In this document: positions 1-64,000 of the stretch, one piece after another
How the letters are laid out: the number at the start of each line of letters is the position of its first letter
How positions within the stretch are numbered: position 1 is the first letter of the stretch
Position numbers and translations under genes: made by a program
Notes under the pieces: model-generated
What the model was told of the DNA's origin: nothing
What the model saw: only the letters and a program-made list of their open reading frames with translations
Database searches by the model: none
NCBI GenBank assembly: GCA_040377305.1
Contig: JBEIPA010000005.1
Coordinates: 64,001-128,000 of the forward strand
DNA length: 64,000 bases
Direction: 5' to 3'
Source: Flavobacteriales bacterium
Lineage (GTDB): Bacteria; Bacteroidota; Bacteroidia; Palsa-965

Positions 1-841
1 TTTGTTCGCGCCCTAGACGCCATGTACACGAGGAATCAAGACCGTATGCTCCATGAGGAGAAAGTGCAAGGCTTATCCCGATGTTATTTTCAATGTTGTT
101 TCGTCCTGAGATATTCTCATATCCATTTGAAAAAATGAAATCGTTTCTTGATTGATAGCTGATGCGCTCGTACTGGTTGTAAATTTTACGGACCGAGTCA
201 AGCTCAATCTGAGCTCCATCTGTTTCCGCCTGATTTTTCAGCAGTTCATTTTTCAGATCTTGTTCAAACAATTCAATACGGTATTTAACCAACGCCTCCT
301 GCTCCTCAACAGAAGGCAGGTGTACAGCATCACTGAAAGTAAATTGCGGAATGATTGCAATTGCTCCCAGAGCAAAGAGTACAAGGGCAACAATACATTT
401 CAGGAAAATCCTGCGCCACTTCTCTTTATAGGCAGCTTTAATTTCAGCATGAAGGCTTTTGACAATGAATGGGACTCCCTTGTCAGTTGTGACCGCATAC
501 CGATCGATCAGCTCCGGAAAATTTCTCGCAACTTGGCTCGCAACAATGCGATGCCATACAGGGAACGCTAGTTTTCTTCCAGTCTCTTTTTCACGCTGCA
601 GAATGTAGTTGCGTTCAATGATCGGCCATTTGCGGACATAGTCGGGACTGAGTACCAGCACATAAAATTCCGACTTCTCAAGGCCTTCGTGAACTACTTC
701 CTCCACCGACTTTCCAATAGTCAATTTATCACCTACAAAATAGACATTCAGACCTTTAGCTGTTAGACCATTCGCAATTCCCACTGCAATATCGGCCTTG
801 TCTTCAATTGCGTAGGACATGAAAACGTCGTAAGGTCTCAT
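1..841 (-). CDS. TIR domain protein with transmembrane helix and C-terminal (probably extracytoplasmic) domain; truncated by window edge
   Basis: Not in the ORF track because no stop occurs before base 1. Manual translation from ATG at 841: MRPYDVFMSYAIEDKADIAVGIANGLTAKGLNVYFVGDKL...SPDYVRKWPIIERNYIL (TIR box 1 and WxxxE), then the hydrophobic stretch IFLKCIVALVLFALGAIAII, then >110 further residues. Close paralogue of 1382..1999. Confidence 0.85.
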   Translation of the reverse strand, partial: MRPYDVFMSYAIEDKADIAVGIANGLTAKGLNVYFVGDKLTIGKSVEEVVHEGLEKSEFYVLVLSPDYVRKWPIIERNYILQREKETGRKLAFPVWHRIVASQVARNFPELIDRYAVTTDKGVPFIVKSLHAEIKAAYKEKWRRIFLKCIVALVLFALGAIAIIPQFTFSDAVHLPSVEEQEALVKYRIELFEQDLKNELLKNQAETDGAQIELDSVRKIYNQYERISYQSRNDFIFSNGYENISGRNNIENNIGISLALSPHGAYGLDSSCTWRLGREQ

Positions 842-879
842 GAATGGAATTTGATAACAATCCGAAATTGAATACCTGA

Positions 880-1371
880 TTACTCCTTCAGATCAAATCG
901 CTTACTCACGTCTTCATAATTATTCCAGTCAAGATCCGGATTAGCAGCCTTCGCCGAAGAAGGTACTACCACCACTTTGCACTTGACGTTCACACCGTAG
1001 TAGGTATTAGGATCGCTACCCGATGAAGGGCCATCATACAACCAGCTAACCTCAACGTTTCCCGGCGTGTATCGAAATCCCATGTAGTAGTTATGAAGTG
1101 TTCCGTAAACAGTATATGGTACAGATGTCCATACATTAGACTGTGTGCTGTAATAAACCATAACACCCGCCGATTCCAGATTGCTCGCCGTGATTTCAGG
1201 AACGGAAAGATTAATATAGTGATGTGGCGTGGACCAATACCAGGATGTAACCGTAAACGTGTGCGATTTCACCTGCGTCGCGGGATCGACCTGAGCGTCT
1301 TCGCAATTGGTCAAAAAAAGACTGATCATGAAGAACAGCAGAGTAAAGGATGTAGTGTAGACTTTTTTCAT
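880..1371 (-). CDS. Putative lipoprotein, paralogue of 8140..8658
   Basis: ATG at 1371 gives MKKVYTTSFTLLFFMISLFLTNC (signal peptide + lipobox Cys) and avoids overlap with the upstream TIR gene. C-terminus ANPDLDWNNYEDVSK resembles ANPNIDWNSYEQVSK of 8140..8658. Confidence 0.8.
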   Translation of the reverse strand: MKKVYTTSFTLLFFMISLFLTNCEDAQVDPATQVKSHTFTVTSWYWSTPHHYINLSVPEITASNLESAGVMVYYSTQSNVWTSVPYTVYGTLHNYYMGFRYTPGNVEVSWLYDGPSSGSDPNTYYGVNVKCKVVVVPSSAKAANPDLDWNNYEDVSKRFDLKE

Positions 1372-1381
1372 TTTACTTAGT

Positions 1382-1999
1382 TTAATTATTGGGTGATAAG
1401 GGATGTGTATTTCGTATTGCCGGATCTCTTGGCGCTTCTTCAATCAGTGCAAAGTATCCAAACACAAGAAGGAGCAGCGCGACCACCATAAACAACAGAA
1501 TTTTACCGGTTGATGAGTTCGGCATTTTACGTTGTTCTATTTCCCTTCCTCCTTCCGTCACTTTATTTTTTTCACCTTCTTCGCTTTTTCTTTTATGAAT
1601 TGCTTTCTGCAAATGATCCGCTACCGCATCCAATCCCGTATCAGTAGAAGGAGCATAATGATCAATAAGTTCAGGAAAGTGAAGAGCGACATCGTCGTAT
1701 GAAATATTGTTCCAGACAGGGAATACCAACTTCTTACCTTCTTTCTTCTGACGGTGCAGAATATAATTGCGCTCTATTGCTGGCCACTTGCGCCGGTAGT
1801 TATGACTGACAATCAACACGCAGAAATGAGATTGATCCAGACCATTATTAACAGTATCCGAAATCAAATCACCCGAGGAAAGTTTGTCTCCAACGAAATA
1901 CACATTCAAGCCCGATTTTTTTAACCGCTCTGCTATTCCTGCAGCCGTCGGAAACTTGTCTTCAATTGCGTAAGAGATGAATACATCGTATTTTTTCAT
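1382..1999 (-). CDS. TIR domain protein with C-terminal transmembrane helix
   Basis: YDVFISYAIEDK, GLNVYF, KWPAIERNY, VFPVW; C-terminal ILLFMVVALLLLVFGYFALI. Confidence 0.9.
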   Translation of the reverse strand: MKKYDVFISYAIEDKFPTAAGIAERLKKSGLNVYFVGDKLSSGDLISDTVNNGLDQSHFCVLIVSHNYRRKWPAIERNYILHRQKKEGKKLVFPVWNNISYDDVALHFPELIDHYAPSTDTGLDAVADHLQKAIHKRKSEEGEKNKVTEGGREIEQRKMPNSSTGKILLFMVVALLLLVFGYFALIEEAPRDPAIRNTHPLSPNN

Positions 2000-2034
2000 A
2001 GCGAACTTTTAACCAAATGAGTGTCTTGATTTTA

Positions 2035-2565
2035 TCATGCTTCAGCATTACCGCCCAGAACAATTACACCCACACTTTGTGCGTCCTGACCTTCTTCCTG
2101 ATCACGATTAGGTGTGTGCTTATCCATTCGCGCTGGCACAGTTCCATCTGACTCTTTTGCAACCAGATCCAAAACTTTAGCAAGTACAGGATTCAAGCCT
2201 CTTCGTGACGATATCGCATCGCGATCTGATATTGCAGATTTATTTTGCTTCAGCATTTTCAGCGTCACATTGCAAAGCACAAGCAGAATCCTGTTATCAA
2301 TTTTCTTTTTGGACAGTAAAGTTCCCAGTTCTTTTGTCGCCCATTTTTTTGAGATGAACATAGGGCTGATTATCACTATGCCATATCGCGACAGTTTCAA
2401 TGCATTGGTGATAGAGGTTGTAACGGAAGTTTTTTTCTTCAATTCAGCATTCAGGTACCACACACGAAGTCCGCTCTTTTTCAGAGCCAGCACCAGCTCC
2501 TGAACAAATGCGCTATGATCTTCATAGGTGTGAGTAATGAAAACATCATAAAATTGTTGGCGCAT
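2035..2565 (-). CDS. Soluble TIR domain protein (TIR_2 / TcpC-BtpA-like)
   Basis: YDVFITHTYEDHSAFV..L..AL...GLRVWY, SRYGIVIISPMF..KKWATKEL. Confidence 0.9.
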   Translation of the reverse strand: MRQQFYDVFITHTYEDHSAFVQELVLALKKSGLRVWYLNAELKKKTSVTTSITNALKLSRYGIVIISPMFISKKWATKELGTLLSKKKIDNRILLVLCNVTLKMLKQNKSAISDRDAISSRRGLNPVLAKVLDLVAKESDGTVPARMDKHTPNRDQEEGQDAQSVGVIVLGGNAEA

Positions 2566-2621
2566 GAATGTTATCGGTCTTAGGATATTTTATCGATTTA
2601 CCGATAATGAGCAATACATTT

Positions 2622-3182
2622 TTAGATCTTCCCAAGGCGTTTTAGTTCCCAAAAACATTTTGCTGTTGCTGCAATATCTGCAGCAGCGTTGTGTGCCTGC
2701 GGAAAATCTTTTCCAAAAAGTTTGTAATGCAGTTCGGAAAGCTTTGGCCATTTATTTCCAGGAAGCGCACAAAACGAAGTCGTGCTGTGCATCGTGCAAA
2801 TTTTACTTTTTTCTGCTACCGCGTTTGGAATCTTATTTCGGATAAATTCAGCGCCAACAATTTTTTCATCGAAACTCATATTATGAGCAACGAGATACTC
2901 CGCCTCATGGATCAACGACTGAAATTGCTTGAGGACGCTCAAAAGGACTTTTCCTTCTTTCAGCGCCTTCTCGGTTGAGATTCCGTGAATCCTGGAAGCC
3001 GCCAGGGGAATTGAAAAACCATCAGGTTTTATAATATAATCACCCCCTGATATTTTGTTTCCTTGCTTGTCATAAGCCAAATAAGCTAACTGCACCATTC
3101 GTGGCCAGTTATCCACATCGGTTACAGGTGCTTTCCAGCTGGCAGGTAGTCCAGTTGTTTCTGTGTCAAAAAATAAATACAT
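2622..3182 (-). CDS. DEDDh 3'-5' exonuclease (DnaQ-like)
   Basis: ExoI FFDTETTG, ExoII AHNMSFD, ExoIII AHNAAADI. Confidence 0.92.
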   Translation of the reverse strand: MYLFFDTETTGLPASWKAPVTDVDNWPRMVQLAYLAYDKQGNKISGGDYIIKPDGFSIPLAASRIHGISTEKALKEGKVLLSVLKQFQSLIHEAEYLVAHNMSFDEKIVGAEFIRNKIPNAVAEKSKICTMHSTTSFCALPGNKWPKLSELHYKLFGKDFPQAHNAAADIAATAKCFWELKRLGKI

Positions 3183-3207
3183 AACGCTTCTTCGCCTTTG
3201 ATTACGT

Positions 3208-3296
3208 GACGAAATAAGCTAACGCGCTTTCCGGACGAAAAACAAGTTTCCGAAACGCCCAATAAGATTTCTGAATCCTGTGTTTTTCTTTCCCGA
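3208..3296 (-). promoter_or_regulatory. Putative LytTR-type direct-repeat promoter for the exonuclease-TIR operon
   Basis: Minus strand TCGGGAAA (3296-3289), TTCAGAAA (3275-3268), TTCGGAAA (3254-3247) at 21-bp period; 29-nt gap; then TTATTTCGTC (degenerate TAnnTTTG -7 box). Confidence 0.55.
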
Positions 3297-3301
3297 TCAA
3301 A

Positions 3302-4048
3302 TCAGATCATGGAAAATCTCCGATGTACTTCGTCCCGATAACTATCACTGGTAGGAACCTCTGCTTTTCCTATTAAAAGCATATTCCCTTTGATTGCAGT
3401 TACTTTGTCAATATTGACTGCGAACGAACGGTGCACGCGCATAAGAAGCGGGTGGTCGAATTTTTCCTGAAAAGCCTTCAGACTGTACGTTAAAGTAAAC
3501 TTCCGACTCATCGTGTGAATGTGGCAATATGATCCGCCCGCTTCAATCCAAAGAATATCATCCAGATTAATCCGGTAAAAAGTATCATCATCCTTTACAA
3601 GGATGCGATCCTTGAATGGAAAAATGGTTTCTGTAGTTTTCTCATTCTTTACCGGAAGAGCAATTTTCTTACTGCTCGCGTTATAAAACGCAATCTCAAT
3701 TGCTATCAGTAAATCCTGCGCTTTGAATGGCTTCAGCAAAAACGCTGCGGGATGCGTGTGCTTGGCACGCTCAATAGTCTTCTCATCGTGAAGGTCTGTG
3801 AGATAGATAATGGGAATAGAATAATTTGCGTTGATCCGTTCTGAGGTCTGTATCCCATCCATTTCTCCGGAAAGATGAATATCCATCAGGATCACATCCG
3901 GCTGCTTGTTCTTGATTTCTTCAAGCGCCGCCTCACCCGATGTCACTATCTTCTTTACAACATAACCGGCCGTTGTGAGTGTTTCAGCAACCGACTCGGC
4001 TATTATGACTTTATCTTCAACAATTAAAACTGAAACAGGTGCTATCAT
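3302..4048 (-). CDS. LytTR-family response regulator
   Basis: REC domain (VLIVED, PDVILMDIHL, FLLKPF) plus LytTR domain (ILWIEAGGSYC, RVHRSFAVN). Confidence 0.95.
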   Translation of the reverse strand: MIAPVSVLIVEDKVIIAESVAETLTTAGYVVKKIVTSGEAALEEIKNKQPDVILMDIHLSGEMDGIQTSERINANYSIPIIYLTDLHDEKTIERAKHTHPAAFLLKPFKAQDLLIAIEIAFYNASSKKIALPVKNEKTTETIFPFKDRILVKDDDTFYRINLDDILWIEAGGSYCHIHTMSRKFTLTYSLKAFQEKFDHPLLMRVHRSFAVNIDKVTAIKGNMLLIGKAEVPTSDSYRDEVHRRFSMI

Positions 4049-6300
4049 TTTACCTCTGGTATTTCCAATGTTACAATTGTGCCGCGCTCATCCGAATGCG
4101 TGAGTAATGTTGCTTTGAGCTCGCGCGAAAATAGCTGAATCAATCGCAACCCGAATGATCTGTTAAGCTCTGCTTTATTACCCGCAGGAATTCCGGTTCC
4201 GTTATCGGAGAAACGAAGCAGCTTGCCGGTGAACTCAATATGAAGTGTTGCATCGTCATTCTTCTTCAGAACATGCTTGAACCAGTTACTGATGACTTCA
4301 TTGCAAACGAAACCAAGACTCAGCGCTTTATCTGCATCCAACTCAATAGATGCAACGTCTTTGCTGATGTTCAGTTCTGCCGCGGCATAACCGTAAGACT
4401 GACAGAGATTATCAATCAATGCCTCAATGTAAGTACGCATGTTGACCTGCGATCCGACATGGTCGCCATAAAGTCCCTGATGAATCAACAACATCGCCGT
4501 TAATCGCTGATCAATCTCCTGCATAAGTTCTGCCATTGCCGGATCCTGGATACGCGATTGCTGAAGTTCCAGCAGGCTGGAAAGCACCTGCAGATTATTT
4601 TTAATACGGTGATGCAACTCACTCATCATCGTTTGCTTCTGCTCTATGATGGTTTGCTTTTGTTCAATAATCACCTTGCTTTGACGGAGTGCAAGACGAC
4701 GTGAACGGATAGCAACAAACAACAATGCTACTACCACAAGAAGCAATGCGGCTCCAACTACGAGCGAGTAAATCAATGTATGCTGCCGCTCAACAGTTGC
4801 TTCCTTCACCTTGTCTCGTTCATTCAGTAAAACGATTTCGTGTTCTTTGCTCTCACTGTCATACTTCACTTCCATTTCTGTAATTGCTTTCTGCTTTTCT
4901 TCATTTAATACGGAGTCCTTCATTGATATGAAAAGGTCCATGTACAGCAAAGCGGAATCTGACTGTCCCTCCGTCAGGAAAATATCTGTTGTAATCTTAT
5001 AGTTATCCAACAGATATTTTTTTGCGCCAATCTTTTCTAACCGGCTACGCGCAGCCTTGAGATGTTCCAATGCATCATGGTTCTTGCCCATCGCCTGATA
5101 TAGCCTGCTCAACTTGTTTAACGTAAGAGCAACTAGCTTGGGGTCATCTGCAATCGATTTTAACTCAAGCGCCTTCTTATAATATGCTTCCGCTTTGTCG
5201 AATTCCTTTTTGTGATAATATGCTTCGCCCAATAGGTCAACAGAACTAGCGATGAAGTCTGAATCACCTAATTCATTCTTAATAAGTAGTGAACGATTTA
5301 AATAACTGATAGCGGTATCGTAGTCTCCCAACAGAATATAAGCCTGCCCAAGATTCGTAAGGGATCCGGCAATCCCTCTTTTATTCCCAATTGAATCACG
5401 AAGATGCAATGAGCGTGTATGATATTCTATTGCCCTTCGCGGCTCCTCTACCTCACAATACAAATTGCCAATGCTATTATAACAGGACGCAAGTTCTTTT
5501 GCATATTGAATCTGCTCGAAAAATGGAGCAGCAAGTAACAGATGATGTAACGCACTATCGTAGGAACCTTGTTCCCGGAATACTATTCCAAGATTAAGAT
5601 TAAAGATTGCGAGATTTGTATCATCGTCAAGTCGCTCGGCAATTACAAGTGCTTTCTGATACGAATGGATACTGCGGAGATAGTCTTCGTTATCAGAATA
5701 AACCATCGCTATGTTGCTATAGCAAGCCGCCATCGCAGAGGAGTCATGAAGAGCTGTGTCGTACTTAATTTCCTCATTCAAGTATTTCAAAGCGTTTGCA
5801 GAATCGCGCTCGATCAGGTAGTAAATACCCAACTCCTGCAGAGCAAAAGCAATGTCCTTGTCGCTTCTGGCGTTTGTGCCGATCAGTAACGCTTCTTTCA
5901 TCGAAGCAACTGCAGAATCAGGTCGCTGTAGTTCGAGGTAACACTTTCCCGTTTTTATCAAGGCCCTTACCTGCTCATGAACAAGATTAGCTTTCTCCGC
6001 CTGATTAGCCGCATGAATGTAATAATAGAGCGCTGAATCAAAATTTGCTTGCGTGCTATAATAAACTCCCAATGCATTCAGCGCTCTGATCCTGTTATTG
6101 ACATCGCCTGATTCAGATGACACCGCTCTTACTTCCTGCACCCACGCTGCAGTGTCAGTTGTGCTATCCAGCACGGGCAGGATCGACTCTGCGGTTTGAT
6201 TGTTGCACGAAAAATAATTCAGGCTAACCAGCAGAAGGAATACAAAACCTCCAGCCGATTTCGCAATCGGAATGCATCTGGTTCGCAGATAGGCAGACAT
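4045..6300 (-). CDS. TPR-repeat membrane sensor histidine kinase (HisKA_2 type)
   Basis: N-terminal hydrophobic segment, many TPR repeats, TM helix, H-box ELHHRIKNNLQ, N-box NEVISN, DNGTG and SFGL; 4-nt overlap with the regulator. Confidence 0.93.
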   Translation of the reverse strand: MSAYLRTRCIPIAKSAGGFVFLLLVSLNYFSCNNQTAESILPVLDSTTDTAAWVQEVRAVSSESGDVNNRIRALNALGVYYSTQANFDSALYYYIHAANQAEKANLVHEQVRALIKTGKCYLELQRPDSAVASMKEALLIGTNARSDKDIAFALQELGIYYLIERDSANALKYLNEEIKYDTALHDSSAMAACYSNIAMVYSDNEDYLRSIHSYQKALVIAERLDDDTNLAIFNLNLGIVFREQGSYDSALHHLLLAAPFFEQIQYAKELASCYNSIGNLYCEVEEPRRAIEYHTRSLHLRDSIGNKRGIAGSLTNLGQAYILLGDYDTAISYLNRSLLIKNELGDSDFIASSVDLLGEAYYHKKEFDKAEAYYKKALELKSIADDPKLVALTLNKLSRLYQAMGKNHDALEHLKAARSRLEKIGAKKYLLDNYKITTDIFLTEGQSDSALLYMDLFISMKDSVLNEEKQKAITEMEVKYDSESKEHEIVLLNERDKVKEATVERQHTLIYSLVVGAALLLVVVALLFVAIRSRRLALRQSKVIIEQKQTIIEQKQTMMSELHHRIKNNLQVLSSLLELQQSRIQDPAMAELMQEIDQRLTAMLLIHQGLYGDHVGSQVNMRTYIEALIDNLCQSYGYAAAELNISKDVASIELDADKALSLGFVCNEVISNWFKHVLKKNDDATLHIEFTGKLLRFSDNGTGIPAGNKAELNRSFGLRLIQLFSRELKATLLTHSDERGTIVTLEIPEVK

Positions 6301-6379
6301 ACAATAAGCTTTGAGAAAACTGATTTACACACTTCTAAGGTAGATTAAATAATCATGACAATTTCCGCAATCTTTCATG

Positions 6380-6415
6380 AAAAAAACGGGACTTTGCATA
6401 CAGCGAAGTCCCGTT
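6380..6415 (-). terminator. Intrinsic terminator after 6431..6817
   Basis: Stem ACGGGACTT/AAGTCCCGT followed by a T-run on the minus strand. Confidence 0.75.
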
Positions 6416-6430
6416 GAATTCTACATCACA

Positions 6431-6817
6431 CTAGGGTGCAATCAGCGTGTCGATACGCACGACTTCAGAAGAAAACGTAAGGTTCACGTTTTTCGGAAGA
6501 TAGCCCGTTCTTGTGAAGTTCAGTACGTAAGTACCGGATTCAAAACCACCCATGCAATACTCGCCTGATGAATTTGTAGTCGTCTGATTCTGCACAACTC
6601 CACCTTGCAGCAGCTTCACCGTAACATTATTGATCGGTGTTCCGGTTACAGTTAATGCATGACCTCTCACAATGATTGGTTCTTCATCGCAATCCGGTGA
6701 AATCACACCGGTGAAACAGGTTGCACTCTTTGAACACTTTTCAGAAATAGAAGTGGTCGGGTGAAATGTTCCGAAAAGGAATACAATCACGCTTACGACC
6801 TTAATGATATTTGTCAT
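6431..6817 (-). CDS. Secreted carboxypeptidase-regulatory-like (prealbumin-fold) domain protein
   Basis: Signal peptide, then GTPINNVTVKL...TTTNSSGEY....GTYVLNFTRTGY pattern. Confidence 0.75.
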   Translation of the reverse strand: MTNIIKVVSVIVFLFGTFHPTTSISEKCSKSATCFTGVISPDCDEEPIIVRGHALTVTGTPINNVTVKLLQGGVVQNQTTTNSSGEYCMGGFESGTYVLNFTRTGYLPKNVNLTFSSEVVRIDTLIAP

Positions 6818-6845
6818 GTTGATTTAGTATTAAGGTTTGACATAC

Positions 6846-7060
6846 CCGGTTGGCCCGTGCGCACCATGCACACTGTCGGTTCCGGATTTTAAGCGGGACA
6901 TTTCTCCGTTCCTGTTGCGCAGACCAGCGATCAGCTTTATCGCTTTTTGCCTATCCCTGAGCAAAGAGTCTTTGCAACAGGAGCGGAGTGTATTTATCAG
7001 TTCAGTATCATGAAACCGGAACTTCGATTTATCCTTTCGGATCGGGTAGTCGCCCGTGCG
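6846..7060. ncRNA. Candidate structured RNA/leader in the divergent intergenic region
   Basis: 15-bp stem 6904-6918/6974-6988 enclosing two inner hairpins; outer helix GTTCCGG/CCGGAAC; ATCC-TTTC-GGAT hairpin. No family recognised. Confidence 0.3.
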
Positions 7061-7218
7061 ATTCAGTTCACTTTATCATTTCAACTGCACTGATGTTGTG
7101 ATCAGCAACACGGTAAATTTTTACATAAAGGATAACCGGCCGCGAAACTTTTCCCGGTAACGTCCGGCGATCTTCCGGCGATGAACTAGAATTTCCGGCG
7201 ATGTTGTACTTCCGGCTT

Positions 7219-7286
7219 TTAGGAAAGAAAAACGAGTGATTCGGAAAATAAATTCGGTTACGGCTTGCCCGAACCATTCATTTGTC
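7219..7286 (+). promoter_or_regulatory. Putative LytTR-type direct-repeat promoter
   Basis: TTAGGAAA (7219) and TTCGGAAA (7240) at 21-bp period; 29-nt gap; TTCATTTGTC (7277). Confidence 0.5.
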
Positions 7287-7300
7287 GGCGAAATCCGGTT

Positions 7301-8143
7301 ATGAAGTTCAGCAGGGACATATTGAAAAGACTGCTTTCTGAAATTCAGAATGCGATCTATATGGATGTAACCAGTGGAAATGGTGCTGCCGTAAATGCTG
7401 CCTTGGGTGCGAAATACAAAGAATATCGCAAAGTTCCCTATCCGATTACCAATCCGGAATTTGTTTATCGCACCGTCAAGGCAAAACTGAACGATAAGAA
7501 AAGAAAGGGTAAAGAACTTCCATTGCTCACCGGCAACTTTGAAATTTTAGTACATGCTCTGGGTTACAAAGGAATCCCTGACTTCATTAATGGAAAGCAT
7601 CCCGCTGTCAGCACAGATCTGAAGGGTTGTGAAGGTTTCTGGTATAGCTACGTACGTTGCAATTCAGGACAACCTTTTGTGTTGCGCGCTCCAGTGGAGA
7701 TCGTTGTGCGATATCGCGACGTTGAAATGGAATTGAGAGGAAGCCGAAGAACTTTCAAAGGTAAAATGAAGCTCGAAGGTGATTGCATCTTTTGCCTGCT
7801 GGAAAGTGGCGACACAAAAAACCTTCACTTGATATTTAAAACCGGTCTCGAATCAACACCTAATGTCTTACAAGGCGTTTTCTCAGGACTGTCAACTGCC
7901 AATGATCCAATCGCAGGTCGAGAAATATTGATACGTCAACCCGGTATGGATGATTTGAAGAAATTGACAAACGATCGCTTGTCCATTGACAAACTACTCT
8001 CGTCCGGAACAGAAGACGAGAAAATAATTGCACGTTATTTCAGTAACGTCGATGAAAATATTCTTAAAGCCGGGCGCAGCAGCAATTTTGAAATTACAGA
8101 TCTCATTAAACCAGAACAGAAACCTAAAACCAGAAAAAAATGA
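7301..8143 (+). CDS. Hypothetical protein: helical (possibly HTH-like) N-terminus plus beta-rich C-terminal domain
   Basis: ATG at 7301. LVHALGYKGIPDF segment, then GFWYSY-initiated alternating beta strands; 4-nt overlap with the next gene. Confidence 0.75.
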   Translation: MKFSRDILKRLLSEIQNAIYMDVTSGNGAAVNAALGAKYKEYRKVPYPITNPEFVYRTVKAKLNDKKRKGKELPLLTGNFEILVHALGYKGIPDFINGKHPAVSTDLKGCEGFWYSYVRCNSGQPFVLRAPVEIVVRYRDVEMELRGSRRTFKGKMKLEGDCIFCLLESGDTKNLHLIFKTGLESTPNVLQGVFSGLSTANDPIAGREILIRQPGMDDLKKLTNDRLSIDKLLSSGTEDEKIIARYFSNVDENILKAGRSSNFEITDLIKPEQKPKTRKK

Positions 8144-8658
8144 AAACAGCTAAAATTTACATCCTGCTTGTCACTATTGTTTCGCTTGTCACTGCCTGCA
8201 AAAAAGAAGGGCCTGCCGGTCCTGCCGGAAAAGATGGAAATGCGAATGTTATTTCATCAAACACGCTTACGCTGAATAATTGGATTACGGTTTACGATGA
8301 TGGCACAGAGTTTACGTACTCTTCGAATCTTACCTGGGGCGAGATCACACAAGAAGTGCGCGATGGTGGATTGCTCATTACATACCTGAAAGACAACACA
8401 ACATCAACGTGGTATGCTATGCCTTATTCATACGCAGGTGACGGTTATGGGTACACATTCAACTACGATTTCAATATCGGTACTGCGAATATCTATTATG
8501 AAGGTTACGACAATTCAGGATCGCCAGGAGCCAATGCGCTGAATGGACTCTTTACAATTCGTTTAGTTGCCGTTCCTCCTGCAATTCGTGAAGCGAATCC
8601 GAATATCGATTGGAACAGCTATGAACAGGTTAGTAAACTGATTACTGCACAGGAGTAA
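8140..8658 (+). CDS. Lipoprotein with short collagen-like linker
   Basis: LVTAC lipobox, GPAGPAGKDGNANV; paralogue of 880..1371. Confidence 0.85.
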   Translation: MKTAKIYILLVTIVSLVTACKKEGPAGPAGKDGNANVISSNTLTLNNWITVYDDGTEFTYSSNLTWGEITQEVRDGGLLITYLKDNTTSTWYAMPYSYAGDGYGYTFNYDFNIGTANIYYEGYDNSGSPGANALNGLFTIRLVAVPPAIREANPNIDWNSYEQVSKLITAQE

Positions 8659-8715
8659 TATTATTTATATCCAAAATACAATCCAACGCATCAGCCAGTT
8701 CTAATAGCTCAGTTC

Positions 8716-8943
8716 ATGGAATACAAAGCAGTTTCAATCGTCCCCGTTCAAGGTGAAAAAGAAGATGGGCGTCACGTCGCTCAGAATCTGGAAGACCTTC
8801 TGAAAAAGTATCACGCCGAAGGTTGGGAATATGTGAGAGTAGAAAGCCTGCAGGTATGGGTTAATCCCACTGGCGGATGCTTTGGTTTTGGACAAACGCC
8901 GGGTTACTACGCAGCGCGGCAAATGGTGATTTTCAAAAAATGA
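8716..8943 (+). CDS. DUF4177-like small protein
   Basis: MEYKAV...LEDLLKKYHAEGWEYVRVE...MVIFKK pattern. Confidence 0.7.
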   Translation: MEYKAVSIVPVQGEKEDGRHVAQNLEDLLKKYHAEGWEYVRVESLQVWVNPTGGCFGFGQTPGYYAARQMVIFKK

Positions 8944-9248
8944 AATTTCTGTTGACGATACCGATCCGGATGTACTGGAAGCTGATTCGTATTTCGCGCA
9001 GGCGACAGTGCATTTTCAAAGTTTCATGTTCGCAGCACGTTCACTCTACAGTAGTGAAAGACGGATTACTCTGCGGGATCAAAGCACTCGTATACAGAAT
9101 GCAAACATGCAGACCGGGTTATGAAATAATCTCACTGAAACAAGAGAACACATTGTTGCTTGTTCTGAAGAACGGAAATGTCCTGCAGGAGAAGGAAATA
9201 TCGGAATCACTTATAAGGCAACAATGTTTCTCCATCGACACGAATTAA
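8940..9248 (+). CDS. YidD-like (haemolytic-domain) protein
   Basis: ATG at 8940 overlapping the upstream stop; YWKLI..RRQCIFKVSCS...G...G......R...CRPG Cys pattern. Confidence 0.7.
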   Translation: MKFLLTIPIRMYWKLIRISRRRQCIFKVSCSQHVHSTVVKDGLLCGIKALVYRMQTCRPGYEIISLKQENTLLLVLKNGNVLQEKEISESLIRQQCFSIDTN

Positions 9249-9258
9249 ACTGTATCCA

Positions 9259-9621
9259 ATGAAAAAGAACATTCTGATTTTTGCAATTACACTGTCATCA
9301 CTTGTATTCATTTCCGCTACGGTATTAGACGGCAGTCCAACGGAACACGAAACGTATTGCCAGATCATCGGCACGCGTCAAATGTTCTCCACCAAACTGA
9401 CCATTACAGTTGACTACGGTGAGCCCCGAAAATGGTTTTCGGATCAGCGCATAAAAGATGAAACCGGAAAAATTCAGAAGTTCAACAGTATGATCGATGC
9501 GATGAACTACATGGCTGACCAGGGATGGACTTTCGTTTGCGCGTATCCGGTTACGCATGATAACTCGGATGTGTATCATTATACGTTTAAGAAGGTGGTG
9601 GTGGAGACGGAGGCGGAGTAG
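9259..9621 (+). CDS. Exported hypothetical protein
   Basis: Signal peptide; VDYG...FNSMIDAMNYMADQGWTFV motif. Confidence 0.8.
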   Translation: MKKNILIFAITLSSLVFISATVLDGSPTEHETYCQIIGTRQMFSTKLTITVDYGEPRKWFSDQRIKDETGKIQKFNSMIDAMNYMADQGWTFVCAYPVTHDNSDVYHYTFKKVVVETEAE

Positions 9622-9683
9622 GTTGTGCTCTTTATTATTCTCCTTGAAATCAAAAATTCATATTCAATCTAAAAGCTGAAAGT

Positions 9684-10385
9684 ATGTCAAGATGTACAGC
9701 ACCAGTTCATGGTCATCGCACAGCAAGCGGAGCGGCAAACTGTCCCGCATGCAGCGGCCAGTATGGCAGATATAATTCATACTCATCCTACCCATCATCA
9801 TATTCACCGCCTTCATACAGTTCAGGAAGCCGTGGTAACAGCAGCGGAAACTCCAGAAGTATGAAACCGCGTTGGTCTAAGGCAGGTTCAACACTTTTAT
9901 ACTCGCCTGCTGAAATAAGAACGCTTACACCAGTTCGTGAGAATGTTGAGAAGCGATCGTCCATCCCTGACCTACGCGATGTTTTTCTTTGCCACGCTTG
10001 GGATGATCGAAAAGGAGCTGCCAAAGAGTTGCATGATCTGCTTGAGTCCCGAGGTATCACGGTTTGGTTCAGCGAAAAGGATGTTTCGCTTGGTTCGTCA
10101 TTGCTTCGCGAAATCGATAAAGGGTTGGCAAAGTCTCGAGTAGGAATAGTATTGGTCACACCTTCGTTTCTAAGTCGCGTCATAGGAGAAGGCATAGCCG
10201 ACAAAGAGCTTTCAGCGCTATTAGCACGTGACTTACTCGTTCCTGTTATGCACAATACAACATTTGAAAAATTACGCGAGGTCAGCCCTCTCCTAGGCTC
10301 CAGAAGCGGCCTAAGCACACTGGAGGAATCAATGGCAGACGTTGCAGCCAAATTAGCGGAACTAGTATCAGTACAGTCTCAGTGA
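9684..10385 (+). CDS. TIR domain protein with Cys/His N-terminus and Ser/Tyr/Gly-rich linker
   Basis: RDVFLCHAWDDR, VWFSEKDV.LG..L.REIDKGLAKSRVGIVLVTP, DKELSALL. Confidence 0.92.
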   Translation: MSRCTAPVHGHRTASGAANCPACSGQYGRYNSYSSYPSSYSPPSYSSGSRGNSSGNSRSMKPRWSKAGSTLLYSPAEIRTLTPVRENVEKRSSIPDLRDVFLCHAWDDRKGAAKELHDLLESRGITVWFSEKDVSLGSSLLREIDKGLAKSRVGIVLVTPSFLSRVIGEGIADKELSALLARDLLVPVMHNTTFEKLREVSPLLGSRSGLSTLEESMADVAAKLAELVSVQSQ

Positions 10386-10394
10386 ATGGGACGC

Positions 10395-10430
10395 AAAGGT
10401 TCTATCCTCTGAAGGTTAAACCTTCGAAGG
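10395..10430. repeat. Intergenic 36-bp repeat, copy 1
   Basis: AAAGGTTCTATCCTCTGAAGGTTAAACCTTCGAAGG; 31/36 identical to 11020-11055. Confidence 0.8.
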
Positions 10431-10501
10431 AGCGACTTTTCGGACTTAGATTAGAACAATTACGAAGACATAAAGAAATATTTCTCTTCCCAATAAACGA
10501 C

Positions 10502-10879
10502 ATGACCATGCAATTGAAGCAATACATATTATTAGCGCTCCTAACATTCCTGATAATTTCATGTGAGTCAAAAAGTTCATTCGAAGAGCGTCGTGCTGCT
10601 GCCAAGATAATCCTCTCCTCCAAATGCGCCGTAGTTGTTGACGCGTCCACTGAGTTTATCAAAGATAAACGTCCGATTATTGGTGCACTGGTTGCAACCG
10701 TTGTTGAATCAAAATGCGATTGTATTACAGATTCTTTAGCTGTTCAGTTCGCCAATGAATACGACTTGCAGACAATTAAAGACATGGAGCACGAACCCAT
10801 CGAATCGCTTGCAGTAATATTAAACAAATGCATGGATAAGAATGACAAGGTGGTGGTCGACTGTGTGACAGAGTGGTAA
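10502..10879 (+). CDS. Cys-rich putative lipoprotein
   Basis: ATG at 10502 (or 10508), LIISC lipobox, KCDC motif. Confidence 0.7.
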   Translation: MTMQLKQYILLALLTFLIISCESKSSFEERRAAAKIILSSKCAVVVDASTEFIKDKRPIIGALVATVVESKCDCITDSLAVQFANEYDLQTIKDMEHEPIESLAVILNKCMDKNDKVVVDCVTEW

Positions 10880-10930
10880 AGTCGATCGATCCAACGCATT
10901 TTTGGGGCAAATTCAACCCAGTTTACAACG

Positions 10931-11001
10931 ATGAAATACAAAGCAGTTTCAATCGTCCCTGTTCACGGCGCAAAAAAGATTGTCGTCACATTGCACAAAA
11001 C
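10931..11001 (+). pseudogene. Frameshifted 5' remnant of a DUF4177-like paralogue
   Basis: MKYKAVSIVPVHG vs MEYKAVSIVPVQG (8716); after a 1-nt deletion reads DCRHIAQN vs DGRHVAQN; upstream ATCCAACGCAT also shared. Confidence 0.8.
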
Positions 11002-11019
11002 AACAAAGAGCTAATATAA

Positions 11020-11055
11020 AAAGGTTCCATCCTTTGAAGGTTAAGGCTTTGAAGG
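11020..11055. repeat. Intergenic 36-bp repeat, copy 2
   Basis: AAAGGTTCCATCCTTTGAAGGTTAAGGCTTTGAAGG. Confidence 0.8.
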
Positions 11056-11081
11056 GCTTTCTTAAATCATCGTCATTAAAG

Positions 11082-11170
11082 TTCACAAGGAACGAGACGC
11101 CGCTCAGAAAGTAAAACGCATAGTTCAGAAAGTAATTATGGAACCGCGCGTAAATGATATAATCTTCGTC
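11082..11170 (+). promoter_or_regulatory. Putative LytTR-type direct-repeat promoter
   Basis: TTCACAAG (11082), CTCAGAAA (11103), TTCAGAAA (11124) at 21-bp period, with a perfect 11-mer TCAGAAAGTAA twice; 29-nt gap; AATCTTCGTC (11161). Confidence 0.6.
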
Positions 11171-11190
11171 TGTAAACCAAATTTAAAATC

Positions 11191-11409
11191 ATGGAACGGT
11201 ACAGAAATTTATCAGGAGATTCGGGTGTCCACTCCTTCGAAATTGGCGTGGACTACATCACGGTCAAATTTTCAGGAACAGCGCGAACATACACTTATAG
11301 TTATAGAAAAGCAGGTTCCGCTCATGTCGAGGCAATGAAACTTCTGGCTCAAAACGGCAGTGGTCTCAATAGCTACATCAATCGAAATGTGAAGAATTCA
11401 TACGACTAA
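11191..11409 (+). CDS. Small conserved hypothetical protein (KTSC-like)
   Basis: Y.NLSGDSGV..FEIG.DYI.V.F...Y.Y...G...VE.MK.LA..G.GLNSYI pattern. Confidence 0.8.
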   Translation: MERYRNLSGDSGVHSFEIGVDYITVKFSGTARTYTYSYRKAGSAHVEAMKLLAQNGSGLNSYINRNVKNSYD

Positions 11410-11424
11410 TTACCTCCTCTTAAA

Positions 11425-11805
11425 ATGAGAGTCTACCTGACCATTTTTTTATTGACCATCACGTGTATTACGAAAGCGAATTTCTGGTCATCATACGAAT
11501 GCACGCTGAGATATGGAATAGACAATGGATGGTATGCGTCGACGGTTGATTATACAAATTATGGTAACGGTACATACGCTACGTATTCGCTTGCAGTTTA
11601 CGTCGAGTATAACCGGGTAACCGTTATTGACTTTGGAAATGGAGGTTCAGTGCACTCTGGAATCAACAATGAAGGCTACTACTATAGTGGTGGATATTTG
11701 AACTTTGAATACCAATATGGAACCATGAATATCGTTGCTGCAACTACGACAGTTACGGTTATGCAGGATGGATCGAGCAGGTATTATAAAATCCGGATAG
11801 AATGA
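11425..11805 (+). CDS. Exported Tyr/Gly-rich hypothetical protein
   Basis: Signal peptide, beta-rich 126-aa ORF. Confidence 0.7.
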   Translation: MRVYLTIFLLTITCITKANFWSSYECTLRYGIDNGWYASTVDYTNYGNGTYATYSLAVYVEYNRVTVIDFGNGGSVHSGINNEGYYYSGGYLNFEYQYGTMNIVAATTTVTVMQDGSSRYYKIRIE

Positions 11806-11870
11806 TTTGTGAAAAAAGACGGCTACAGCTAACAAGAAGTTAATTGGTTAACCTCTAATATAAAATACAA

Positions 11871-12191
11871 ATGAGCAAATGGGCAGATTACCTAATTTCT
11901 GGAGTGTGGTTCACTACCCAGAATAATTCCAAACGCATTTCGCATGTTATGTTACATGCCGATAGTGATAGTGGTTTTGAACACGGTATCAAGACATCAG
12001 AATCGGAAGTCATCAAGTTGCTGAAAAATAAAAAAAGTGTAATAACGATAACATGGAATTATCCAGGTTGGCAGAAAGGTGCTGCCGTAACCTATGAAAC
12101 TGTCCAGGGCCAGGAATACTTGCGGACAGTAGCTAACGCAACAACCAAAGACAATCTGGACAATTCCATTTCAATGCAGGCTATTGCCTGA
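11871..12191 (+). CDS. DUF3892-like protein
   Basis: KWADYLIS.V ... GA.V ... YLRT.AN.T.KDNL. Confidence 0.8.
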   Translation: MSKWADYLISGVWFTTQNNSKRISHVMLHADSDSGFEHGIKTSESEVIKLLKNKKSVITITWNYPGWQKGAAVTYETVQGQEYLRTVANATTKDNLDNSISMQAIA

Positions 12192-12240
12192 TCCTTTGAA
12201 AGGTTTGCTCTATTAAAATAAGTTCTAAAACTTAGATGAC

Positions 12241-12495
12241 TTGAAAGCCCTATTTGTTTCACTCTTTGGTCTTTTTGCAGTAACCGCTATTATCACTCAT
12301 ATCTGGACAACGATTATTGGTTTTGATGAAGGAGGATTCTGGGGTGGCGTTGCCACGCTTTTCCTCCCATTTCTTTCAGAAATTTATTGGACGTTCAAAA
12401 TGTATGGGGAGAACAATGTGTATGCGGTAACTGCATTAATTCATTTAATCCTGGCGATTCCATTTTCGATGGTTGATAGAAGCGAAAGACATTGA
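12241..12495 (+). CDS. Small multi-TM membrane protein
   Basis: Three hydrophobic segments; TTG start. Confidence 0.65.
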   Translation: MKALFVSLFGLFAVTAIITHIWTTIIGFDEGGFWGGVATLFLPFLSEIYWTFKMYGENNVYAVTALIHLILAIPFSMVDRSERH

Positions 12496-12584
12496 TCAAC
12501 TTCAATCGTATCTGTAAGGTTCCACCCTTACAATGCTACCTTGAAAAAGAACCCTAACGCCATGTCGAGGTTCTGATCATCATC

Positions 12585-12767
12585 GTGTTTACTTACGACT
12601 ACAAGTTGAAGGAATTTTATAAAGTGCCGTGGAGTGTTGCGCAAAAATTGATTGAACGCAGAGGCGGACTTGTTCAGAAAGAAGTGCTGAGGTGGAAGAC
12701 GATTGAAAAGTATCGGGAGGAGATTGAGGCGTTGCCGCGGCAGGAGGTGGTGGGGTTGTTTAGGTGA
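12585..12767 (+). CDS. Short hypothetical ORF, possibly a 3' gene remnant
   Basis: 60 aa, weak GTG start, G-rich tail like other operon-terminal genes here. Confidence 0.35.
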   Translation: MFTYDYKLKEFYKVPWSVAQKLIERRGGLVQKEVLRWKTIEKYREEIEALPRQEVVGLFR

Positions 12768-12965
12768 TTGCGCGTAACATCCACTGCAAGTGTGTCAGCT
12801 TGTAAATGGCAGGATGTCAGAACAGTCCTGACATTTATTGCTTAGAACAGAATTTTTGTCTGTGCAAAACATCATACCAGTTCAAATTCCAAGCATTGAG
12901 CAGAACCCATAAAAAACGGTACGATTATTCCGGAGTCCCGTGTGTTAAACTAAAAAACAAATACA

Positions 12966-13289
12966 ATGACTCCTACATTTCAAATTCTTACTGGCAACGA
13001 CCAGAAGATCTACTTCCGACTGGTAGCTGCTAACAATGAGATTATTCTCAGCAGCGAAGGGTACAACTCACGACAAGGTTGCCTCAATGGTATCGAGGCG
13101 GTACGGACGAACGCACCCTACAACACTCGTTATCAAACTAAAGTCGCGTCCAACTGGAAAAACTACTTTGTGCTACATGCGAGTAACGGCGAGATTATTG
13201 GCACAAGTCAACTATATGATTCTGCTCAGGGATGTGCGAAGGGAATTCTTGCAGTAATCGATGCTGCTCCTAAAGCTATTATTAAATAA
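12966..13289 (+). CDS. YegP / DUF1508 family protein
   Basis: Two repeats: YFRLVAANNEIILSSEGY...C.NGI and YFVLHASNGEIIGTSQLY...C.KGI. Confidence 0.92.
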   Translation: MTPTFQILTGNDQKIYFRLVAANNEIILSSEGYNSRQGCLNGIEAVRTNAPYNTRYQTKVASNWKNYFVLHASNGEIIGTSQLYDSAQGCAKGILAVIDAAPKAIIK

Positions 13290-13298
13290 CTTATTTCT

Positions 13299-13685
13299 AT
13301 GACACGCATTTTACCTCAAATTGAAGCACTACAGGAAATACCATTTTTTCACCGAACTTATGCTAAGGCTATACTTGGTCACATTGCCAACAAAATCGCT
13401 GAAACAGATGAGATCGAAGTGGGTACTTTTAGCAATGGCGAGCAGTCGGGCTCATTTATCGGATTTGATACTGATGACTTTGAGGATACAAGAATAGAAC
13501 TTCGCTACGATCATACGGAGTTCTTTCTAACCGTTGAAGATAATTACGATGATATGCGGTGCAGCACATTTGAATATAGAATACCTGAAGATTCAGAACT
13601 GAGCGGAATGATTCCAGCTGCTGTTGTTTCTCGATTATTTCAAGTTGCAAATTCTGATGAGTTTGAACTCGAGGAAGAAGAATAG
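13299..13685 (+). CDS. Acidic hypothetical protein
   Basis: 128-aa ORF 9 nt after the YegP-like gene. Confidence 0.65.
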   Translation: MTRILPQIEALQEIPFFHRTYAKAILGHIANKIAETDEIEVGTFSNGEQSGSFIGFDTDDFEDTRIELRYDHTEFFLTVEDNYDDMRCSTFEYRIPEDSELSGMIPAAVVSRLFQVANSDEFELEEEE

Positions 13686-13720
13686 AAAGTAAAGTTTGAA
13701 TCTCACCTACTTTCGCTGAT

Positions 13721-13750
13721 TATCCGTTTACAAACGTTTGTAAACGGATA
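13721..13750. repeat. Perfect 30-bp palindrome
   Basis: TATCCGTTTACAAACGTTTGTAAACGGATA equals its own reverse complement. Confidence 0.9.
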
Positions 13751-13900
13751 CGACCTCATGATGCAATGCTTTACTGACTAATATTTTTAGTTTTTTAAAA
13801 ATATCTATTCGATTTTAGACCAAAAAACAGGTTCGGTATAACGCTGATCAAAACCTATCCATAGTAGTTGTAATTTGTCACAGCTAATACTAACATCATC

Positions 13901-15784
13901 ATGGAATCTTTGGACGAGAAAAAAACTCTCTCAAAATCATATTGGGACTACTGCTTCGACCTATTCACCCAACCAGTACTTAGTGACTTTTTTCGTTTAG
14001 CGAAAAAGAAGTCCAGCGCAAGAAAAGATGCCAAACTTTCTTATAAATCTTTTGAAATAAAGAACTTCAAAGGAATTGATCATGTTTCGATTGATTTGAT
14101 AAAAAATAATCTGGTGCTATTACTCGGGTTGAATGAGTCGGGTAAATCAACGATTTTGAAGGCGATTGAAGCCTTCGACTACTTAAACGATCCAACCCAA
14201 GAAGATGATGAAAAGTACTTTCAAAATATTCGAAATAAATCACAAGTGAGTTCCAATAAGGACGTTGTGTTAACAGCCCGAATATCAATTGAACAACCCA
14301 TACCCGAGTTGCAAACTCAAAAAAATGCAGAAAGGCAATTATCGAATGATGAGAAAATTGAAATTAATGAATTTATTAATAAGATAAATTCTGATGGTGA
14401 AGTTTATATTTCCCGCGTGTTTCCTTTTAAGAGCGGTAAACTGTCCAAGTATCATTATCGAATTGAATCAAAACATCCGTTCTCGAATAATCTTCTATCG
14501 CGACAAGTGGCTGCGGAAATTGTGTCCATTTGCCCTTATATTATTTATTTCGAAGATTTCAAAGATCGGATTCCCGAAAAAATATTTGTAACAGAAAAGT
14601 CGGATGCATTTGACAGCTCGTGGTTTGATATCATTAATGGACTTTTCTTTAATACCGACGAGGAGTTGAGCATCGAGGAATTCAAAAAGTATTACTCCAA
14701 AAACAATAAGCGACCAGACGATGCACGGACAGTGCTCAAGCGTGTCAACAAAAAACTGAACGAAACATTTACAAAAAAGTGGAAAGACCTATCTGGGGTA
14801 AAAGATATTGATAGCGCAGAGTTAATTTACGAAAACAAACAGAGTCCGCATTTCATTCTAAAGATCACAGATTCCGACGGAACCACTTATTCAATAGACG
14901 AGCGAAGCAGGGGTGCACTATGGTATTTATCCTTTCTAATGAAGACTGAATTTAGAAGTAAACGGTTACGTAATGACCATGGCAAGCCAGTCTTCCTTAT
15001 CGATGAACCCGCTTCCAACTTGCACTCTAATGCTCAGCAAAATATGACTGAAGACTTCGGAAGGCTAGCAGAGAATACTTCCCTAATTTATACCACACAC
15101 AGTCAGTATTTGATTTCATTGCATAACATTAAGAACACTTATATTGTTGAACGAAAAAATGGGTTAGTAGTTGCCAGTCGATGGAGTGAATTTATTCAAC
15201 GGCCAGAAAATAAACGACCTGTCTCCTACTATCAGCCTCTTGCCAATCTGTTGAATATAATACCCACAACATTTGATGTTCCATGGAAAAAATGCTTGAT
15301 AACTGAAGGCCCTTCTGATAGACATATACTGTATACTATGTATTATGCTATCTATGCGGTCAAACCTGATTTCGTCATATACCCTGGAACCTCAGCCAAT
15401 GACTTGGATAATTTAATAGCGTTGAACATTGGATGGAATGCAGATTTTAGGATTGTTCTAGACTCAGATAAGAAGGGCATTGAACAACAAAAAAGATATA
15501 TTGATAAATTTAATTTGAGTGATAATCAAATAATGACTCTGCCCTTACAGAACGGCGACATTGAAGACTGTTTCGAGGAAAGCGAGCTCAACGATGTTTA
15601 TTCCTTGGCGGTGGGGAACGATCCTAAGACCCAGTTATCAAAAAAAGAAATATCCGCTGCTTTTTCAATTTTATCAAGCCGTGAAGATTTGCTTAAGAAG
15701 ATGGTCCGCCAAAACGTGTTTCACGTTAAAACCTTAAACATTTTCAAAACTATTTTCAATACACTTAGCAATCACAAAAAATAA
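13901..15784 (+). CDS. OLD-family ATP-dependent nuclease (ABC ATPase + TOPRIM)
   Basis: IKNFKGI, Walker A GLNESGKS, signature-like ERSRG, Walker B FLIDEP, TTHS; TOPRIM ITEGPSD and VLDSD, then DIED. Confidence 0.88.
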   Translation: MESLDEKKTLSKSYWDYCFDLFTQPVLSDFFRLAKKKSSARKDAKLSYKSFEIKNFKGIDHVSIDLIKNNLVLLLGLNESGKSTILKAIEAFDYLNDPTQEDDEKYFQNIRNKSQVSSNKDVVLTARISIEQPIPELQTQKNAERQLSNDEKIEINEFINKINSDGEVYISRVFPFKSGKLSKYHYRIESKHPFSNNLLSRQVAAEIVSICPYIIYFEDFKDRIPEKIFVTEKSDAFDSSWFDIINGLFFNTDEELSIEEFKKYYSKNNKRPDDARTVLKRVNKKLNETFTKKWKDLSGVKDIDSAELIYENKQSPHFILKITDSDGTTYSIDERSRGALWYLSFLMKTEFRSKRLRNDHGKPVFLIDEPASNLHSNAQQNMTEDFGRLAENTSLIYTTHSQYLISLHNIKNTYIVERKNGLVVASRWSEFIQRPENKRPVSYYQPLANLLNIIPTTFDVPWKKCLITEGPSDRHILYTMYYAIYAVKPDFVIYPGTSANDLDNLIALNIGWNADFRIVLDSDKKGIEQQKRYIDKFNLSDNQIMTLPLQNGDIEDCFEESELNDVYSLAVGNDPKTQLSKKEISAAFSILSSREDLLKKMVRQNVFHVKTLNIFKTIFNTLSNHKK

Positions 15785-15795
15785 CATTTTAACCC

Positions 15796-16974
15796 ATGGA
15801 TTTAAGTCGTTATCTATCTGTACTTAGTGATTTGAACAACTACTCGCAAAATGAAGCATTTAAGCAACTGATATCTCAGTTAATTAATAGAATTGCTGAA
15901 AACAAACAACAAACAGAGATACAAGCCTCTATTGATGAAGTTCATGCGTTTACTCGTGCAAGTCCAGTGAATTACTATACCCCCTCCAGAATATACATTC
16001 TGAATAAGATTGGAGCCGCTCACTTTTATGGCGACGCTGCATTCAAATTTCTATCCGATATTCTAACAAAAAATTATTTCAATGCAAACAGCATTATTGA
16101 AGAATTGAATGCATACCTGCGTGATTTTAGTGATTGTCTAGAGCGGATCAGTCGCTCATATAATGTATTAACTGAACAAGGCTTTGTTCCCCACAAAATT
16201 CCAAATGACATATTCGAGCTAGGTGTGATTCTACCAACTGAGGTCACACATGATGAAATAATTCTCTTTGAAAAACAACTTCATCGATGGAACCTGACCG
16301 TCAAAATGTTCAATGAGTTGACATCTGGTGAGACTTCCAACCCTAAACTGATCAGTATAGAGAAGGGTTCTCCGCTTCAAGTGTTTATTGAAACATATGC
16401 ACCAACTGCAGCGTGCATTGCATTGGCAATAGAACGTATTACGGCCTTTTACAAAACAATTCTAGAAATCCGCCAGTTGCACACACAACTTGAGGAAAAA
16501 ACGGGAATGAAGTGGGAAGCAGTTAGTAAACATGAAAAGCAATTATACAACAATCTATTATTGGAGATAAAAAAATTAATTTGGGATAGGTTTGCAAACA
16601 AAAATGTTATTGCTGAAGAAAAACGTGCGAATGAATTAGATAATCACTTAACTAAAGAAATAAAATTCATTGCTGAAAGTATTAGCAAAGGTGTAGACGT
16701 AGAAATTAATGCTCCTCAGCCTGATCCAGAACCAATACAAAAATCAGAAAGCCCTTCGGAAGAAGATCGCAACCAATTTGAGAGAGAACTCGAGGCATAT
16801 CGCCAGAAATTATCTGAAATTTCTGAAATTCGAGATCATGGTAGCAGTCTAAAAAATCTGCCGCCAAGAAGTGAAGTTTTCTTGTCCATGCTAAGCGAAG
16901 AAAATTCCGAATTTGTTGACGGTGACGATAAGCCAGAAGAGAAAGATGAGGAGAAAAAACCTAAGAAGAAGTAG
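15796..16974 (+). CDS. Hypothetical helical protein downstream of the OLD nuclease
   Basis: 392-aa ORF 11 nt after the OLD stop; no recognisable catalytic motif; charged C-terminal tail. Confidence 0.8.
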   Translation: MDLSRYLSVLSDLNNYSQNEAFKQLISQLINRIAENKQQTEIQASIDEVHAFTRASPVNYYTPSRIYILNKIGAAHFYGDAAFKFLSDILTKNYFNANSIIEELNAYLRDFSDCLERISRSYNVLTEQGFVPHKIPNDIFELGVILPTEVTHDEIILFEKQLHRWNLTVKMFNELTSGETSNPKLISIEKGSPLQVFIETYAPTAACIALAIERITAFYKTILEIRQLHTQLEEKTGMKWEAVSKHEKQLYNNLLLEIKKLIWDRFANKNVIAEEKRANELDNHLTKEIKFIAESISKGVDVEINAPQPDPEPIQKSESPSEEDRNQFERELEAYRQKLSEISEIRDHGSSLKNLPPRSEVFLSMLSEENSEFVDGDDKPEEKDEEKKPKKK

Positions 16975-16985
16975 TAAACTTTAGT

Positions 16986-17708
16986 TTAAGTAAGAAAGAG
17001 CTCCCTACCTTCTATTTGATTCCAATACTTATCATTCAGCGAACTGCACAGCTTCTTGGATTCATCCAAGCGCTGACCGACAAGTTCATTTTTATTTTCA
17101 ATCAGCTCTTTCCAGTGATTATAGTAAATATGTTTGAGCGTAAATAGTACAAACTTTAGAGGAGTAATGAGTTTATCACACGGCAAGCGCACCTGATTGC
17201 CGTTTCCAATGTGAAAATGCGCAGCCGAATGAATACACGGCCTGTACGAAGCTTCATCGGTATCATATCTCATCGACAATGAACTTGCATTCAATTCAGC
17301 TTCTATAGTATACTGCTCATGTTCTTCTAAAAATGTTTCACCTAGAATATCATTCGTTTCAGATTCAACTATTCCGTCCTCGCGAAGTTTATTTAGATAT
17401 TCATTGTAAGAAATGTAGTACTGAGGGTTTTGAAAATACGCGTAACGGATAGCTGGTAACTTTTCGAATTCTTGAATTTTGAATTCGAATTGAAAAAACG
17501 ATTCGTCAGACAGTAAAAAATCAAAATCAAAATTTCGCTTACCAGTGCTATAGCAATCAACGTAATCAGCACGCTGAGATGCAGCCTTAAATTCATCTGA
17601 AACTCCGTCGGAATTAATAATTTTCACTCCACGCATTTTGAGGAGGCCAAATTCCTTAAGGATTTCTGCAGACTCTTCAATTGAAATCTTGAATGCGGCC
17701 TCTGTCAC
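16986..17708 (-). CDS. DUF2290-family protein
   Basis: DFLLSDESFFQF, RYAYFQNP, RYD....HSAAHFHIG...RLP; coupled (4-nt overlap) to the helicase end. Confidence 0.8.
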   Translation of the reverse strand: MTEAAFKISIEESAEILKEFGLLKMRGVKIINSDGVSDEFKAASQRADYVDCYSTGKRNFDFDFLLSDESFFQFEFKIQEFEKLPAIRYAYFQNPQYYISYNEYLNKLREDGIVESETNDILGETFLEEHEQYTIEAELNASSLSMRYDTDEASYRPCIHSAAHFHIGNGNQVRLPCDKLITPLKFVLFTLKHIYYNHWKELIENKNELVGQRLDESKKLCSSLNDKYWNQIEGRELFLT

Positions 17709-19873
17709 TTCTTTTTCTTTTTAATGTTTGATAGTTCACTTCCGAATTTGTCCAATATTTCTTCAATCGACATATTTAATTCTTTAGATAATTTATCTGC
17801 AAGGCGCTCAAGTTCATTCCTAGCCGATTGCACGTTATTAATGTCTTGGCGGATAGTTCGAACGTCCGCTTCACTCGGTTGAATAAAATCCAGAACGTAA
17901 TTTTTGTTTTTCAATATCTCCAATTCTTCGCGACAATAATTCACCGAAGTTCCAACGCCAGAAAGAGTAATCCAACCCAATCCGCGGGTCATTGCTGTAA
18001 ATATTTTATTTCTTTCAGTAATGTCGTTTTTATTTGTAAACACTTAATCAATACCTATTATATAAACTGACCCTGCTTCATTACCTTTTGCCCTAAATAT
18101 CGAGGATAACGTGACATGATCTTTGACTTTAAACACACTATTGTTCGTTGGAACATTTAAAAGATTAAAACACTTGACCCCATTAGCAGACAACTTTTGT
18201 TCGATAAACCCAAAGTAAGTTTTGGCATTCCGATTATCCATACAGACCACACTAATGTCTTCAGGATTAAGTTCCTTCGATAAATCTTCAAGTATTAAAT
18301 CAGCAACGCTTGCGCATTCCTGAGCCATACCTTCAAAATGCAAAACCTTAATTATTTCATTGGGGTCATCTAAGAAAGTATTTTTAAGTTCAAAACTATT
18401 CGCGAGTGGTCTAGAGATCACCATTTTCGAGCCAGGAGATGAATCACCAGATTCAACTTTAAAGCCAAGACTTTCCCAATGGTCGTTGCTTTCAAGTCGT
18501 TGAAGTACTTTTGCCTTCTCACTTTTAGCGTCAGTGTTGTAAATTCCAATTCCTAAAGAAAATGCAGCGATAAGAATTTTTCTGGGATTTCGGTAACATT
18601 TATGCAAGACAAGATCCTGTAAATGATCAATGCTTCTTTCAAAGTCGATGTACCATTCTCCGTTTAAGTCCCGGCCAAATGTTTCCTTTTCACTTTGAAG
18701 TTTAATGTCCAGAATATTTTGAAAATCGTCATAGGCCCAAACAACCCGATTATTTCTCGTAAGCGCTCGGCACAATCGATAAAAACTAATTGGAAAGTCT
18801 TGTGCCTCATCAAGCAAGCAATAGTCATACTGTGTTTTCAATACGTTCTTATTGAGTTCCTGACAGATGAAATCGAAAGGCTCTTCAGTTGATTTGAACC
18901 GCGCAGAATCCAGTGACATCGGATAAACGCCATTGTTCTTACATGCGTTATAATATACTCCTTCCAAACTTTTCCCTCCCCACGCGTGCATAATGTGGAT
19001 CTTATTCCAATTGGGATCCTTCTCCGCGAACTGACGATAAAAACGCGTAACCAGTCGTTTGACTAGATCATTTAGACTCTTAGTATAATATGTATAAAGG
19101 ATTTCTGCATCTGGATTCTGTAAGTGAATCTGTGCGGCCTTCATTGCTAGAATAATTGTTTTACCAGATCCAGCCAAACCACGAATACGTTGAGCCCCAT
19201 CAATTGTAAACAGCGCTGCTCGCTTTTGTTCAATGTCAAAATTGTACATTGCACTTTCAATCAACGTAAGGATCGCGCCCTTCGAATTTTTATAATCGAC
19301 TTTATCCTTGAGCTTCCTCTCACTAACTTTAGGAATACCTTTAGATCCCTCGATTGTAGCTTTCAAATCTTTAAAATCAGCATCGCTAAGTGGTTCTCCA
19401 TTGTACTTTTCCAATAGTGATTCCAGACCAGACTGATTAGAAATAAAATCAATATCCTGAGAATTTTCAACTAGCTTCGTTTGTCCATCGGCAGATAAGT
19501 AGTAAATCACTGGAGTGATAGTTACTTTCAGTTCTCGTCTTGCGCGCTGCAAACCTGGCGCATCTTTGAGGATTTTTGCAAAAATAATTCGATCAATTTC
19601 ATTAAGATCTTGCACAATTTGCTCAAGATTAATTTCAGCCCGATCTGAAAATTCCGCGCACTCAAAAATTACAACACCGTGACTCTGGCTAACAAGAAGG
19701 AGACTCGGAGTTACGATTTTTCTACCTGTTTCATCAGGGTATAATGGAAATTGATGGTATATACTAACATTACCCAGATCCTTCTTTCGGTCAATAGAGC
19801 CTAACATCTCAATCAACGACTGAACGCTTGGTTGTTCTTTGACCAAAACCTCGTTCATATTTCTCTCTATCAT
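17705..19873 (-). pseudogene. SF1 helicase of Helicase-DUF2290 type, interrupted by an in-frame TAA at 18044-18046
   Basis: Motifs GLAGSGKT, LLDEAQD, AYDDFQNI, YRNP, SIFRAKGNE precede the stop; motif VI FTAMTR follows in the same frame (17705..18043). Confidence 0.85.
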
Positions 19874-19910
19874 CGCTCTTGATATTTCAATTATTATAAA
19901 TTAACTATTT

Positions 19911-19918
19911 CAAATATA
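19911..19918 (-). promoter_or_regulatory. -7 promoter box for the helicase operon
   Basis: TATATTTG matches the Bacteroidota TAnnTTTG consensus. Confidence 0.5.
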
Positions 19919-19948
19919 ATCAATACAATCAGGGAGGATTTGTTTAAC

Positions 19949-19964
19949 CGTTTGAAAACGGATA
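19949..19964. repeat. Half-copy of the 13721 palindrome
   Basis: CGTTTGAAAACGGATA vs CGTTTGTAAACGGATA (15/16). Confidence 0.65.
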
Positions 19965-20096
19965 TTCTTCAAAATTGGCCAAAAACAAAGCCCCACAGTT
20001 ACCCGCACGGCTTTCCTTGACTAAATGATTTCTGATTCAGCCTACCCCTCCTCTTCCATCATCCGAATCGCGGAGACGCAACGTAATCGGAGATGC

Positions 20097-20126
20097 GGCG
20101 GTCCGGACGGGACTCGAACCCGCGAC
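20097..20126 (-). other. tRNA-Asp 3' fragment (att-like site)
   Basis: GTCGCGGGTTCGAGTCCCGTCCGGACCGCC = T-arm plus 3' acceptor strand; no anticodon arm or 5' half upstream. Confidence 0.8.
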
Positions 20127-20129
20127 TTT

Positions 20130-20164
20130 ATAAAACCGAAAGCGCCACCATTTCTGGTAGCGCT
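20130..20164 (-). terminator. rpoC terminator
   Basis: AGCGCTACCA-GAAA-TGGTGGCGCT then TTCGGTTTT. Confidence 0.75.
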
Positions 20165-20192
20165 CTCTTTTCTATCTGACCAAAGTCTCGGC

Positions 20193-23100
20193 CTACGCCT
20201 CCTCTTCCATCGTCTCTTTCTTCGCTTGCATCAATTTCTCGAACTCTTCTTTCGATCCTACTACAAGCTTCTCGTAAGCGCGGAGACCCGTTCCCGCAGG
20301 AATCAAGTGACCAACAATTACGTTCTCTTTCAAACCTTTCAGGTGATCCTGCTTGCCGTTGACAGCTGCTTCGTTCAGGACTTTTGTAGTCTCCTGGAAC
20401 GATGCTGCAGACACCCACGAATTAGTCTGGAGTGATGCTCGTGTAATACCTTGAAGAATCTGTGATGAAGTTGAAGGAACTGCATCGCGTGCATCAACAA
20501 GCTTCTGGTCTTTGCGCTTCAACATTGAATTCTCGTCGCGCAAACGACGTGCAGAAATAATTTGTCCTGCTTTCAGACTTGCTGAATCTCCTGGTTCGAT
20601 AACAACTTTCTTCGCGAACAAACGATCGTTCTCTTCCATGAAATCAGCTTTGTTGATGATCTGAGTTTCAAGGAACATAGTATCGCCCGGATCTACGATG
20701 TCTACTTTGCGCATCATCTGGCGGACGATTACTTCAAAGTGTTTGTCGTTGATCTTCACACCCTGCAAACGATATACTTCCTGTACTTCGTTTACAAGAT
20801 ATTCCTGCACCGCAGTTGGTCCTTTGATCGCGAGGATATCTCCAGGGCTGATGCTTCCATCAGACAATGATTCTCCTGCACGAATAAAGTCGTTCTCCTG
20901 TACAAGGATGTGTTTCGACAGTGGAATAAGATAAGTCTTCTTCTCACCTGTACGCGACTCAACCATTACCTCACGGTTACCACGTTTGATTTTTCCGAAT
21001 GTAACTACACCGTCGATCTCAGAAACCACAGCAGGATTGCTTGGGTTACGTGCTTCGAACAATTCTGTTACGCGTGGAAGACCACCTGTGATATCGCCTT
21101 GCTTACCAAGTGCGCGCGGAATCTTAACGAGAATTTGTCCCGCCTCAATTTTCGCTCCGTCCTCAATAACAATATGCGCCGCTACCGGAATGTTATAGTT
21201 CTTCAGAATCTCCGCTCCACCGATGATTCGGATAGAAGGGTTCTTCGTCTTGTCTTTTGATTCAGTAATTACTTTCTCACGGAAGCCGGTCTGTTCGTCA
21301 GACTCTTCGCGGAACGTAATACCTTCTTCGATGTGATCGAATTCAACTTTACCAGCGAACTCAGATACGATAACAGCGTTGTACGGATCCCAGTCGCAGA
21401 TCGTCTGACCTTTCTTAACTGTATCACCGTTCTTCACATACAGTACAGATCCGTAAGGAACGTTTCCTGTTGTAAGTACAATTCCTGTATTCGAATCAGA
21501 AATGCGCATCTCAGCTGAACGGCCGATTACAACATCCTGCATTCCGTCTTCTGTTTTACGCTTCACTGTACGGAGCTCGTCCATCTCAATGATACCGTCG
21601 TACTTCGCTTCCAGTTTAGAAGCTGCAGCAGAACCTCCCGCAACCCCACCAACGTGGAATGTACGGAGTGTAAGCTGTGTACCCGGCTCACCGATTGACT
21701 GTGCTGCGATAACGCCAACAGCTTCACCTTGCTGAACCATGCGGCCCGTTGCAAGATTACGTCCGTAACATTTTCCGCATACACCTTGCTTCGATTCGCA
21801 AGTGAGTACCGAACGGATCTCAACAGTTTCGATTGCTGAATTCTCAATACGTGTTGCAAACTCTTCCGTGATCTGCATTCCCGATTCAATGATCAGGTCG
21901 CCGGTCTGCGGATCGTATACATCATGTACAGTTGTGCGTCCGAGTACACGATCGTACAACGACTCTACAACTTCGTCTGACTTCTTCAATGCACCAGCAA
22001 CGAGTCCGCGCAATGTACCGCAATCGTCGTCTGTGATTACAACATCCTGTGCAACGTCAACGAGACGACGTGTGAGGTAACCCGCATCCGCCGTTTTAAG
22101 TGCTGTATCGGCAAGACCTTTACGCGCACCGTGAGTTGAAATGAAGTACTCCAAAATCGAAAGACCTTCTTTGAAGTTTGAGATAACCGGGTTCTCGATA
22201 ATTTCTCCGCCCGATGATCCTGCCTTAGAAGGTTTCGCCATCAGACCACGCATACCACCGAGCTGTTTGATCTGCTCTTTAGAACCACGTGCACCTGAAT
22301 CCAACATCATGTAAACAGGGTTGAAACCTTGTCTGTCTGATGAAAGCTGATCAAGTACTCGCTTCGTGATACGGTTATTTGTGTGTGTCCAGATGTCGAT
22401 GATCTGGTTATAACGTTCGTTGTTCGTGATGAAGCCCATGTTATAGTTGCTCTTCACTTCGTCAACGAGTCCGTTTGCTTCTTCAATCATCTTCACCTTC
22501 TCAACAGGTACGATGATGTCGCCAAGGTTAAACGAAAGTCCACCACGGAATGCTGCCATAAACCCGAGCTGCTTGATATCATCAAGGAACTTCGCGGTGT
22601 TAGCCATTCCGGTTTCTTTCAGTACGTAACCGATGATGTCACGCAACGATTTCTTCGTAAGAAGTTCGTTGATGTAACCTGCATCGTGCGGTACAACCTG
22701 GTTGAAAATGATTCGTCCAAGCGTTGTCTCAATAATTTTTGGAACAAGCGTGTTGTCTTCATTTCTGTGATTCGGAACTTTTACTTTCACGAATGCATTG
22801 AGGTCAACACGTCCTTCGTTGTACGCGATGATTGCTTCTTCTGCATTGTAGAATGTAAGTCCTTCTCCTTTGATCACCAATGTCTCATCTGTCTTACGAC
22901 CTTTCGTCATATAGTACAGACCCAACACCATATCTTGCGATGGTACAGTGATAGGAGCACCGTTCGCAGGGTTAAGGATGTTGTGTGACGCAAGCATCAA
23001 CAATTGTGCTTCAAGAATTGCAGCGTTACCGAGTGGAACGTGCACTGCCATCTGGTCACCGTCAAAGTCAGCGTTGAATGCTGTACATACGAGTGGGTGA

Positions 23101-24488
23101 AGCTGGATTGCTTTTCCTTCGATAAGTTTCGGCTGGAATGCCTGGATACCGAGACGGTGAAGTGTTGGTGCACGGTTCAGAAGAACCGGGTGACCTTTCA
23201 AAACGTTCTCAAGAATATCCCACACTACTGCGTCTTTACGGTCAACGATTTTCTTCGCCGATTTCACCGTCTTCACAATTCCTCTTTCGATGAGCTTGCG
23301 AATAATGAATGGTTTGAAGAGCTCCGCTGCCATGTCTTTTGGAAGACCGCACTCGTGCAATTTCAACTCAGGACCTACGACGATAACTGAACGTGCAGAA
23401 TAATCGACACGCTTACCAAGAAGGTTCTGACGGAAGCGGCCTTGTTTCCCTTTCAATGAATCAGAAAGTGATTTCAGAGCACGGTTTGATTCTGTCTTCA
23501 CCGCGTTTGACTTACGCGAGTTGTCGAACAGGGAATCAACTGCTTCCTGCAACATACGTTTCTCGTTACGGAGAATTACGTCTGGTGCTTTAATTTCAAT
23601 AAGACGCTTCAAACGGTTGTTACGGATGATCACACGACGATACAAGTCGTTAAGATCCGACGTAGCAAAACGTCCGCCATCCAGTGGAACAAGAGGACGA
23701 AGTTCAGGTGGAATTACCGGAACAACTTTGATGATCATCCACTCCGGACGATTCTCAACATTCTTATTCGCCTGACGGAACGCTTCAACAACCTGAAGGC
23801 GTTTCAATGCTTCGTTCTTACGTTGCTGTGAAGTCTCGTTGCCCGCTTTGTGGCGAAGCTCGTACGACAACTCATCAAGTTTAGTGCGCTGGAGAAGATC
23901 GTAAAGAGCTTCTGCACCCATTTTCGCAATGAACTTGTTTGGATCGGTATCATCCAGGTACTGGTTCTCTTTTGGAAGCGTCTCGAGAATTTCGAGGTAC
24001 TGATCTTCCGTAAGGAAATCCATGTGGTTGATTCCGTCTGCACCTTTAATACCAGCGTTGATTACAACATAACGCTCGTAGTAAATGATCATGTCCATCT
24101 TCTTCGTTGGAAGACCGAGGAGATAACCGATTTTGTTTGGCAGTGAACGGAAATACCAGATGTGTGCAACAGGCACAGTAAGGCTGATATGCCCCATGCG
24201 CTCGCGACGAACTTTCTTCTCTGTTACTTCAACACCGCAACGGTCGCACACAATACCCTTATAACGGATACGCTTGTACTTACCGCAATGACATTCCCAA
24301 TCCTTAACCGGTCCGAAAATACGTTCGCAGAACAAACCATCACGTTCAGGCTTGTACGTACGATAGTTAATCGTCTCCGGCTTCAGCACCTCTCCGCTCG
24401 AACGCTCAAGAATCGATTCCGGAGAAGCGAGACTGATCGTGATCGTCGAGAAGTTGCTTTTTATTTTGACATCTTTTCTGAAAGACAT
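20193..24488 (-). CDS. rpoC: RNA polymerase beta' subunit
   Basis: [12 protein letters not shown], zinc-finger [17 protein letters not shown]; start reassigned to MSFRKD at 24488. Confidence 0.99.
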
Positions 24489-24550
24489 GTTCTTGTATTT
24501 AAAGTTATGATCGACGCAGGAAAAATCCTGCGTCGATATTGTCAAATCAA

Positions 24551-28366
<3,816 letters not shown>

Positions 28367-28402
28367 TTTTTATTCTTTGTGATGAAACGCACTGTAAGCA
28401 AC

Positions 28403-28455
28403 AAAAGGGTTTAGACCAGTGCTACGTGTACACGTGGCAACCTGGTCTAAACCTT
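28403..28455 (-). terminator. Hairpin/attenuator between rplL and rpoB
   Basis: GGTTTAGACCAG ... CTGGTCTAAACC stem followed by a T-run on the minus strand. Confidence 0.65.
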
Positions 28456-28473
28456 AAAAGTTATTGAAGGAGA

Positions 28474-28842
28474 TTACTTGATCTCAACTTCAGCACCAGC
28501 AGCTTCGAGCAGTTTCTTAAGTTCTTCAGCTCCGGCTTTGTCGATACCTTCTTTAATAGGTTTCGGTGCACCGTCAACGAGATCTTTCGCTTCTTTCAGT
28601 CCGAGTCCGGTTGCGTCTTTCACAACTTTCACAACCTGAAGTTTCTGACCACCACCTGATTTCAGGATGACATCAAATGTTGTCTTTTCAGCAGCAGCAG
28701 CAGCGCCACCACCAGCAGCAACTACTACAGCTGCAGCAGCTGGTTCGATACCGTAATCGTTCTTGAGAATATCAGCAAGGTCTTTCACTTCTTTTACTGT
28801 GAGGTTAACAAGCTGCTCAGCAAATGCTTTAACGTCTGCCAT
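28474..28842 (-). CDS. rplL: 50S ribosomal protein L7/L12
   Basis: [24 protein letters not shown]. Confidence 0.99.
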
Positions 28843-28914
28843 TGTATTTTGGTTTTTTTGAGATTAGACTTAGTTTGTAATTTTTCTATTTGAGTTCCGG
28901 AGTAACAATAAGTT

Positions 28915-29439
28915 TTAAGCCGGAGTTTCAGAAGATGCTTCAGCACCTCCCTCTTTCTTTTCTGCGTTCGCAACGAGGCCTGAAATTACATTCCGGGCAG
29001 GAGCCATGAGAGCTGAGATTACGTCGGCAATCATTTCGTTTTTCGATTTGATTGCTGCCAGTCCGTCCAGTTGGTCATCACCAACGTACACACTGTTCTC
29101 AACATAAGCTGCTTTCAATACAGGCTTCTTGTTCGTTCTGCGGAACTCTTTAATCAGTTTCGCCGGACCTGCGCTTGTTTCAGAAAACATGATTGAAGTT
29201 GAACCTTTCAACGCAACATACATTCCATTCCATTCTGCGTCGTTGGTTTTCTCCAATGCTTTCCGAAGCAACGTGTTTTTTACCACTACCAGTTTAATGT
29301 TCTGGTCATAGCATTTTCTACGGAGCTCACTAGTCTTGTGAGACGGAAGCTCCGAAGTGTCTGCCAGGTAAAAATTCTTGCTTGACGCAAGAAGTCCCGC
29401 GATGTCTTCGATGATCTGTGATTTATCTACTTTGTTCAT
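28915..29439 (-). CDS. rplJ: 50S ribosomal protein L10
   Basis: LRRKC....L.VVKNTLLRKA; synteny. Confidence 0.97.
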   Translation of the reverse strand: MNKVDKSQIIEDIAGLLASSKNFYLADTSELPSHKTSELRRKCYDQNIKLVVVKNTLLRKALEKTNDAEWNGMYVALKGSTSIMFSETSAGPAKLIKEFRRTNKKPVLKAAYVENSVYVGDDQLDGLAAIKSKNEMIADVISALMAPARNVISGLVANAEKKEGGAEASSETPA

Positions 29440-29450
29440 CTGTCGATTAG

Positions 29451-30143
29451 TTAAGCAATTGACTTGCTTTCGATTTGTACGCTTGGGCTCATTGTGCTAG
29501 ACACGTATACTGAACGCATATAGTCACCTTTAGCAGAAGCAGGTTTCAGTTTCAAAATCGTTGACAGGATTTCGTTTGCGTTATCAGCAAGCATATCTGA
29601 AGAGAAAGAAACTTTTCCGATAGGAACCGCAATGATTCCCGCTTTATCAACTTTGAAGTCGATTTTGCCGGCTTTTGATTCTTTCGTTGCTTTCGCAACA
29701 TCCATCGTAACGGTGCCGGTCTTCGGGTTAGGCATCAGACCGCGAGGCCCGAGTACTTTACCTAAAGCACCAACTTTACCCATCATAGACGGTGTTGTGA
29801 TGATAACGTCCACATCAGTCCAGCCTTCACGAATTTTCGTGATGTAATCGTCACCACCAACGAAATCAGCTCCGGCAGCAGTTGCTTCGGCTTCTTTATC
29901 TGGTGTGCAGATTACAAGTACGCGTACATTCTTACCTGTTCCGTGCGGAAGAGATACAGAACCACGTACCATCTGGTTTGCTTTACGCGGATCAACTCCG
30001 AGGCGGATACTTAAATCTACCGATGAGTCGAACTTTGTTGTGGTGATTTCCTTAATGATTTTGGTTGCATCAAGAACGTTGTACGACTTTGTTGCGTCGT
30101 ACTTGCCAATGATGGTCTTCCTTTTTTTAGTCAGTTTAGCCAT
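29451..30143 (-). CDS. rplA: 50S ribosomal protein L1
   Basis: [30 protein letters not shown]. Confidence 0.99.
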
Positions 30144-30213
30144 TGAACCGATTTTGTGACGTTCGAACGATTACTGCCTCATTGCAGTGATCTCCGTCTG
30201 ATTTAACTTCTGT

Positions 30214-30657
30214 TTACTTGTTGAGCGGGCTCTCACCCGTTACAGATACACCCATGCTGCGAGCTGTTCCTGCTACCATGCTCATTGCTGAGTCTACAGT
30301 AAAGCAGTTGAGATCGGGCATTTTTGCTTCTGCAATTGTGCGCACCTGTTCCCATGAGATTGAACCAGCACGTTTGCGGTTCGACTCTCCTGAGCCAGCC
30401 TGGATTTTAGCATGTTCCATGATCTGCACAGCTACCGGCGGAGTTTTGATGATAAATTCAAATGATTTATCAGTATACACCGTGATGATAACCGGAAGAA
30501 CTTTTCCAGCCTTGTCCTGCGTACGAGCATTGAACTGCTTGCAAAACTCCATGATGTTCACACCTTTCGCACCCAATGCAGGTCCGATCGGAGGTGAAGG
30601 GTTAGCAGCGCCACCCTTGATCTGAAGCTTAATTAATGCACCTACTTCTTTTGCCAT
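30214..30657 (-). CDS. rplK: 50S ribosomal protein L11
   Basis: [24 protein letters not shown]. Confidence 0.99.
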
Positions 30658-30750
30658 TGTACTTTACTTTTTTTCGTTGTGCCCCGATGTTTACCATCGT
30701 GACGATTCTGTTATTTGTGGAAGCGCGTAACAGCGAGTTAATGATGCAGA

Positions 30751-31314
30751 CTATTCTTTTTCTACCTGCATGTAGTTGAGCTCAAGCGGCGTCTTTCTTC
30801 CGAAAATTTTCACCATTACTTTGAGCTTCTTCTTCTCTTCGTTGATCTCTTCGATCACACCAGAGAATGTATTGAATGGTCCGTCGATTACTTTAACCTG
30901 CTCACCTACTACAAACTGGTTGAGCATAGTTTCTTCAGCACCTGCCATCTCATCGACCTTACCAAGAATACGGTTGATCTCAGAATGTCTCAGCGGAACA
31001 GGATCTCCTGTTTTCGAACCGAGGAATCCGATTACACCCGTAATATTTTTCAGCAAGTGAGGAATCTCACCTACCAATGAACCTTCAAGCATTACATATC
31101 CCGGGAAGATGTTACGCTCTTTGCTCACTTTTTTTCCGCCACGGATCTGAATTACCTTCTCCATTGGAATGAGCACCTGCGTTACATAATCTCCAAGACC
31201 GAGACGCGTGATTTCAGATTCGATGTACTGCTTGATCTTCTTCTCCTTGCCGTTCACCACGCGAAGTACATACCACTTCTTAACCTGCGAATCGTTATTT
31301 TGAACTTCAGCCAT
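30751..31314 (-). CDS. nusG: Transcription factor NusG
   Basis: WYVLRV, FPGYV, KOW motif DGPF..F.G, IFGRKTPLEL; ATG at 31314 preferred. Confidence 0.98.
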   Translation of the reverse strand: MAEVQNNDSQVKKWYVLRVVNGKEKKIKQYIESEITRLGLGDYVTQVLIPMEKVIQIRGGKKVSKERNIFPGYVMLEGSLVGEIPHLLKNITGVIGFLGSKTGDPVPLRHSEINRILGKVDEMAGAEETMLNQFVVGEQVKVIDGPFNTFSGVIEEINEEKKKLKVMVKIFGRKTPLELNYMQVEKE

Positions 31315-31336
31315 TGTAGCTTCGTATTTCAATCAA

Positions 31337-31525
31337 TTACATTGAGTAAACAAGTTCCATTCCTGTCTGGAATGCAAAGTCCATCGCGAATACTACGATT
31401 GCAAAAATTACAGTTGCAATCATTACGATGATAGCGCTCTCTTGCAACTCAGCCCAGCTTGGCCATGTTACTTTGTTCACGAGCTCGTCGTAAACTTCAT
31501 CGAACCATACTCTCATTTTGTTCAT
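31337..31525 (-). CDS. secE: Preprotein translocase SecE
   Basis: ELVNKVTWPSW + TM helix; synteny. Confidence 0.96.
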   Translation of the reverse strand: MNKMRVWFDEVYDELVNKVTWPSWAELQESAIIVMIATVIFAIVVFAMDFAFQTGMELVYSM

Positions 31526-31583
31526 ACTCGATCTTTTTTGCTGCCGGTTCCCGATAAAATCGGGTCGGATTAATTTTTCGTTG

Positions 31584-31654
31584 CACGGGCACCAGGACTC
31601 GAACCTAGATCAACGGTTTTGGAGACCGCTATTCTACCATTGAACTATGCCCGT
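31584..31654 (-). tRNA. tRNA-Trp (CCA)
   Basis: ACGGGCATAGTTCAATGGTAGAA...CTCCAAA...GTTCGAGTCC...TGCCCGTG cloverleaf. Confidence 0.96.
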
Positions 31655-31697
31655 AGGTGTTAATCATTCACGCTACTCCTCGCTCAATTCGGGTAAT

Positions 31698-31724
31698 TTG
31701 TCATGCTGAGCGTAGTCGAAGCAT
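31698..31724. repeat. REP-like element GTCATGCTGAGCGTAGTCGAAG
   Basis: Related reverse-complement copies at about 38467-38497 and 47662-47690. Confidence 0.6.
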
Positions 31725-31743
31725 GCACCCGTATTTGGCAGCG

Positions 31744-31777
31744 AAAGGAGTACGGCATTTTATAGCCGCACTCCTTC
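31744..31777 (-). terminator. Hairpin downstream of tuf
   Basis: AAGGAGT.CGGC / GCCG.ACTCCTT stem. Confidence 0.55.
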
Positions 31778-31799
31778 GTCTGCAAATTGTATTTCAGTC

Positions 31800-32987
31800 T
31801 TATCGTGTAATCTCGATAACCTGACCAGCACCTACTGTGCGGCCACCTTCACGGATTGCGAAACGAAGACCTTTGTCCATTGCAATCGGAACGATCAATT
31901 TAACTGCGATCGTTACGTTGTCACCAGGCATAACCATCTCACGTCCTTCAGGAAGTGTGATCTCGCCAGTAACGTCAGTTGTACGGAAGTAGAACTGTGG
32001 ACGGTATTTGTTGTGGAACGGAGTGTGACGTCCGCCTTCTTCTTTCTTCAATACATAGATCTCAGCGTTGAAATCATGGTGTGGAGTGATAGAACCAGGC
32101 TTCGCGATAACCATACCGCGACGGATAGCTTCTTTCTCAATACCACGAAGGAGAAGACCTACGTTGTCACCAGCTTCACCACGGTCAAGAAGTTTACGGA
32201 ACATCTCAACACCAGTGCAAGTTGATTTCAACTGCTCTTCCTGCATTCCAATGATTACTACGTCTTCGCCAACGTTGATAACGCCAGTTTCGATACGACC
32301 TGTAGCAACTGTACCACGACCAGTGATCGTGAACACGTCTTCTACTGACATCAGGAACGGCTTGTCTTTATCGCGAGTAGGAGTTGGGATATAAGAATCC
32401 ACAGCATCCATCAATTCCATGATTTTTTCAACCCACTTAGGCTCTTTGTTCAATCCACCAAGTGCAGAACCGCGGATGATAGGAGTATTGTCGCCGTCGA
32501 ACTTGTAGAATGAAAGAAGTTCACGGATTTCCATCTCAACGAGGTCAAGAAGTTCCAAATCATCAACCATGTCCACTTTGTTCATGAACACAACCAACTG
32601 CGGAACACCTACCTGACGTGCAAGAAGGATGTGCTCGCGAGTCTGTGGCATAGGACCATCAGTAGCAGCAACAACGAGGATAGCGCCGTCCATCTGAGCA
32701 GCACCAGTAACCATGTTCTTCACATAGTCAGCGTGGCCTGGACAGTCAACGTGTGCGTAGTGACGCTTTTCAGTTGCGTACTCAACGTGTGCTGTGTTGA
32801 TCGTGATACCACGTTCTTTTTCTTCAGGAGCGTTATCAATTGACGAGAAGTCGCGAATTTCCGCAAGACCTTTCGATGCAAGAACTGTAGTAATTGCGGC
32901 AGTCAAAGTTGTTTTGCCGTGATCGACGTGACCAATTGTACCAACGTTCACGTGTGGTTTGGAACGGTCGAATTTCTCTTTTGCCAT
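31800..32987 (-). CDS. tuf: Elongation factor Tu
   Basis: [21 protein letters not shown]. Confidence 0.99.
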
Positions 32988-33122
32988 AGCTATGGTTTGT
33001 TAATTGTTGTGGTTATTGTGTTTGTTTCGAAACTTACTTTTTAATCTGATTATACTGTGAAAGCCCTTTCTGCAGAAAGAGAATTCGTAATCGCGGTTAT
33101 TAATGCAGTTGTAGCGTGTCAG

Positions 33123-33194
<72 letters not shown>

Positions 33195-33344
33195 GATCAG
33201 GAAAGCGTAATAAAAACTGATAAGCTGGAATCCGATTCCCGTTAGCAGATGCTTTTCGGAATTCGTGAGGAGATAAAATCATTTCTGATTTGTCATTCGT
33301 GATTTACGTTACCTAAAATCTTTAACCACAAATCTGAAATGTTT

Positions 33345-33420
33345 TGGAGCGGAAGACCGGGCTCGAACCGGCCACCCTCAGCTTGGAAGGCTGATGCTCT
33401 ACCAAATGAGCTACTTCCGC
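33345..33420 (-). tRNA. tRNA-Gly (TCC)
   Basis: GCGGAAGTAGCTCA...CTTCCAAG...TTCCGCTCCA with encoded CCA. Confidence 0.96.
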
Positions 33421-33425
33421 TTGGT

Positions 33426-33501
33426 TCAGTGCGCAGTGCACAGTAAGCAGTTGCAGTTTTGAATCTGCATACTGCGTACTGTGCACTGACCACTGCGTAC
33501 T
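33426..33501. repeat. Inverted heptamer tandem array (CAGTnnn)n...(ACTGnnn)n
   Basis: Same organisation at 45398-45473. Confidence 0.75.
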
Positions 33502-33513
33502 TTTTTTTTCGTG

Positions 33514-33595
33514 TGGGGAGAGCAGGATTCGAACCTGCGAAGACTAGGTCAACAGATTTACAGTCTGTCCTCGTTGGCCGCTTGAGTATCTCCCC
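33514..33595 (-). tRNA. tRNA-Tyr (GTA)
   Basis: GGGGAGATACTCAAGCGGCC...CTGTAAA..., long variable arm. Confidence 0.96.
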
Positions 33596-33677
33596 AAAGC
33601 TCCTCCCGATTCCCGATAGTTTCGGGACGGATCCGTATTCCAAAATCAACCTCGTTAATCTCTTTTTTTAAATAAAG

Positions 33678-33750
33678 AGCCGGCGAAGGGACTCGAACCC
33701 CCGACCTGCTGATTACAAGTCAGCTGCTCTACCAGCTGAGCTACACCGGC
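33678..33750 (-). tRNA. tRNA-Thr (TGT)
   Basis: GCCGGTGTAGCTCAGCTGGTAGAGC...CTTGTAA...GTTCGAGTCC. Confidence 0.96.
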
Positions 33751-33860
33751 TAAGTTGGTTGGTTTTGGGTATACGGCGCCACAATTTTTATTGCGCTATT
33801 TTCCTGATTTCAAAGAACTTTTTGGTCGGTTTTCACCCACCACCTTTCTAAAAAGGACTG

Positions 33861-33868
33861 CAAATGTA
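33861..33868 (-). promoter_or_regulatory. -7 box of the tRNA-tuf operon promoter
   Basis: TACATTTG (TAnnTTTG). Confidence 0.65.
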
Positions 33869-34033
33869 AGAAAGTTTGTTCACACAACAACTTTGAAAAA
33901 TATTTTTTTGGGTTTTTGGTATAAAAAAGCGCTTTTAAGTGTCGATGACTGAGCCAGAAGCCTGTTTTACAAGGCGAAACGAATCGCTCAAATTGCCCAA
34001 AAAAGGGGCATGAGCCTGCCGGAAATTCCAGAC

Positions 34034-34067
34034 AAAAAGAAATCCCGATCGAGAGACCGGGATTCTT
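34034..34067 (-). terminator. Terminator after hpf
   Basis: AATCCCG / CGGGATT stem plus T-run. Confidence 0.65.
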
Positions 34068-34093
34068 TGCTGAACAACGTATTGATTATCAGA

Positions 34094-34414
34094 CTAAACG
34101 ATCTTTGGATCGACTTTTTTGGTCTGAATTTTCTCTTTGTATTTTTTAATCTGGCGAGCAAGCACCTCCACCGAGATGTCCACTGCTTCTTCGAATGTCT
34201 TGCACTGACGCTTCACATAAATCTCGTTGCCGGGAACGTGAATCTTAATCTCTGCCACTTTGTTCGCGGAGTTATCTGCTTTATCCAAGCGCAGGAATAC
34301 TTCTCCGTTAATAATTCCTTCGAAATACTGGGAGAGTTTTCCGACTTTTTCATTGATAAAACCGATGAGTTTTTGATCCGCCTTGAAATGGATCGATTGG
34401 ATTTGAATTTCCAT
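34094..34414 (-). CDS. hpf: Ribosome hibernation factor HPF/RaiA
   Basis: IQSIHFKADQKL...K..EIKIHVPG...TFEEAVD. Confidence 0.93.
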   Translation of the reverse strand: MEIQIQSIHFKADQKLIGFINEKVGKLSQYFEGIINGEVFLRLDKADNSANKVAEIKIHVPGNEIYVKRQCKTFEEAVDISVEVLARQIKKYKEKIQTKKVDPKIV

Positions 34415-34433
34415 AATGTCCTCCTTGTTTTAA

Positions 34434-35348
34434 TTAGGCCCTGGGATGAGCCTTGTGATAAATTGCTTTGAGTTTATCGACAGTGTTGTGCGTGTACACC
34501 TGCGTTGCTGAGAGATTCGCGTGACCTAGTAACTCTTTGATCGCGTTGAGATCTGCTCCGTTGTTCAGCATGTGCGTTGCGAATGTATGGCGTAACACGT
34601 GTGGGCTTTTTTTATCTATTGTTGTTACCAGACTAAGGTAACGTTTGACCTTACCATATACAAACGATCTTGATAGTTTTTTTCCTTGTCTGGTTAGCAG
34701 CAAAAACTGTGCGTTTTCATTGGTACGCTCAGCCAAAATTTGCGAACGTTTTTGGATGTAATTGCTGATCAGTGTTTTGAGTTCGGCTGTCACCGGAATG
34801 ATTCTTTCCTTGTTGCGTTTTCCCAACACTTTTACGGTCCCGGAGCGGAGATTAACGTCCTCAATTTTGAGATTAATTAACTCAGCTAAACGCATTCCCG
34901 TTCCATACAGAATTTCGATTATCATGCGCACCAGATGACCGGTGTATAAATCGTCTTCCGATTCCTCCACAATTCCAACCTGATGGAGTACTTCCATGGG
35001 CTTTTCATCAACAAAAACCGGTAAGCGCGACTTGGTTTTGGGTGTGGTAACTTTCAAAGTTGGATTTACTTTGATGTTGCCTTCGCGTAATTCGAAACGA
35101 TAAAATGCCCGGAGCGAGCTGATTTTTCTATTGATAGATCGTGGAGAAATTTTCTCATCCATCAAACGCGCAATCCAGGAACGTATGAATTGGTGATTAA
35201 CCTCGAGTAACGAGTCGATTTCGTATTCGGTTGCGAGGTAATCGCGAAACTCGATGAGATCGGTGCTGTAAGCGGAGCATGTGTGTGGTGAATACCGTTT
35301 CTCGCGAAGCAGATAATGGAGAAAGTCGGTGTGGGGAGCTTCGGTCAC
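34434..35348 (-). CDS. xerC: Tyrosine recombinase XerC-like
   Basis: EKRYSPHT, YGTGMRLAEL, GKRNKER, HVLRHTFATH, LGH...TQVY; GTG start at 35348 inferred; sits between rpsU and hpf. Confidence 0.88.
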   Translation of the reverse strand: MTEAPHTDFLHYLLREKRYSPHTCSAYSTDLIEFRDYLATEYEIDSLLEVNHQFIRSWIARLMDEKISPRSINRKISSLRAFYRFELREGNIKVNPTLKVTTPKTKSRLPVFVDEKPMEVLHQVGIVEESEDDLYTGHLVRMIIEILYGTGMRLAELINLKIEDVNLRSGTVKVLGKRNKERIIPVTAELKTLISNYIQKRSQILAERTNENAQFLLLTRQGKKLSRSFVYGKVKRYLSLVTTIDKKSPHVLRHTFATHMLNNGADLNAIKELLGHANLSATQVYTHNTVDKLKAIYHKAHPRA

Positions 35349-35444
35349 TATTATATAAAAGAAATACACACAAGTTTACGGTATACTGCGTGAGCAGGTT
35401 CCCGAACTTGTGTGTAATTCCTTACAATAGTATGTTAATACCGC

Positions 35445-35639
35445 TTAAACCTCAGCGTCAAGCTGGAGTCCCTGGCGGTAAATAGCACGAAGCTTAGTTT
35501 CGCGTTTGCGAATAGATGGCTTTGTAAATTTCTGACGGTCGCGAAGCTCACGTACAACACCTGTTTTCTCGAATTTCTTCTTGAATTTCTTCAGTGCTTT
35601 CTCGATTGACTCGCCTTCTTTAACTGCTACTACGATCAT
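35445..35639 (-). CDS. rpsU: 30S ribosomal protein bS21
   Basis: MIVVAVKEGESIEKALKKFKKK...FTKPS; ATG at 35639. Confidence 0.97.
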   Translation of the reverse strand: MIVVAVKEGESIEKALKKFKKKFEKTGVVRELRDRQKFTKPSIRKRETKLRAIYRQGLQLDAEV

Positions 35640-35671
35640 TGTGTTTTTCCTCGAATTTTTTCTTAGGGCTG

Positions 35672-35679
35672 CAAATGTA
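35672..35679 (-). promoter_or_regulatory. -7 box of the rpsU promoter
   Basis: TACATTTG. Confidence 0.65.
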
Positions 35680-35884
35680 GGGGATTTGGATTGTACAAAC
35701 AACCAAAAACTGGGAATTTTGAGTTTAATCACTAAATCTGACCGGGAATAAGGGACGAGGGACAAGGAATGGAGCAAGGTGGACTAGCAAAACTCAATAT
35801 AAAACGTGTTAATCTGATGCAAATTCCGCGTTCCGTAACCCTCATCCCCCATTCCCCATTCCTCATTCCCTACCTTTACCCCTG

Positions 35885-37012
35885 TTGAAACCGAAAAAAA
35901 TACTCGTCCTTGGTCCTGCCTGGCCTTTACGGGGCGGAATTGCCGACACCGATGAGCTGCTATGCAAAGCCTTCATGGATGCGGGGCATTCCTGTGAAAT
36001 CGTTTCATTCAAGCTTCAGTATCCGGGATTTCTTTTTCCGGGAACATCACAGTTTGATCACAACAAGCGGGCACCGAAAATGAAAATTCGTGCGCTGGTG
36101 AATTCTGTGAATCCCTTCAATTGGATTTCAGTCGGAGGGAAAATCAAAAAGGAAAAACCGGATCTCGTAATCGTGCGCTACTGGTTGCCGTTCATGGGTC
36201 CTTCGCTCGGAACGATTTGTCGCAGGGTGAGAAAAAACGGACACACGAAAGTGATTGCACTTGTCGACAATGCAATTCCGCATGAACCACGATTTGGCGA
36301 TAAGCTGTTCACCCGTTACTTCATCAAAAGTTGCGATGCATTTCTGGCCATGTCGCATGCGGTGATCAAAGATTTGAAGTCACTTGGTGTAACGAAGCCC
36401 ACTGCATTCAGTGAACATCCTTTGGTGACTTCATTCGGCGAAGCGACAGATAAAATTTCTGCCCGTAAAAAACTGCAGCTCGATGAAAACGGCAAATACC
36501 TGCTGTTCTTCGGATTGATTCGTCGTTACAAAGGATTAGATCTGTTGCTTGAAGCGATGGGAGATGCACGCATTAAAGAACGCAACGTGAAGTTGATTGT
36601 TGCCGGTGAATATTACGAGGATGAAAGTTATTATACCGAAATCATCAAACGGAATTCACTGGAAAACAATGTCGTTCTGCACACGAAATACGTAGCAGAT
36701 GATGATGTGAAGCATTACTTTAGTGCATGTGATCTTGTAACGCAAACATATCACAGTGCTACCCAAAGTGGCGTTGCGAAAATTGCGATACAATTCGAAA
36801 AGCCTTCGCTGGTTACTAACGTTGGTGGATTGGGAGAAGTGATTGAGCATGGAATATCGGGTTATGTTGTTGCGTCTGACAAGAAAGCGATTGCAGACAG
36901 CATCATTGATTTTTATGATCAGAAGCGCGAGGCAGATTTTGTCAATGCAACGCGGGAAGACAAGAAGAAATACAGTTGGAATGTAATGGTGGAAAAGTTA
37001 TTAAGTCTGTAA
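35885..37012 (+). CDS. GT4 family glycosyltransferase
   Basis: GPAWPLRGGIA, FFGLIRRYKGLD, SATQSGV, TNVGGL.E. Confidence 0.92.
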   Translation: MKPKKILVLGPAWPLRGGIADTDELLCKAFMDAGHSCEIVSFKLQYPGFLFPGTSQFDHNKRAPKMKIRALVNSVNPFNWISVGGKIKKEKPDLVIVRYWLPFMGPSLGTICRRVRKNGHTKVIALVDNAIPHEPRFGDKLFTRYFIKSCDAFLAMSHAVIKDLKSLGVTKPTAFSEHPLVTSFGEATDKISARKKLQLDENGKYLLFFGLIRRYKGLDLLLEAMGDARIKERNVKLIVAGEYYEDESYYTEIIKRNSLENNVVLHTKYVADDDVKHYFSACDLVTQTYHSATQSGVAKIAIQFEKPSLVTNVGGLGEVIEHGISGYVVASDKKAIADSIIDFYDQKREADFVNATREDKKKYSWNVMVEKLLSL

Positions 37013-37081
37013 GTATTTAAGTAGGCTAGTCATGAAGACTCGCCTACTTCACGACTTAAAAACTTAAATACTTTATAAAAT

Positions 37082-37666
37082 ATGGATCAACTCGAAAAGA
37101 TAAAATCGAAAATTGAAGCTTCGGCAAAACTGAAAATGTCGCTGTTGTCGAATGAGACATTGCTCAATTCGGTGGTGAATCTGACAACCGAAGTGATTCG
37201 GGCATACCGCGGAGGCGGAAAAATTCTGTGGTGCGGAAATGGAGGAAGTGCAGCTGATGCACAACATCTCGCAGCAGAATTAACCGGTAGATTTTATTAT
37301 GATCGTCCACCGCTGAATTCAGAAGCCTTGCATGTGAACACATCGTATATCACTGCCGTTGCAAATGATTACGGATACGATCACGTTTACAGTCGTATGG
37401 TTGCTGCAATCGGCAAGCGTGATGATGTTCTCATCGGACTTTCGACCAGCGGAAATTCGCCGAACGTGGTGAATGCATTCATCGAAGCCAGGAAGCGCGG
37501 CATGTTCACAGTTGGATTCACCGGAGAATCGGGCGGAGAATTAAAACCTCATTGCGATTTGCTGATTAACATTCCGTCGAAAGACACACCGAGAATTCAG
37601 GAGTGCCACATGTTAATTGGACATACGGTGTGCGAGATGGTGGAAGCGGCGATGTTTCCGAAATAG
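37082..37666 (+). CDS. gmhA: Phosphoheptose (sedoheptulose-7-phosphate) isomerase
   Basis: CGNGGSAADAQHLAAEL, STSGNS, RIQECH. Confidence 0.95.
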   Translation: MDQLEKIKSKIEASAKLKMSLLSNETLLNSVVNLTTEVIRAYRGGGKILWCGNGGSAADAQHLAAELTGRFYYDRPPLNSEALHVNTSYITAVANDYGYDHVYSRMVAAIGKRDDVLIGLSTSGNSPNVVNAFIEARKRGMFTVGFTGESGGELKPHCDLLINIPSKDTPRIQECHMLIGHTVCEMVEAAMFPK

Positions 37667-37890
37667 GAACGCGGATTTTGGAACGCGGATTTTGATGTTC
37701 GTTGTTTTCTATTCGCTTCTTCAGGATGATCACGACAAATTGAAAATTTCAGTCTTTGATTTTATGAGATACGTTTAAGTTTATCTCATAAAATCCAATT
37801 TCCCGCTGCTGCTATTCACCATGCTGATCCGAGAAAACGCTAACACGCCTAGGCTTTCAAAATCCGCGTTCCGTCTTCGAAATCCGCGTT
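37666..37890. repeat. MITE-like element copy 1
   Basis: Doubled ends GGAACGCGGATTTT / AAAATCCGCGTT(CC) and internal GATTTTATGAGATA..TATCTCATAAAATC hairpin. Confidence 0.7.
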
Positions 37891-37915
37891 ATCTTTTTCT
37901 TTATCTTTATTCAAC

Positions 37916-38317
37916 GTGCTCAACAAACTCTCATTCGGTTTCGCTTCCCTCCTGCTCTGCGGGTTGTTGGCTTCTTCCTGCAAAGAAGAATCGAAATCGC
38001 CCACGTTGAGTTTTAAGGTTGATCCCGCGTACACGTATTCCGACATTCACGTCGCACCGGGAACCACGATTACCGTTGGTGTTATTTGTGATCAGGGAAC
38101 AGATCCGTTGAAGTTGGTGTACTCAGAAGTGGCTTACGATGGAGCGAATGTGGATTCACTATACACGCGACATGTAGTTCCGGAGAATACCGATCATTAC
38201 GAAGTGGATTTCACGATTACCACGCGTAACACGATTGGCACCGAACGCTGGACGTTTAACGTGAATGACAAAGACGGAAGGTTGACTGAGAAGGAAATCA
38301 GAATCGTTTGTCAGTGA
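37916..38317 (+). CDS. Lipoprotein (Ig-like)
   Basis: LASSC lipobox; beta-rich body. Confidence 0.75.
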   Translation: MLNKLSFGFASLLLCGLLASSCKEESKSPTLSFKVDPAYTYSDIHVAPGTTITVGVICDQGTDPLKLVYSEVAYDGANVDSLYTRHVVPENTDHYEVDFTITTRNTIGTERWTFNVNDKDGRLTEKEIRIVCQ

Positions 38318-38357
38318 TTCCGAGATTTCGGATTCCGCAATTCCGATACAACTTCGT

Positions 38358-38397
38358 AAAAAAAATAAAACCCGTGCTGATAACACGGGTTTCTTTA
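38358..38397. terminator. Bidirectional terminator between convergent genes
   Basis: A-run, AAACCCGTG/CACGGGTTT stem, T-rich tail. Confidence 0.7.
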
Positions 38398-38513
38398 TGC
38401 ATTGAACTGACTTCGGAATCTCGGAATCCGAAATCACGGAATTGTTAGTCGAAGAACGCCTGCACCTGTCAACCTTCGGCTACGCTCAGTCTGACAATTT
38501 ACAAGTAACCCGG

Positions 38514-39125
38514 TTAATCGAAGAACGCTTGCACGCCAATCGTGAAATCGGGGCTGTAGCTGAACTGCATTTCCGGATCGTTGTTGCTGTTGCGACCGGG
38601 ATAGAGATCAAGAACTTTGCAACGGATATCGAAAGCTGCGTGATCTGAAAAGAACCACGCTAATCCTGCACCGGTATATCCACGTAATCCACTGTTCGTA
38701 GCTTTTGAATCATAATCGGCAGTAGTACCGGTTTTGTATTCGGTGCGCCGATGAACTGCGGAATACTGGTAACCAACGTTCGCAAAAACGTATGGTCTCC
38801 ATGTTTTTTCAGCATCGCGCATGTAGAAACGGAAGCCAGGTGTGACCCACATGCTGACACTTTGATATTTGTCAATCTGCGCCGTGTCCTCAACTTTATT
38901 CATATTCATTCCGAAACCAAAATCGGTTCCAAGACCAAAACTGTTGCCCACGAACCAATATACTTCTGGTCCCAGATTGAAATAATTATATGTGCCGTCA
39001 TCACCATCGAGATCAAAATGAAGATTACCTGTTCCGCCAACTGAGCGCCAACCTTTGTCTGTTGGATGTTGCGCAAATGCAGAAACTGAAATCGTAATAG
39101 CTGCGAAGAGGAGAAGTCGTTTCAT
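38514..39125 (-). CDS. Outer-membrane beta-barrel protein
   Basis: Signal peptide, amphipathic strands, C-terminal IGVQAFFD. Confidence 0.8.
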   Translation of the reverse strand: MKRLLLFAAITISVSAFAQHPTDKGWRSVGGTGNLHFDLDGDDGTYNYFNLGPEVYWFVGNSFGLGTDFGFGMNMNKVEDTAQIDKYQSVSMWVTPGFRFYMRDAEKTWRPYVFANVGYQYSAVHRRTEYKTGTTADYDSKATNSGLRGYTGAGLAWFFSDHAAFDIRCKVLDLYPGRNSNNDPEMQFSYSPDFTIGVQAFFD

Positions 39126-39253
39126 AGTAGAGAAGTTTGTTCCACACTAAGATAAGAACCACGTATAGAATTACAATGTGCCGATGTACCAATATGCCGA
39201 TTAAAATGCCCGATTCATCGGCACACTTGCACATCAACCAGCGCAGCGACAAT

Positions 39254-40795
39254 CTATAGCGGAATATTCCCGTGCTTCTTTCTCGGAAGCTTAGTTGCTT
39301 TATTCTGCAACATCTCAAATGCAGCAATCAGTTTTGCGCGTGTATCTTCAGGAAGAATCACCTCGTCGATGAAACCACGTTCAGCAGCACGGTATGGATT
39401 CGCGAAGGTTTCCATGTATTCCTGTTCTTTCTCCTTCAGTTTTGCAACAGGATCTGTCGCTGCAGAAATTTCATTCTTGAAAATAATTTCTGCTGCGCCC
39501 TTCGCTCCCATCACGGCAATTTCTGCAGTTGGCCACGCGTAGTTCATGTCGGCACCGATGTGCTTGGAGTTCATCACATCATAAGCACCACCATACGCTT
39601 TGCGTGTGATGACAGTAACACGAGGAACTGTTGCTTCACAGAATGCGTACAACAATTTTGCGCCATTGGTAATGATTGCATTCCATTCCTGATCGGTTCC
39701 CGGAAGGAATCCCGGAACGTCTTCGAATACAAGCAACGGAATATTGAACGAATCACAGAAGCGAACGAAACGCGCTGCTTTTGTTGATGAATGAATATCG
39801 AGTACGCCCGCAAGAACTGCAGGTTGATTTGCAACAATGCCTATGCTTCTTCCTGCGAGACGAGCAAAACCGACAACAATGTTTTCCGCAAAGTGTTTGT
39901 GTACTTCGAGGAACGTATTCGCGTCGATGACTTCAGAAATTACTTCGCGGATATCGTATGGCTGATTCGGATTCGCAGGAATAATTTTATTTAAGCCGGG
40001 ACGTTTCTCATTGGCAGAATCGTACTCCAAACGCGGTGCGCTCTCTTCGCAGTTCTGTGGCATGTATGATACAAGCGCGCGGAGATTGCGGATACATTCA
40101 ATTTCATTGGCGCAAGCAAAATGGGTTACGCCCGATTTTGATGCGTGCGTCATTGCACCACCGAGTTGCTCGCTGGTCACTTCTTCATGCGTAACCGTCT
40201 TCACAACGTTAGGGCCTGTGACGAACATGTAGGAAGTATTCTCCACCATGAGAATGAAATCGGTGATTGCCGGAGAGTAAACAGCTCCACCTGCGCACGG
40301 TCCCATGATTGCAGAAATCTGCGGTATTACGCCTGACGCGAGTGTATTGCGATAGAAAATATCCGCATAACCTCCGAGAGAAACAACGCCTTCCTGAATA
40401 CGCGCGCCACCTGAATCGTTCAAGCCGATCACCGGAGCTCCGTTTTTCATGGCAAGATCCATCACCTTGCAGATTTTTTCTGCATGTGTTTCTGAAAGTG
40501 ATCCGCCGAAAACGGTGAAGTCCTGAGAGAAAACGTAAACGAGACGACCGTCGATTTTGCCGTAACCGGTTACAACTCCATCGCCGAGATATTTTTCTTT
40601 CTCCAGGCCGAAGTCTGTAGATCGGTGCGTAACGAGCATTCCAATTTCTTCGAACGAACCTTCATCGAGCAAAAAGTGCAAACGTTCACGCGCAGTGAGT
40701 TTGCCTTTTTTGTGTTGAGAATCGATGCGTTTTTGTCCGCCGCCAAGTTGAGCTTCGGCGATCTTATCGTTGAGGGTTTTGAGCTTGTCGTCCAT
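39254..40795 (-). CDS. pccB: Acyl-CoA (propionyl-CoA) carboxylase beta subunit
   Basis: [42 protein letters not shown]. Confidence 0.93.
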
Positions 40796-40941
40796 ACTAG
40801 TTACGAAGATAGATACCGAAGCTGAATGGTACGCGGAAAGGACGGAAAAAACAGATAAAATCGGATTTCTGACAACCAGACCGCGGGCTTCAAAATTTGC
40901 CGCATCCCGATAGTTATAGGGAGCAGATTACGCAGATTTTC

Positions 40942-41038
40942 TGAGAACAGGATTGTGGCTGGTGATGAGAACCGAGATCTTCGTGGTCGATTAACTACAA
41001 AGGCGCGAAGACGCAAAGGACCGCAAAGTTTGGAGAAC
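40942..41038. repeat. Dispersed repeat (CGCAAAG-containing) copy 1
   Basis: Aligns with 47596-47719. Confidence 0.7.
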
Positions 41039-41066
41039 AAAATTGTGGCTAAGAGTTTATACCTAG

Positions 41067-41600
41067 TTATTTCACAATCGCATAGTGCAACGCATCATGG
41101 TATTCTCCATTCCGGAAATAGGCTTTCTTCATTTCACCTTCGAATACGAATCCGTTTTTAATTAACACGGAAGCAGATTCTTTGTTGAATGCGTACACCG
41201 GTGCATCGATGCGCAGTAATTTTCGTGTAGTGAATCCGTATTCGACAATTGCTTTCACCGCTTCGGTCATAATTCCTTTTCCGCGATAAGCAGTTGCAAG
41301 CCAGTATCCGATTTCGTCGCGATGTGCTAATCCTGCCACAACATTTTTACCATGATAGCCGCAACCACCTATTGTTTCACCTTCCGGATTCCGGATTGAA
41401 AAGTGAAGCGGGTGTCCGAACGTGTCTTCATGCGATTTGCAAAGCGTAAGAAAAAATCGAGCGTCTTTCTCCTGGTAATTCGCAGGGAGCATTAATGTTC
41501 GTGCAAAAATGTACGGATCATTGAGGTGCTTGATGAGCGAAGAGATATCGTCCTCGGTGGGAGGAGACATAAAATATCCGTTGGAAAGAGCGAGGCGCAT
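41067..41600 (-). CDS. RimJ/RimL-type GNAT acetyltransferase
   Basis: EIGYWL...YRGKGIMTEAV, N..SA.VL.K.GF..EG. Confidence 0.9.
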   Translation of the reverse strand: MRLALSNGYFMSPPTEDDISSLIKHLNDPYIFARTLMLPANYQEKDARFFLTLCKSHEDTFGHPLHFSIRNPEGETIGGCGYHGKNVVAGLAHRDEIGYWLATAYRGKGIMTEAVKAIVEYGFTTRKLLRIDAPVYAFNKESASVLIKNGFVFEGEMKKAYFRNGEYHDALHYAIVK

Positions 41601-41721
41601 TTTCAGTACGAAGTTGCAAAAATGTTCAATGTTAAACGCCAAAACGCACAATGTTCAACAAAAAATCCCTCAGCCCGTTTTACCGGAAAGAGGGACTCCT
41701 CGAGGATGTATTACTTCTTAA

Positions 41722-43128
41722 TTAAAAATCCAGAGAGATTCCCGCTGTGAACGGATACAATCTTGGTCCTTTGTCTGCTTCGAAAAGCGGAGTTAATGAA
41801 TATGATGCGAAGAGGCAGAAATCGCCGTACCCGATTCGTCCGATGAGATCCACTTTGAACGGATTCACATTGTAATCGTCTTTGATTTTACGTTTGTAAG
41901 TGCGGCCGTCCAACTCATATTTCTGCTTCACTTTGTTTTTGAAAATGTTGTAGCCTGCTTGCGCACCCACTGCGATGTGAAATGAACGGCTTGCGTCTTC
42001 TGTGTTCGTGTTGAACTCGAGGAAGAGCGGAATGTTTGCATAGGCAACGTTTAAACGGTTCTTCGTGTATGCGAGTGAATCAGCAACCGGAAATGTATAA
42101 TCAACATTTGCAGGTAGAGAATACGACCCACGCAGGTTATAATGGTACCATGTAATTCCGAGTCCTGTACCGAGATTTACATTGTTGCGGTAGATGTGAA
42201 TATTTTTCTGCCACATGTTCCATCCGAATACATACGACTTCGCATAGTTCAGATTCATTGGCTCCAATCCGGTTGGCATTGCAACCTGGTTGTCGTAAGT
42301 CATGAGACCATTTATGCCCAAGTCCATTCCGTCCCAGAATTCAAAATCGCTGTCCTCTTTTTTCTGCTCGCGCTCTGAACGCTCATCGGGATCATGTGAA
42401 ATATCAATGTGACGACCACCGATGCTCAGTCTTGTTGTATCTCCGATTCCAGAACCAGATTTCGTTTCAATCGAAGACGAACCCGATGCATCAACAGTAC
42501 GTTGTGTTGCATCTCCATAGATAAGAATATCGGAAGCGCCGGAAGCTTGTGCTTTTACAGATTGTGATGCCATTACGCTTGCGCTCGCTGCACCACTCGT
42601 GCGTACATCTACATTCTGCGCATCCATGCAACCTGAACGAAGATCCGATGCACCTGAAAGATCAACTTTCAGACGTGTTGAATTTCCACACAAGTGAAGT
42701 GAACTTGCTCCGGAAAGATCAACGTCGATTGATGTCGCCGTAATATTCAATTCCATTTGCGATCCACCCGAACCGTCAATGCTCACAGAATCTGAAGTGA
42801 ATGTTCCAACGCCCGTTAGTTCTGTCGGGCCACCAACATCAACGAGTTTAAGATCGCTGATTGTAACCGTCACTTTCACAGGACCACCTTTTGCGTGTCC
42901 GTCTTGTCCGATCTCAAGCGTACCGTTCTCCACTTTTGTAGTGATTGTTTTGATCGCATCAGATTCTCCTTCAAGAACAACAGCGCATGGCGATCCCGAT
43001 TTCAATTCAATCGTCACGAGTGCCGTTGAACGGATGCCGGTAAATGCATCTACTGTGCGTGTTTCTGTTGTTTGCGCGAACACCATCATTGGTGCCAGAG
43101 CGAGGAGGATAAAAATGTACTTCTTCAT
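41722..43128 (-). CDS. DUF2807 (GIN/adhesin-like) domain fused to an outer-membrane beta-barrel
   Basis: ETR.V..F.GI and repeated LSGAS motifs; C-terminal barrel with NIPLFLEF and terminal GISLDF. Confidence 0.8.
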   Translation of the reverse strand: MKKYIFILLALAPMMVFAQTTETRTVDAFTGIRSTALVTIELKSGSPCAVVLEGESDAIKTITTKVENGTLEIGQDGHAKGGPVKVTVTISDLKLVDVGGPTELTGVGTFTSDSVSIDGSGGSQMELNITATSIDVDLSGASSLHLCGNSTRLKVDLSGASDLRSGCMDAQNVDVRTSGAASASVMASQSVKAQASGASDILIYGDATQRTVDASGSSSIETKSGSGIGDTTRLSIGGRHIDISHDPDERSEREQKKEDSDFEFWDGMDLGINGLMTYDNQVAMPTGLEPMNLNYAKSYVFGWNMWQKNIHIYRNNVNLGTGLGITWYHYNLRGSYSLPANVDYTFPVADSLAYTKNRLNVAYANIPLFLEFNTNTEDASRSFHIAVGAQAGYNIFKNKVKQKYELDGRTYKRKIKDDYNVNPFKVDLIGRIGYGDFCLFASYSLTPLFEADKGPRLYPFTAGISLDF

Positions 43129-43153
43129 AACAATTCTATTGGCTTGCAGGAAT

Positions 43154-43181
43154 AAGACGGCCTGCGGTTACCGTATGTTAC
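43154..43181 (-). promoter_or_regulatory. Putative ECF-sigma promoter
   Basis: GTAAC-N17-CGTCTT; same motif at 43562-43589. Confidence 0.55.
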
Positions 43182-43199
43182 TGACTCAATGGCAATAAA

Positions 43200-43529
43200 T
43201 TACAAACTCTTGAAATTCAACCAAATAGAGTATGTTCCGTCGTAGCTGCTGTTTGCGTTATCGAAGCTCATTGCCTGAAATTGTTCAGTAATGGAAGCCT
43301 TTACAGTCGCGTCTAAAGTAGCAACATTCAGTACAGAAACAGACCCGTTTTCAGCGATCGAAAATACTACGAATACGCGTGAGTTTTCATCGGTGTTTTC
43401 AAGTCGAACAGTGTTCTGAATTTTTTCCTGAATCACCGTAGTTGATGAATCGGAAATTTCGCGTGCAGATGAAACCACAGGGGCTACTGTGAGTGCAAAT
43501 GCTAAAGTGAGGATGTGAAGCGTCTTCAT
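43200..43529 (-). CDS. Small exported hypothetical protein
   Basis: Signal peptide; V.V.F.I.ENG.V.V pattern. Confidence 0.7.
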   Translation of the reverse strand: MKTLHILTLAFALTVAPVVSSAREISDSSTTVIQEKIQNTVRLENTDENSRVFVVFSIAENGSVSVLNVATLDATVKASITEQFQAMSFDNANSSYDGTYSIWLNFKSL

Positions 43530-43561
43530 TGTAAGTATGAGTTAAGGTTAAATTCAAGCAC

Positions 43562-43589
43562 AAGACGCACACCGCTTTGTGTTTGTTAC
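43562..43589 (-). promoter_or_regulatory. Putative ECF-sigma promoter
   Basis: GTAAC-N17-CGTCTT. Confidence 0.55.
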
Positions 43590-43619
43590 AACGCACCTTA
43601 AAATATTTTGCGAAACAAT

Positions 43620-43780
43620 GGAATGCGGACTTAAAGCGCGTTTTCTGAATAGATTTTATGAGATACGACTATATCCATCTCATAAGATCCAATACAGATT
43701 ATTGTAACTAAGGAGAGACGTCCGCATGAGGAATTTGAAAGCAACGGACATAAAAATCCGCGTTTCAAAATACGCGTTTC
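43620..43780. repeat. MITE-like element copy 2
   Basis: GGAATGCGGA..., GATTTTATGAGATACG..ATCTCATAAGATCCAAT, doubled AAAAT(C/A)CGCGTTTC. Confidence 0.65.
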
Positions 43781-43783
43781 ATG

Positions 43784-44803
43784 TTACGCGTGATTCGAAG
43801 TAGAAAATTGCGCCATAAACTCACCCGCAGTTTCAACCATTGCGGCAGATCCTGCATAGAACGGTGTACGCTGGTGCAATTTCTTCGGCTCGATTTCCAG
43901 AATGCGGCAATAGCCATCGGTTGCTTTTCCTCCAGCTTGTTCAATAAGGAATGCCATTGGATTGCATTCGTAAACCAGACGCAGCTTTCCGTTTGGAGAA
44001 GACGCGGTTGTAGGATAAATATAGATTCCGCCTGTGATAAGATTGCGATGAACATCAGCCACAGCAGATCCGATATAACGCGAGGAATATGGACGCTTCG
44101 TTGCTTTGTCTTCTTCCTGGCAATACTTGAGGTACTTCTTCACACCATCCGGAAAGTGAACATAGTTTCCTTCGTTTATAGAATATGTTTTTCCGGTAGT
44201 TGGTGTCGACATCAACGGGTGCGACAAACAGAACTCACCGATTGAAGGATCGAGTGTGAATCCATTTACACCTTTTCCTGTTGTGTACACCATCATGGTT
44301 GAAGAACCGTAGATCACGTAACCGGCTGCAACCTGTTCGGTTCCACGTTGCATGAAATCTTCATTGGTAGCCGGTCCCTGTAAAGAAACACGGCGGTAAA
44401 TTGAGAAGATTGTTCCAACTGAAACGTTCACATCAATATTTGAAGAGCCATCGAGCGGATCAATTGCCACAACATATTTTGCATTGCGCGATTGCGGTGT
44501 ATCAATCGGAATAATTTCTTCGTTTTCTTCAGATGCAATTCCGCAACACTCCCCGCCAACACTCAACGCAGCGATGAACTGTTCGTTTGCGAAAACGTCA
44601 AGCTTCTTTACACTTTCACCTTGTATGTTGGTCTCACCTGCTTCGCCAAGAATATCAGCTAGTCCGGCTTTGTTCACTTCACGGTTAACGATTTTCGCCG
44701 CAATACCGATATCACGCAGCAAACGCGACAGTTCTCCTTTAGCAAATGGGAAATCGGTTTGTTTTTCGATAATGAACTGACCAAGCGTTTGTACTTTGCT
44801 CAT
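43784..44803 (-). CDS. fbp: Class 1 fructose-1,6-bisphosphatase
   Basis: [31 protein letters not shown]; -7 box TATATTTG at 44838-44831 supports the 44803 start. Confidence 0.97.
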
Positions 44804-44936
44804 AAAATTGTGCGTTGAAAAGAGTGCGTGCAAATATAACAGAGTTGGGAGTAATGCGGGAGGAAGAAGGAGTTGTCAGAGGCTAATTCTGTCTAATTTT
44901 ACTAGCAATTGGTCTAATTCAACATTAATCCTCAAT

Positions 44937-45410
44937 ATGAAGGCTGTTACAATTCGCAAAGCGACTCCAAACGATGTAAAACACATACTAGGACTAATCA
45001 AAGAACTCGCGATTTATGAGCGGGAACCTGAGGCCGTTGTGACCACAGAGGAGATTCTATTGCGTGATGGATTCGGAGAACATCCTCTCTTTTATTGCTA
45101 CGTAGCTGAAAAAGCTGATGGAACGATTCCCGGGATGGCCTTATATTACATCAAGTACTCTACGTGGAAAGGTCCATGCATTTTTCTCGAGGACATTATC
45201 GTTTCACAAAGCGAACGCAGGAGCGGAATCGGAAAACTCTTGTTTGAAAAAGTGATAGAGGAAACCCGTAACCGCGGAGCTTTGAGAATGGAATGGCAGG
45301 TGTTGGATTGGAACACGCCAGCGATTAAGTTTTATGAGAAGTATCAGCCGGAGGTATTGCGGGAGTGGTTGAATTATAGACTCAGTGGATCACAGCTCAG
45401 TGCGCAGTAG
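44937..45410 (+). CDS. GNAT acetyltransferase (diamine acetyltransferase-like)
   Basis: ELAIYE, YSTWKG...LEDI.V, WQVLDWN.PAI.FY. Confidence 0.9.
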   Translation: MKAVTIRKATPNDVKHILGLIKELAIYEREPEAVVTTEEILLRDGFGEHPLFYCYVAEKADGTIPGMALYYIKYSTWKGPCIFLEDIIVSQSERRSGIGKLLFEKVIEETRNRGALRMEWQVLDWNTPAIKFYEKYQPEVLREWLNYRLSGSQLSAQ

Positions 45411-45473
45411 ACAGTTCGCAGTGTGCAGTATTTCACGCGAAACTGCTAACTGCGCACTGCTAACTGCGCACTG
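45398..45473. repeat. Inverted heptamer tandem array
   Basis: CAGTGCG CAGTAGA CAGTTCG CAGTGTG ... ACTGCTA ACTGCGC ACTGCTA ACTGCGC. Confidence 0.75.
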
Positions 45474-45490
45474 ATCATTATCTTCGCGCC

Positions 45491-46756
45491 ATGAAAGTCT
45501 TCAAGTTCGGTGGCGCTTCTGTGAAAGACGAAGCCGCTGTTCGTAACCTCGCTGAAATTGTAAAGTCGTACTCTTCCGACAAGCTGATCATTGTGATTTC
45601 AGCAATGGGAAAAATGACGAATTCATTGGAGCGACTGACTGAAGCCTTCTTCCACAGGACTGGAAATGCTGAAGCTGTGTTGAAGGAAATTCGTGAGTAC
45701 CATTTCGGGATTATTGAGAAATTGTTTCCGGAGAAGTCGCATCCGGTGTACGATGAAATTCACAACACACTTGTTGAGCTCGAATGGGCGATTGAAGACG
45801 AGCCTACACATTCCTACGATTGCGAGTACGACCAGATCGTTTCCATCGGAGAAATTCTTTCCACGAAAATTGTTGCTGCATTTTTAAAAGAGCAGAAAAT
45901 AAATTGCGTGTGGAAAGATGTTCGTGATTATGTCAAAACAGACAACACCTACCGCGAAGGAAAAGTAGATTGGGAGCTCACGCAACAAATGGTTCAGGAA
46001 GAATTGCTGCCGGTGTTTGACAAAACGAACATTGTGATCACGCAAGGTTTTCTTGGTGTGACCTCAGAGAATTTCACTACTACACTTGGTCGTGAAGGAT
46101 CTGATTACACCGCGGCAATTATGGCGTATTGCACCGATTCTGAAAGCCTGACTATCTGGAAAGATGTTCCCGGAGTACTCAATGCCGATCCGAAATGGTT
46201 TGATGATACACGGCTTATTCCGCAGATGACTTATCAGGATGCGATTGAGTTGACGTACTATGGTGCAACTGTCATTCACGCGAAGACGATCAAGCCACTG
46301 CAGAATAAAAACATTCCCTTGTATGTGCGTTCATTTTTGGATCCATCGAAAGAAGGAACAAAAATTCACAACGTTCAAACACCGCTTCCCATTCCTTGCT
46401 TCATTTTCAAAGTGAATCAGGTATTGATTTCAATTTCTCCGCGCGATTTCTCTTTCATCGTGGAAGAAAATATGAGCAGCATTTTCTCCGTGTTGTCGAA
46501 ACATCGTGTGAAGATTAACACCATGCAGAATTCGGCAATCAACCTTTCACTGTGCGTGGATGAAGATGCGCAACGTTTACCGGGACTGATTGAAGAACTC
46601 GGAAAGCAGTATCGTGTCCTCTATAACGACAAGCTGGAACTCGTTACGATTCGCTATTACGATCAGGCAACGTTGGACCGCGTGACAGTCGGTAAAAGCA
46701 TTTTGCTGGAGGTGAAGAGTCGGTATACGGCGCAGTTGGTGATGAAAGACGCTTAA
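45491..46756 (+). CDS. lysC: Aspartate kinase
   Basis: VFKFGGASV, TTLGREGSDY, WKDVPGVLNADP. Confidence 0.95.
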   Translation: MKVFKFGGASVKDEAAVRNLAEIVKSYSSDKLIIVISAMGKMTNSLERLTEAFFHRTGNAEAVLKEIREYHFGIIEKLFPEKSHPVYDEIHNTLVELEWAIEDEPTHSYDCEYDQIVSIGEILSTKIVAAFLKEQKINCVWKDVRDYVKTDNTYREGKVDWELTQQMVQEELLPVFDKTNIVITQGFLGVTSENFTTTLGREGSDYTAAIMAYCTDSESLTIWKDVPGVLNADPKWFDDTRLIPQMTYQDAIELTYYGATVIHAKTIKPLQNKNIPLYVRSFLDPSKEGTKIHNVQTPLPIPCFIFKVNQVLISISPRDFSFIVEENMSSIFSVLSKHRVKINTMQNSAINLSLCVDEDAQRLPGLIEELGKQYRVLYNDKLELVTIRYYDQATLDRVTVGKSILLEVKSRYTAQLVMKDA

Positions 46757-46764
46757 CGTCGTCG

Positions 46765-46846
46765 CCCTCGGTACAGCCAGGATTTTCACGCAAGAATATT
46801 ATTCCGCTTACTCGGTCTGACAACGTTATCCTTGTCAGACCGAGTA
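46765..46846. repeat. Dispersed hairpin element copy 1
   Basis: CCCTCGGTACA leader plus perfect 15-bp stem TACTCGGTCTGACAA/TTGTCAGACCGAGTA; second copy at 53081-53173. Confidence 0.75.
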
Positions 46847-46931
46847 GCCGCCCTAATCTGTAAAGCTTGATTCAAGATTTCGGGCGTACCGAGGATTGAC
46901 AAGTGAGGAGGAAACTGTATCTTGGTAAAAC

Positions 46932-47591
46932 ATGCCAACCCCAATCCGCATCGCTTTAGCCGACGACCATCCATTATATCTCGAAGGACTGGAAATGCTT
47001 TTGAATTCTTCAGGCACTGCGAAAGTTGTGGCGACGGCTGCAGACGGATTGGAAGCGATGAAGATGATTGAACAGAATCAGTTTGATGTACTCCTACTCG
47101 ACTTGCATATTCCCAGTAAAGACGGGATGCAGATTGCGGAAGAGCTATCGAAGAAAGAGCAATCCTTCAAAATCATTATGCTTACGATGCAGCGCGGCGG
47201 CAGATACATTGATCGTTTGAAGAAATGGGGCGTGAAAGGCTATGTGCTCAAGAGTGTTTCCCTGGAAGTTCTTTCGGATGTTATTCAGCGCGTACACATG
47301 GGTGAAGAGTATTTCCCCGAAGAAGCAATGGCGTATGATCACGAAGAAGATGTGCGCTTGAAATCTTCTGTCATTACTTCAGGCACACCCGAGAAGCAAC
47401 TTACTGCTCGCGAACAGGAAATTCTCATTCTTGTTTGCAAGGAATTTTCGAGTAAGGAAATCGGAGAGAAACTTTTTATCAGCACGGGGACCGTTGATAC
47501 GCACCGCAAGAATCTATTGTTGAAGCTGGGTGTGTCGAATACGGTTGGGTTGGTGAAGTATGCGTTGAAGCATAATCTGCTCGACGACTAG
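46932..47591 (+). CDS. NarL/LuxR-family response regulator
   Basis: LADDH, LLDL, LTAREQEIL, TVDTHRKNL. Confidence 0.95.
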   Translation: MPTPIRIALADDHPLYLEGLEMLLNSSGTAKVVATAADGLEAMKMIEQNQFDVLLLDLHIPSKDGMQIAEELSKKEQSFKIIMLTMQRGGRYIDRLKKWGVKGYVLKSVSLEVLSDVIQRVHMGEEYFPEEAMAYDHEEDVRLKSSVITSGTPEKQLTAREQEILILVCKEFSSKEIGEKLFISTGTVDTHRKNLLLKLGVSNTVGLVKYALKHNLLDD

Positions 47592-47595
47592 CTTG

Positions 47596-47719
47596 TGAGA
47601 ACCGGGATTACGCCTTTGTTATGAGGACCGAGACTTTCAGGGTCAATAAACTACAAAGACGCCCTTCGACGAAAGCTCAGGACAGGCTCCGCCGCAAAGG
47701 ACCGCAAAGTTCTGAGGAC
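47596..47719. repeat. Dispersed repeat copy 2 with nested REP-like insertion
   Basis: Matches 40942-41038 except for an insertion at about 47662-47690. Confidence 0.7.
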
Positions 47720-47731
47720 GTTGAAGGCAGA

Positions 47732-47863
47732 TTATTTTGCCAAATAGCCCACCACTAATTTCCCCACCACCATCAGTACCACCAAAACGATCACCCAAAT
47801 AATAATCGTCGACTTCTTGTAAGTCTTGTGTGGTTCGTGATTATTGGTTTCGCGTTCGAACAT
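47732..47863 (-). CDS. 43-aa single-TM membrane protein (not in ORF track)
   Basis: MFERETNNHEPHKTYKKSTIIIWVIVLVVLMVVGKLVVGYLAK*; ATG 5 nt after the kinase stop. Confidence 0.6.
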   Translation of the reverse strand: MFERETNNHEPHKTYKKSTIIIWVIVLVVLMVVGKLVVGYLAK

Positions 47864-47868
47864 CGTCG

Positions 47869-49950
47869 TTAAGCCATCGTTGCGGTAACAACAGTTTTCC
47901 CGTTCTCACTTTGAATTTCCAAATTCCCACCCAACGCATTCAAAAACTCTCTCACCAGGTTCAATCCAAGTCCAGTTCCCGTCTCCATTGCAGTTCCGCG
48001 TTCAGAAGTAATGATTCCACCCTGGTGAATTTTTTCCAGCTTCTCTTTTGAGATTCCTGCGCCGGTATCTGCAACCGAAATCACGAGCTTTCCGCCTTGT
48101 GTATCAATACCAACATCGATGCGTCCGCCAGCAGGTGAAAACTTAATCGCGTTGCCAACCAGATTCCGCAGCACCAAACGTGCAATGTTCTTGTCTGTGT
48201 TCACATTCACATCGCCAACCGCAGTCGTGTACAGTTGCAATTGTTTAGCACTCATGCTTCCATTGTAAAGTGAAGCAATTTCATCTGTTACTTCAGTAAT
48301 TGAGAATTTCTCTTTCCTGATCCGTATTCCATTCTTCTGCTGAATCGACCACTGCAAAAGATTCTCGAGAAATTCCTGAAGCGGGCGCAATGTGAGATTC
48401 ATCTTCTCCAGCGATTGCGCCATTTCCTCTTTCGACATCGACTCCTTCTTCGACTGCACAACGGCATTGTAGTTCACAATGGCATTCACCGGATTTCCTA
48501 AATCATGGGAGATGATGGAGAATAATTGGTCCTTTGTTGCGTTAAGCGCCGTAAGTTCTTCTTCCGATTCGATGAGTTTCTTGTTGAGCTCTTTCAGCGT
48601 AGAATTCTGCTTAGAGATTTGTGTGTTTGCTTTGATTTTCGTGCGGTATGCATACACCGAAAGTCCGAGTACAATCAATAAAGCCAAAACGCCACCTATC
48701 AGAATTTTTTGTTTGCGTGCATCTTCTGCATTCTTCGCTTCCAATACCAGTTGCTGTTCGCGGAGCTGAGCATTCTCACGTTCCTTTTTCACGGTACCGA
48801 AGCGTGTTCGCATTTCTTCCATCGCATTGATCTTCTCTTCGTCGAGAATTTCATTGTTCAGCTGATCAAATTTCTCTAAGTACTCCAGTGCTAGTGCCAA
48901 CTTCCCGGTTTCTTTATACACTTTGTAATAAGTCCGGTAAACCTCACGCTGCAGTTCTTTGTTTCGTAGTTTCTGAGCAAGCGTATCGGCCCGTAAAAGA
49001 TATTTTTCGCTCAGATCAAACTGTTTCTGTAAACGAAATGTTTCTCCGAGTTCATGGGAAGCATTGGCGATTCCGTTTATGTCGCCAATCGAATCTTTGA
49101 TTCTAAGTGCGTCGAGTAAATACCTCTGAGCGGTTTCAAATTCACCAATGTTTCTGAAAACCACTGCCAAATTAATCATAGCGCCAGCCATCGATTTTGC
49201 ATCTCCTAAACTGTCGCACAGATTCAGACTTAAGCGATAGTAATACATTGCACTGTCGTATTTGTGCATGTCGTCGTACACGGAAGCAAGGTTCGTCATC
49301 ACCACACTACGCACGCGGTAGTCCTGATATTTAGCCGAAATGAAATCTGACTTCCGGTAATAGAGCATCGCATTCGTCGTATCACCATTTGCCTGATAGA
49401 TTAACGCAAGGTTGTTGTAGGAAATGCCCAGCGGCTTTTCGATTTGATTGGCTTCGCGGATTTCTATACTCTGCAGAATGTAGTAGATCGCACTGTCGAG
49501 GTCACCGTACTCCTTCAAATAAAGTCCAATATCATTTGCTGCGTTCGCTTCGCCCTTCGGATAGTTTGCTTTTCGTCCGGCCACCAGTGCTTTTCGCTTA
49601 TAAAGCATAGCCGAATCTTCTTCATTCAGATGATTATAGCATGAGCCAAGAATTACATAAGCGTCACATATTCTGTTCAGACTATCCAAAGCTTCCGCTT
49701 CATTTTTGAGCAACAAGGCATACTTGAGCGCACTGTCCTTATTCACTCCCTGATAGCCTTGAGAAATCTTGATCAGTGAACGAACACGTGTTGTATCGTC
49801 CTGTGTGCTCATAGCCTGCTTCAGACTATCAAGCTTCTTTTCCTTGTCGCCAGCAAATGCTGAACTACACTGCAGAATGGCTGCTACTGTCAAGAATACC
49901 GAAATCCAGTATTGAATGCTGCGGGGCATGGGTCGACCTTTGATAAGCAA
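47869..49950 (-). CDS. TPR-repeat sensor histidine kinase (HisKA)
   Basis: TPRs, TM, SIISHDL, RNLVGNAIKFS, DTGAGI, GTGLGL. Confidence 0.93.
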   Translation of the reverse strand: MLIKGRPMPRSIQYWISVFLTVAAILQCSSAFAGDKEKKLDSLKQAMSTQDDTTRVRSLIKISQGYQGVNKDSALKYALLLKNEAEALDSLNRICDAYVILGSCYNHLNEEDSAMLYKRKALVAGRKANYPKGEANAANDIGLYLKEYGDLDSAIYYILQSIEIREANQIEKPLGISYNNLALIYQANGDTTNAMLYYRKSDFISAKYQDYRVRSVVMTNLASVYDDMHKYDSAMYYYRLSLNLCDSLGDAKSMAGAMINLAVVFRNIGEFETAQRYLLDALRIKDSIGDINGIANASHELGETFRLQKQFDLSEKYLLRADTLAQKLRNKELQREVYRTYYKVYKETGKLALALEYLEKFDQLNNEILDEEKINAMEEMRTRFGTVKKERENAQLREQQLVLEAKNAEDARKQKILIGGVLALLIVLGLSVYAYRTKIKANTQISKQNSTLKELNKKLIESEEELTALNATKDQLFSIISHDLGNPVNAIVNYNAVVQSKKESMSKEEMAQSLEKMNLTLRPLQEFLENLLQWSIQQKNGIRIRKEKFSITEVTDEIASLYNGSMSAKQLQLYTTAVGDVNVNTDKNIARLVLRNLVGNAIKFSPAGGRIDVGIDTQGGKLVISVADTGAGISKEKLEKIHQGGIITSERGTAMETGTGLGLNLVREFLNALGGNLEIQSENGKTVVTATMA

Positions 49951-50165
49951 GATAGTATTAAAACTATTGCCGTGAAAAACACCAGGAACATAAAAACAAT
50001 CGGCGGCGATGACTGCTCATTCTAACAATAAACCCCATACGATATGCTACTCTACCTCCTTCACAAACACAAATGCTATTCTAAAATTCACGCATTGTTA
50101 TTTTGGTTATGCTCATGCATTGCTGGTATCGTTGCAGTAACAATCTGGGTCTTACAGCCGGTAAA

Positions 50166-52646
50166 ATGAAAACTGCGAAGTCATACCGTTTACTTATTGT
50201 TTTAGTGTTGCTGTTATCAGCGAGCAATCTAAGTGCAGTAACGTACTACTGGGTTAGAAGCACAATTGGGAACTGGAACAGTCCTAATAGTTGGTCGCTT
50301 ACTTCCGGTGGAGCTCCATTGATTGCCAGTTTTCCCACAACTACTGCCGATGTTGCAATTTTCAATGGAGGAGGGACTGCAAGTTGTAATATTACTGCAC
50401 TAGTCAACATCAATGCGACCACAATAAATGCTGGCTACACTGGCACAATCAACAACTTCGGCTTCACTCACGCTTGTACTGGAAATTTTTCAATTGCGGC
50501 CGGAACTTACAATGTCAATAATGGTGGTTTTGTAATACAGGGAAGCTTTGTTCAAACCGGAGGTACATTTAATGGAAATAGTGGTGCACTTCAGGTACTC
50601 GGTAACTTCACTAAAGGTGCCGGCACATTTAATTCGACAATCGGCCCACTTGACGTAAGAGGGAATTTCACTGTTGGCGCCAATCAATTCAATCACAACA
50701 ATGGAACGGTATTGTTCGGGGCAACCACAAGCATCATTAACATCGTAGCGCCGCTTTCGTCGGTAACTTTTTTTGGTTTCGTGAACAGCAACTACACCAT
50801 AACCGGAACTCTGACTGTTAATGCAACTTTAAGATACCAAGGCACAGGAGGAATAATTATTGACGGTGGAAATATAAATTGTTCCGGAGACGTTCTACTG
50901 TCCAACACATCTACAACTGGTGGCGGCACTTCGACATTGCAACTGGTTAGTTCGGGAACACAGCAAATCAATAGTTCAGTTCCTGTTGGTCAGTCGCGAT
51001 TGCAACATCTTACCATCGCGAAAGCAAATGGGCAGTTTGGATTTTACGGGAATGTAACTGTTACCGGAAATGTAATATATGATCCTCCGGGACTAACGGG
51101 ATGTTTTACAAATCATGGTGTAGGTGCAGTACTTGCAATGAGTGGTGCGTCATCGATTCTTACAACATATGATGCTGCAGTAACAGGTGGAAATCCTATA
51201 ATGAATGTGTGCAACCTTACCGTTCTCACCAACGCATATGTGACACTCGGTTCTTATGCGCAAATCTTGAGCTTAATCATTCAACCATTGGCATATCTGG
51301 ATGTGTCAGCCAGTAACCACATGCTGTTGGTAGCGGGAAACTGGACCAACCAAAGCACGGCAGCAGGCTCATTCAATCAGCGGTCAGGGCAGGTGCAAAT
51401 GATTAGCGGTTCTCTAACATCGTCCGTAACGGGCGGAGAAACGTTCTATGATTTTAGAATGGAAAATCCTGCAGGTCCCAGTACAATCACACTTAATTCG
51501 CGCTTGAACATTGCGCATTGCTTACGGGATGAAGTATCCTTTGGAATGAATGTGATTTTCAATACTGCTGCGAGTCCTTTGATGTTCATGGACAATGCCT
51601 ATATGTTTTATTCAAGTTCCACATGGATGTCTTTAGTTGTAACGGGTCCTGTAATGAAAATGGGTAATGATGCTTTTTCATTCCCGGTTGGAGTCGTAAC
51701 TGGCTTTAGTGTGTACACCCGCCCGCTTTCGATGTCGGCTCCCGGTTCAACTACGGAAACTTTTACAGCGGAATACTTCTACAGTAATTCCAATCCATTG
51801 TATCCGCATGCAAACCGTGATCCGCAGATAATGACTTTATCTCAATGCGAATACTGGAACTTCACCAGAACCGGAGGATTCTCCAATGTGTATTTAACAC
51901 TGAGTTTCTGGAATACCGCAACGCCTGCATGTCAGGTTCTTGCTCCCAACGATATGTTGATTTCAAGATACCAGGTGCCAACGATGTATTGGTATAACTA
52001 TGGACAGTCCGCGAACACCAACAACTTCGGACTAGGATCAGTAACCTCATCGGTGCCGGTTACAGCATTCGGAATTTTCACAATAGGCTCGAGAACTTCA
52101 TTTAATCCGCTTCCAGTTGAATTGATTGGTTTTGAAGCCGAGGCCCAGCTCAACCACGTCCAACTCGCATGGTCCACCGCCACCGAAACCAACAACGACT
52201 ATTTCGTAGTAGAACGATCTCAGGATGGAACTGCAATTGAATCGCTGGATACCATTGATGGTCATGGAACGACCAGCGAATTACATGAATATTCATCTGT
52301 TGACGAAAGCCCTTATGATGGACAATCGTACTACCGCCTCAAGCAAGTGGACTTTAACGGCGACTATACCTACTCGGAATGGCGAAGCATAGAGATGCAA
52401 CCGTTGGATCACATAAGCATGTATCCGAATCCAACTAAAGGGGAAATTCACTTCAATCTAACCGGTGAAAGTGATGTCCAATGGACGCTAACCGTTTCCA
52501 CGCTGACGGGGCAAATAGTCGTCCAACTTGCTGGCATGAAGGACGAGTTCAGAAATGTAGCCCTTGATCTTTCCGCGGGAACTTACATCGTGCAAATAGT
52601 TTCCATAAGCGGTACTTATAGCCAAAAACTCGTTCTTACCGAATAA
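50166..52646 (+). CDS. T9SS type A sorting domain protein with G/N/T-rich beta-helix-like passenger
   Basis: Signal peptide, YYWV...GNW....WS..SGG, PLPVEL..F, YYRLKQVDFNG, YPNP, G.Y.V...QKLVL. Confidence 0.9.
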   Translation: MKTAKSYRLLIVLVLLLSASNLSAVTYYWVRSTIGNWNSPNSWSLTSGGAPLIASFPTTTADVAIFNGGGTASCNITALVNINATTINAGYTGTINNFGFTHACTGNFSIAAGTYNVNNGGFVIQGSFVQTGGTFNGNSGALQVLGNFTKGAGTFNSTIGPLDVRGNFTVGANQFNHNNGTVLFGATTSIINIVAPLSSVTFFGFVNSNYTITGTLTVNATLRYQGTGGIIIDGGNINCSGDVLLSNTSTTGGGTSTLQLVSSGTQQINSSVPVGQSRLQHLTIAKANGQFGFYGNVTVTGNVIYDPPGLTGCFTNHGVGAVLAMSGASSILTTYDAAVTGGNPIMNVCNLTVLTNAYVTLGSYAQILSLIIQPLAYLDVSASNHMLLVAGNWTNQSTAAGSFNQRSGQVQMISGSLTSSVTGGETFYDFRMENPAGPSTITLNSRLNIAHCLRDEVSFGMNVIFNTAASPLMFMDNAYMFYSSSTWMSLVVTGPVMKMGNDAFSFPVGVVTGFSVYTRPLSMSAPGSTTETFTAEYFYSNSNPLYPHANRDPQIMTLSQCEYWNFTRTGGFSNVYLTLSFWNTATPACQVLAPNDMLISRYQVPTMYWYNYGQSANTNNFGLGSVTSSVPVTAFGIFTIGSRTSFNPLPVELIGFEAEAQLNHVQLAWSTATETNNDYFVVERSQDGTAIESLDTIDGHGTTSELHEYSSVDESPYDGQSYYRLKQVDFNGDYTYSEWRSIEMQPLDHISMYPNPTKGEIHFNLTGESDVQWTLTVSTLTGQIVVQLAGMKDEFRNVALDLSAGTYIVQIVSISGTYSQKLVLTE

Positions 52647-52705
52647 TAAATTGTAATAACCATTGACGGGGCAAAGCGTATTCTACCGAACTTTACCCTG
52701 ATAAA

Positions 52706-53077
52706 ATGGTTGCCCTAACAATTACCCCCACACTTAGGACTGCTGGTGTTTCATTCGATACCCAAAAGAATATTTTGGAGATCAGTGGAATATCAATTCC
52801 TGAAAATGCTGACGCGTTCTTTCAGCCTATGTACGATTGGCTGGAACAGATTGTGAAAGTGCACCAAGGTGCAATCACTGTTCGCATTAACCTTACCTAC
52901 TTCAATACTTCTTCTGTTCGTCATCTGCTTATCATTATCAAAACGCTTATTGCATCTTACCGCGATACGTTGAAAGTGCAGTGGATTTATGAACCTGATG
53001 ATGAAGAAATCCGCGAGCGCGGAGAACAGCTTTCTGAAGTGGTGAAGTTTCCGTTTGAGTTTTTGGCGGAAGAGTAA
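52706..53077 (+). CDS. SiaC-family (DUF1987) protein
   Basis: LEISG.SIPEN...FF.P..DW, L.YFNTSS, W.Y..DD. Confidence 0.88.
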   Translation: MVALTITPTLRTAGVSFDTQKNILEISGISIPENADAFFQPMYDWLEQIVKVHQGAITVRINLTYFNTSSVRHLLIIIKTLIASYRDTLKVQWIYEPDDEEIRERGEQLSEVVKFPFEFLAEE

Positions 53078-53080
53078 CAT

Positions 53081-53173
53081 CCCTCGGTACACCGGTATTA
53101 TTCTAATTCACTGCTCCGCAGATTTTCGAGTTTACTCGGTCTGACAACACGTATTAGTAATCTTGTCAGACCG
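53081..53173. repeat. Dispersed hairpin element copy 2
   Basis: CCCTCGGTACA ... TACTCGGTCTGACAA ... TTGTCAGACCG. Confidence 0.75.
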
Positions 53174-53233
53174 CGAAGCCGAGAATCATTACGGAGTAAC
53201 CCGCATGATCATTCCGGCATAACGAGGGATGAA

Positions 53234-54178
53234 TCACAAGAGTACTTCAGCCACTTTTGTGGCAAGCACTTCCGCAATCTTCCGATGACTCTCAAACGTC
53301 CAGCCGGCAACATGCGGTGATAATATCACGTTGTCTGATTTGCACAATTGCTGAAAAGCTTCGGGCAATTGCTCCGCACTGAGATTTTCGAATGATATTG
53401 ATTCGTACTCGAGTACATCGAGTCCTGCCCCGAGAATTTTTCCGGCATGAATCGCTTTCACCACAGCGTCCGTATTTACAACTTGCCCACGTGAAGTATT
53501 GATGAACCAAATGTTTTTGGAGAATGAATTGAGATAAGCATCACTCACCATTCCCTTCGTTTCTTCCGTGAGCGGAATATGCAGACTCAATACATCAGCG
53601 TTTGCGAATATTTCTTCTGGTGTTGATTCAGTTACAAATTCATCACCAAAATCTTTTTTGTATTTGTCGTAAGCAAGAATCTTCACTTCAAATCCACGAA
53701 GGACTTTTGCAAACGCAGAACCCATGTTGCCGTAACCGATAATGCCTACCGTTTTACCCGTAAGCTCAACACCGCGGTTCTCTTCCCGTTTCCAGATACC
53801 GGTACGAACTTCATTATCCGCGCGGCGAAAATTATTCATCAGTGAAAGCAACATACCGAGCGCGTGCTCTCCCACTGCAATACGATTTCCTTCCGGGGCG
53901 TGCACACATCTGATTCCTTTCGACTCAGCGTAAGCCACATCAATGTTTTCCATGCCCGCACCTGCCCTTCCTATAACTTTCAGATTTGTTGCAGCGTCGA
54001 GAAATTCTCTGCCAAGCTGATAACGACTGCGAATAATCACACCATCATAATGTGCAATTTTCGTCAGCACTTCCGGCATTGAAGAAGTATAATCTTCATC
54101 GCACACAAATCCCTTTCGCTTCAGTACTTCGAGCATCGCAGGATGATTAGAATCGAGAAAGAGAATTTTCTTTATCAT
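53234..54178 (-). CDS. D-2-hydroxyacid dehydrogenase (SerA-like)
   Basis: GIIGYGNMG, INTSRG, LDVLEYE, SPHVAG. Confidence 0.92.
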   Translation of the reverse strand: MIKKILFLDSNHPAMLEVLKRKGFVCDEDYTSSMPEVLTKIAHYDGVIIRSRYQLGREFLDAATNLKVIGRAGAGMENIDVAYAESKGIRCVHAPEGNRIAVGEHALGMLLSLMNNFRRADNEVRTGIWKREENRGVELTGKTVGIIGYGNMGSAFAKVLRGFEVKILAYDKYKKDFGDEFVTESTPEEIFANADVLSLHIPLTEETKGMVSDAYLNSFSKNIWFINTSRGQVVNTDAVVKAIHAGKILGAGLDVLEYESISFENLSAEQLPEAFQQLCKSDNVILSPHVAGWTFESHRKIAEVLATKVAEVLL

Positions 54179-54180
54179 GT

Positions 54181-55575
54181 CTAGAGCATAACGCCTTGCA
54201 GCAAGGCCATGGAAATGTTGAAGTAAATCAGGAGTCCGGTTACATCAACCAACGTTGCAACGAATGGTGTAGAAGAAACAGCAGGATCAAGTCCGAGGCG
54301 CTTCAGCAACAATGGCAACAGCGATCCCATCAAACAACCCCACAGTACTATACCGACAAGCGTAATGGAAACCGTAAGTCCGATGAGCAACCAATGCGGA
54401 CCGTAATCATCAATCCACTTGGTCCAGATCAATACGCGTAAAAATCCCATTGCGCCGAGAACCGCACCGAGCACTAAACCTGACCCGAGTTCCTTCTTAA
54501 GAATGCGGAACCAATCGCGCACCGTAATTTCTCCCAACGCCAAAGCGCGGATGACCAATGTCGATGCCTGCGATCCCGAGTTTCCTCCGCTGGAAATAAT
54601 GAGCGGAATAAATATCGCGAGGATAACTGCTTTCTCGATTTTGTCATGGTAAAAACTCATCGCCGTTACCGTGAGCGTTTCTCCAATGAAGAGAATGGCG
54701 AGCCACCCGACACGTTTACGTATCATCTGCCAGAACGGGACGTTCATGTAAGGCTCATCGAGCGCTTCCACACCACCCATCTTCTGCACGTCTTCCGTGT
54801 TCTCTTCACGAATAACGTCGACGATATCGTCAACCGTAATTCTTCCAACGAGGCGATTCAGTGAATCAACAACCGGAATTACTACGAGATCGTACTTGTC
54901 CATCACCTGCGCAACTTCTTCTGCAGGTTCATTCACTTTTACGCTCACGATACCCGGATTGAACACTTCGGTGATCGGAGTGCGCAAAGGTTTGGTCAAA
55001 AGATTTTTCAACGAAAGCAAACCGACGAGGCGCTCATCATCATCTACAACATAAATCGTGTAAATGTTTTCTACGCCTTCTGCCTGCTTACGGATTTCAC
55101 GAACGCATTCCCAGACATTCTTCGAAGAATGAACTTTCACAAGCTCTTTTGCCATGATACCACCTGCAGTATCCGGATCGTAATTGAGGAGATCGACGAT
55201 GTCACTCGCCTGCTCCATGTCTTCTACGTGCGAGAGGACTTCATCCTGCTGCTCATCCGAAAGTTCCCCGAGTACATCCGCAGCATCATCCGTGGCAAGG
55301 TTGTCGATTACTTTATCGGCAATTTCTTCCGAAGAAAGACGAGACAGAATCATTTCCCGCTTGTCGTCGTCGAGCAACAGAATTGCTTCAGCGGCGAGCT
55401 CTTCCGGCAAATAGAGATATGCTTTTACAGCTTCTTCGTCCTCGAATAAGTTGAGGATTTCAGCTGCATCGGCAGGGTGTAATTCGTCTAGATGATGAAG
55501 AATAAACTCTCTGTCGCCCGCGTCGATTGCGTTGCGAAGATCATCGAGGAATTCATCTGTGATCTCGAGTGACAT
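54181..55575 (-). CDS. mgtE: Magnesium transporter MgtE
   Basis: LHPADAA, CBS pair, SGGNSGSQ, DPA..S.PFVATLVDVTG. Confidence 0.96.
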   Translation of the reverse strand: MSLEITDEFLDDLRNAIDAGDREFILHHLDELHPADAAEILNLFEDEEAVKAYLYLPEELAAEAILLLDDDKREMILSRLSSEEIADKVIDNLATDDAADVLGELSDEQQDEVLSHVEDMEQASDIVDLLNYDPDTAGGIMAKELVKVHSSKNVWECVREIRKQAEGVENIYTIYVVDDDERLVGLLSLKNLLTKPLRTPITEVFNPGIVSVKVNEPAEEVAQVMDKYDLVVIPVVDSLNRLVGRITVDDIVDVIREENTEDVQKMGGVEALDEPYMNVPFWQMIRKRVGWLAILFIGETLTVTAMSFYHDKIEKAVILAIFIPLIISSGGNSGSQASTLVIRALALGEITVRDWFRILKKELGSGLVLGAVLGAMGFLRVLIWTKWIDDYGPHWLLIGLTVSITLVGIVLWGCLMGSLLPLLLKRLGLDPAVSSTPFVATLVDVTGLLIYFNISMALLQGVML

Positions 55576-55677
55576 GAGGGAGGTTTATCCATTGTTTTAC
55601 AGTGCGCCGCGAAGTTACGGATTGTTTCCGGTCCCTGTTCCCTGTTGAACATTGAACATTATAAGGGAACGTGGATC

Positions 55678-56469
55678 TTACCCCGCGGTCTTTCTTACCC
55701 TCAGTATATTAGTTAACTGAACGAATTCAGCAACCGAAAGCCTTTCCGGCCGCTCTGTGAAAACAGGATTCTTCTCCTCTCCGGGAACAATGTCAAACGC
55801 GTGTAAAGAATTTCGCATTTGCTTTCTGCGTTGATTGAATGCGGCTTTTACCACTTGTTTGAACATCACTTCATCACATCCAAGCTGAGTTGTGTTATTT
55901 CTGCGTAAACGAATTACCGCAGAGTTAACATTCGGTGGTGGTGTAAAAACTGTTGGAGGGACAGTAAAGAGATACTCAATATCGTACCAAGCCTGCAACA
56001 ACACGCTGGTGATTCCGTACGTTTTCGTTCCCGGTTTTTCCGCGATGCGCAAAGCAACTTCTTTCTGAAACATTCCTACAACTTCAGGTACTGAATCTTT
56101 AAAGTCGAGTACACGAAATAATATCTGTGTGGAGATATTGTACGGAAAGTTGCCAATAACCGCTGCCGGCTCGCTGAAAAAATCAGTCAGGTCGTGGCGA
56201 AGAAAATCAGATGCGATAATTCGCGGGCGCAACTCCGGATAATGTTCATTAAGGTAAGCAACGGACTCGCGATCGATTTCACACACCCACGTTTCAAGAT
56301 CGTTCCTGCCCAGAAGAAATTTGGTGAGTACACCCATTCCCGGTCCGACTTCAAGCGCCTTTTTGTATTTGCCATCGGGCTGCAATGACATCGCAATTTT
56401 CTCTGCAATGCCCTGATCATTCAGAAAGTGCTGACCAAGATGTTTTTTCGGACGTACGGATAAGCTCAT
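55678..56469 (-). CDS. rsmA: 16S rRNA dimethyladenosine transferase
   Basis: KKHLGQHFL, EVGPGMG, GNFPYNIS, F.PPP.V.SAV. Confidence 0.97.
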   Translation of the reverse strand: MSLSVRPKKHLGQHFLNDQGIAEKIAMSLQPDGKYKKALEVGPGMGVLTKFLLGRNDLETWVCEIDRESVAYLNEHYPELRPRIIASDFLRHDLTDFFSEPAAVIGNFPYNISTQILFRVLDFKDSVPEVVGMFQKEVALRIAEKPGTKTYGITSVLLQAWYDIEYLFTVPPTVFTPPPNVNSAVIRLRRNNTTQLGCDEVMFKQVVKAAFNQRRKQMRNSLHAFDIVPGEEKNPVFTERPERLSVAEFVQLTNILRVRKTAG

Positions 56470-56472
56470 AAT

Positions 56473-56775
56473 TTAGTCGATGTGCTCGAGCAATGTACGG
56501 AATGCAGTGAACTTTCCGCCATACATTTTGTGTGCATCGTCACGTAATCCTTGCGCATGGTTCTCGAGATAGCGATCAACGTCTTCCATGGTATTGGCAG
56601 AATACTGAATGGAATAACTCACGCCCTGTTGTTCTTCGACGAGAATGCGAAACATTTTTCCTTCTGTAAAACAGCCGGTGTTCACCACTTCAGGAATGTG
56701 TTTTGATTTCATCCACACGAGCCATTCGTCGTGACATGAATCGTCGATGTTTACGGTTACGTTGTAAATGATCAT
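56473..56775 (-). CDS. DUF4286 family protein
   Basis: MIIYNVTVN...WL.WM...HIP, YSIQY, AFRTLLE. Confidence 0.85.
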   Translation of the reverse strand: MIIYNVTVNIDDSCHDEWLVWMKSKHIPEVVNTGCFTEGKMFRILVEEQQGVSYSIQYSANTMEDVDRYLENHAQGLRDDAHKMYGGKFTAFRTLLEHID

Positions 56776-56782
56776 AGCAAAA

Positions 56783-58636
56783 TTATTCCTGAATAGTGTC
56801 CCCGCGCAATTGGCGATAACGCTTCTGCGCGTCGACCTTGAACAAGCTGCCCGGGAATTTTGTAATCACGTCGAGATAGTACTGTTTCGCTTTCTCTTTA
56901 TCATTGAGATAATAATCGTACAATTCTGCCATGCGATAAGTTGCATCATCACCAAGAATGTCGAAGGAATAGTTGTCGATAATTCCCTGAAGAAATGTAA
57001 CAGCTAGCTTGTAGTTTTGTTGTTTGAACGCAATCTTGTAACGCATGTACAGGATATCATCCGCTAATCCGTGTGTTGGATATTCGCTTTCAATCGAGTC
57101 GAGATAAACGATTGCTTTCGAATAGTTGTTCTGAAACACCATCAGGTCTGCTTTCGCGAATAACATCAATGGTGCAGGATTACTGTCGAGCGCAAGATTG
57201 TCGGTAATGAGCATCGACAGGTAAATTGCGTCGTTTGCAATCGGTCGTTGTGGTGCTTCTTTCAGAATAGCGAGTTGCGTTTGTGCCCAATGGAAATCGC
57301 CGATGTAAAAAGCAACTTTCGCGTTCTTCAGTTTTGCTTCGTGACCAACCGGCTCGGTTTTGAATGCTTTCTCCACCTGAGAATAGCGCAACGATGCTTC
57401 CCACACTTGTCCGTCGAGCAACAACACATCGCCCAACTCGAGTTTTGCCCAGGCCAATCTGCCTGCCTGCACACCCGGCAATGCAATCGCTTCTTCGAGC
57501 AACGTAATTGCAGCTTTTGTCTTCTGCAGATAGAATGCCTGCAGGTGCGCCAGACGAACCATCAACGAAAGTGTCTCGGAATTTTTCCCGAGTTCCGCCA
57601 ACGTTGCTATCATTTCCTCTTCCACCGAAAGCAGATCGACGGTTGTGTAATCCGGACGGGTTGTCACTTCCAGGTAACGCGTATTGACTTTTTCAATCTT
57701 CGCGCGATTGTAATTGTCTTTCGTTGGCCCGAGAGAAATCACGTAATCGTACGCATCCGTTGCAACCGTGTACTGACGATTAGCCCGTGCAGTTTCTGCA
57801 AGATCCATGACGCGCCATCCTTCGAGATTATCACGTCGGTCAACTGCTTTTGCCTGCACCAATGCCATCTGGAAATTGTTTTCCTGCATGTAGTACCACA
57901 TCAGCATGTCGTTCCAGATTGTTTTGTCGGGCTGCTTTTGCGAACGTTTGATTAATTCTGTGCGAAGAATGGTTGAGATCTTATTGTCTAGATCAGTATC
58001 GAGGTGCATCTGCAATAAATCCTGAACCTGTTTTTTGTATCCGTCTGAAACTTCAAGAAGATCGAGATACTCGGTAACCATATTCTGGTAATCTTTCTTT
58101 ATTGCGTAAACTTCAGCCAGCTCAATGTTGAACGTGTATTGAACGCTCAGTTCTTTGCGGCCTTTCTTCAGCGCATCAATGGCGAAATCAGTTTCATTGA
58201 TTCCCAGAAAAGCATCGGATACTTCTATCACGTGCTTCGGTGAAGTATTCTGATTGATTCCATCCACCGCGCCCTTGAATTCCTTCTTCGCTTTGTCTTC
58301 TTCGTTATTGGCGCGATGCACACGACCGAGATCAATCTTGTAACGAAGATCCCAGGTCTTGTCGGACTGTTGCTTCTTCACCGTTTTCTCTGCCTTCTTG
58401 AAATTCTTCGTGAAGATGAGACAGTTCAGATAGTAGTTGTAATAAAGCGCGATCGGATTTTTGTTATACAGTTTCTCGTAGTACACCACGGCTTTATCAT
58501 AATCGCCCGACTGGTAGTACTGAACGGCCAACTGCTCATCAGGAGACATTGGAATATCCACGGTGTCGTCCTGCGCGTGAAGCCTCGTAAAAGGAAGCAG
58601 CACTATTAAAAACAAAAGGACAGCTATTCTCTGCAT
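56783..58636 (-). CDS. Exported TPR-repeat protein
   Basis: Signal peptide, TPR-like helices, C-terminal YRQLRGD. Confidence 0.85.
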   Translation of the reverse strand: MQRIAVLLFLIVLLPFTRLHAQDDTVDIPMSPDEQLAVQYYQSGDYDKAVVYYEKLYNKNPIALYYNYYLNCLIFTKNFKKAEKTVKKQQSDKTWDLRYKIDLGRVHRANNEEDKAKKEFKGAVDGINQNTSPKHVIEVSDAFLGINETDFAIDALKKGRKELSVQYTFNIELAEVYAIKKDYQNMVTEYLDLLEVSDGYKKQVQDLLQMHLDTDLDNKISTILRTELIKRSQKQPDKTIWNDMLMWYYMQENNFQMALVQAKAVDRRDNLEGWRVMDLAETARANRQYTVATDAYDYVISLGPTKDNYNRAKIEKVNTRYLEVTTRPDYTTVDLLSVEEEMIATLAELGKNSETLSLMVRLAHLQAFYLQKTKAAITLLEEAIALPGVQAGRLAWAKLELGDVLLLDGQVWEASLRYSQVEKAFKTEPVGHEAKLKNAKVAFYIGDFHWAQTQLAILKEAPQRPIANDAIYLSMLITDNLALDSNPAPLMLFAKADLMVFQNNYSKAIVYLDSIESEYPTHGLADDILYMRYKIAFKQQNYKLAVTFLQGIIDNYSFDILGDDATYRMAELYDYYLNDKEKAKQYYLDVITKFPGSLFKVDAQKRYRQLRGDTIQE

Positions 58637-58638
58637 GG

Positions 58639-59214
58639 TTATGGAACCTGAACTGTTGCAACACGTGCGCTCATCATGTTGACGTACTCGTTCACCTTTG
58701 GTAACAATGTATCGTACGATTTGCGCGTATTCTCGAGAGAAGTTTTCAGTTCATTCGCGTACGAGTGAATTGCATTAACCTGCGTTGATTCATGTACAAC
58801 ACTTGCCTTGCCATCAATTCCCTCAGCGAGTGAATGATTCTCCAGATCGTGTTTCAGATTTTCAAGCCCTCTGTTCATGGAATCTATTGCATTGCTCAAA
58901 CGTTCAACTTCACTATTCACGAAACTGTACCTGTTTCCAGTCTCACGGTATTCTGTCAATAACAGTGCCGTGCTGTAGTCAAGTGTATCTCCTAGTTTGT
59001 TCACGTTGAACTGAATGAATTTGCTGTTATCCGCAATGTCCTGCGTGCGGCGCGCAATGTCTGCAGTATTCAGCGATGCAATCAATGAATCTGTTGAACC
59101 AAGCACCTTCTTCAGGCTATCGATTTCCGACAGCTCATGCGAATAATCTTCTCCCTTACAAGTTACGAGAAGGAGAGCGATTACGATGATGTATGGTAGA
59201 TGCAGATGCTTCAT
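58639..59214 (-). CDS. Coiled-coil lipoprotein
   Basis: LVTC lipobox; helical heptads. Confidence 0.75.
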   Translation of the reverse strand: MKHLHLPYIIVIALLLVTCKGEDYSHELSEIDSLKKVLGSTDSLIASLNTADIARRTQDIADNSKFIQFNVNKLGDTLDYSTALLLTEYRETGNRYSFVNSEVERLSNAIDSMNRGLENLKHDLENHSLAEGIDGKASVVHESTQVNAIHSYANELKTSLENTRKSYDTLLPKVNEYVNMMSARVATVQVP

Positions 59215-59271
59215 TAATTCCTAATAATTACTAAAATGGTGCCGCGCCTCTGTCTCCGCCGCGCCACCGCG

Positions 59272-60543
59272 TTACATTATTTTATCAAAGCCCGTGTACG
59301 GACGTAACACTTTCGGAATGTTGATTCCATCAGGTGTCTGATTATTCTCCAATAAGGCGGCAACAATTCGCGGCAATGCCAGAGCAGAGCCATTGAGCGT
59401 GTGTGCAAGAACTGGCTTCGCATCACCTTCGCGGTAACGCAACTTCAAGCGATTGCTTTGGAATGTTTCGAAGTTTGAAACGGAGCTTACTTCCAGCCAC
59501 TTTTGTTGTGCAGAAGAATAGACTTCCATGTCGTAAGTCTGCGCCGAAGCAAAGCCCATGTCGCCACCACACAACAAAAGTGTGCGGAAAGGCAATTCAA
59601 GTTCTTTTAAAAGTCCGGCAACATACTCGCGCATTTCTTCGAGCGCAGCATAAGATTTTGACGGATGTGCAATCTGCACGATCTCTACTTTATCAAATTG
59701 GTGTAAGCGATTTAGTCCGCGAACATCTTTCCCGTAAGAACCCGCTTCGCGACGGAAGCATGGCGTGTAACCGCAATTCTTGATCGGCAGATCTTCCGCT
59801 TTCACAATTACATCGCGGTAAATATTGGTGATCGGAACTTCTGCTGTTGGAATCAGAAACAGATCATCGACCTGGCAATGGTACATCTGTCCTTCTTTAT
59901 CCGGAAGCTGTCCTGTTCCGAAACCTGAATCCTTATTGATCAGAATTGGCGGTTGAACTTCAATGTAACCTGCAGCTGTTGCTTTATCGAGGAAGTAATT
60001 AATCAACGCTCTTTGCAAACGTGCACCTTTTCCTTTGTAAACAGGAAATCCGGCACCGGTAATTTTTACACCCAGTTCGAAATCGATGAGATCATACTTC
60101 GTCGTGAGGTCCCAATGCGGAACCGCACCATCGTACAGTTTTGGAATTTCTCCGTGCGCAAAAACTTCTTTGTTCTCTTCCGGAGTTTTTCCAACAGGCA
60201 CAGCTTCGTTCGGCGCATTCGGAACCTGAACAAGTACATTATACTGCTCTGTTTCCAAACGATCGAGCGCTTCCTGGTGATTCTTCTCTGCTTCTTTGAG
60301 TGAGCTGGTTTTCGCTTTCACCTCTTCAGCTTCCGCTTTCTTTCCCGACTTCATCAATTCACCAATCTGGCGTGAGAGCGTATTCGATTCTGCTTTCACT
60401 GCTTCCAGTGCGGTTAATACTTTGCGACGCTCTTCATCGAGGCGTGCAATTTCATTGATAAATTTCGCACCGTCGATTGGACGTTTTGCCAATCGTCTGA
60501 TGATTTCGTCTTTGTTTTCGCGGATGACCTGTAGTTGTAACAT
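59272..60543 (-). CDS. serS: Serine--tRNA ligase
   Basis: LIPTAEVP, FRREAGSYG, RLHQFDKVE, HTLNGS; -7 box TAACTTTG at 60572-60565. Confidence 0.98.
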   Translation of the reverse strand: MLQLQVIRENKDEIIRRLAKRPIDGAKFINEIARLDEERRKVLTALEAVKAESNTLSRQIGELMKSGKKAEAEEVKAKTSSLKEAEKNHQEALDRLETEQYNVLVQVPNAPNEAVPVGKTPEENKEVFAHGEIPKLYDGAVPHWDLTTKYDLIDFELGVKITGAGFPVYKGKGARLQRALINYFLDKATAAGYIEVQPPILINKDSGFGTGQLPDKEGQMYHCQVDDLFLIPTAEVPITNIYRDVIVKAEDLPIKNCGYTPCFRREAGSYGKDVRGLNRLHQFDKVEIVQIAHPSKSYAALEEMREYVAGLLKELELPFRTLLLCGGDMGFASAQTYDMEVYSSAQQKWLEVSSVSNFETFQSNRLKLRYREGDAKPVLAHTLNGSALALPRIVAALLENNQTPDGINIPKVLRPYTGFDKIM

Positions 60544-60635
60544 AATTGATATTTATTCTGATGTCAAAGTTAACCAAACAAGAACACCCGACTCTTGCGA
60601 GACGGGTGCCTTTAATACAATAGAGTAGTTCTCGC

Positions 60636-60899
60636 TTACTCTGCGTTAACAGCTTCAACGGAAACATACGAACGTTCATCGCGCTTCTTTGTGAATTTCA
60701 CGATGCCGTCAGTAAGTGCAAACAGTGTATGGTCTTTCCCCATTCCAACGTTTGGACCAGCGAAGTGCTTAGTGCCACGCTGACGAACGATGATGTTCCC
60801 AGCAATAGCAGCCTGTCCGCCGTAGATCTTAATTCCTAGACGCGGCGAGCGGGATTCGCGGCCGTTCTTTACTTTACCTTCACCTTTTTTATGTGCCAT
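60636..60899 (-). CDS. rpmA: 50S ribosomal protein L27
   Basis: MAHKKG...NGRES...[13 protein letters not shown]. Confidence 0.99.
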
Positions 60900-60963
60900 T
60901 GTTCTATGGTGTTAGTTGTGCTTGTCAGACTGATGATATTCTAAGGCTGACAATCGCAACGGT

Positions 60964-61503
60964 TTAGTCTTCTTTTTTCTTCTTAGTTGTTTTCTTCGCT
61001 GCTGCTTTCTTAGGAGCTGCTGCTTTTTTCGCTGCTTTCTTCGGCTTCTCTTCTACTACCTCTTCAACTTCTTCGGCCTCAACTTCAGCTACTGCGTAAA
61101 CGCGCTTAGTTTGCTGCTTACGTGAACGCGCTTGCAATTCGCGCATTGAAGCAACTTCAGTTTTCGCATCTTCAGCACTGAGTTTTTCTCCTTTTCCAAG
61201 TACTCCCTGGATGAAGAGCTCAGTCATCTGCTGACGGTGACCGTTCAGCTTGCGATAACCTTTACGGCGTTTCTTTTTGAAGACGAGCACTTTGTCGCCT
61301 TGTACGTGTGCAAGCACTTTTGCTGCTACACGTGCCCCGTCTACTGCAGGGGAACCAACGGTGATTTTACCGTCGTTGTCAATGAGAAGGACTTTTGCGA
61401 ACTCTACGTTCTCACCTTCATTAGCCTCGAGGCGGTGCACAAAAACACGTTGTTTTTTTGCCACTTTGTACTGGAGCCCGGCTATTTCTACGATTGCGTA
61501 CAT
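60964..61503 (-). CDS. rplU: 50S ribosomal protein L21 with C-terminal extension
   Basis: [23 protein letters not shown]...GHRQ; -7 box TATCTTTG at 61547-61540. Confidence 0.98.
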
Positions 61504-61685
61504 GATTAGAATTTTAGTCGTTTTTCCCTAAAAGGGACGCAAAGATACTAACAATGCGCTAATGTGCCAATTTGCTTATACGCTAAATCGAAGGAAAAAT
61601 GGCGATTTGCGCGATTTTATTGAAATTTTCGGCGAATTTCAACTGCGCTGATTAGCAAATTAACCCACAAACAAGTAAGCCAACT

Positions 61686-62402
61686 TTAGTATGGATTCGT
61701 CTTCAGCCAGATGTAGACCACCTTATTCGTATTCCGATCCACGTTAATCGTGTAATTGGTGTGAGCACTTTCACCGGTTACTTCGTAGTCTACACTAAAG
61801 AGTTCTAACTCCGGATCATCGACGCCGTTTGCGAAACGATACCCGAGCATTTCAGTTGTAAGCTTCTGTCCCGCGTACAATGAATCGTTGTAATGTGTGA
61901 CGTAATAAATTTCTCCCATCACATCGTCGGGCAATAGTTCGTTGTCTTTGAGCTTTTGAATCGCAGCCTGATCGTCGGCAATACATGCCGCAACTGCATC
62001 ATCTGTAATCTTCAAATACTCTTCGGCTTTGCGCAATTCAGGCAATTCGAACAAGTAGGTGAAGGTTTCTCCTGCTTTTGATTCAGCAATAATCTTCAGG
62101 TGGGTTTCTCCTTCGAGATCTTTTTCTGAAAGTTCTGTTGCAATTTCTTTCGCCACTGAATTAGCCGCACGCTCACGTTCAACGTCTTCAATGTGCGAGC
62201 TGCAGTCTTTGAAGGTAAACGTGGTCATGCTCGTGCTAACGCCATTACTGGTTTCCGCAGAAACACCGCACGTAACACTGGAAGCATTCATATCGTCGAG
62301 GTATTTGTCTGCGACTTCCTGCTTGTGTTTGAATGCTTCTGTACACGAAGCCAGAAACAACATCAAGAATGCACATAGTACGATTGGGTTTGTTTTGCTC
62401 AT
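61686..62402 (-). CDS. Acidic lipoprotein
   Basis: LASC lipobox; 238-aa ORF. Confidence 0.75.
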   Translation of the reverse strand: MSKTNPIVLCAFLMLFLASCTEAFKHKQEVADKYLDDMNASSVTCGVSAETSNGVSTSMTTFTFKDCSSHIEDVERERAANSVAKEIATELSEKDLEGETHLKIIAESKAGETFTYLFELPELRKAEEYLKITDDAVAACIADDQAAIQKLKDNELLPDDVMGEIYYVTHYNDSLYAGQKLTTEMLGYRFANGVDDPELELFSVDYEVTGESAHTNYTINVDRNTNKVVYIWLKTNPY

Positions 62403-62435
62403 CTTATTCTGTTTTTAGGTTTAGAATTCGTGACA

Positions 62436-63785
62436 TTACGAGATATGCTTGAGGATTAACTGTTCCACTTCCTCCGTGTCCCACTTCTGATCAATGTTCG
62501 GAACCGCCGCCATCACTTTCTTCATGATCACGTCCTGCTGAGCGCCTTTCTCCAGTGCGTATGAATAACGAATGTCTGGACGATAAGTTACCATCGTGTA
62601 CTGCGGCACCCATTTATCCGGATGCTTTTCGCTGAACCACGCTTCAATTTTTTTCTGCAACAGAAATTTCGGATCAGCGGTTTTGTCACGCATCTCAATG
62701 AAGTTGCCGAGTGCTAAATCTGCCACTGCATCTCCGTCTGGCTTCCGAAGATTTTCGTAAGCACCCATGATCTCGCTCCAGTTCTCTTTGTGTTTGGTGA
62801 TCAGTTCATCCAACACAACACAGTCTTCAAAACCGCAATTCATACCTTGTCCGTAGAAAGGAACAATAGCATGAGCTGCATCACCAATCAATGCAAGTTT
62901 ATCGTCGAACGTCCACGGAAAACATTTCACCGTTACCAATGAAGATGTTGGATTGTGCATGAAATCTTCAATCAACGTTGGCATCAGCGGAACGGCATCC
63001 GGAAACACGCGCTCGAAAAATTCTTTCACTTCTTCCTTGGTCTTCAGCTTCGCAAACGAATTTTCTCCTTCGAACGGCATGAAGAGCGTACACGTAAAAG
63101 TTCCATCAATATTCGGTAGCGCAATCATCATAAAGCTCTTGCGCGGCCAGATGTGTAATGCGTTCTTTTCAATCAGAAATTCTCCGTTGGGCCCGGCCGG
63201 GATTACCAGTTCTTTATATCCGTGTTCAATGTAAAACTGGTTGTAAGTAAAACGATCATTCCCCAACATTGCACTCAATCGTGCGGCAGAGAAGGCTCCA
63301 TCCGATCCGAAAATCAAGTCGGAATTCACATGAGTTTCCTTGTGCGTTTTTTCGTGTATGAAAGAAGATTTGCCGGCTCGTGAATCCACATTCGTGCAGC
63401 GCTCTTCGAAATTGATTTTCACATTCGGCATGCTCTCCGCCAAATCCATCAGTTTCATATTGATTCCGGCACGAGAAACAGAATTGATTGCCTGCCCTGC
63501 TTTTCCATAAGGCTGAAATCCTGTAGTTCCATCCTGATTGTGAAGGAAACGACCGTACATCGGTATGGCAATCTTGCGGATCTCATCAGCAATACCTACG
63601 CCTTCGAGTCCACGAAAACCACGATCGCTCAACGCCAGGTTAATCGATTTTCCTGCGCTCATTTTATTCAGGCGCATATCGGCGCGACGTTCAAACACAT
63701 TCACATTATAACCACGCTTTGCGAGGTAAATAGAAAGCAGAGATCCAACGAGGCCTGCACCGATTACTGAAACACTTTTACTCAT
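62436..63785 (-). CDS. kmo: Kynurenine 3-monooxygenase
   Basis: GAGLVG, SINLALSDRG, LHIWPR..FMMIALPN, GDAAHAIVPFYGQGMNCGFED; ATG at 63785. Confidence 0.93.
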   Translation of the reverse strand: MSKSVSVIGAGLVGSLLSIYLAKRGYNVNVFERRADMRLNKMSAGKSINLALSDRGFRGLEGVGIADEIRKIAIPMYGRFLHNQDGTTGFQPYGKAGQAINSVSRAGINMKLMDLAESMPNVKINFEERCTNVDSRAGKSSFIHEKTHKETHVNSDLIFGSDGAFSAARLSAMLGNDRFTYNQFYIEHGYKELVIPAGPNGEFLIEKNALHIWPRKSFMMIALPNIDGTFTCTLFMPFEGENSFAKLKTKEEVKEFFERVFPDAVPLMPTLIEDFMHNPTSSLVTVKCFPWTFDDKLALIGDAAHAIVPFYGQGMNCGFEDCVVLDELITKHKENWSEIMGAYENLRKPDGDAVADLALGNFIEMRDKTADPKFLLQKKIEAWFSEKHPDKWVPQYTMVTYRPDIRYSYALEKGAQQDVIMKKVMAAVPNIDQKWDTEEVEQLILKHIS

Positions 63786-64000
63786 AATTCTCCTATAAGA
63801 CTGAATGACAAAGAAAATCAATTTACAGGTGCTCAGGCCCAATTTTGATTGCATTATATTTACACAAATTGCATTCCTGATATTAATCATACTGTTATAC
63901 GCATTACATGTTCGGAAACTTTCTGCGTTGGTGCATTAATACGTGGTTGAATATCACCGGAAAATCGATTTCACTCACTGAAAATCCCTGGTTGCGCGGA

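Follow-up and report, generated by a model that had tools for sequence, protein, structure and literature searches.

Thoeris systems combine ThsB, a TIR-domain sensor, with a ThsA-type effector and are divided into types I to XI. A known trait of Thoeris is that one system can carry several ThsB genes. In Thoeris, TIR-STING and SPARTA, as with the TIR effectors of CBASS and Pycsar, infection is sensed in the cytoplasm and, to our knowledge, none of the known bacterial TIR systems, as described, has a dedicated signal-transduction regulator. AbTir, PdTIR, BtTir and TcpB (BtpA) have a coiled coil followed by a C-terminal TIR domain. Among the LytTR two-component systems, the sites of AgrA and ComE have a known spacing of about 21 bp.

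The window (the whole stretch of 64,000 nucleotides analysed here, G000:C6:64001-128000) begins with a TIR gene operon, which is preceded by the genes of a sensor histidine kinase and its regulator and, on the other strand, by a gene for a protein without known family, X (Table 1). On balance, and with moderate confidence, we explain the locus as a whole as a rare Bacteroidota module in which a LytTR regulator and a TPR kinase are predicted to activate the TIR operon and X. The best reading of these genes is a two-component-gated, membrane-coupled TIR system whose effector would lie outside the known families, with putative NADase activity and a putative role in defence. The first-pass annotation had interpreted the TIR operon by itself. 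That interpretation stands in part: it had missed the conserved partners to the right of the operon, namely the kinase, the regulator, X and the operators.

Table 1. Features of the TIR locus (positions in the window)
Feature	Position	Strand	Description
TIR3 (window part)	1..841	-	first 280 codons; TIR / membrane helix / ectodomain
lipo1	880..1371	-	lipoprotein, 163 aa; signal peptide and LTNC lipobox
TIR2	1382..1999	-	205 aa; TIR, single C-terminal membrane helix, ~20-aa periplasmic tail
TIR1	2035..2565	-	176 aa; soluble TIR, Lys-rich linker
DEDDh 3'-5' exonuclease	2622..3182	-	186 aa; first gene behind repeat operator
Predicted LytTR operator and TIR-operon promoter	3228..3296	-	3-4 direct repeats
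LytTR response regulator	3302..4048	-	receiver and LytTR DNA-binding domain
Sensor histidine kinase	4045..6300	-	periplasmic TPR, membrane helix, HisKA_2, HATPase
Y	6431..6817	-	secreted, 128 aa, CarboxypepD_reg-like domain; directly upstream of kinase gene
Predicted second operator, before X	7219..7247	+	repeat pair
X	7301..8143	+	280-aa cytoplasmic protein, divergent to TIR operon; no known family
lipo2	8140..8658	+	lipoprotein paralogue of lipo1
TIR4	9684..10385	+	fourth TIR protein, 1 kb downstream of X, same strand

The open reading frames and Pfam matches bear out the five-gene, co-oriented and tightly packed operon first described (exonuclease, TIR1, TIR2, lipo1 and TIR3, separated by 56, 35, 10 and 38 nt; ATG at 1371 is the probable start of lipo1). 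Extension of the contig to the left, which had been proposed, shows that TIR3 crosses the window's edge and is complete at 369 aa (L002:11732-12841, corresponding to G000:C6:63732-64841). A gene for a small Cys-rich lipoprotein lies downstream of it. TIR domains were assessed with the Pfam profiles TIR_2 (PF13676) and TIR (PF01582) at the curated cut-off of 28 bits. All four proteins exceed it with TIR_2: TIR1 (56.0 bits, 7e-15), TIR2 (58.6 bits, 1e-15), TIR3 (51.4 bits, 1e-13 to 2e-13) and TIR4 (59.0 bits, 9e-16). AF2 models give a TIR fold, with structural Z up to 17.6. The alignment confirms the WxxxE glutamate already noticed in the three TIRs of the operon (WATKE, WPAIE, WPIIE). Of the 68 family members that the alignment covers at this column, 66 have it; Gln replaces it in the TIR1 homologue of L007. 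This catalytic-type residue suggests that the three proteins may be NADases. The solved structure nearest to the TIR domain of TIR3 is AbTir (7uxu, E 3e-9, 32% identity, Foldseek). A second AbTir entry, 8g83, is also among the closest NAD+-consuming bacterial TIR structures, and the whole neighbourhood of AbTir, PdTIR, BtTir and TcpB/BtpA lies at 28-35% identity (E 3e-9 to 1e-7). The AbTir entries are titled NAD+-consuming or were solved with an NAD analogue.

By hydropathy, TIR2 and TIR3 each have a single membrane helix (near residues 160-190 and 142-171, respectively). TIR1 has no such helix; its C-terminus carries a short conserved G-x-I-x-L-G-G motif. Since the residues before the helix are K/R-rich and those after it acidic, the TIR domain of TIR2 and TIR3 is cytoplasmic and the membrane TIRs have an N-in/C-out layout. 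The helix scan and the AF2 model (pLDDT 88.3 for the whole protein, 95.2 for the ectodomain) thus uphold the architecture first proposed for TIR3: a cytoplasmic TIR, a single membrane helix and a 200-aa extracytoplasmic domain. For this ectodomain, Foldseek returned no match at E <= 1e-3 and VIA-align no chain with Z >= 8. Its best VIA-align matches are the intermembrane-space domain of ARC6 (5gtb_A, Z 7.0, 100 residues, rmsd 4.7) and a VirB8 domain (7aed_B, Z 6.8). Similarity to NTF2/VirB8-like domains is weak, with Z no higher than 7.

All 22 module TIR domains fall in one clade of the tree (support 95/91), which divides into soluble-type and membrane-type sister clades. The 8 rows of the TIR1 type group together (100/99), and their sister is the TIR3 type. 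TIR2 clusters with the window's TIR3 (100/91; E 1e-45 between them) and is a TIR3-type paralogue in truncated form. This topology is compatible with the receptor, co-receptor and adaptor roles that may be assigned to the three proteins, without proving them.

The exonuclease carries intact DEDDh motifs (FFDTETTG, HNMSFDE, HNAAADI) and matches RNase_T (PF00929, 1e-14, 55.8 bits for a cut-off of 24) as well as the PADLOC DEDDh model (4e-26). The first-pass annotation had counted it as a module member, which its distribution contradicts: among the loci it occurs in the window and L007 only, and in none of the 24 same-genus genomes. We class it as accessory and as an addition in this genome. The lipoprotein lipo1 begins with MKKVYTTSFTLLFFMISLFLTNC, a signal peptide ending in Cys, and has no Pfam match. 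Its family is rare (a search of 5.8 billion clusters gave just 24 relatives) and linked to the module, in agreement with the earlier suggestion of a partner protein. However, the lipo1-family gene comes directly after the short TIR-membrane gene in 4 of 4 loci and adjoins the ectodomain gene in only 2 of them, so that a pairing of the lipoprotein with the short TIR fits no less well than the ectodomain pairing first proposed. The paralogue lipo2 (27% identity to lipo1, E 1.6e-14) has its start overlapping the end of X by 4 nt, and its orthologue comes after X in L014.

The genes of the kinase and the regulator overlap by 4 nt. They encode a LytTR two-component system, with a HisKA_2/HATPase_c kinase (HisKA_2 4e-23) and its cognate receiver-LytTR regulator (Response_reg 8e-23, LytTR 2e-18) in one operon. 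At its N-terminus the kinase has a signal or anchor; TPR repeats in the periplasm (about 470 aa), a membrane helix (505-539), HisKA_2 and HATPase follow, the same architecture as in FimS (8e-35). The regulators linked to the module in L004-L008 and L014 match at 1e-75 to 1e-107, against 1e-46 for the best paralogue from the same genome. Y (PF13620, 3e-10) has a signal peptide, and homologues occupy the same position in 6 other loci.

Between the regulator stop and the exonuclease start lie repeats of the form [T/C]TC[G/A]GAAA spaced by 19-21 bp, and direct repeats of TTCGGAAA with 21-bp spacing precede both the TIR operon and X. Counted from the probable start of X, the pair on its side (TTAGGAAA, 13 nt, TTCGGAAA) is located at -82 and -61. 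In the 5.18-Mb genome the paired motif is nearly confined to the module locus, which has 2 of its 4 copies; the reversed control pattern has 2 copies in the same genome. In 10 homologous intergenic regions the motif reaches a density of 12 per kb, compared with 0.79 per kb elsewhere (15-fold). Repeats with 21-bp spacing are found in the regulator-to-TIR region of the window, L004, L005, L006, L008 and L010, and degenerate copies in that of L007, L009, L011 and L014. Upstream of X, the pair occurs at -82/-61 in L005 and at -90/-69 in L014, with 21-bp-spaced variants in L004 and L007. No such repeats were found upstream of X in L009-L011, where those before the TIR genes are degenerate in places. 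We predict from these arrays that they are the LytTR operators of the TIR operon and of X.

Conservation of the neighbourhood, a check that had been proposed, was assessed on the nine related loci that have 3 kb or more of DNA upstream (L004-L011, L014), which come from several Bacteroidota lineages. TIR genes are accompanied by kinase, regulator and X in all nine. The kinase and regulator genes lie directly upstream of the TIR genes in eight (L004-L006, L008-L011, L014); in L007 they belong to the same locus, with the membrane TIR not downstream of the regulator. Among 80 other TIR loci from the same scans, mostly short contigs and thus a weak control, there was no regulator and one kinase-like fragment (L071). 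Pfam, PADLOC, NCBIfam and PDB contain nothing that matches X (in the Atlas, 'hypothetical' only), and none of its 127 relatives has a Pfam domain. In a phylum sample of 400 genomes, neither the TIR3 ectodomain nor X was present. Within the genus, 7 of 24 genomes have the ectodomain and 6 have X (6 and 5 of 23 without the unpublished G412), counts to be read with the reservation that kin genomes are not independent and that these matches may overlap with the loci from the genome collection. All six X-positive genomes are ectodomain-positive, the seventh ectodomain-positive genome is a 71%-complete assembly, and X occurs in none of the 17 ectodomain-negative genomes. The module is therefore sporadic and rare in Bacteroidota, and X and the ectodomain share a phyletic pattern.

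PADLOC fits no named system to the window and its left flank, as first stated. The reported lack of a ThsA, CD-NTase, Argonaute or STAND gene also holds over wider surroundings: no ThsA, CBASS, Argonaute or STAND partner is found in 12 kb to the left (Pfam, PADLOC), just where a ThsA/CBASS-type gene would have turned the locus into a known system, or in about 20 kb to the right. The locus might nevertheless be a Thoeris-like cluster of several ThsB proteins, its effector missing or unrecognised and the kinase, regulator and X being unrelated neighbours. TIR1, TIR2 and TIR3 match the PADLOC ThsB model PDLC00417 (6e-17, 4e-14 and 4e-13, in each case over the TIR domain alone), and TIR4, 6.5 kb away, matches the ThsB model PDLC00424 over its full length (2e-116, positions 1-230 of 234), multiplicity of ThsB being a known Thoeris trait. 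TIR4 falls outside the module clade in the tree and is absent from the other module loci, which makes it no more than a possible member of the module. Section 5 of a Thoeris survey preprint (2025) now proposes about 29 effector types, and those of types V-XI may escape PADLOC models because PADLOC-DB dates from 2023. Against such a cluster, no ThsA-type effector (SIR2-SLOG, Macro-TM or other described type) is matched by Pfam or PADLOC in L002 1-12000 or window 1-20000, and SIR2_2 matches occur on contigs C10 and C30 only. Moreover, the kinase, regulator and X behave unlike chance neighbours, being conserved beside the TIRs across several Bacteroidota lineages and sharing predicted repeat operators with them. 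We regard this explanation as improbable. Even more so is the supposition that the TIR domains are non-catalytic adaptors, forming a scaffold like that of TLR and MyD88 and coupled to the two-component system by protein contacts. The combination of ectodomain, membrane helix and TIR with a soluble sister TIR does resemble a receptor-adaptor pair, and animal adaptor TIRs are among the high-ranking VIA-align matches (TIRAP Z 17.6, MAL 15.8, MyD88 15.4). The conserved glutamate and the nearest solved TIRs by sequence, which are bacterial and NAD+-consuming, argue for catalysis instead, and HisKA_2 directly follows the membrane helix, so that the kinase has no cytoplasmic sensor domain for contact with a TIR.

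The same regulation could also serve a physiological purpose other than phage defence, in a circuit for envelope stress, dormancy or inter-bacterial competition with NAD+ products as second messengers. FimS, whose architecture the kinase shares, is a surface-structure regulator, and the secreted or lipoprotein components (Y, lipo1, lipo2 and the Cys-rich lipoprotein) suggest envelope biology. Two-component control is unusual for known TIR defence: the terms 'histidine kinase', 'response regulator' and 'two-component' have no occurrence in the available text of the Thoeris preprint, whose supplementary tables could list such operons. In this genome the module lies in a defence island, with a ThsB-like TIR, an OLD/AriA/GajA-like ATPase, DUF2290 with a helicase, and an mREase-like protein on its two sides. 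The flanks in other genomes, judged by Pfam only, are housekeeping-like (MFS transporter, aldo-keto reductase, peptidase M1, GatB), so the island argument applies to this genome alone. The sporadic spread and the gene composition, which differs among loci, are nonetheless typical of accessory conflict systems, and the TIR domains obtain their best PADLOC scores with defence-candidate and ThsB models. A purely physiological circuit thus seems unlikely to us; the most likely role for the module would be an inducible response to envelope threat, anti-phage first.

In such a two-component-gated TIR system, the TPR domain of the kinase would sense an envelope or periplasmic cue and the kinase would phosphorylate the regulator, which would then bind the 21-bp-spaced TTCGGAAA repeats and activate P(TIR) and P(X). 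The membrane TIR may take a second extracytoplasmic input through its 200-aa periplasmic domain, joined in some genomes by pairs of short TIR-membrane protein and lipoprotein, and cluster the cytoplasmic TIR domains. The soluble TIR of the sister clade could join this cluster. Clustered TIRs would cleave NAD+, with depletion or an ADP-ribose-derived signal as the result, and X is the best candidate for a downstream receptor or effector. As X has no recognisable domain, an effector role for it is a guess, based on its co-occurrence with the TIR genes and on the predicted operators that they have in common. A more ambitious version makes the module a bacterial counterpart of the Toll-like-receptor pathway, armed by the two-component system, in which the membrane TIR reads the periplasm, recruits the soluble TIR and signals to X through an NAD+ product. 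We consider this possible but doubtful. If true, it would be the first bacterial TIR immune system with sensing beyond the cytoplasm and gating at the level of transcription. In this module, putative TIR enzymes are combined with membrane anchoring, periplasmic domains, lipoproteins and a sensor kinase and regulator of their own. Should it be a defence system, bacteria could arm TIR immunity from an envelope signal such as phage adsorption or cell-wall damage, and X would be a new family of effectors to study, as the ectodomain would be a new fold. The predicted operator makes the regulation of the module directly testable.

Compared with known systems, the module resembles the LytTR systems (AgrCA, ComDE and the FimS/FimR-like kinases of Bacteroidota) in its receiver and LytTR domains, in the FimS-like layout of its TPR kinase and, as for AgrA and ComE, in direct repeats that recur about every 21 bp in front of the neighbouring operons predicted as targets. 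It differs from them in its predicted regulon of TIR proteins and X; our literature search found no paper describing a LytTR regulon of TIR proteins plus an X-like protein. AbTir, PdTIR, BtTir and TcpB (BtpA) offer the closest solved structures to the module TIR. In the module, however, the TIR occupies the N-terminus with a membrane helix behind it, and the AbTir-family proteins have neither a periplasmic domain nor a linked two-component system. With the animal Toll-like and IL-1 receptors the module shares a single-pass protein with an outside domain, a cytoplasmic TIR and a soluble TIR paralogue. The order is inverted, with an N-terminal TIR and the N-in/C-out layout, LRR or Ig domains are absent and the catalytic glutamate is retained; the proteins are not homologous as receptors. 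Like Thoeris, the module has small TIR proteins with a catalytic glutamate that match ThsB models, often several per locus, a partner gene of another family always nearby (here X) and a sporadic distribution. Unlike Thoeris, it has no known effector family, two of its TIRs are membrane-anchored, one of them with a periplasmic domain, and it includes a histidine kinase and a LytTR regulator of its own, along with predicted operators in common.

The left end of the window (G000:C6:64001-128000) carries five co-oriented minus-strand genes, including three that encode TIR proteins, as listed below. ORFs, Pfam, hydropathy and motifs all uphold this arrangement, which the first-pass annotation had proposed. 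The gaps from the exonuclease gene to TIR3 measure, in order, 56, 35, 10 and 38 nt. Read from the left flank, TIR3 has a full length of 369 aa. TIR2 and TIR3 each carry a single membrane helix and TIR1 carries none (hydropathy). The charge distribution flanking each helix places the TIR domain, by prediction, in the cytoplasm and the C-terminus outside. The WxxxE glutamate is retained in all three TIR proteins, and the exonuclease keeps the full set of DEDDh motifs.

Features of the locus. Positions are those of the window, or of its left flank where preceded by L002 (subtract 12000 from an L002 position to obtain the window position)
Feature	Position	Strand	Remarks
DUF4379 proteins (two, tandem) and HTH protein	L002:5316-6852 region		treble-clef zinc fingers; HTH resembles PADLOC PD-Lambda-2_B N-terminus (7.5e-20)
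376-aa and 154-aa proteins	L002:9351-11018 (G000:C6:61351-63018)	- (376-aa protein)	adjacent
Small Cys-rich lipoprotein	L002:11349-11657	-	directly downstream of TIR3
TIR3 (TIR, membrane helix, ectodomain)	start 841, beyond left edge	-	Pfam TIR_2 above cut-off
Lipoprotein	880-1371	-	start placed by family alignment
TIR2 (TIR, membrane helix)	1382-1999	-	Pfam TIR_2 above cut-off
TIR1 (soluble TIR)	2035-2565	-	Pfam TIR_2 above cut-off
DEDDh exonuclease	2622-3182	-	Pfam RNase_T above cut-off
Regulator (receiver, LytTR)	3302-4048	-
TPR sensor histidine kinase	4045-6300	-
Y (128 aa)	6431-6817		upstream of kinase; secreted, CarboxypepD_reg-like; in 6 other loci
X (280 aa)	7301-8143	+	upstream of kinase, divergently transcribed
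Second lipoprotein	8140-8658	+	paralogue of the lipoprotein at 880-1371
YidD-like ORF	8877-9248	+
Secreted 120-aa ORF	9259-9621	+
TIR4 (233 aa)	9684-10385	+	Cys-rich low-complexity N-terminus; full-length PADLOC ThsB PDLC00424, 2e-116
Lipoprotein-like ORF	10382-10879		overlaps TIR4
OLD/AriA/GajA-like AAA_15 ATPase	13901-15784		right of module
ATPase partner (392 aa)	15796-16974		of no family
DUF2290	16986-17708	-	adjoins helicase
PADLOC 'Helicase' (PDLC03002)	17705-18043 and 18044-19873		two ORFs
rpoC	20193-24545		after helicase

The ORFs of related loci (11 from a genome collection and 80 from a metagenome collection) were compared with the proteins of the window. Nine of these loci (L004-L011 and L014) include sufficient upstream DNA, while L003 and L015 end too early to judge. 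In eight of the nine, the genes immediately upstream of the TIR genes encode an orthologous TPR histidine kinase and LytTR regulator, and X is present in all nine. In L007 the kinase/regulator pair accompanies a TIR1 homologue and an exonuclease fragment, 4 kb away from the TIR3 homologue. Among the other 80 loci, which have the TIR domain alone in common with the window and are a weak control since many are short contigs, the regulator is found in none and a kinase-like fragment in one (L071). The linked regulators match that of the window at 1e-75 to 1e-107 (L004-L008, L014) vs 1e-46 for the best paralogue in the window's own genome, which argues that they are orthologues rather than chance members of a large family. 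In the kinase, an N-terminal anchor precedes approximately 470 periplasmic residues of TPR repeats and one membrane helix with HisKA_2 immediately after it. This layout, with periplasmic repeats and HisKA_2 directly behind the helix, points to an extracytoplasmic input.

Conservation of the neighborhood across Bacteroidota, which the first-pass annotation had suggested testing, holds for the kinase, the regulator and X but not for the exonuclease, which it had counted as a module member. Among the compared loci the exonuclease is confined to the window and L007, and no homologue was detected at E <= 1e-10 in 24 same-genus genomes. This rules it out as a core component and marks it as an accessory insertion. 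Outside the genus, the sequences closest to the stand-alone exonuclease (48-52% identity; L108-L111 from genomes G435, G436, G111 and G012) are domains inside open frames of 1424-1507 aa and hence belong to a large protein.

Three to four direct repeats, [T/C]TC[G/A]GAAA, spaced by 19-21 bp, lie at window 3228-3296, in the 119 nt that separate the regulator stop from the exonuclease start. LytTR regulators such as AgrA and ComE recognize repeats with a 21-bp period. The same repeats, mostly spaced by exactly 21 bp, occur in the regulator-to-TIR gap of L004, L005, L006, L008 and L010, and degenerate copies in that of L007, L009, L011 and L014. The ten regulator-to-TIR intergenic regions hold 12 motifs per kb, vs 0.79 per kb over the rest of that strand in those loci. 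The whole 5.18-Mb genome contains the paired pattern 4 times, including 2 at this locus, and a reversed control pattern 2 times. A pair of these boxes also faces X (7219-7247 in the window), at -82/-61 from its likely start in both the window and L005; in L014 the pair is at -90/-69. Repeat variants 21 bp apart are found upstream of X in L004 and L007, and none were found there in L009-L011. From these predicted operators we infer that the regulator may control two divergent units. One would comprise exonuclease-TIR1-TIR2-lipoprotein-TIR3 together with the small Cys-rich lipoprotein, and the other X and the second lipoprotein. A scan for sigma-70 promoters and terminators gave sites no commoner than in shuffled sequence.

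The small Cys-rich lipoprotein carries the motif VYIT-TG-KYH...C...CK-C-PP and has homologues at the same position in L005, L008, L014, L096 and L097. Another small ORF family, cytoplasmic, comes after TIR3 in L008-L010. Between the TIR1 and TIR3 homologues of two loci lies an ORF of 864-870 aa (L003:1077-3689 and L008:5382-7976) that is absent from the window and has no match in Pfam, PADLOC or NCBIfam. L003 also includes a second TIR3-type copy in two ORFs of 95 and 265 aa (L003:4894-5991), probably a frameshifted duplicate.

An AlphaFold2 model of TIR3 (15-sequence alignment, pLDDT 88.3) consists of a TIR domain (residues 1-122), a long membrane-crossing helix and an alpha+beta ectodomain. 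By Foldseek (E 3e-9 to 1e-7, 28-35% identity), the nearest structures to the TIR domain are those of AbTir, PdTIR, BtTir and TcpB/BtpA; the titles of the AbTir entries describe them as NAD+-consuming or solved with an NAD analogue. With the full model, Foldseek and VIA-align returned TIR matches and none for the ectodomain. Modelled alone (80-sequence alignment, pLDDT 95.2, pTM 0.89), the ectodomain has no significant Foldseek match. In VIA-align it scores highest with an ARC6 intermembrane-space domain (Z 7.0) and next with a VirB8 domain (Z 6.8), no chain reaching Z 8. An NTF2/VirB8-like fold is no more than a lead.

In a maximum-likelihood tree of 77 TIR domains, whose outgroup was picked by similarity to TIR3 and from which a domain filter excluded the L007 TIR1 homologue, all 22 module TIRs fall in one clade (95/91). 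This clade has two branches, the soluble TIR1 type (100/99) and the membrane TIR3 type (96/82), and TIR4 lies outside it. TIR2 clusters with TIR3 of the window and its closest relatives, which marks it as a truncated copy of the TIR3 type. Common to the TIR1 homologues are a Lys-rich linker and, at the C-terminus, a short G-x-I-x-L-G-G motif; two homologues have a membrane helix instead.

The lipoprotein family has only 24 members, several of which lie on contigs equal in length to those that carry TIR3 relatives. In all 4 loci with the lipoprotein gene (window, L005, L014 and L097) it comes immediately after a short TIR-membrane gene, and an Atlas search yielded hypothetical clusters only. 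X has 127 relatives, all of 189-390 aa and none with a Pfam domain. It matches nothing in Pfam, PADLOC, NCBIfam or PDB sequences and retrieves only hypothetical Bacteroidota clusters in the Atlas. Comparison with the ectodomain by hhalign gave a probability of 1% for X and 0.2% for the lipoprotein.

The TIR/membrane helix/ectodomain architecture is rare: 5.8 billion protein clusters, searched by word index, yielded only 6 other full-length relatives. An exhaustive HMMER search of 1.84 billion proteins with the ectodomain alone retrieved 82 representative clusters, nearly all of 365-380 aa with the ectodomain C-terminal; Pfam TIR_2 is present in 66 of 83 scanned family members. Neither the ectodomain profile nor X was found in 400 genomes sampled across the phylum. 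Among 24 other same-genus genomes, which are kin rather than independent samples and may overlap with loci of the genome collection, the ectodomain occurs in 7 and X in 6, every one ectodomain-positive (6/23 and 5/23 without the unpublished G412). The seventh positive genome, lacking X, is a 71% complete assembly, and X is absent from all 17 ectodomain-negative genomes. Further carriers belong to diverse Bacteroidota lineages: Fulvivirga sediminis, a Cyclobacteriaceae MAG, a MAG labelled Chitinophaga pinensis and a Chryseobacterium MAG. This distribution and the pattern within the genus argue for a sporadic accessory module with which X travels. A tblastn search with TIR3 matched 136 plasmid and 6 phage records through the TIR domain only, and no record reached at least 80% query coverage. 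Many of the plasmid records are from Enterobacteriaceae, and the nearest plasmid TIR domains are in proteins annotated as DUF1883 domain-containing (up to 39% identity); related TIR genes occur in the six temperate-phage records.

The module lies within a defense island in this genome. To its right are the genes from TIR4 to the helicase, which may be a broken gene, and to its left those for a membrane PD-(D/E)XK protein (376 aa), an mREase-like protein (154 aa) and an HTH protein. Four segments of the 376-aa protein are hydrophobic and its C-terminus matches PD-(D/E)XK weakly; the adjacent 154-aa protein resembles methyl-directed restriction enzymes (PADLOC models, 2.5e-9). The related loci conserve neither of the two. 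A 997-aa BNR/sortilin protein (L002:2305-5298) that carries a T9SS sorting tail lies left of the DUF4379 and HTH genes. The first-pass annotation had seen no ThsA, CD-NTase, Argonaute or STAND gene, and this stood when the contig was extended leftward, Pfam and PADLOC showing no ThsA, CBASS, Argonaute or STAND partner in the left flank. No ThsA-type gene lies near the module, SIR2_2 matches being on other contigs only (C10, C30).

The reading we favor, with slightly better than even confidence in it as a whole, is a signalling circuit. The kinase would sense an envelope cue and the regulator would then activate both promoters. Extracytoplasmic input, received by the membrane TIR and by short TIR-membrane/lipoprotein pairs, would make the TIR domains cluster, the soluble sister TIR would join the cluster, the clustered TIRs would cleave NAD+ and X would act downstream of them. 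The defense role is the least secure step. The same circuit could serve a physiological, non-phage role, an unlikely reading but one to be kept in mind; the ordinary metabolic genes (by Pfam) that flank the other loci speak for it, and the island surrounding the module here speaks against it.

That this is a Thoeris-like cluster, with kinase, regulator and X as unrelated neighbors, appears improbable; the ThsB match of nearby TIR4 speaks for it, and the recurrence of all three genes across the related loci against it. We give very little credence to the TIRs being non-catalytic adaptors: of the 68 family members that align at the WxxxE Glu column, 66 retain this catalytic-type Glu.

Full-text searches, subscription journals and closed supplements aside, turned up neither a TIR module tied to a LytTR two-component system nor bacterial single-pass TIR receptors. 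The relevant terms have no occurrence in the accessible part of a 2025 Thoeris survey preprint (closed supplements aside), and the passages retrieved by term from a 2026 domain-centric survey and a TIR divergence survey do not describe such a module. Like Thoeris, the module has small catalytic-type TIRs and a partner gene. Unlike Thoeris, it has no effector of a known family recognized nearby and combines membrane anchoring, a periplasmic domain and a dedicated two-component system.

Follow-up and report, generated by a model that had tools for sequence, protein, structure and literature searches.

The timing of bacterial anti-phage systems is poorly mapped, and the question raised by this locus is whether a TIR operon of a Flavobacteriales bacterium is switched on, together with other genes, by the two-component pair beside it. 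The first-pass annotation of the window (the whole stretch of 64,000 nucleotides analysed here) had proposed that three promoters with repeated octamers form a LytTR regulon. Judged from sequence, our preferred reading, to which we give a probability of roughly 0.6, would be a two-component-activated, defence-biased regulon that is local in the source genome.

Repeat boxes and predicted core promoters

The octamers, their 21-bp period and the 29-nt gap behind them were confirmed at all three promoters. P1 lies on the minus strand within the 119-bp gap past the LytTR gene (repeats at 3247..3296), with TCGGGAAA at 3296 (3289-3296), TTCAGAAA at 3275 (3268-3275) and TTCGGAAA at 3254 (3247-3254). 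P2, on the plus strand upstream of the 7301 gene (7219..7247), has TTAGGAAA at 7219 and TTCGGAAA at 7240, and its repeats are kept upstream of 7301 orthologs in its own family. P3, also on the plus strand, precedes 11191 (11082..11131), with a poor copy, TTCACAAG, at 11082, followed by CTCAGAAA at 11103 and TTCAGAAA at 11124. The outer third copies at 3296 and 11082 are weak. Behind each proximal octamer come exactly 29 nt and then the decamer quoted in the first-pass annotation; the GTC ending that it ascribed to the -7 box is not kept in relatives, and it had overlooked a -33-like T-tract 5 nt past the proximal octamer. The set of three was also incomplete, because a fourth site is found on the minus strand 273 nt left of the window (G000:C6:63727).

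Predicted core promoters occupy 3210..3241 for P1 (minus strand; -33-like TTTT at 3238-3241, -7 box TTATTTCG at 3210-3217), 7253..7284 for P2 (plus strand; -33-like TTCG at 7253-7256, -7 box TTCATTTG at 7277-7284) and 11137..11168 for P3 (plus strand; TATG at the -33 position, -7 box AATCTTCG at 11161-11168), the last being the weakest of the four. The full architecture reads YYSRGAAA-N13-YYSRGAAA, 5 nt, a -33-like TTK, 20 nt and the -7 box. All four -7 boxes are one mismatch off TAnnTTYG, the genome's own -7 consensus; both TAnnTTTG (637 versus 250) and TAnnTTCG (204 versus 94) are sense-enriched upstream of genes in the source genome.

We scanned the source genome with a 77-column matrix trained on 57 promoters of relatives, from which the source genome was excluded. 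The four sites ranked 1, 2, 3 and 5 among 10.34 million positions: P2 scored 41.7 (7219 site), P1 34.4 (3275 site), the fourth promoter 29.1 and P3 21.0 (11103 site), and rank 4 (22.7) falls within a coding gene. Twelve column-shuffled matrices gave 1 match of at least 21 and none of at least 29. Intergenic octamer pairs with up to one mismatch each peaked at 21 bp across the whole genome (n=12, four of them at this locus), compared with a mean of 2.8 (range 1–8) at the other 36 spacings from 9 to 45. Among 24 LytTR-to-TIR gaps of relatives, picked without reference to the motif, 15 held a pair at 21 bp and at most 3 held one at any other spacing. Unselected matrix columns showed T at +7 in 54/57 and T at +35 in 52/57 of the relatives' promoters, and up to two mismatches to TAnnTTYG occurred in 13/20 at offset 29 and in at most 5 at other offsets. 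Only 22/57 training promoters fit the strict pattern. The 7-mer core TTCRGAA comes close to a palindrome; the motif is oriented, not palindromic, with a purine at the central base of both copies in 57/57 promoters and a final A in 56/57, its mirror position being T in only 17 and 7 of 57.

P3 is the least certain member of the regulon. The first gene behind it encodes a 72-aa protein of no known family (11191..11409, plus strand), and its site could be a chance match or a decayed remnant while sites 1, 2 and the fourth are real. Its score is lower than that of 56/57 training promoters and of one coding-region match, and the box is present at just 1/3 homologs of 11191 in carrier genomes and at 0/7 in other genomes. 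We nevertheless hold this alternative to be unlikely, though worth keeping in mind, since the site is intergenic, has the right spacing to its -7 box, stands directly behind a terminator-like hairpin (11030-11056) and within 8 kb of the regulator, and column-shuffled matches of at least 21 arose in one of 12 genome scans. For the remaining sites, this alternative agrees with our preferred reading. In relatives, each of the small accessory genes has a box of its own, in line with the proposal that small-ORF genes belong to the regulon.

The kinase/LytTR pair as probable reader of the boxes

The candidate binder of the repeats is the LytTR response regulator encoded at 3302..4048 on the minus strand (PF00072 and PF04397), whose receiver residues Asp56 and Lys106 are invariant in 25/25 compared; orthologs at 52–60% occur in 6/34 family genomes. 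Its gene adjoins that of a TPR-repeat sensor histidine kinase (4045..6300, minus strand), with stop and start overlapping at 4045-4048. The kinase has an N-terminal signal or anchor, one transmembrane segment near residue 513 and an intact HisKA_2 H-box at 561. A small exported carboxypeptidase-regulatory-like protein (PF13620; 6431..6817, minus strand), seen in its own family only, heads the kinase operon.

LytTR sites have been described as 9–11 nt repeats with an 11–13 nt spacer and no common consensus (PMC4847170), and LytTR repeats lie 4–11 bp upstream of -35 (PMC6193735). The geometry found here fits such sites because the 8-bp repeats are separated by a 13-bp spacer and end 5 nt before the -33 element. 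The regulator residues, the adjacent kinase, repeats about two turns apart and a fixed distance to the core promoter are all those of a LytTR two-component regulon. We consider it quite probable that the LytTR regulator binds and activates these promoters. The TPR sensor kinase, on an outside signal, is predicted to phosphorylate the adjacent LytTR regulator, which would bind the repeats and switch on weak sigma-A promoters before TIR, 7301 and small accessory genes. Two LytTR domains would sit on the oriented repeats, on one DNA face directly upstream of the -33 element, and would bring polymerase to promoters with a -7 box that departs from consensus at a single base.

Co-occurrence points to the same regulator. 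The strict pattern was present in 6/8 module carriers versus 0/26 other family genomes, and in a 301-genome Cytophagales family sample it was present in 18/27 genomes with the LytTR clade (missing in 9/27) versus 12/274 without it, where the scored sites of all 12 were weak (at most 20.4). Held-out clade loci had a site of at least 21 in 7/8 cases, six of them directly past the LytTR gene. Kin genomes are not independent, so such counts overstate the evidence. Together with the 21-bp pairs in LytTR-to-TIR gaps, the co-occurrence supports the earlier proposal that the regulon of the adjacent pair probably includes the TIR operon. No site was found facing the pair's own operon, the best score being at most 12.1 in 27 related loci, with none on that strand in the window.

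We asked whether another protein might read the boxes. The source genome encodes 20 LytTR proteins, two of them paralogs at 34–36% identity to the adjacent one, and of 12 loci with sister LytTRs from beyond the clade, 4 have a site of at least 21 facing a divergent gene; a sister regulator could therefore be what reads the distal boxes, those of the cas genes among them. It is nonetheless very improbable that some or all boxes are read mainly by a different paralog, with the adjacent pair a passenger or site-sharer: all four intergenic sites of the source genome lie within 11.4 kb around the adjacent LytTR gene and none near the other 19, and family genomes with paralogs but without the clade have no strict site (0/26).

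The second candidate is the core protein encoded at 7301..8143 (plus strand, divergent from the kinase operon), which combines a helical N-terminal domain with an 8-stranded beta-barrel (model pLDDT 95.6; family of 377 representatives). This protein, or another with the same helical domain, would bind TTC-R-GAA as dimers, perhaps under a TIR-made ligand held in a Cap15-like barrel. Its co-conservation with the module in 26/33 loci, the box upstream of it in its own family and the possible ligand-binding barrel speak for such a role, which we judge very improbable. The motif is strictly oriented, the box occurs at 8/32 7301 genes overall and is missing from most of those in Cytophagales, no site was seen at five 7301 loci that lack the kinase pair, and G083 and G207 carry triple repeats past LytTR yet no full-length 7301 homolog. 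Nor was an HTH signal seen at the level of the whole protein, with 0.8% in the XRE profile comparison and HTH families in at most 2/119 members.

Candidate target genes and a probable link to defence

The regulon in the source genome consists of four local promoters. The first gene past P1 encodes a DEDDh exonuclease (2622..3182), an accessory found in 1/33 related loci. Also on the minus strand are two TIR_2 proteins, one (2035..2565) with the catalytic-position Glu and a shorter C-terminal tail than its motif-bearing counterpart in relatives, the other (1382..1999) with one C-terminal TM helix; a predicted lipoprotein (880..1371) that had no Pfam or NCBIfam match and is akin to 8140-8658; and a TIR-transmembrane-periplasmic protein (1..841; in full 369 aa, G000:C6:63732-64841), the conserved core target, whose periplasmic part (model pLDDT 90) gave no clear fold match. 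The catalytic-position Glu of the TIR proteins is nearly invariant. After the gene of this last protein, outside the window, come the fourth promoter and a 102-aa exported protein. On the plus strand, a predicted lipoprotein gene (8140..8658) overlaps the 7301 stop and is likely co-transcribed with 7301 from P2.

The conserved core of the module comprises the TPR kinase, the LytTR regulator, the TIR-transmembrane-periplasmic protein and the divergent barrel protein; local targets include HSDR_N, PLD, HNH and DUF3892 proteins. Carriers among named, cultured strains are Ohtaekwangia koreensis DSM 25262 (G062), O. kribbensis (G061), Chryseolinea and Dawidia. In relatives, type I-B CRISPR-Cas, Gabija, Septu and Tiamat genes join the regulon, as do TIR/STAND-like pairs, lipoproteins and a second kinase pair. 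PADLOC placed named defence genes within three genes of 8/18 readable distal boxes in carriers, a raw count and not an enrichment: five cas operons (G137, G083 and G207), GajA and GajB in G137, PtuA and PtuB in G062, and TmtA in G008. Of the five cas promoters, three are nearly identical, and collapsing them gives 6/16. One further distal box leads to the candidate PDC-M22A. The view of the module as an island feature was too narrow: it forms a conserved accessory unit in Bacteroidota, with boxes also before anti-phage systems.

In relatives L023 and L066 the TIR tail matches the N-terminus of the next gene's product (scores 61 and 65, p=0.001 each, 1000 shuffles), with p=0.007 in L103 and p=0.08 in L102. 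The large partner proteins have a degenerate P-loop, with nSTAND5 (E 0.048) and nSTAND3 (E 0.11) hits in 1/4 and HEAT_2 in 3/4.

The pair might instead activate these promoters as part of a general envelope or surface-stress response, with TIRs as signalling adaptors and defence operons captured sporadically, as such genes cluster in variable regions. Consistent with this, 10/18 distal boxes lead to lipoproteins, small membrane proteins or unknowns without a named defence system, the box stands before a second, PAS-type kinase pair in three loci (L179, L181 and L182; kinase label by inspection), the core includes exported proteins, and no box stands before the defence genes that the source genome itself carries at 13901-19873. 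We regard this alternative as rather unlikely, given that the other 8/18 boxes, spread over five genomes, lead to four unrelated kinds of named anti-phage system, and that the core is TIR-rich and relatives have amyloid-type TIR/STAND-like pairs. Defence is probably the main purpose of the regulon. Since the same switch precedes CRISPR-Cas, Gabija, Septu and Tiamat genes in relatives, LytTR likely activates a set of immune genes in response to an outside signal; that the output is immune has less support than the binding itself.

Relation to known systems and significance

AgrC/AgrA, YpdA/YpdB and BtsS/BtsR likewise place a receiver-LytTR regulator beside a sensor kinase and use direct repeats, arranged in tandem with a period of about 21 bp, that lie immediately before the core promoter (PMC4227749, PMC4847170). 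The present module differs in its repeat sequence, its Bacteroidota -33/-7 promoter, its TPR periplasmic sensor with HisKA_2, its TIR and defence targets and the absence of a box at its own operon. LytTR Regulatory Systems share the repeat period and its location 4–11 bp before the -35 equivalent, but use a membrane inhibitor and autoregulate (PMC6193735). The module does not belong to that class: kinase and receiver domain are both present, and no autoregulatory repeats were found at its own operon in 27 related loci and the window.

Bacterial amyloid signalling involves effector/NLR gene pairs with matching motifs (10.1101/2020.01.06.895854). L023 and L066 resemble it in that the C-terminal motif of the TIR_2 protein matches the N-terminus of its large neighbour, which has a degenerate P-loop and HEAT-like repeats; there the partner is weakly STAND-like (E 0.05–0.1), and the pair is optional and under a two-component promoter. 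The source genome has no such pair, the STAND-like partner gene being absent and its TIR tail giving p of at least 0.45 against four partner N-termini. The MoxR-vWA iSTAND ternary system sets MoxR ATPase and vWA genes beside an inactive STAND gene (PMC7159879), and neither was recognised on reading the gene tables of related loci. As in Thoeris, the TIR_2 domains have the catalytic-position Glu; the ThsB profile matched 9684-10385 over its full length and the three P1 TIRs partially. The core TIR here is membrane-anchored with a periplasmic domain, and no ThsA-type effector was found among the 22 proteins scanned between 1 and 19873. The 8-stranded barrel of 7301 superposes on that of the Cap15 CBASS receptor (Z 10.3, rmsd 3.4 Å, 102 residues, 13% identity), but unrelated barrels tie and no cyclase was seen nearby. 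A Cap15-type effector has two N-terminal TM helices; 7301 shows no hydrophobic peak, and its helical domain is soluble in the model.

According to a recent preprint, a systematic view of defence-gene regulation is lacking, with mainly local HTH/WYL and global regulators named, among them WYL/HTH, LexA and CRP at the island or global level (10.64898/2025.12.14.694197). Such control, and response-regulator control of cas operons, likewise sets a single regulator above several defence genes; as far as these sources go, the regulator here is instead a dedicated kinase/LytTR pair, accessory in nature, whose own box stands before several unrelated systems at separate loci. More tentatively, and with less than even confidence, the pair could act in Bacteroidota immunity as a master switch for outside danger, in which a single periplasmic signal, from phage, a predator or the lysis of neighbours, would simultaneously induce a Toll-like TIR-membrane receptor, NLR-type amyloid pairs and those of CRISPR-Cas, Gabija, Septu or Tiamat that a genome has under the box, and the box would serve as a tag for new defence genes among the unnamed targets. 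Should the defence link fail, a new LytTR motif and regulon in Bacteroidota would remain, well supported. If it is true, primed immunity would have a direct handle in this dedicated extracellular sensor, whose single defined box stands before several unrelated immune systems, and the box nominates as candidate defence families the TIR-TM-periplasmic protein, 7301 and the proteins of 102, about 85 and about 66 aa.

Promoter sites and their anatomy

The first-pass annotation had described three promoters, before the exonuclease-TIR operon (P1, minus strand), before gene 7301 (P2) and before the gene at 11191 (P3), and in the window sequence their octamers, 21-bp period and 29-nt gap to the -7 box were as described. 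A scan of the 5.18-Mb, 99.99% complete genome (G000, with the window on contig C6) revealed a fourth site beyond the left edge of the window, 273 nt away, at C6:63727 (minus), directly 3' of a TIR-membrane gene and 5' of a gene for a 102-aa exported protein. With a matrix trained on relatives' promoters alone, the four local sites ranked 1, 2, 3 and 5 of 10.34 million positions (scores 41.7, 34.4, 29.1 and 21.0), a ranking that was not a blind test because the starting octamer came from the first-pass motif. In the same genome, 12 column-shuffled matrices gave one match of at least 21 and none of at least 29. P3 is the weakest of the four (21.0), and homologs of its gene carried a box in one of three cases within genomes that have the kinase/LytTR/TIR module (27.3) and in none of seven in other genomes.

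Chance in AT-rich DNA was rejected by these ranks and controls together with two tests of spacing. Intergenic TTCRGAAA-like octamer pairs in G000 peaked at 21 bp (12 vs a mean of 2.8 at 36 other spacings), with 4 of the 12 at this locus. A 21-bp pair was also present in 15 of 24 LytTR-to-TIR gaps of relatives, whereas no other spacing between 9 and 40 occurred in more than three; these gaps were defined without the motif, which brings this test nearer to blind.

The 57 training promoters were chosen only by octamers and a downstream ORF, after removal of 6 of 63 candidates (two in the wrong orientation or without an ORF, three L035 near-duplicates and one duplicate). Two further blocks emerged 20 nt apart: positions +6 to +9 form a T-tract (54/57 have T at +7), and positions +30 to +37 form the -7 box (52/57 have T at +35); the Bacteroides consensus has a 19-21 nt spacer from the -33 TTTG to the -7 box. 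The repeat is oriented, with a central purine in both copies of all 57, a final A in 56 and no mirrored T. An 8-bp repeat with a 13-bp spacer, ending 5 nt before the -33 element, is compatible with LytTR sites as presented in PMC4847170, PMC6193735 and PMC4227749. The sense-enriched promoter box of G000, TAnnTT[T/C]G, agrees with the Bacteroidota sigma-A -7 box given in PMC9723704, and all four local -7 boxes are one position off it. The GTC ending that had been claimed as common to the -7 boxes was not kept in the relatives' promoters; this, together with the fit of the box to TAnnTTYG, ruled out reading it as an ECF-type -10 element.

Other elements lie near these promoters. At 7140-7215 and 6904-6988, several TTCCGGCGAT-like repeats lie upstream of P2 and a 21-bp inverted repeat lies in the long stretch that separates the divergent operons; they were not scored as LytTR promoter sites. 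The corresponding kinase-7301 gap of L029-L052 (500-600 bp in Cytophagales) shows recurring words, GATCGATCG and ACAAAGGTG, and T-rich TTCC repeats ahead of the 7301 start, and possibly holds a second regulatory element or RNA. A hairpin-forming 36-nt repeat recurs between small ORFs (10395-10430, 11020-11055, 12516-12538; one pair 86% identical, one copy partial), one being a terminator-like element before P3. The start of a 75-aa ORF is duplicated over 45 nt (8716-8760 and 10931-10975, 89%), the latter copy apparently a gene fragment. Rfam at gathering level gave zero matches in window 1-21000.

The module and the regulator that probably reads the box

On the minus strand, Pfam identified a TPR/HisKA_2 kinase (4045..6300), a receiver-LytTR regulator (3302..4048), a DEDDh exonuclease and three TIR_2 genes. 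Among 33 loci found via the 7301 family, kinase and LytTR were divergent from 7301 in 26, and a TIR gene directly followed LytTR in 24. The conserved TIR gene encodes a TIR-TM-periplasmic protein. Of 34 other family genomes, 8 encode it, as do 19 of the 301 genomes sampled from a Cytophagales family; therefore, the module is accessory. The periplasmic domain of this protein had a confident fold prediction and no clear match with Foldseek (none at E<=0.001), VIA-align (best Z 6.6) or Atlas, which does not demonstrate a new fold. In Cytophagales, a separate box precedes each of several small genes 3' of the TIR gene, with as many as four sites in 12 kb, paralleling the local sites at 11191 and C6:63727. 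Two related unnamed lipoproteins lie behind P1 (880-1371) and P2 (8140-8658).

A strict version of the box pattern, which recovers 22 of the 57 training promoters, matched 6 of 8 module carriers vs none of 26 other family genomes. In the 301-genome sample, LytTR profile scores showed a gap that set apart 24 genomes at 291 bits or more; with three placed by synteny, these made 27 genomes of the clade of the adjacent LytTR. The strict pattern occurred in 18 of the 27 vs 12 of 274 others, and the scored sites of those 12 were all at or below 20.4. A site of at least 21 was present in 7 of 8 clade loci held outside the training set. Two results count against specificity of the box for the clade: a site of at least 21 also faced a divergent gene in 4 of 12 loci of sister LytTRs outside it, and FastTree support for the clade uniting the window's LytTR with Cytophagales proteins was only 0.87. 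Such sister kinase/LytTR pairs, with similar boxes facing a divergent gene, are at L187:6590, L190:1678, L191:1509 and L193:8209. The unpublished genome G012 contributes 1 of 6 LytTR orthologs, 1 of 8 carriers and 1 of 6 family genomes positive for the pattern. Two of the 57 training promoters also come from it (L024, which appears to be the same contig); the conclusions are independent of G012. Autoregulation of the kinase operon was rejected, as no box facing it was found in the window or in 27 related loci.

Alternatively, the 7301 protein (7301..8143, plus strand) would itself bind the boxes, a weak rival to the LytTR reading. In its structure model, a helical N-terminal domain precedes an 8-stranded barrel, for which the best natural match was Cap15 (Z 10.3, rmsd 3.4 Å, 102 residues), with unrelated barrels tying; a PDB sequence search gave no match. 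Neither HTH family matches nor profile comparison supported an HTH DNA binder. In G083 and G207, a 7301-type N-terminal domain stands in place of TIR on a tail protein and a membrane protein, which suggests that this domain may have a TIR-like adaptor role rather than one in DNA binding. In such variant modules (L102:3326-8618, L103:3129-8345, L167:3693-7292), the tail and membrane proteins in which TIR is replaced flank a STAND-like gene.

Probable targets in relatives and the local regulon

Distal strict-pattern sites in carriers were taken regardless of downstream genes; two that fell at contig ends (L162, L174), three inside long open frames (L109, L111, L148) and those belonging to a module's own locus were left out. 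PADLOC-named systems lay within three genes of 8 of the 18 readable distal boxes: cas6-cas5-cas3 and GajA-GajB in G137, three cas8b operons (one with a short cas8b frame) in G083, a cas8b operon in G207, PtuA-PtuB in G062 and TmtA in G008. Three cas promoters are near-copies, and collapsing gave 6/16. One further box reaches a candidate PDC-M22A and one reaches MazG and a 5-hmdU kinase helical-domain gene; the remaining targets are lipoproteins, small membrane proteins and unknowns. About ten defence systems per genome (as given in 10.64898/2025.12.14.694197) against 2,331 promoter-bearing starts in G000 suggest, as a rough estimate, a low baseline of defence operons behind promoters. In three loci (L179:2265-5098, L181 and L182), a second box comes after the TIR gene and precedes a second kinase/regulator pair, an arrangement suggestive of a signalling cascade.

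In G023 and G020, the terminal motif of the first TIR matches the N-terminus of the next gene product (864-870 aa), which has a degenerate P-loop and HEAT-like repeats and no match in a PDB sequence search. Bacterial amyloid signalling pairs, some of them with TIR_2 effectors, are arranged in this way (10.1101/2020.01.06.895854). G000 lacks the partner gene, blastp detected in it no homolog of the Cas, Septu or Tiamat proteins linked to boxes (GajA gave one weak match), and none of the defence genes at 13901-19873 carries a box; therefore, the regulon is local in G000. Every intergenic site there lies inside 11.4 kb around one of 20 LytTR genes, the adjacent one, and a genome-wide regulon was rejected, the sole other site of at least 21 (rank 4) being within a coding gene.

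The boxless genes comprise an OLD/AriA-like ATPase gene and, behind it, one for an unknown 392-aa protein (13901-16974, plus, low GC), with a perfect 30-bp palindrome upstream of the ATPase gene (13721-13750), and a DUF2290-helicase pair (16986-19873, minus; PADLOC profiles E 8.5e-17 and 2.1e-120) with no LytTR box upstream. Just beyond the rpoC end, where the low-GC stretch has its border, 20097-20140 (minus) resembles a 3' half tRNA (no ARAGORN call; weak Rfam tRNA-clan match, E 0.35), possibly an integration-site remnant. A fourth TIR gene (9684-10385, plus) matches the PADLOC ThsB profile PDLC00424 at full length (E 2e-116), with neither its own box nor ThsA nearby.

A proposed route from sensing to output

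By the features tested, the system resembles AgrA/YpdB-type regulons and differs from LRS, Thoeris and the Cap15 system. Searches of open-access text turned up no paper that describes, for Bacteroidota, a LytTR/TIR module or a defence regulon under LytTR control, and the word LytTR is absent from the main text of PMC7159879 and PMC8195603. From the observed sites, their geometry, their co-occurrence with the module and the identities of their targets, we infer that an outside cue is most likely sensed by the periplasmic TPR domain and that the kinase would then phosphorylate Asp56 of the LytTR regulator. Two LytTR domains would most likely bind the repeats on one face of the DNA and recruit sigma-A polymerase to these sub-consensus promoters, so that the TIR proteins, with a putative NAD-cleaving or adaptor role, 7301 and the accessory genes would be induced.
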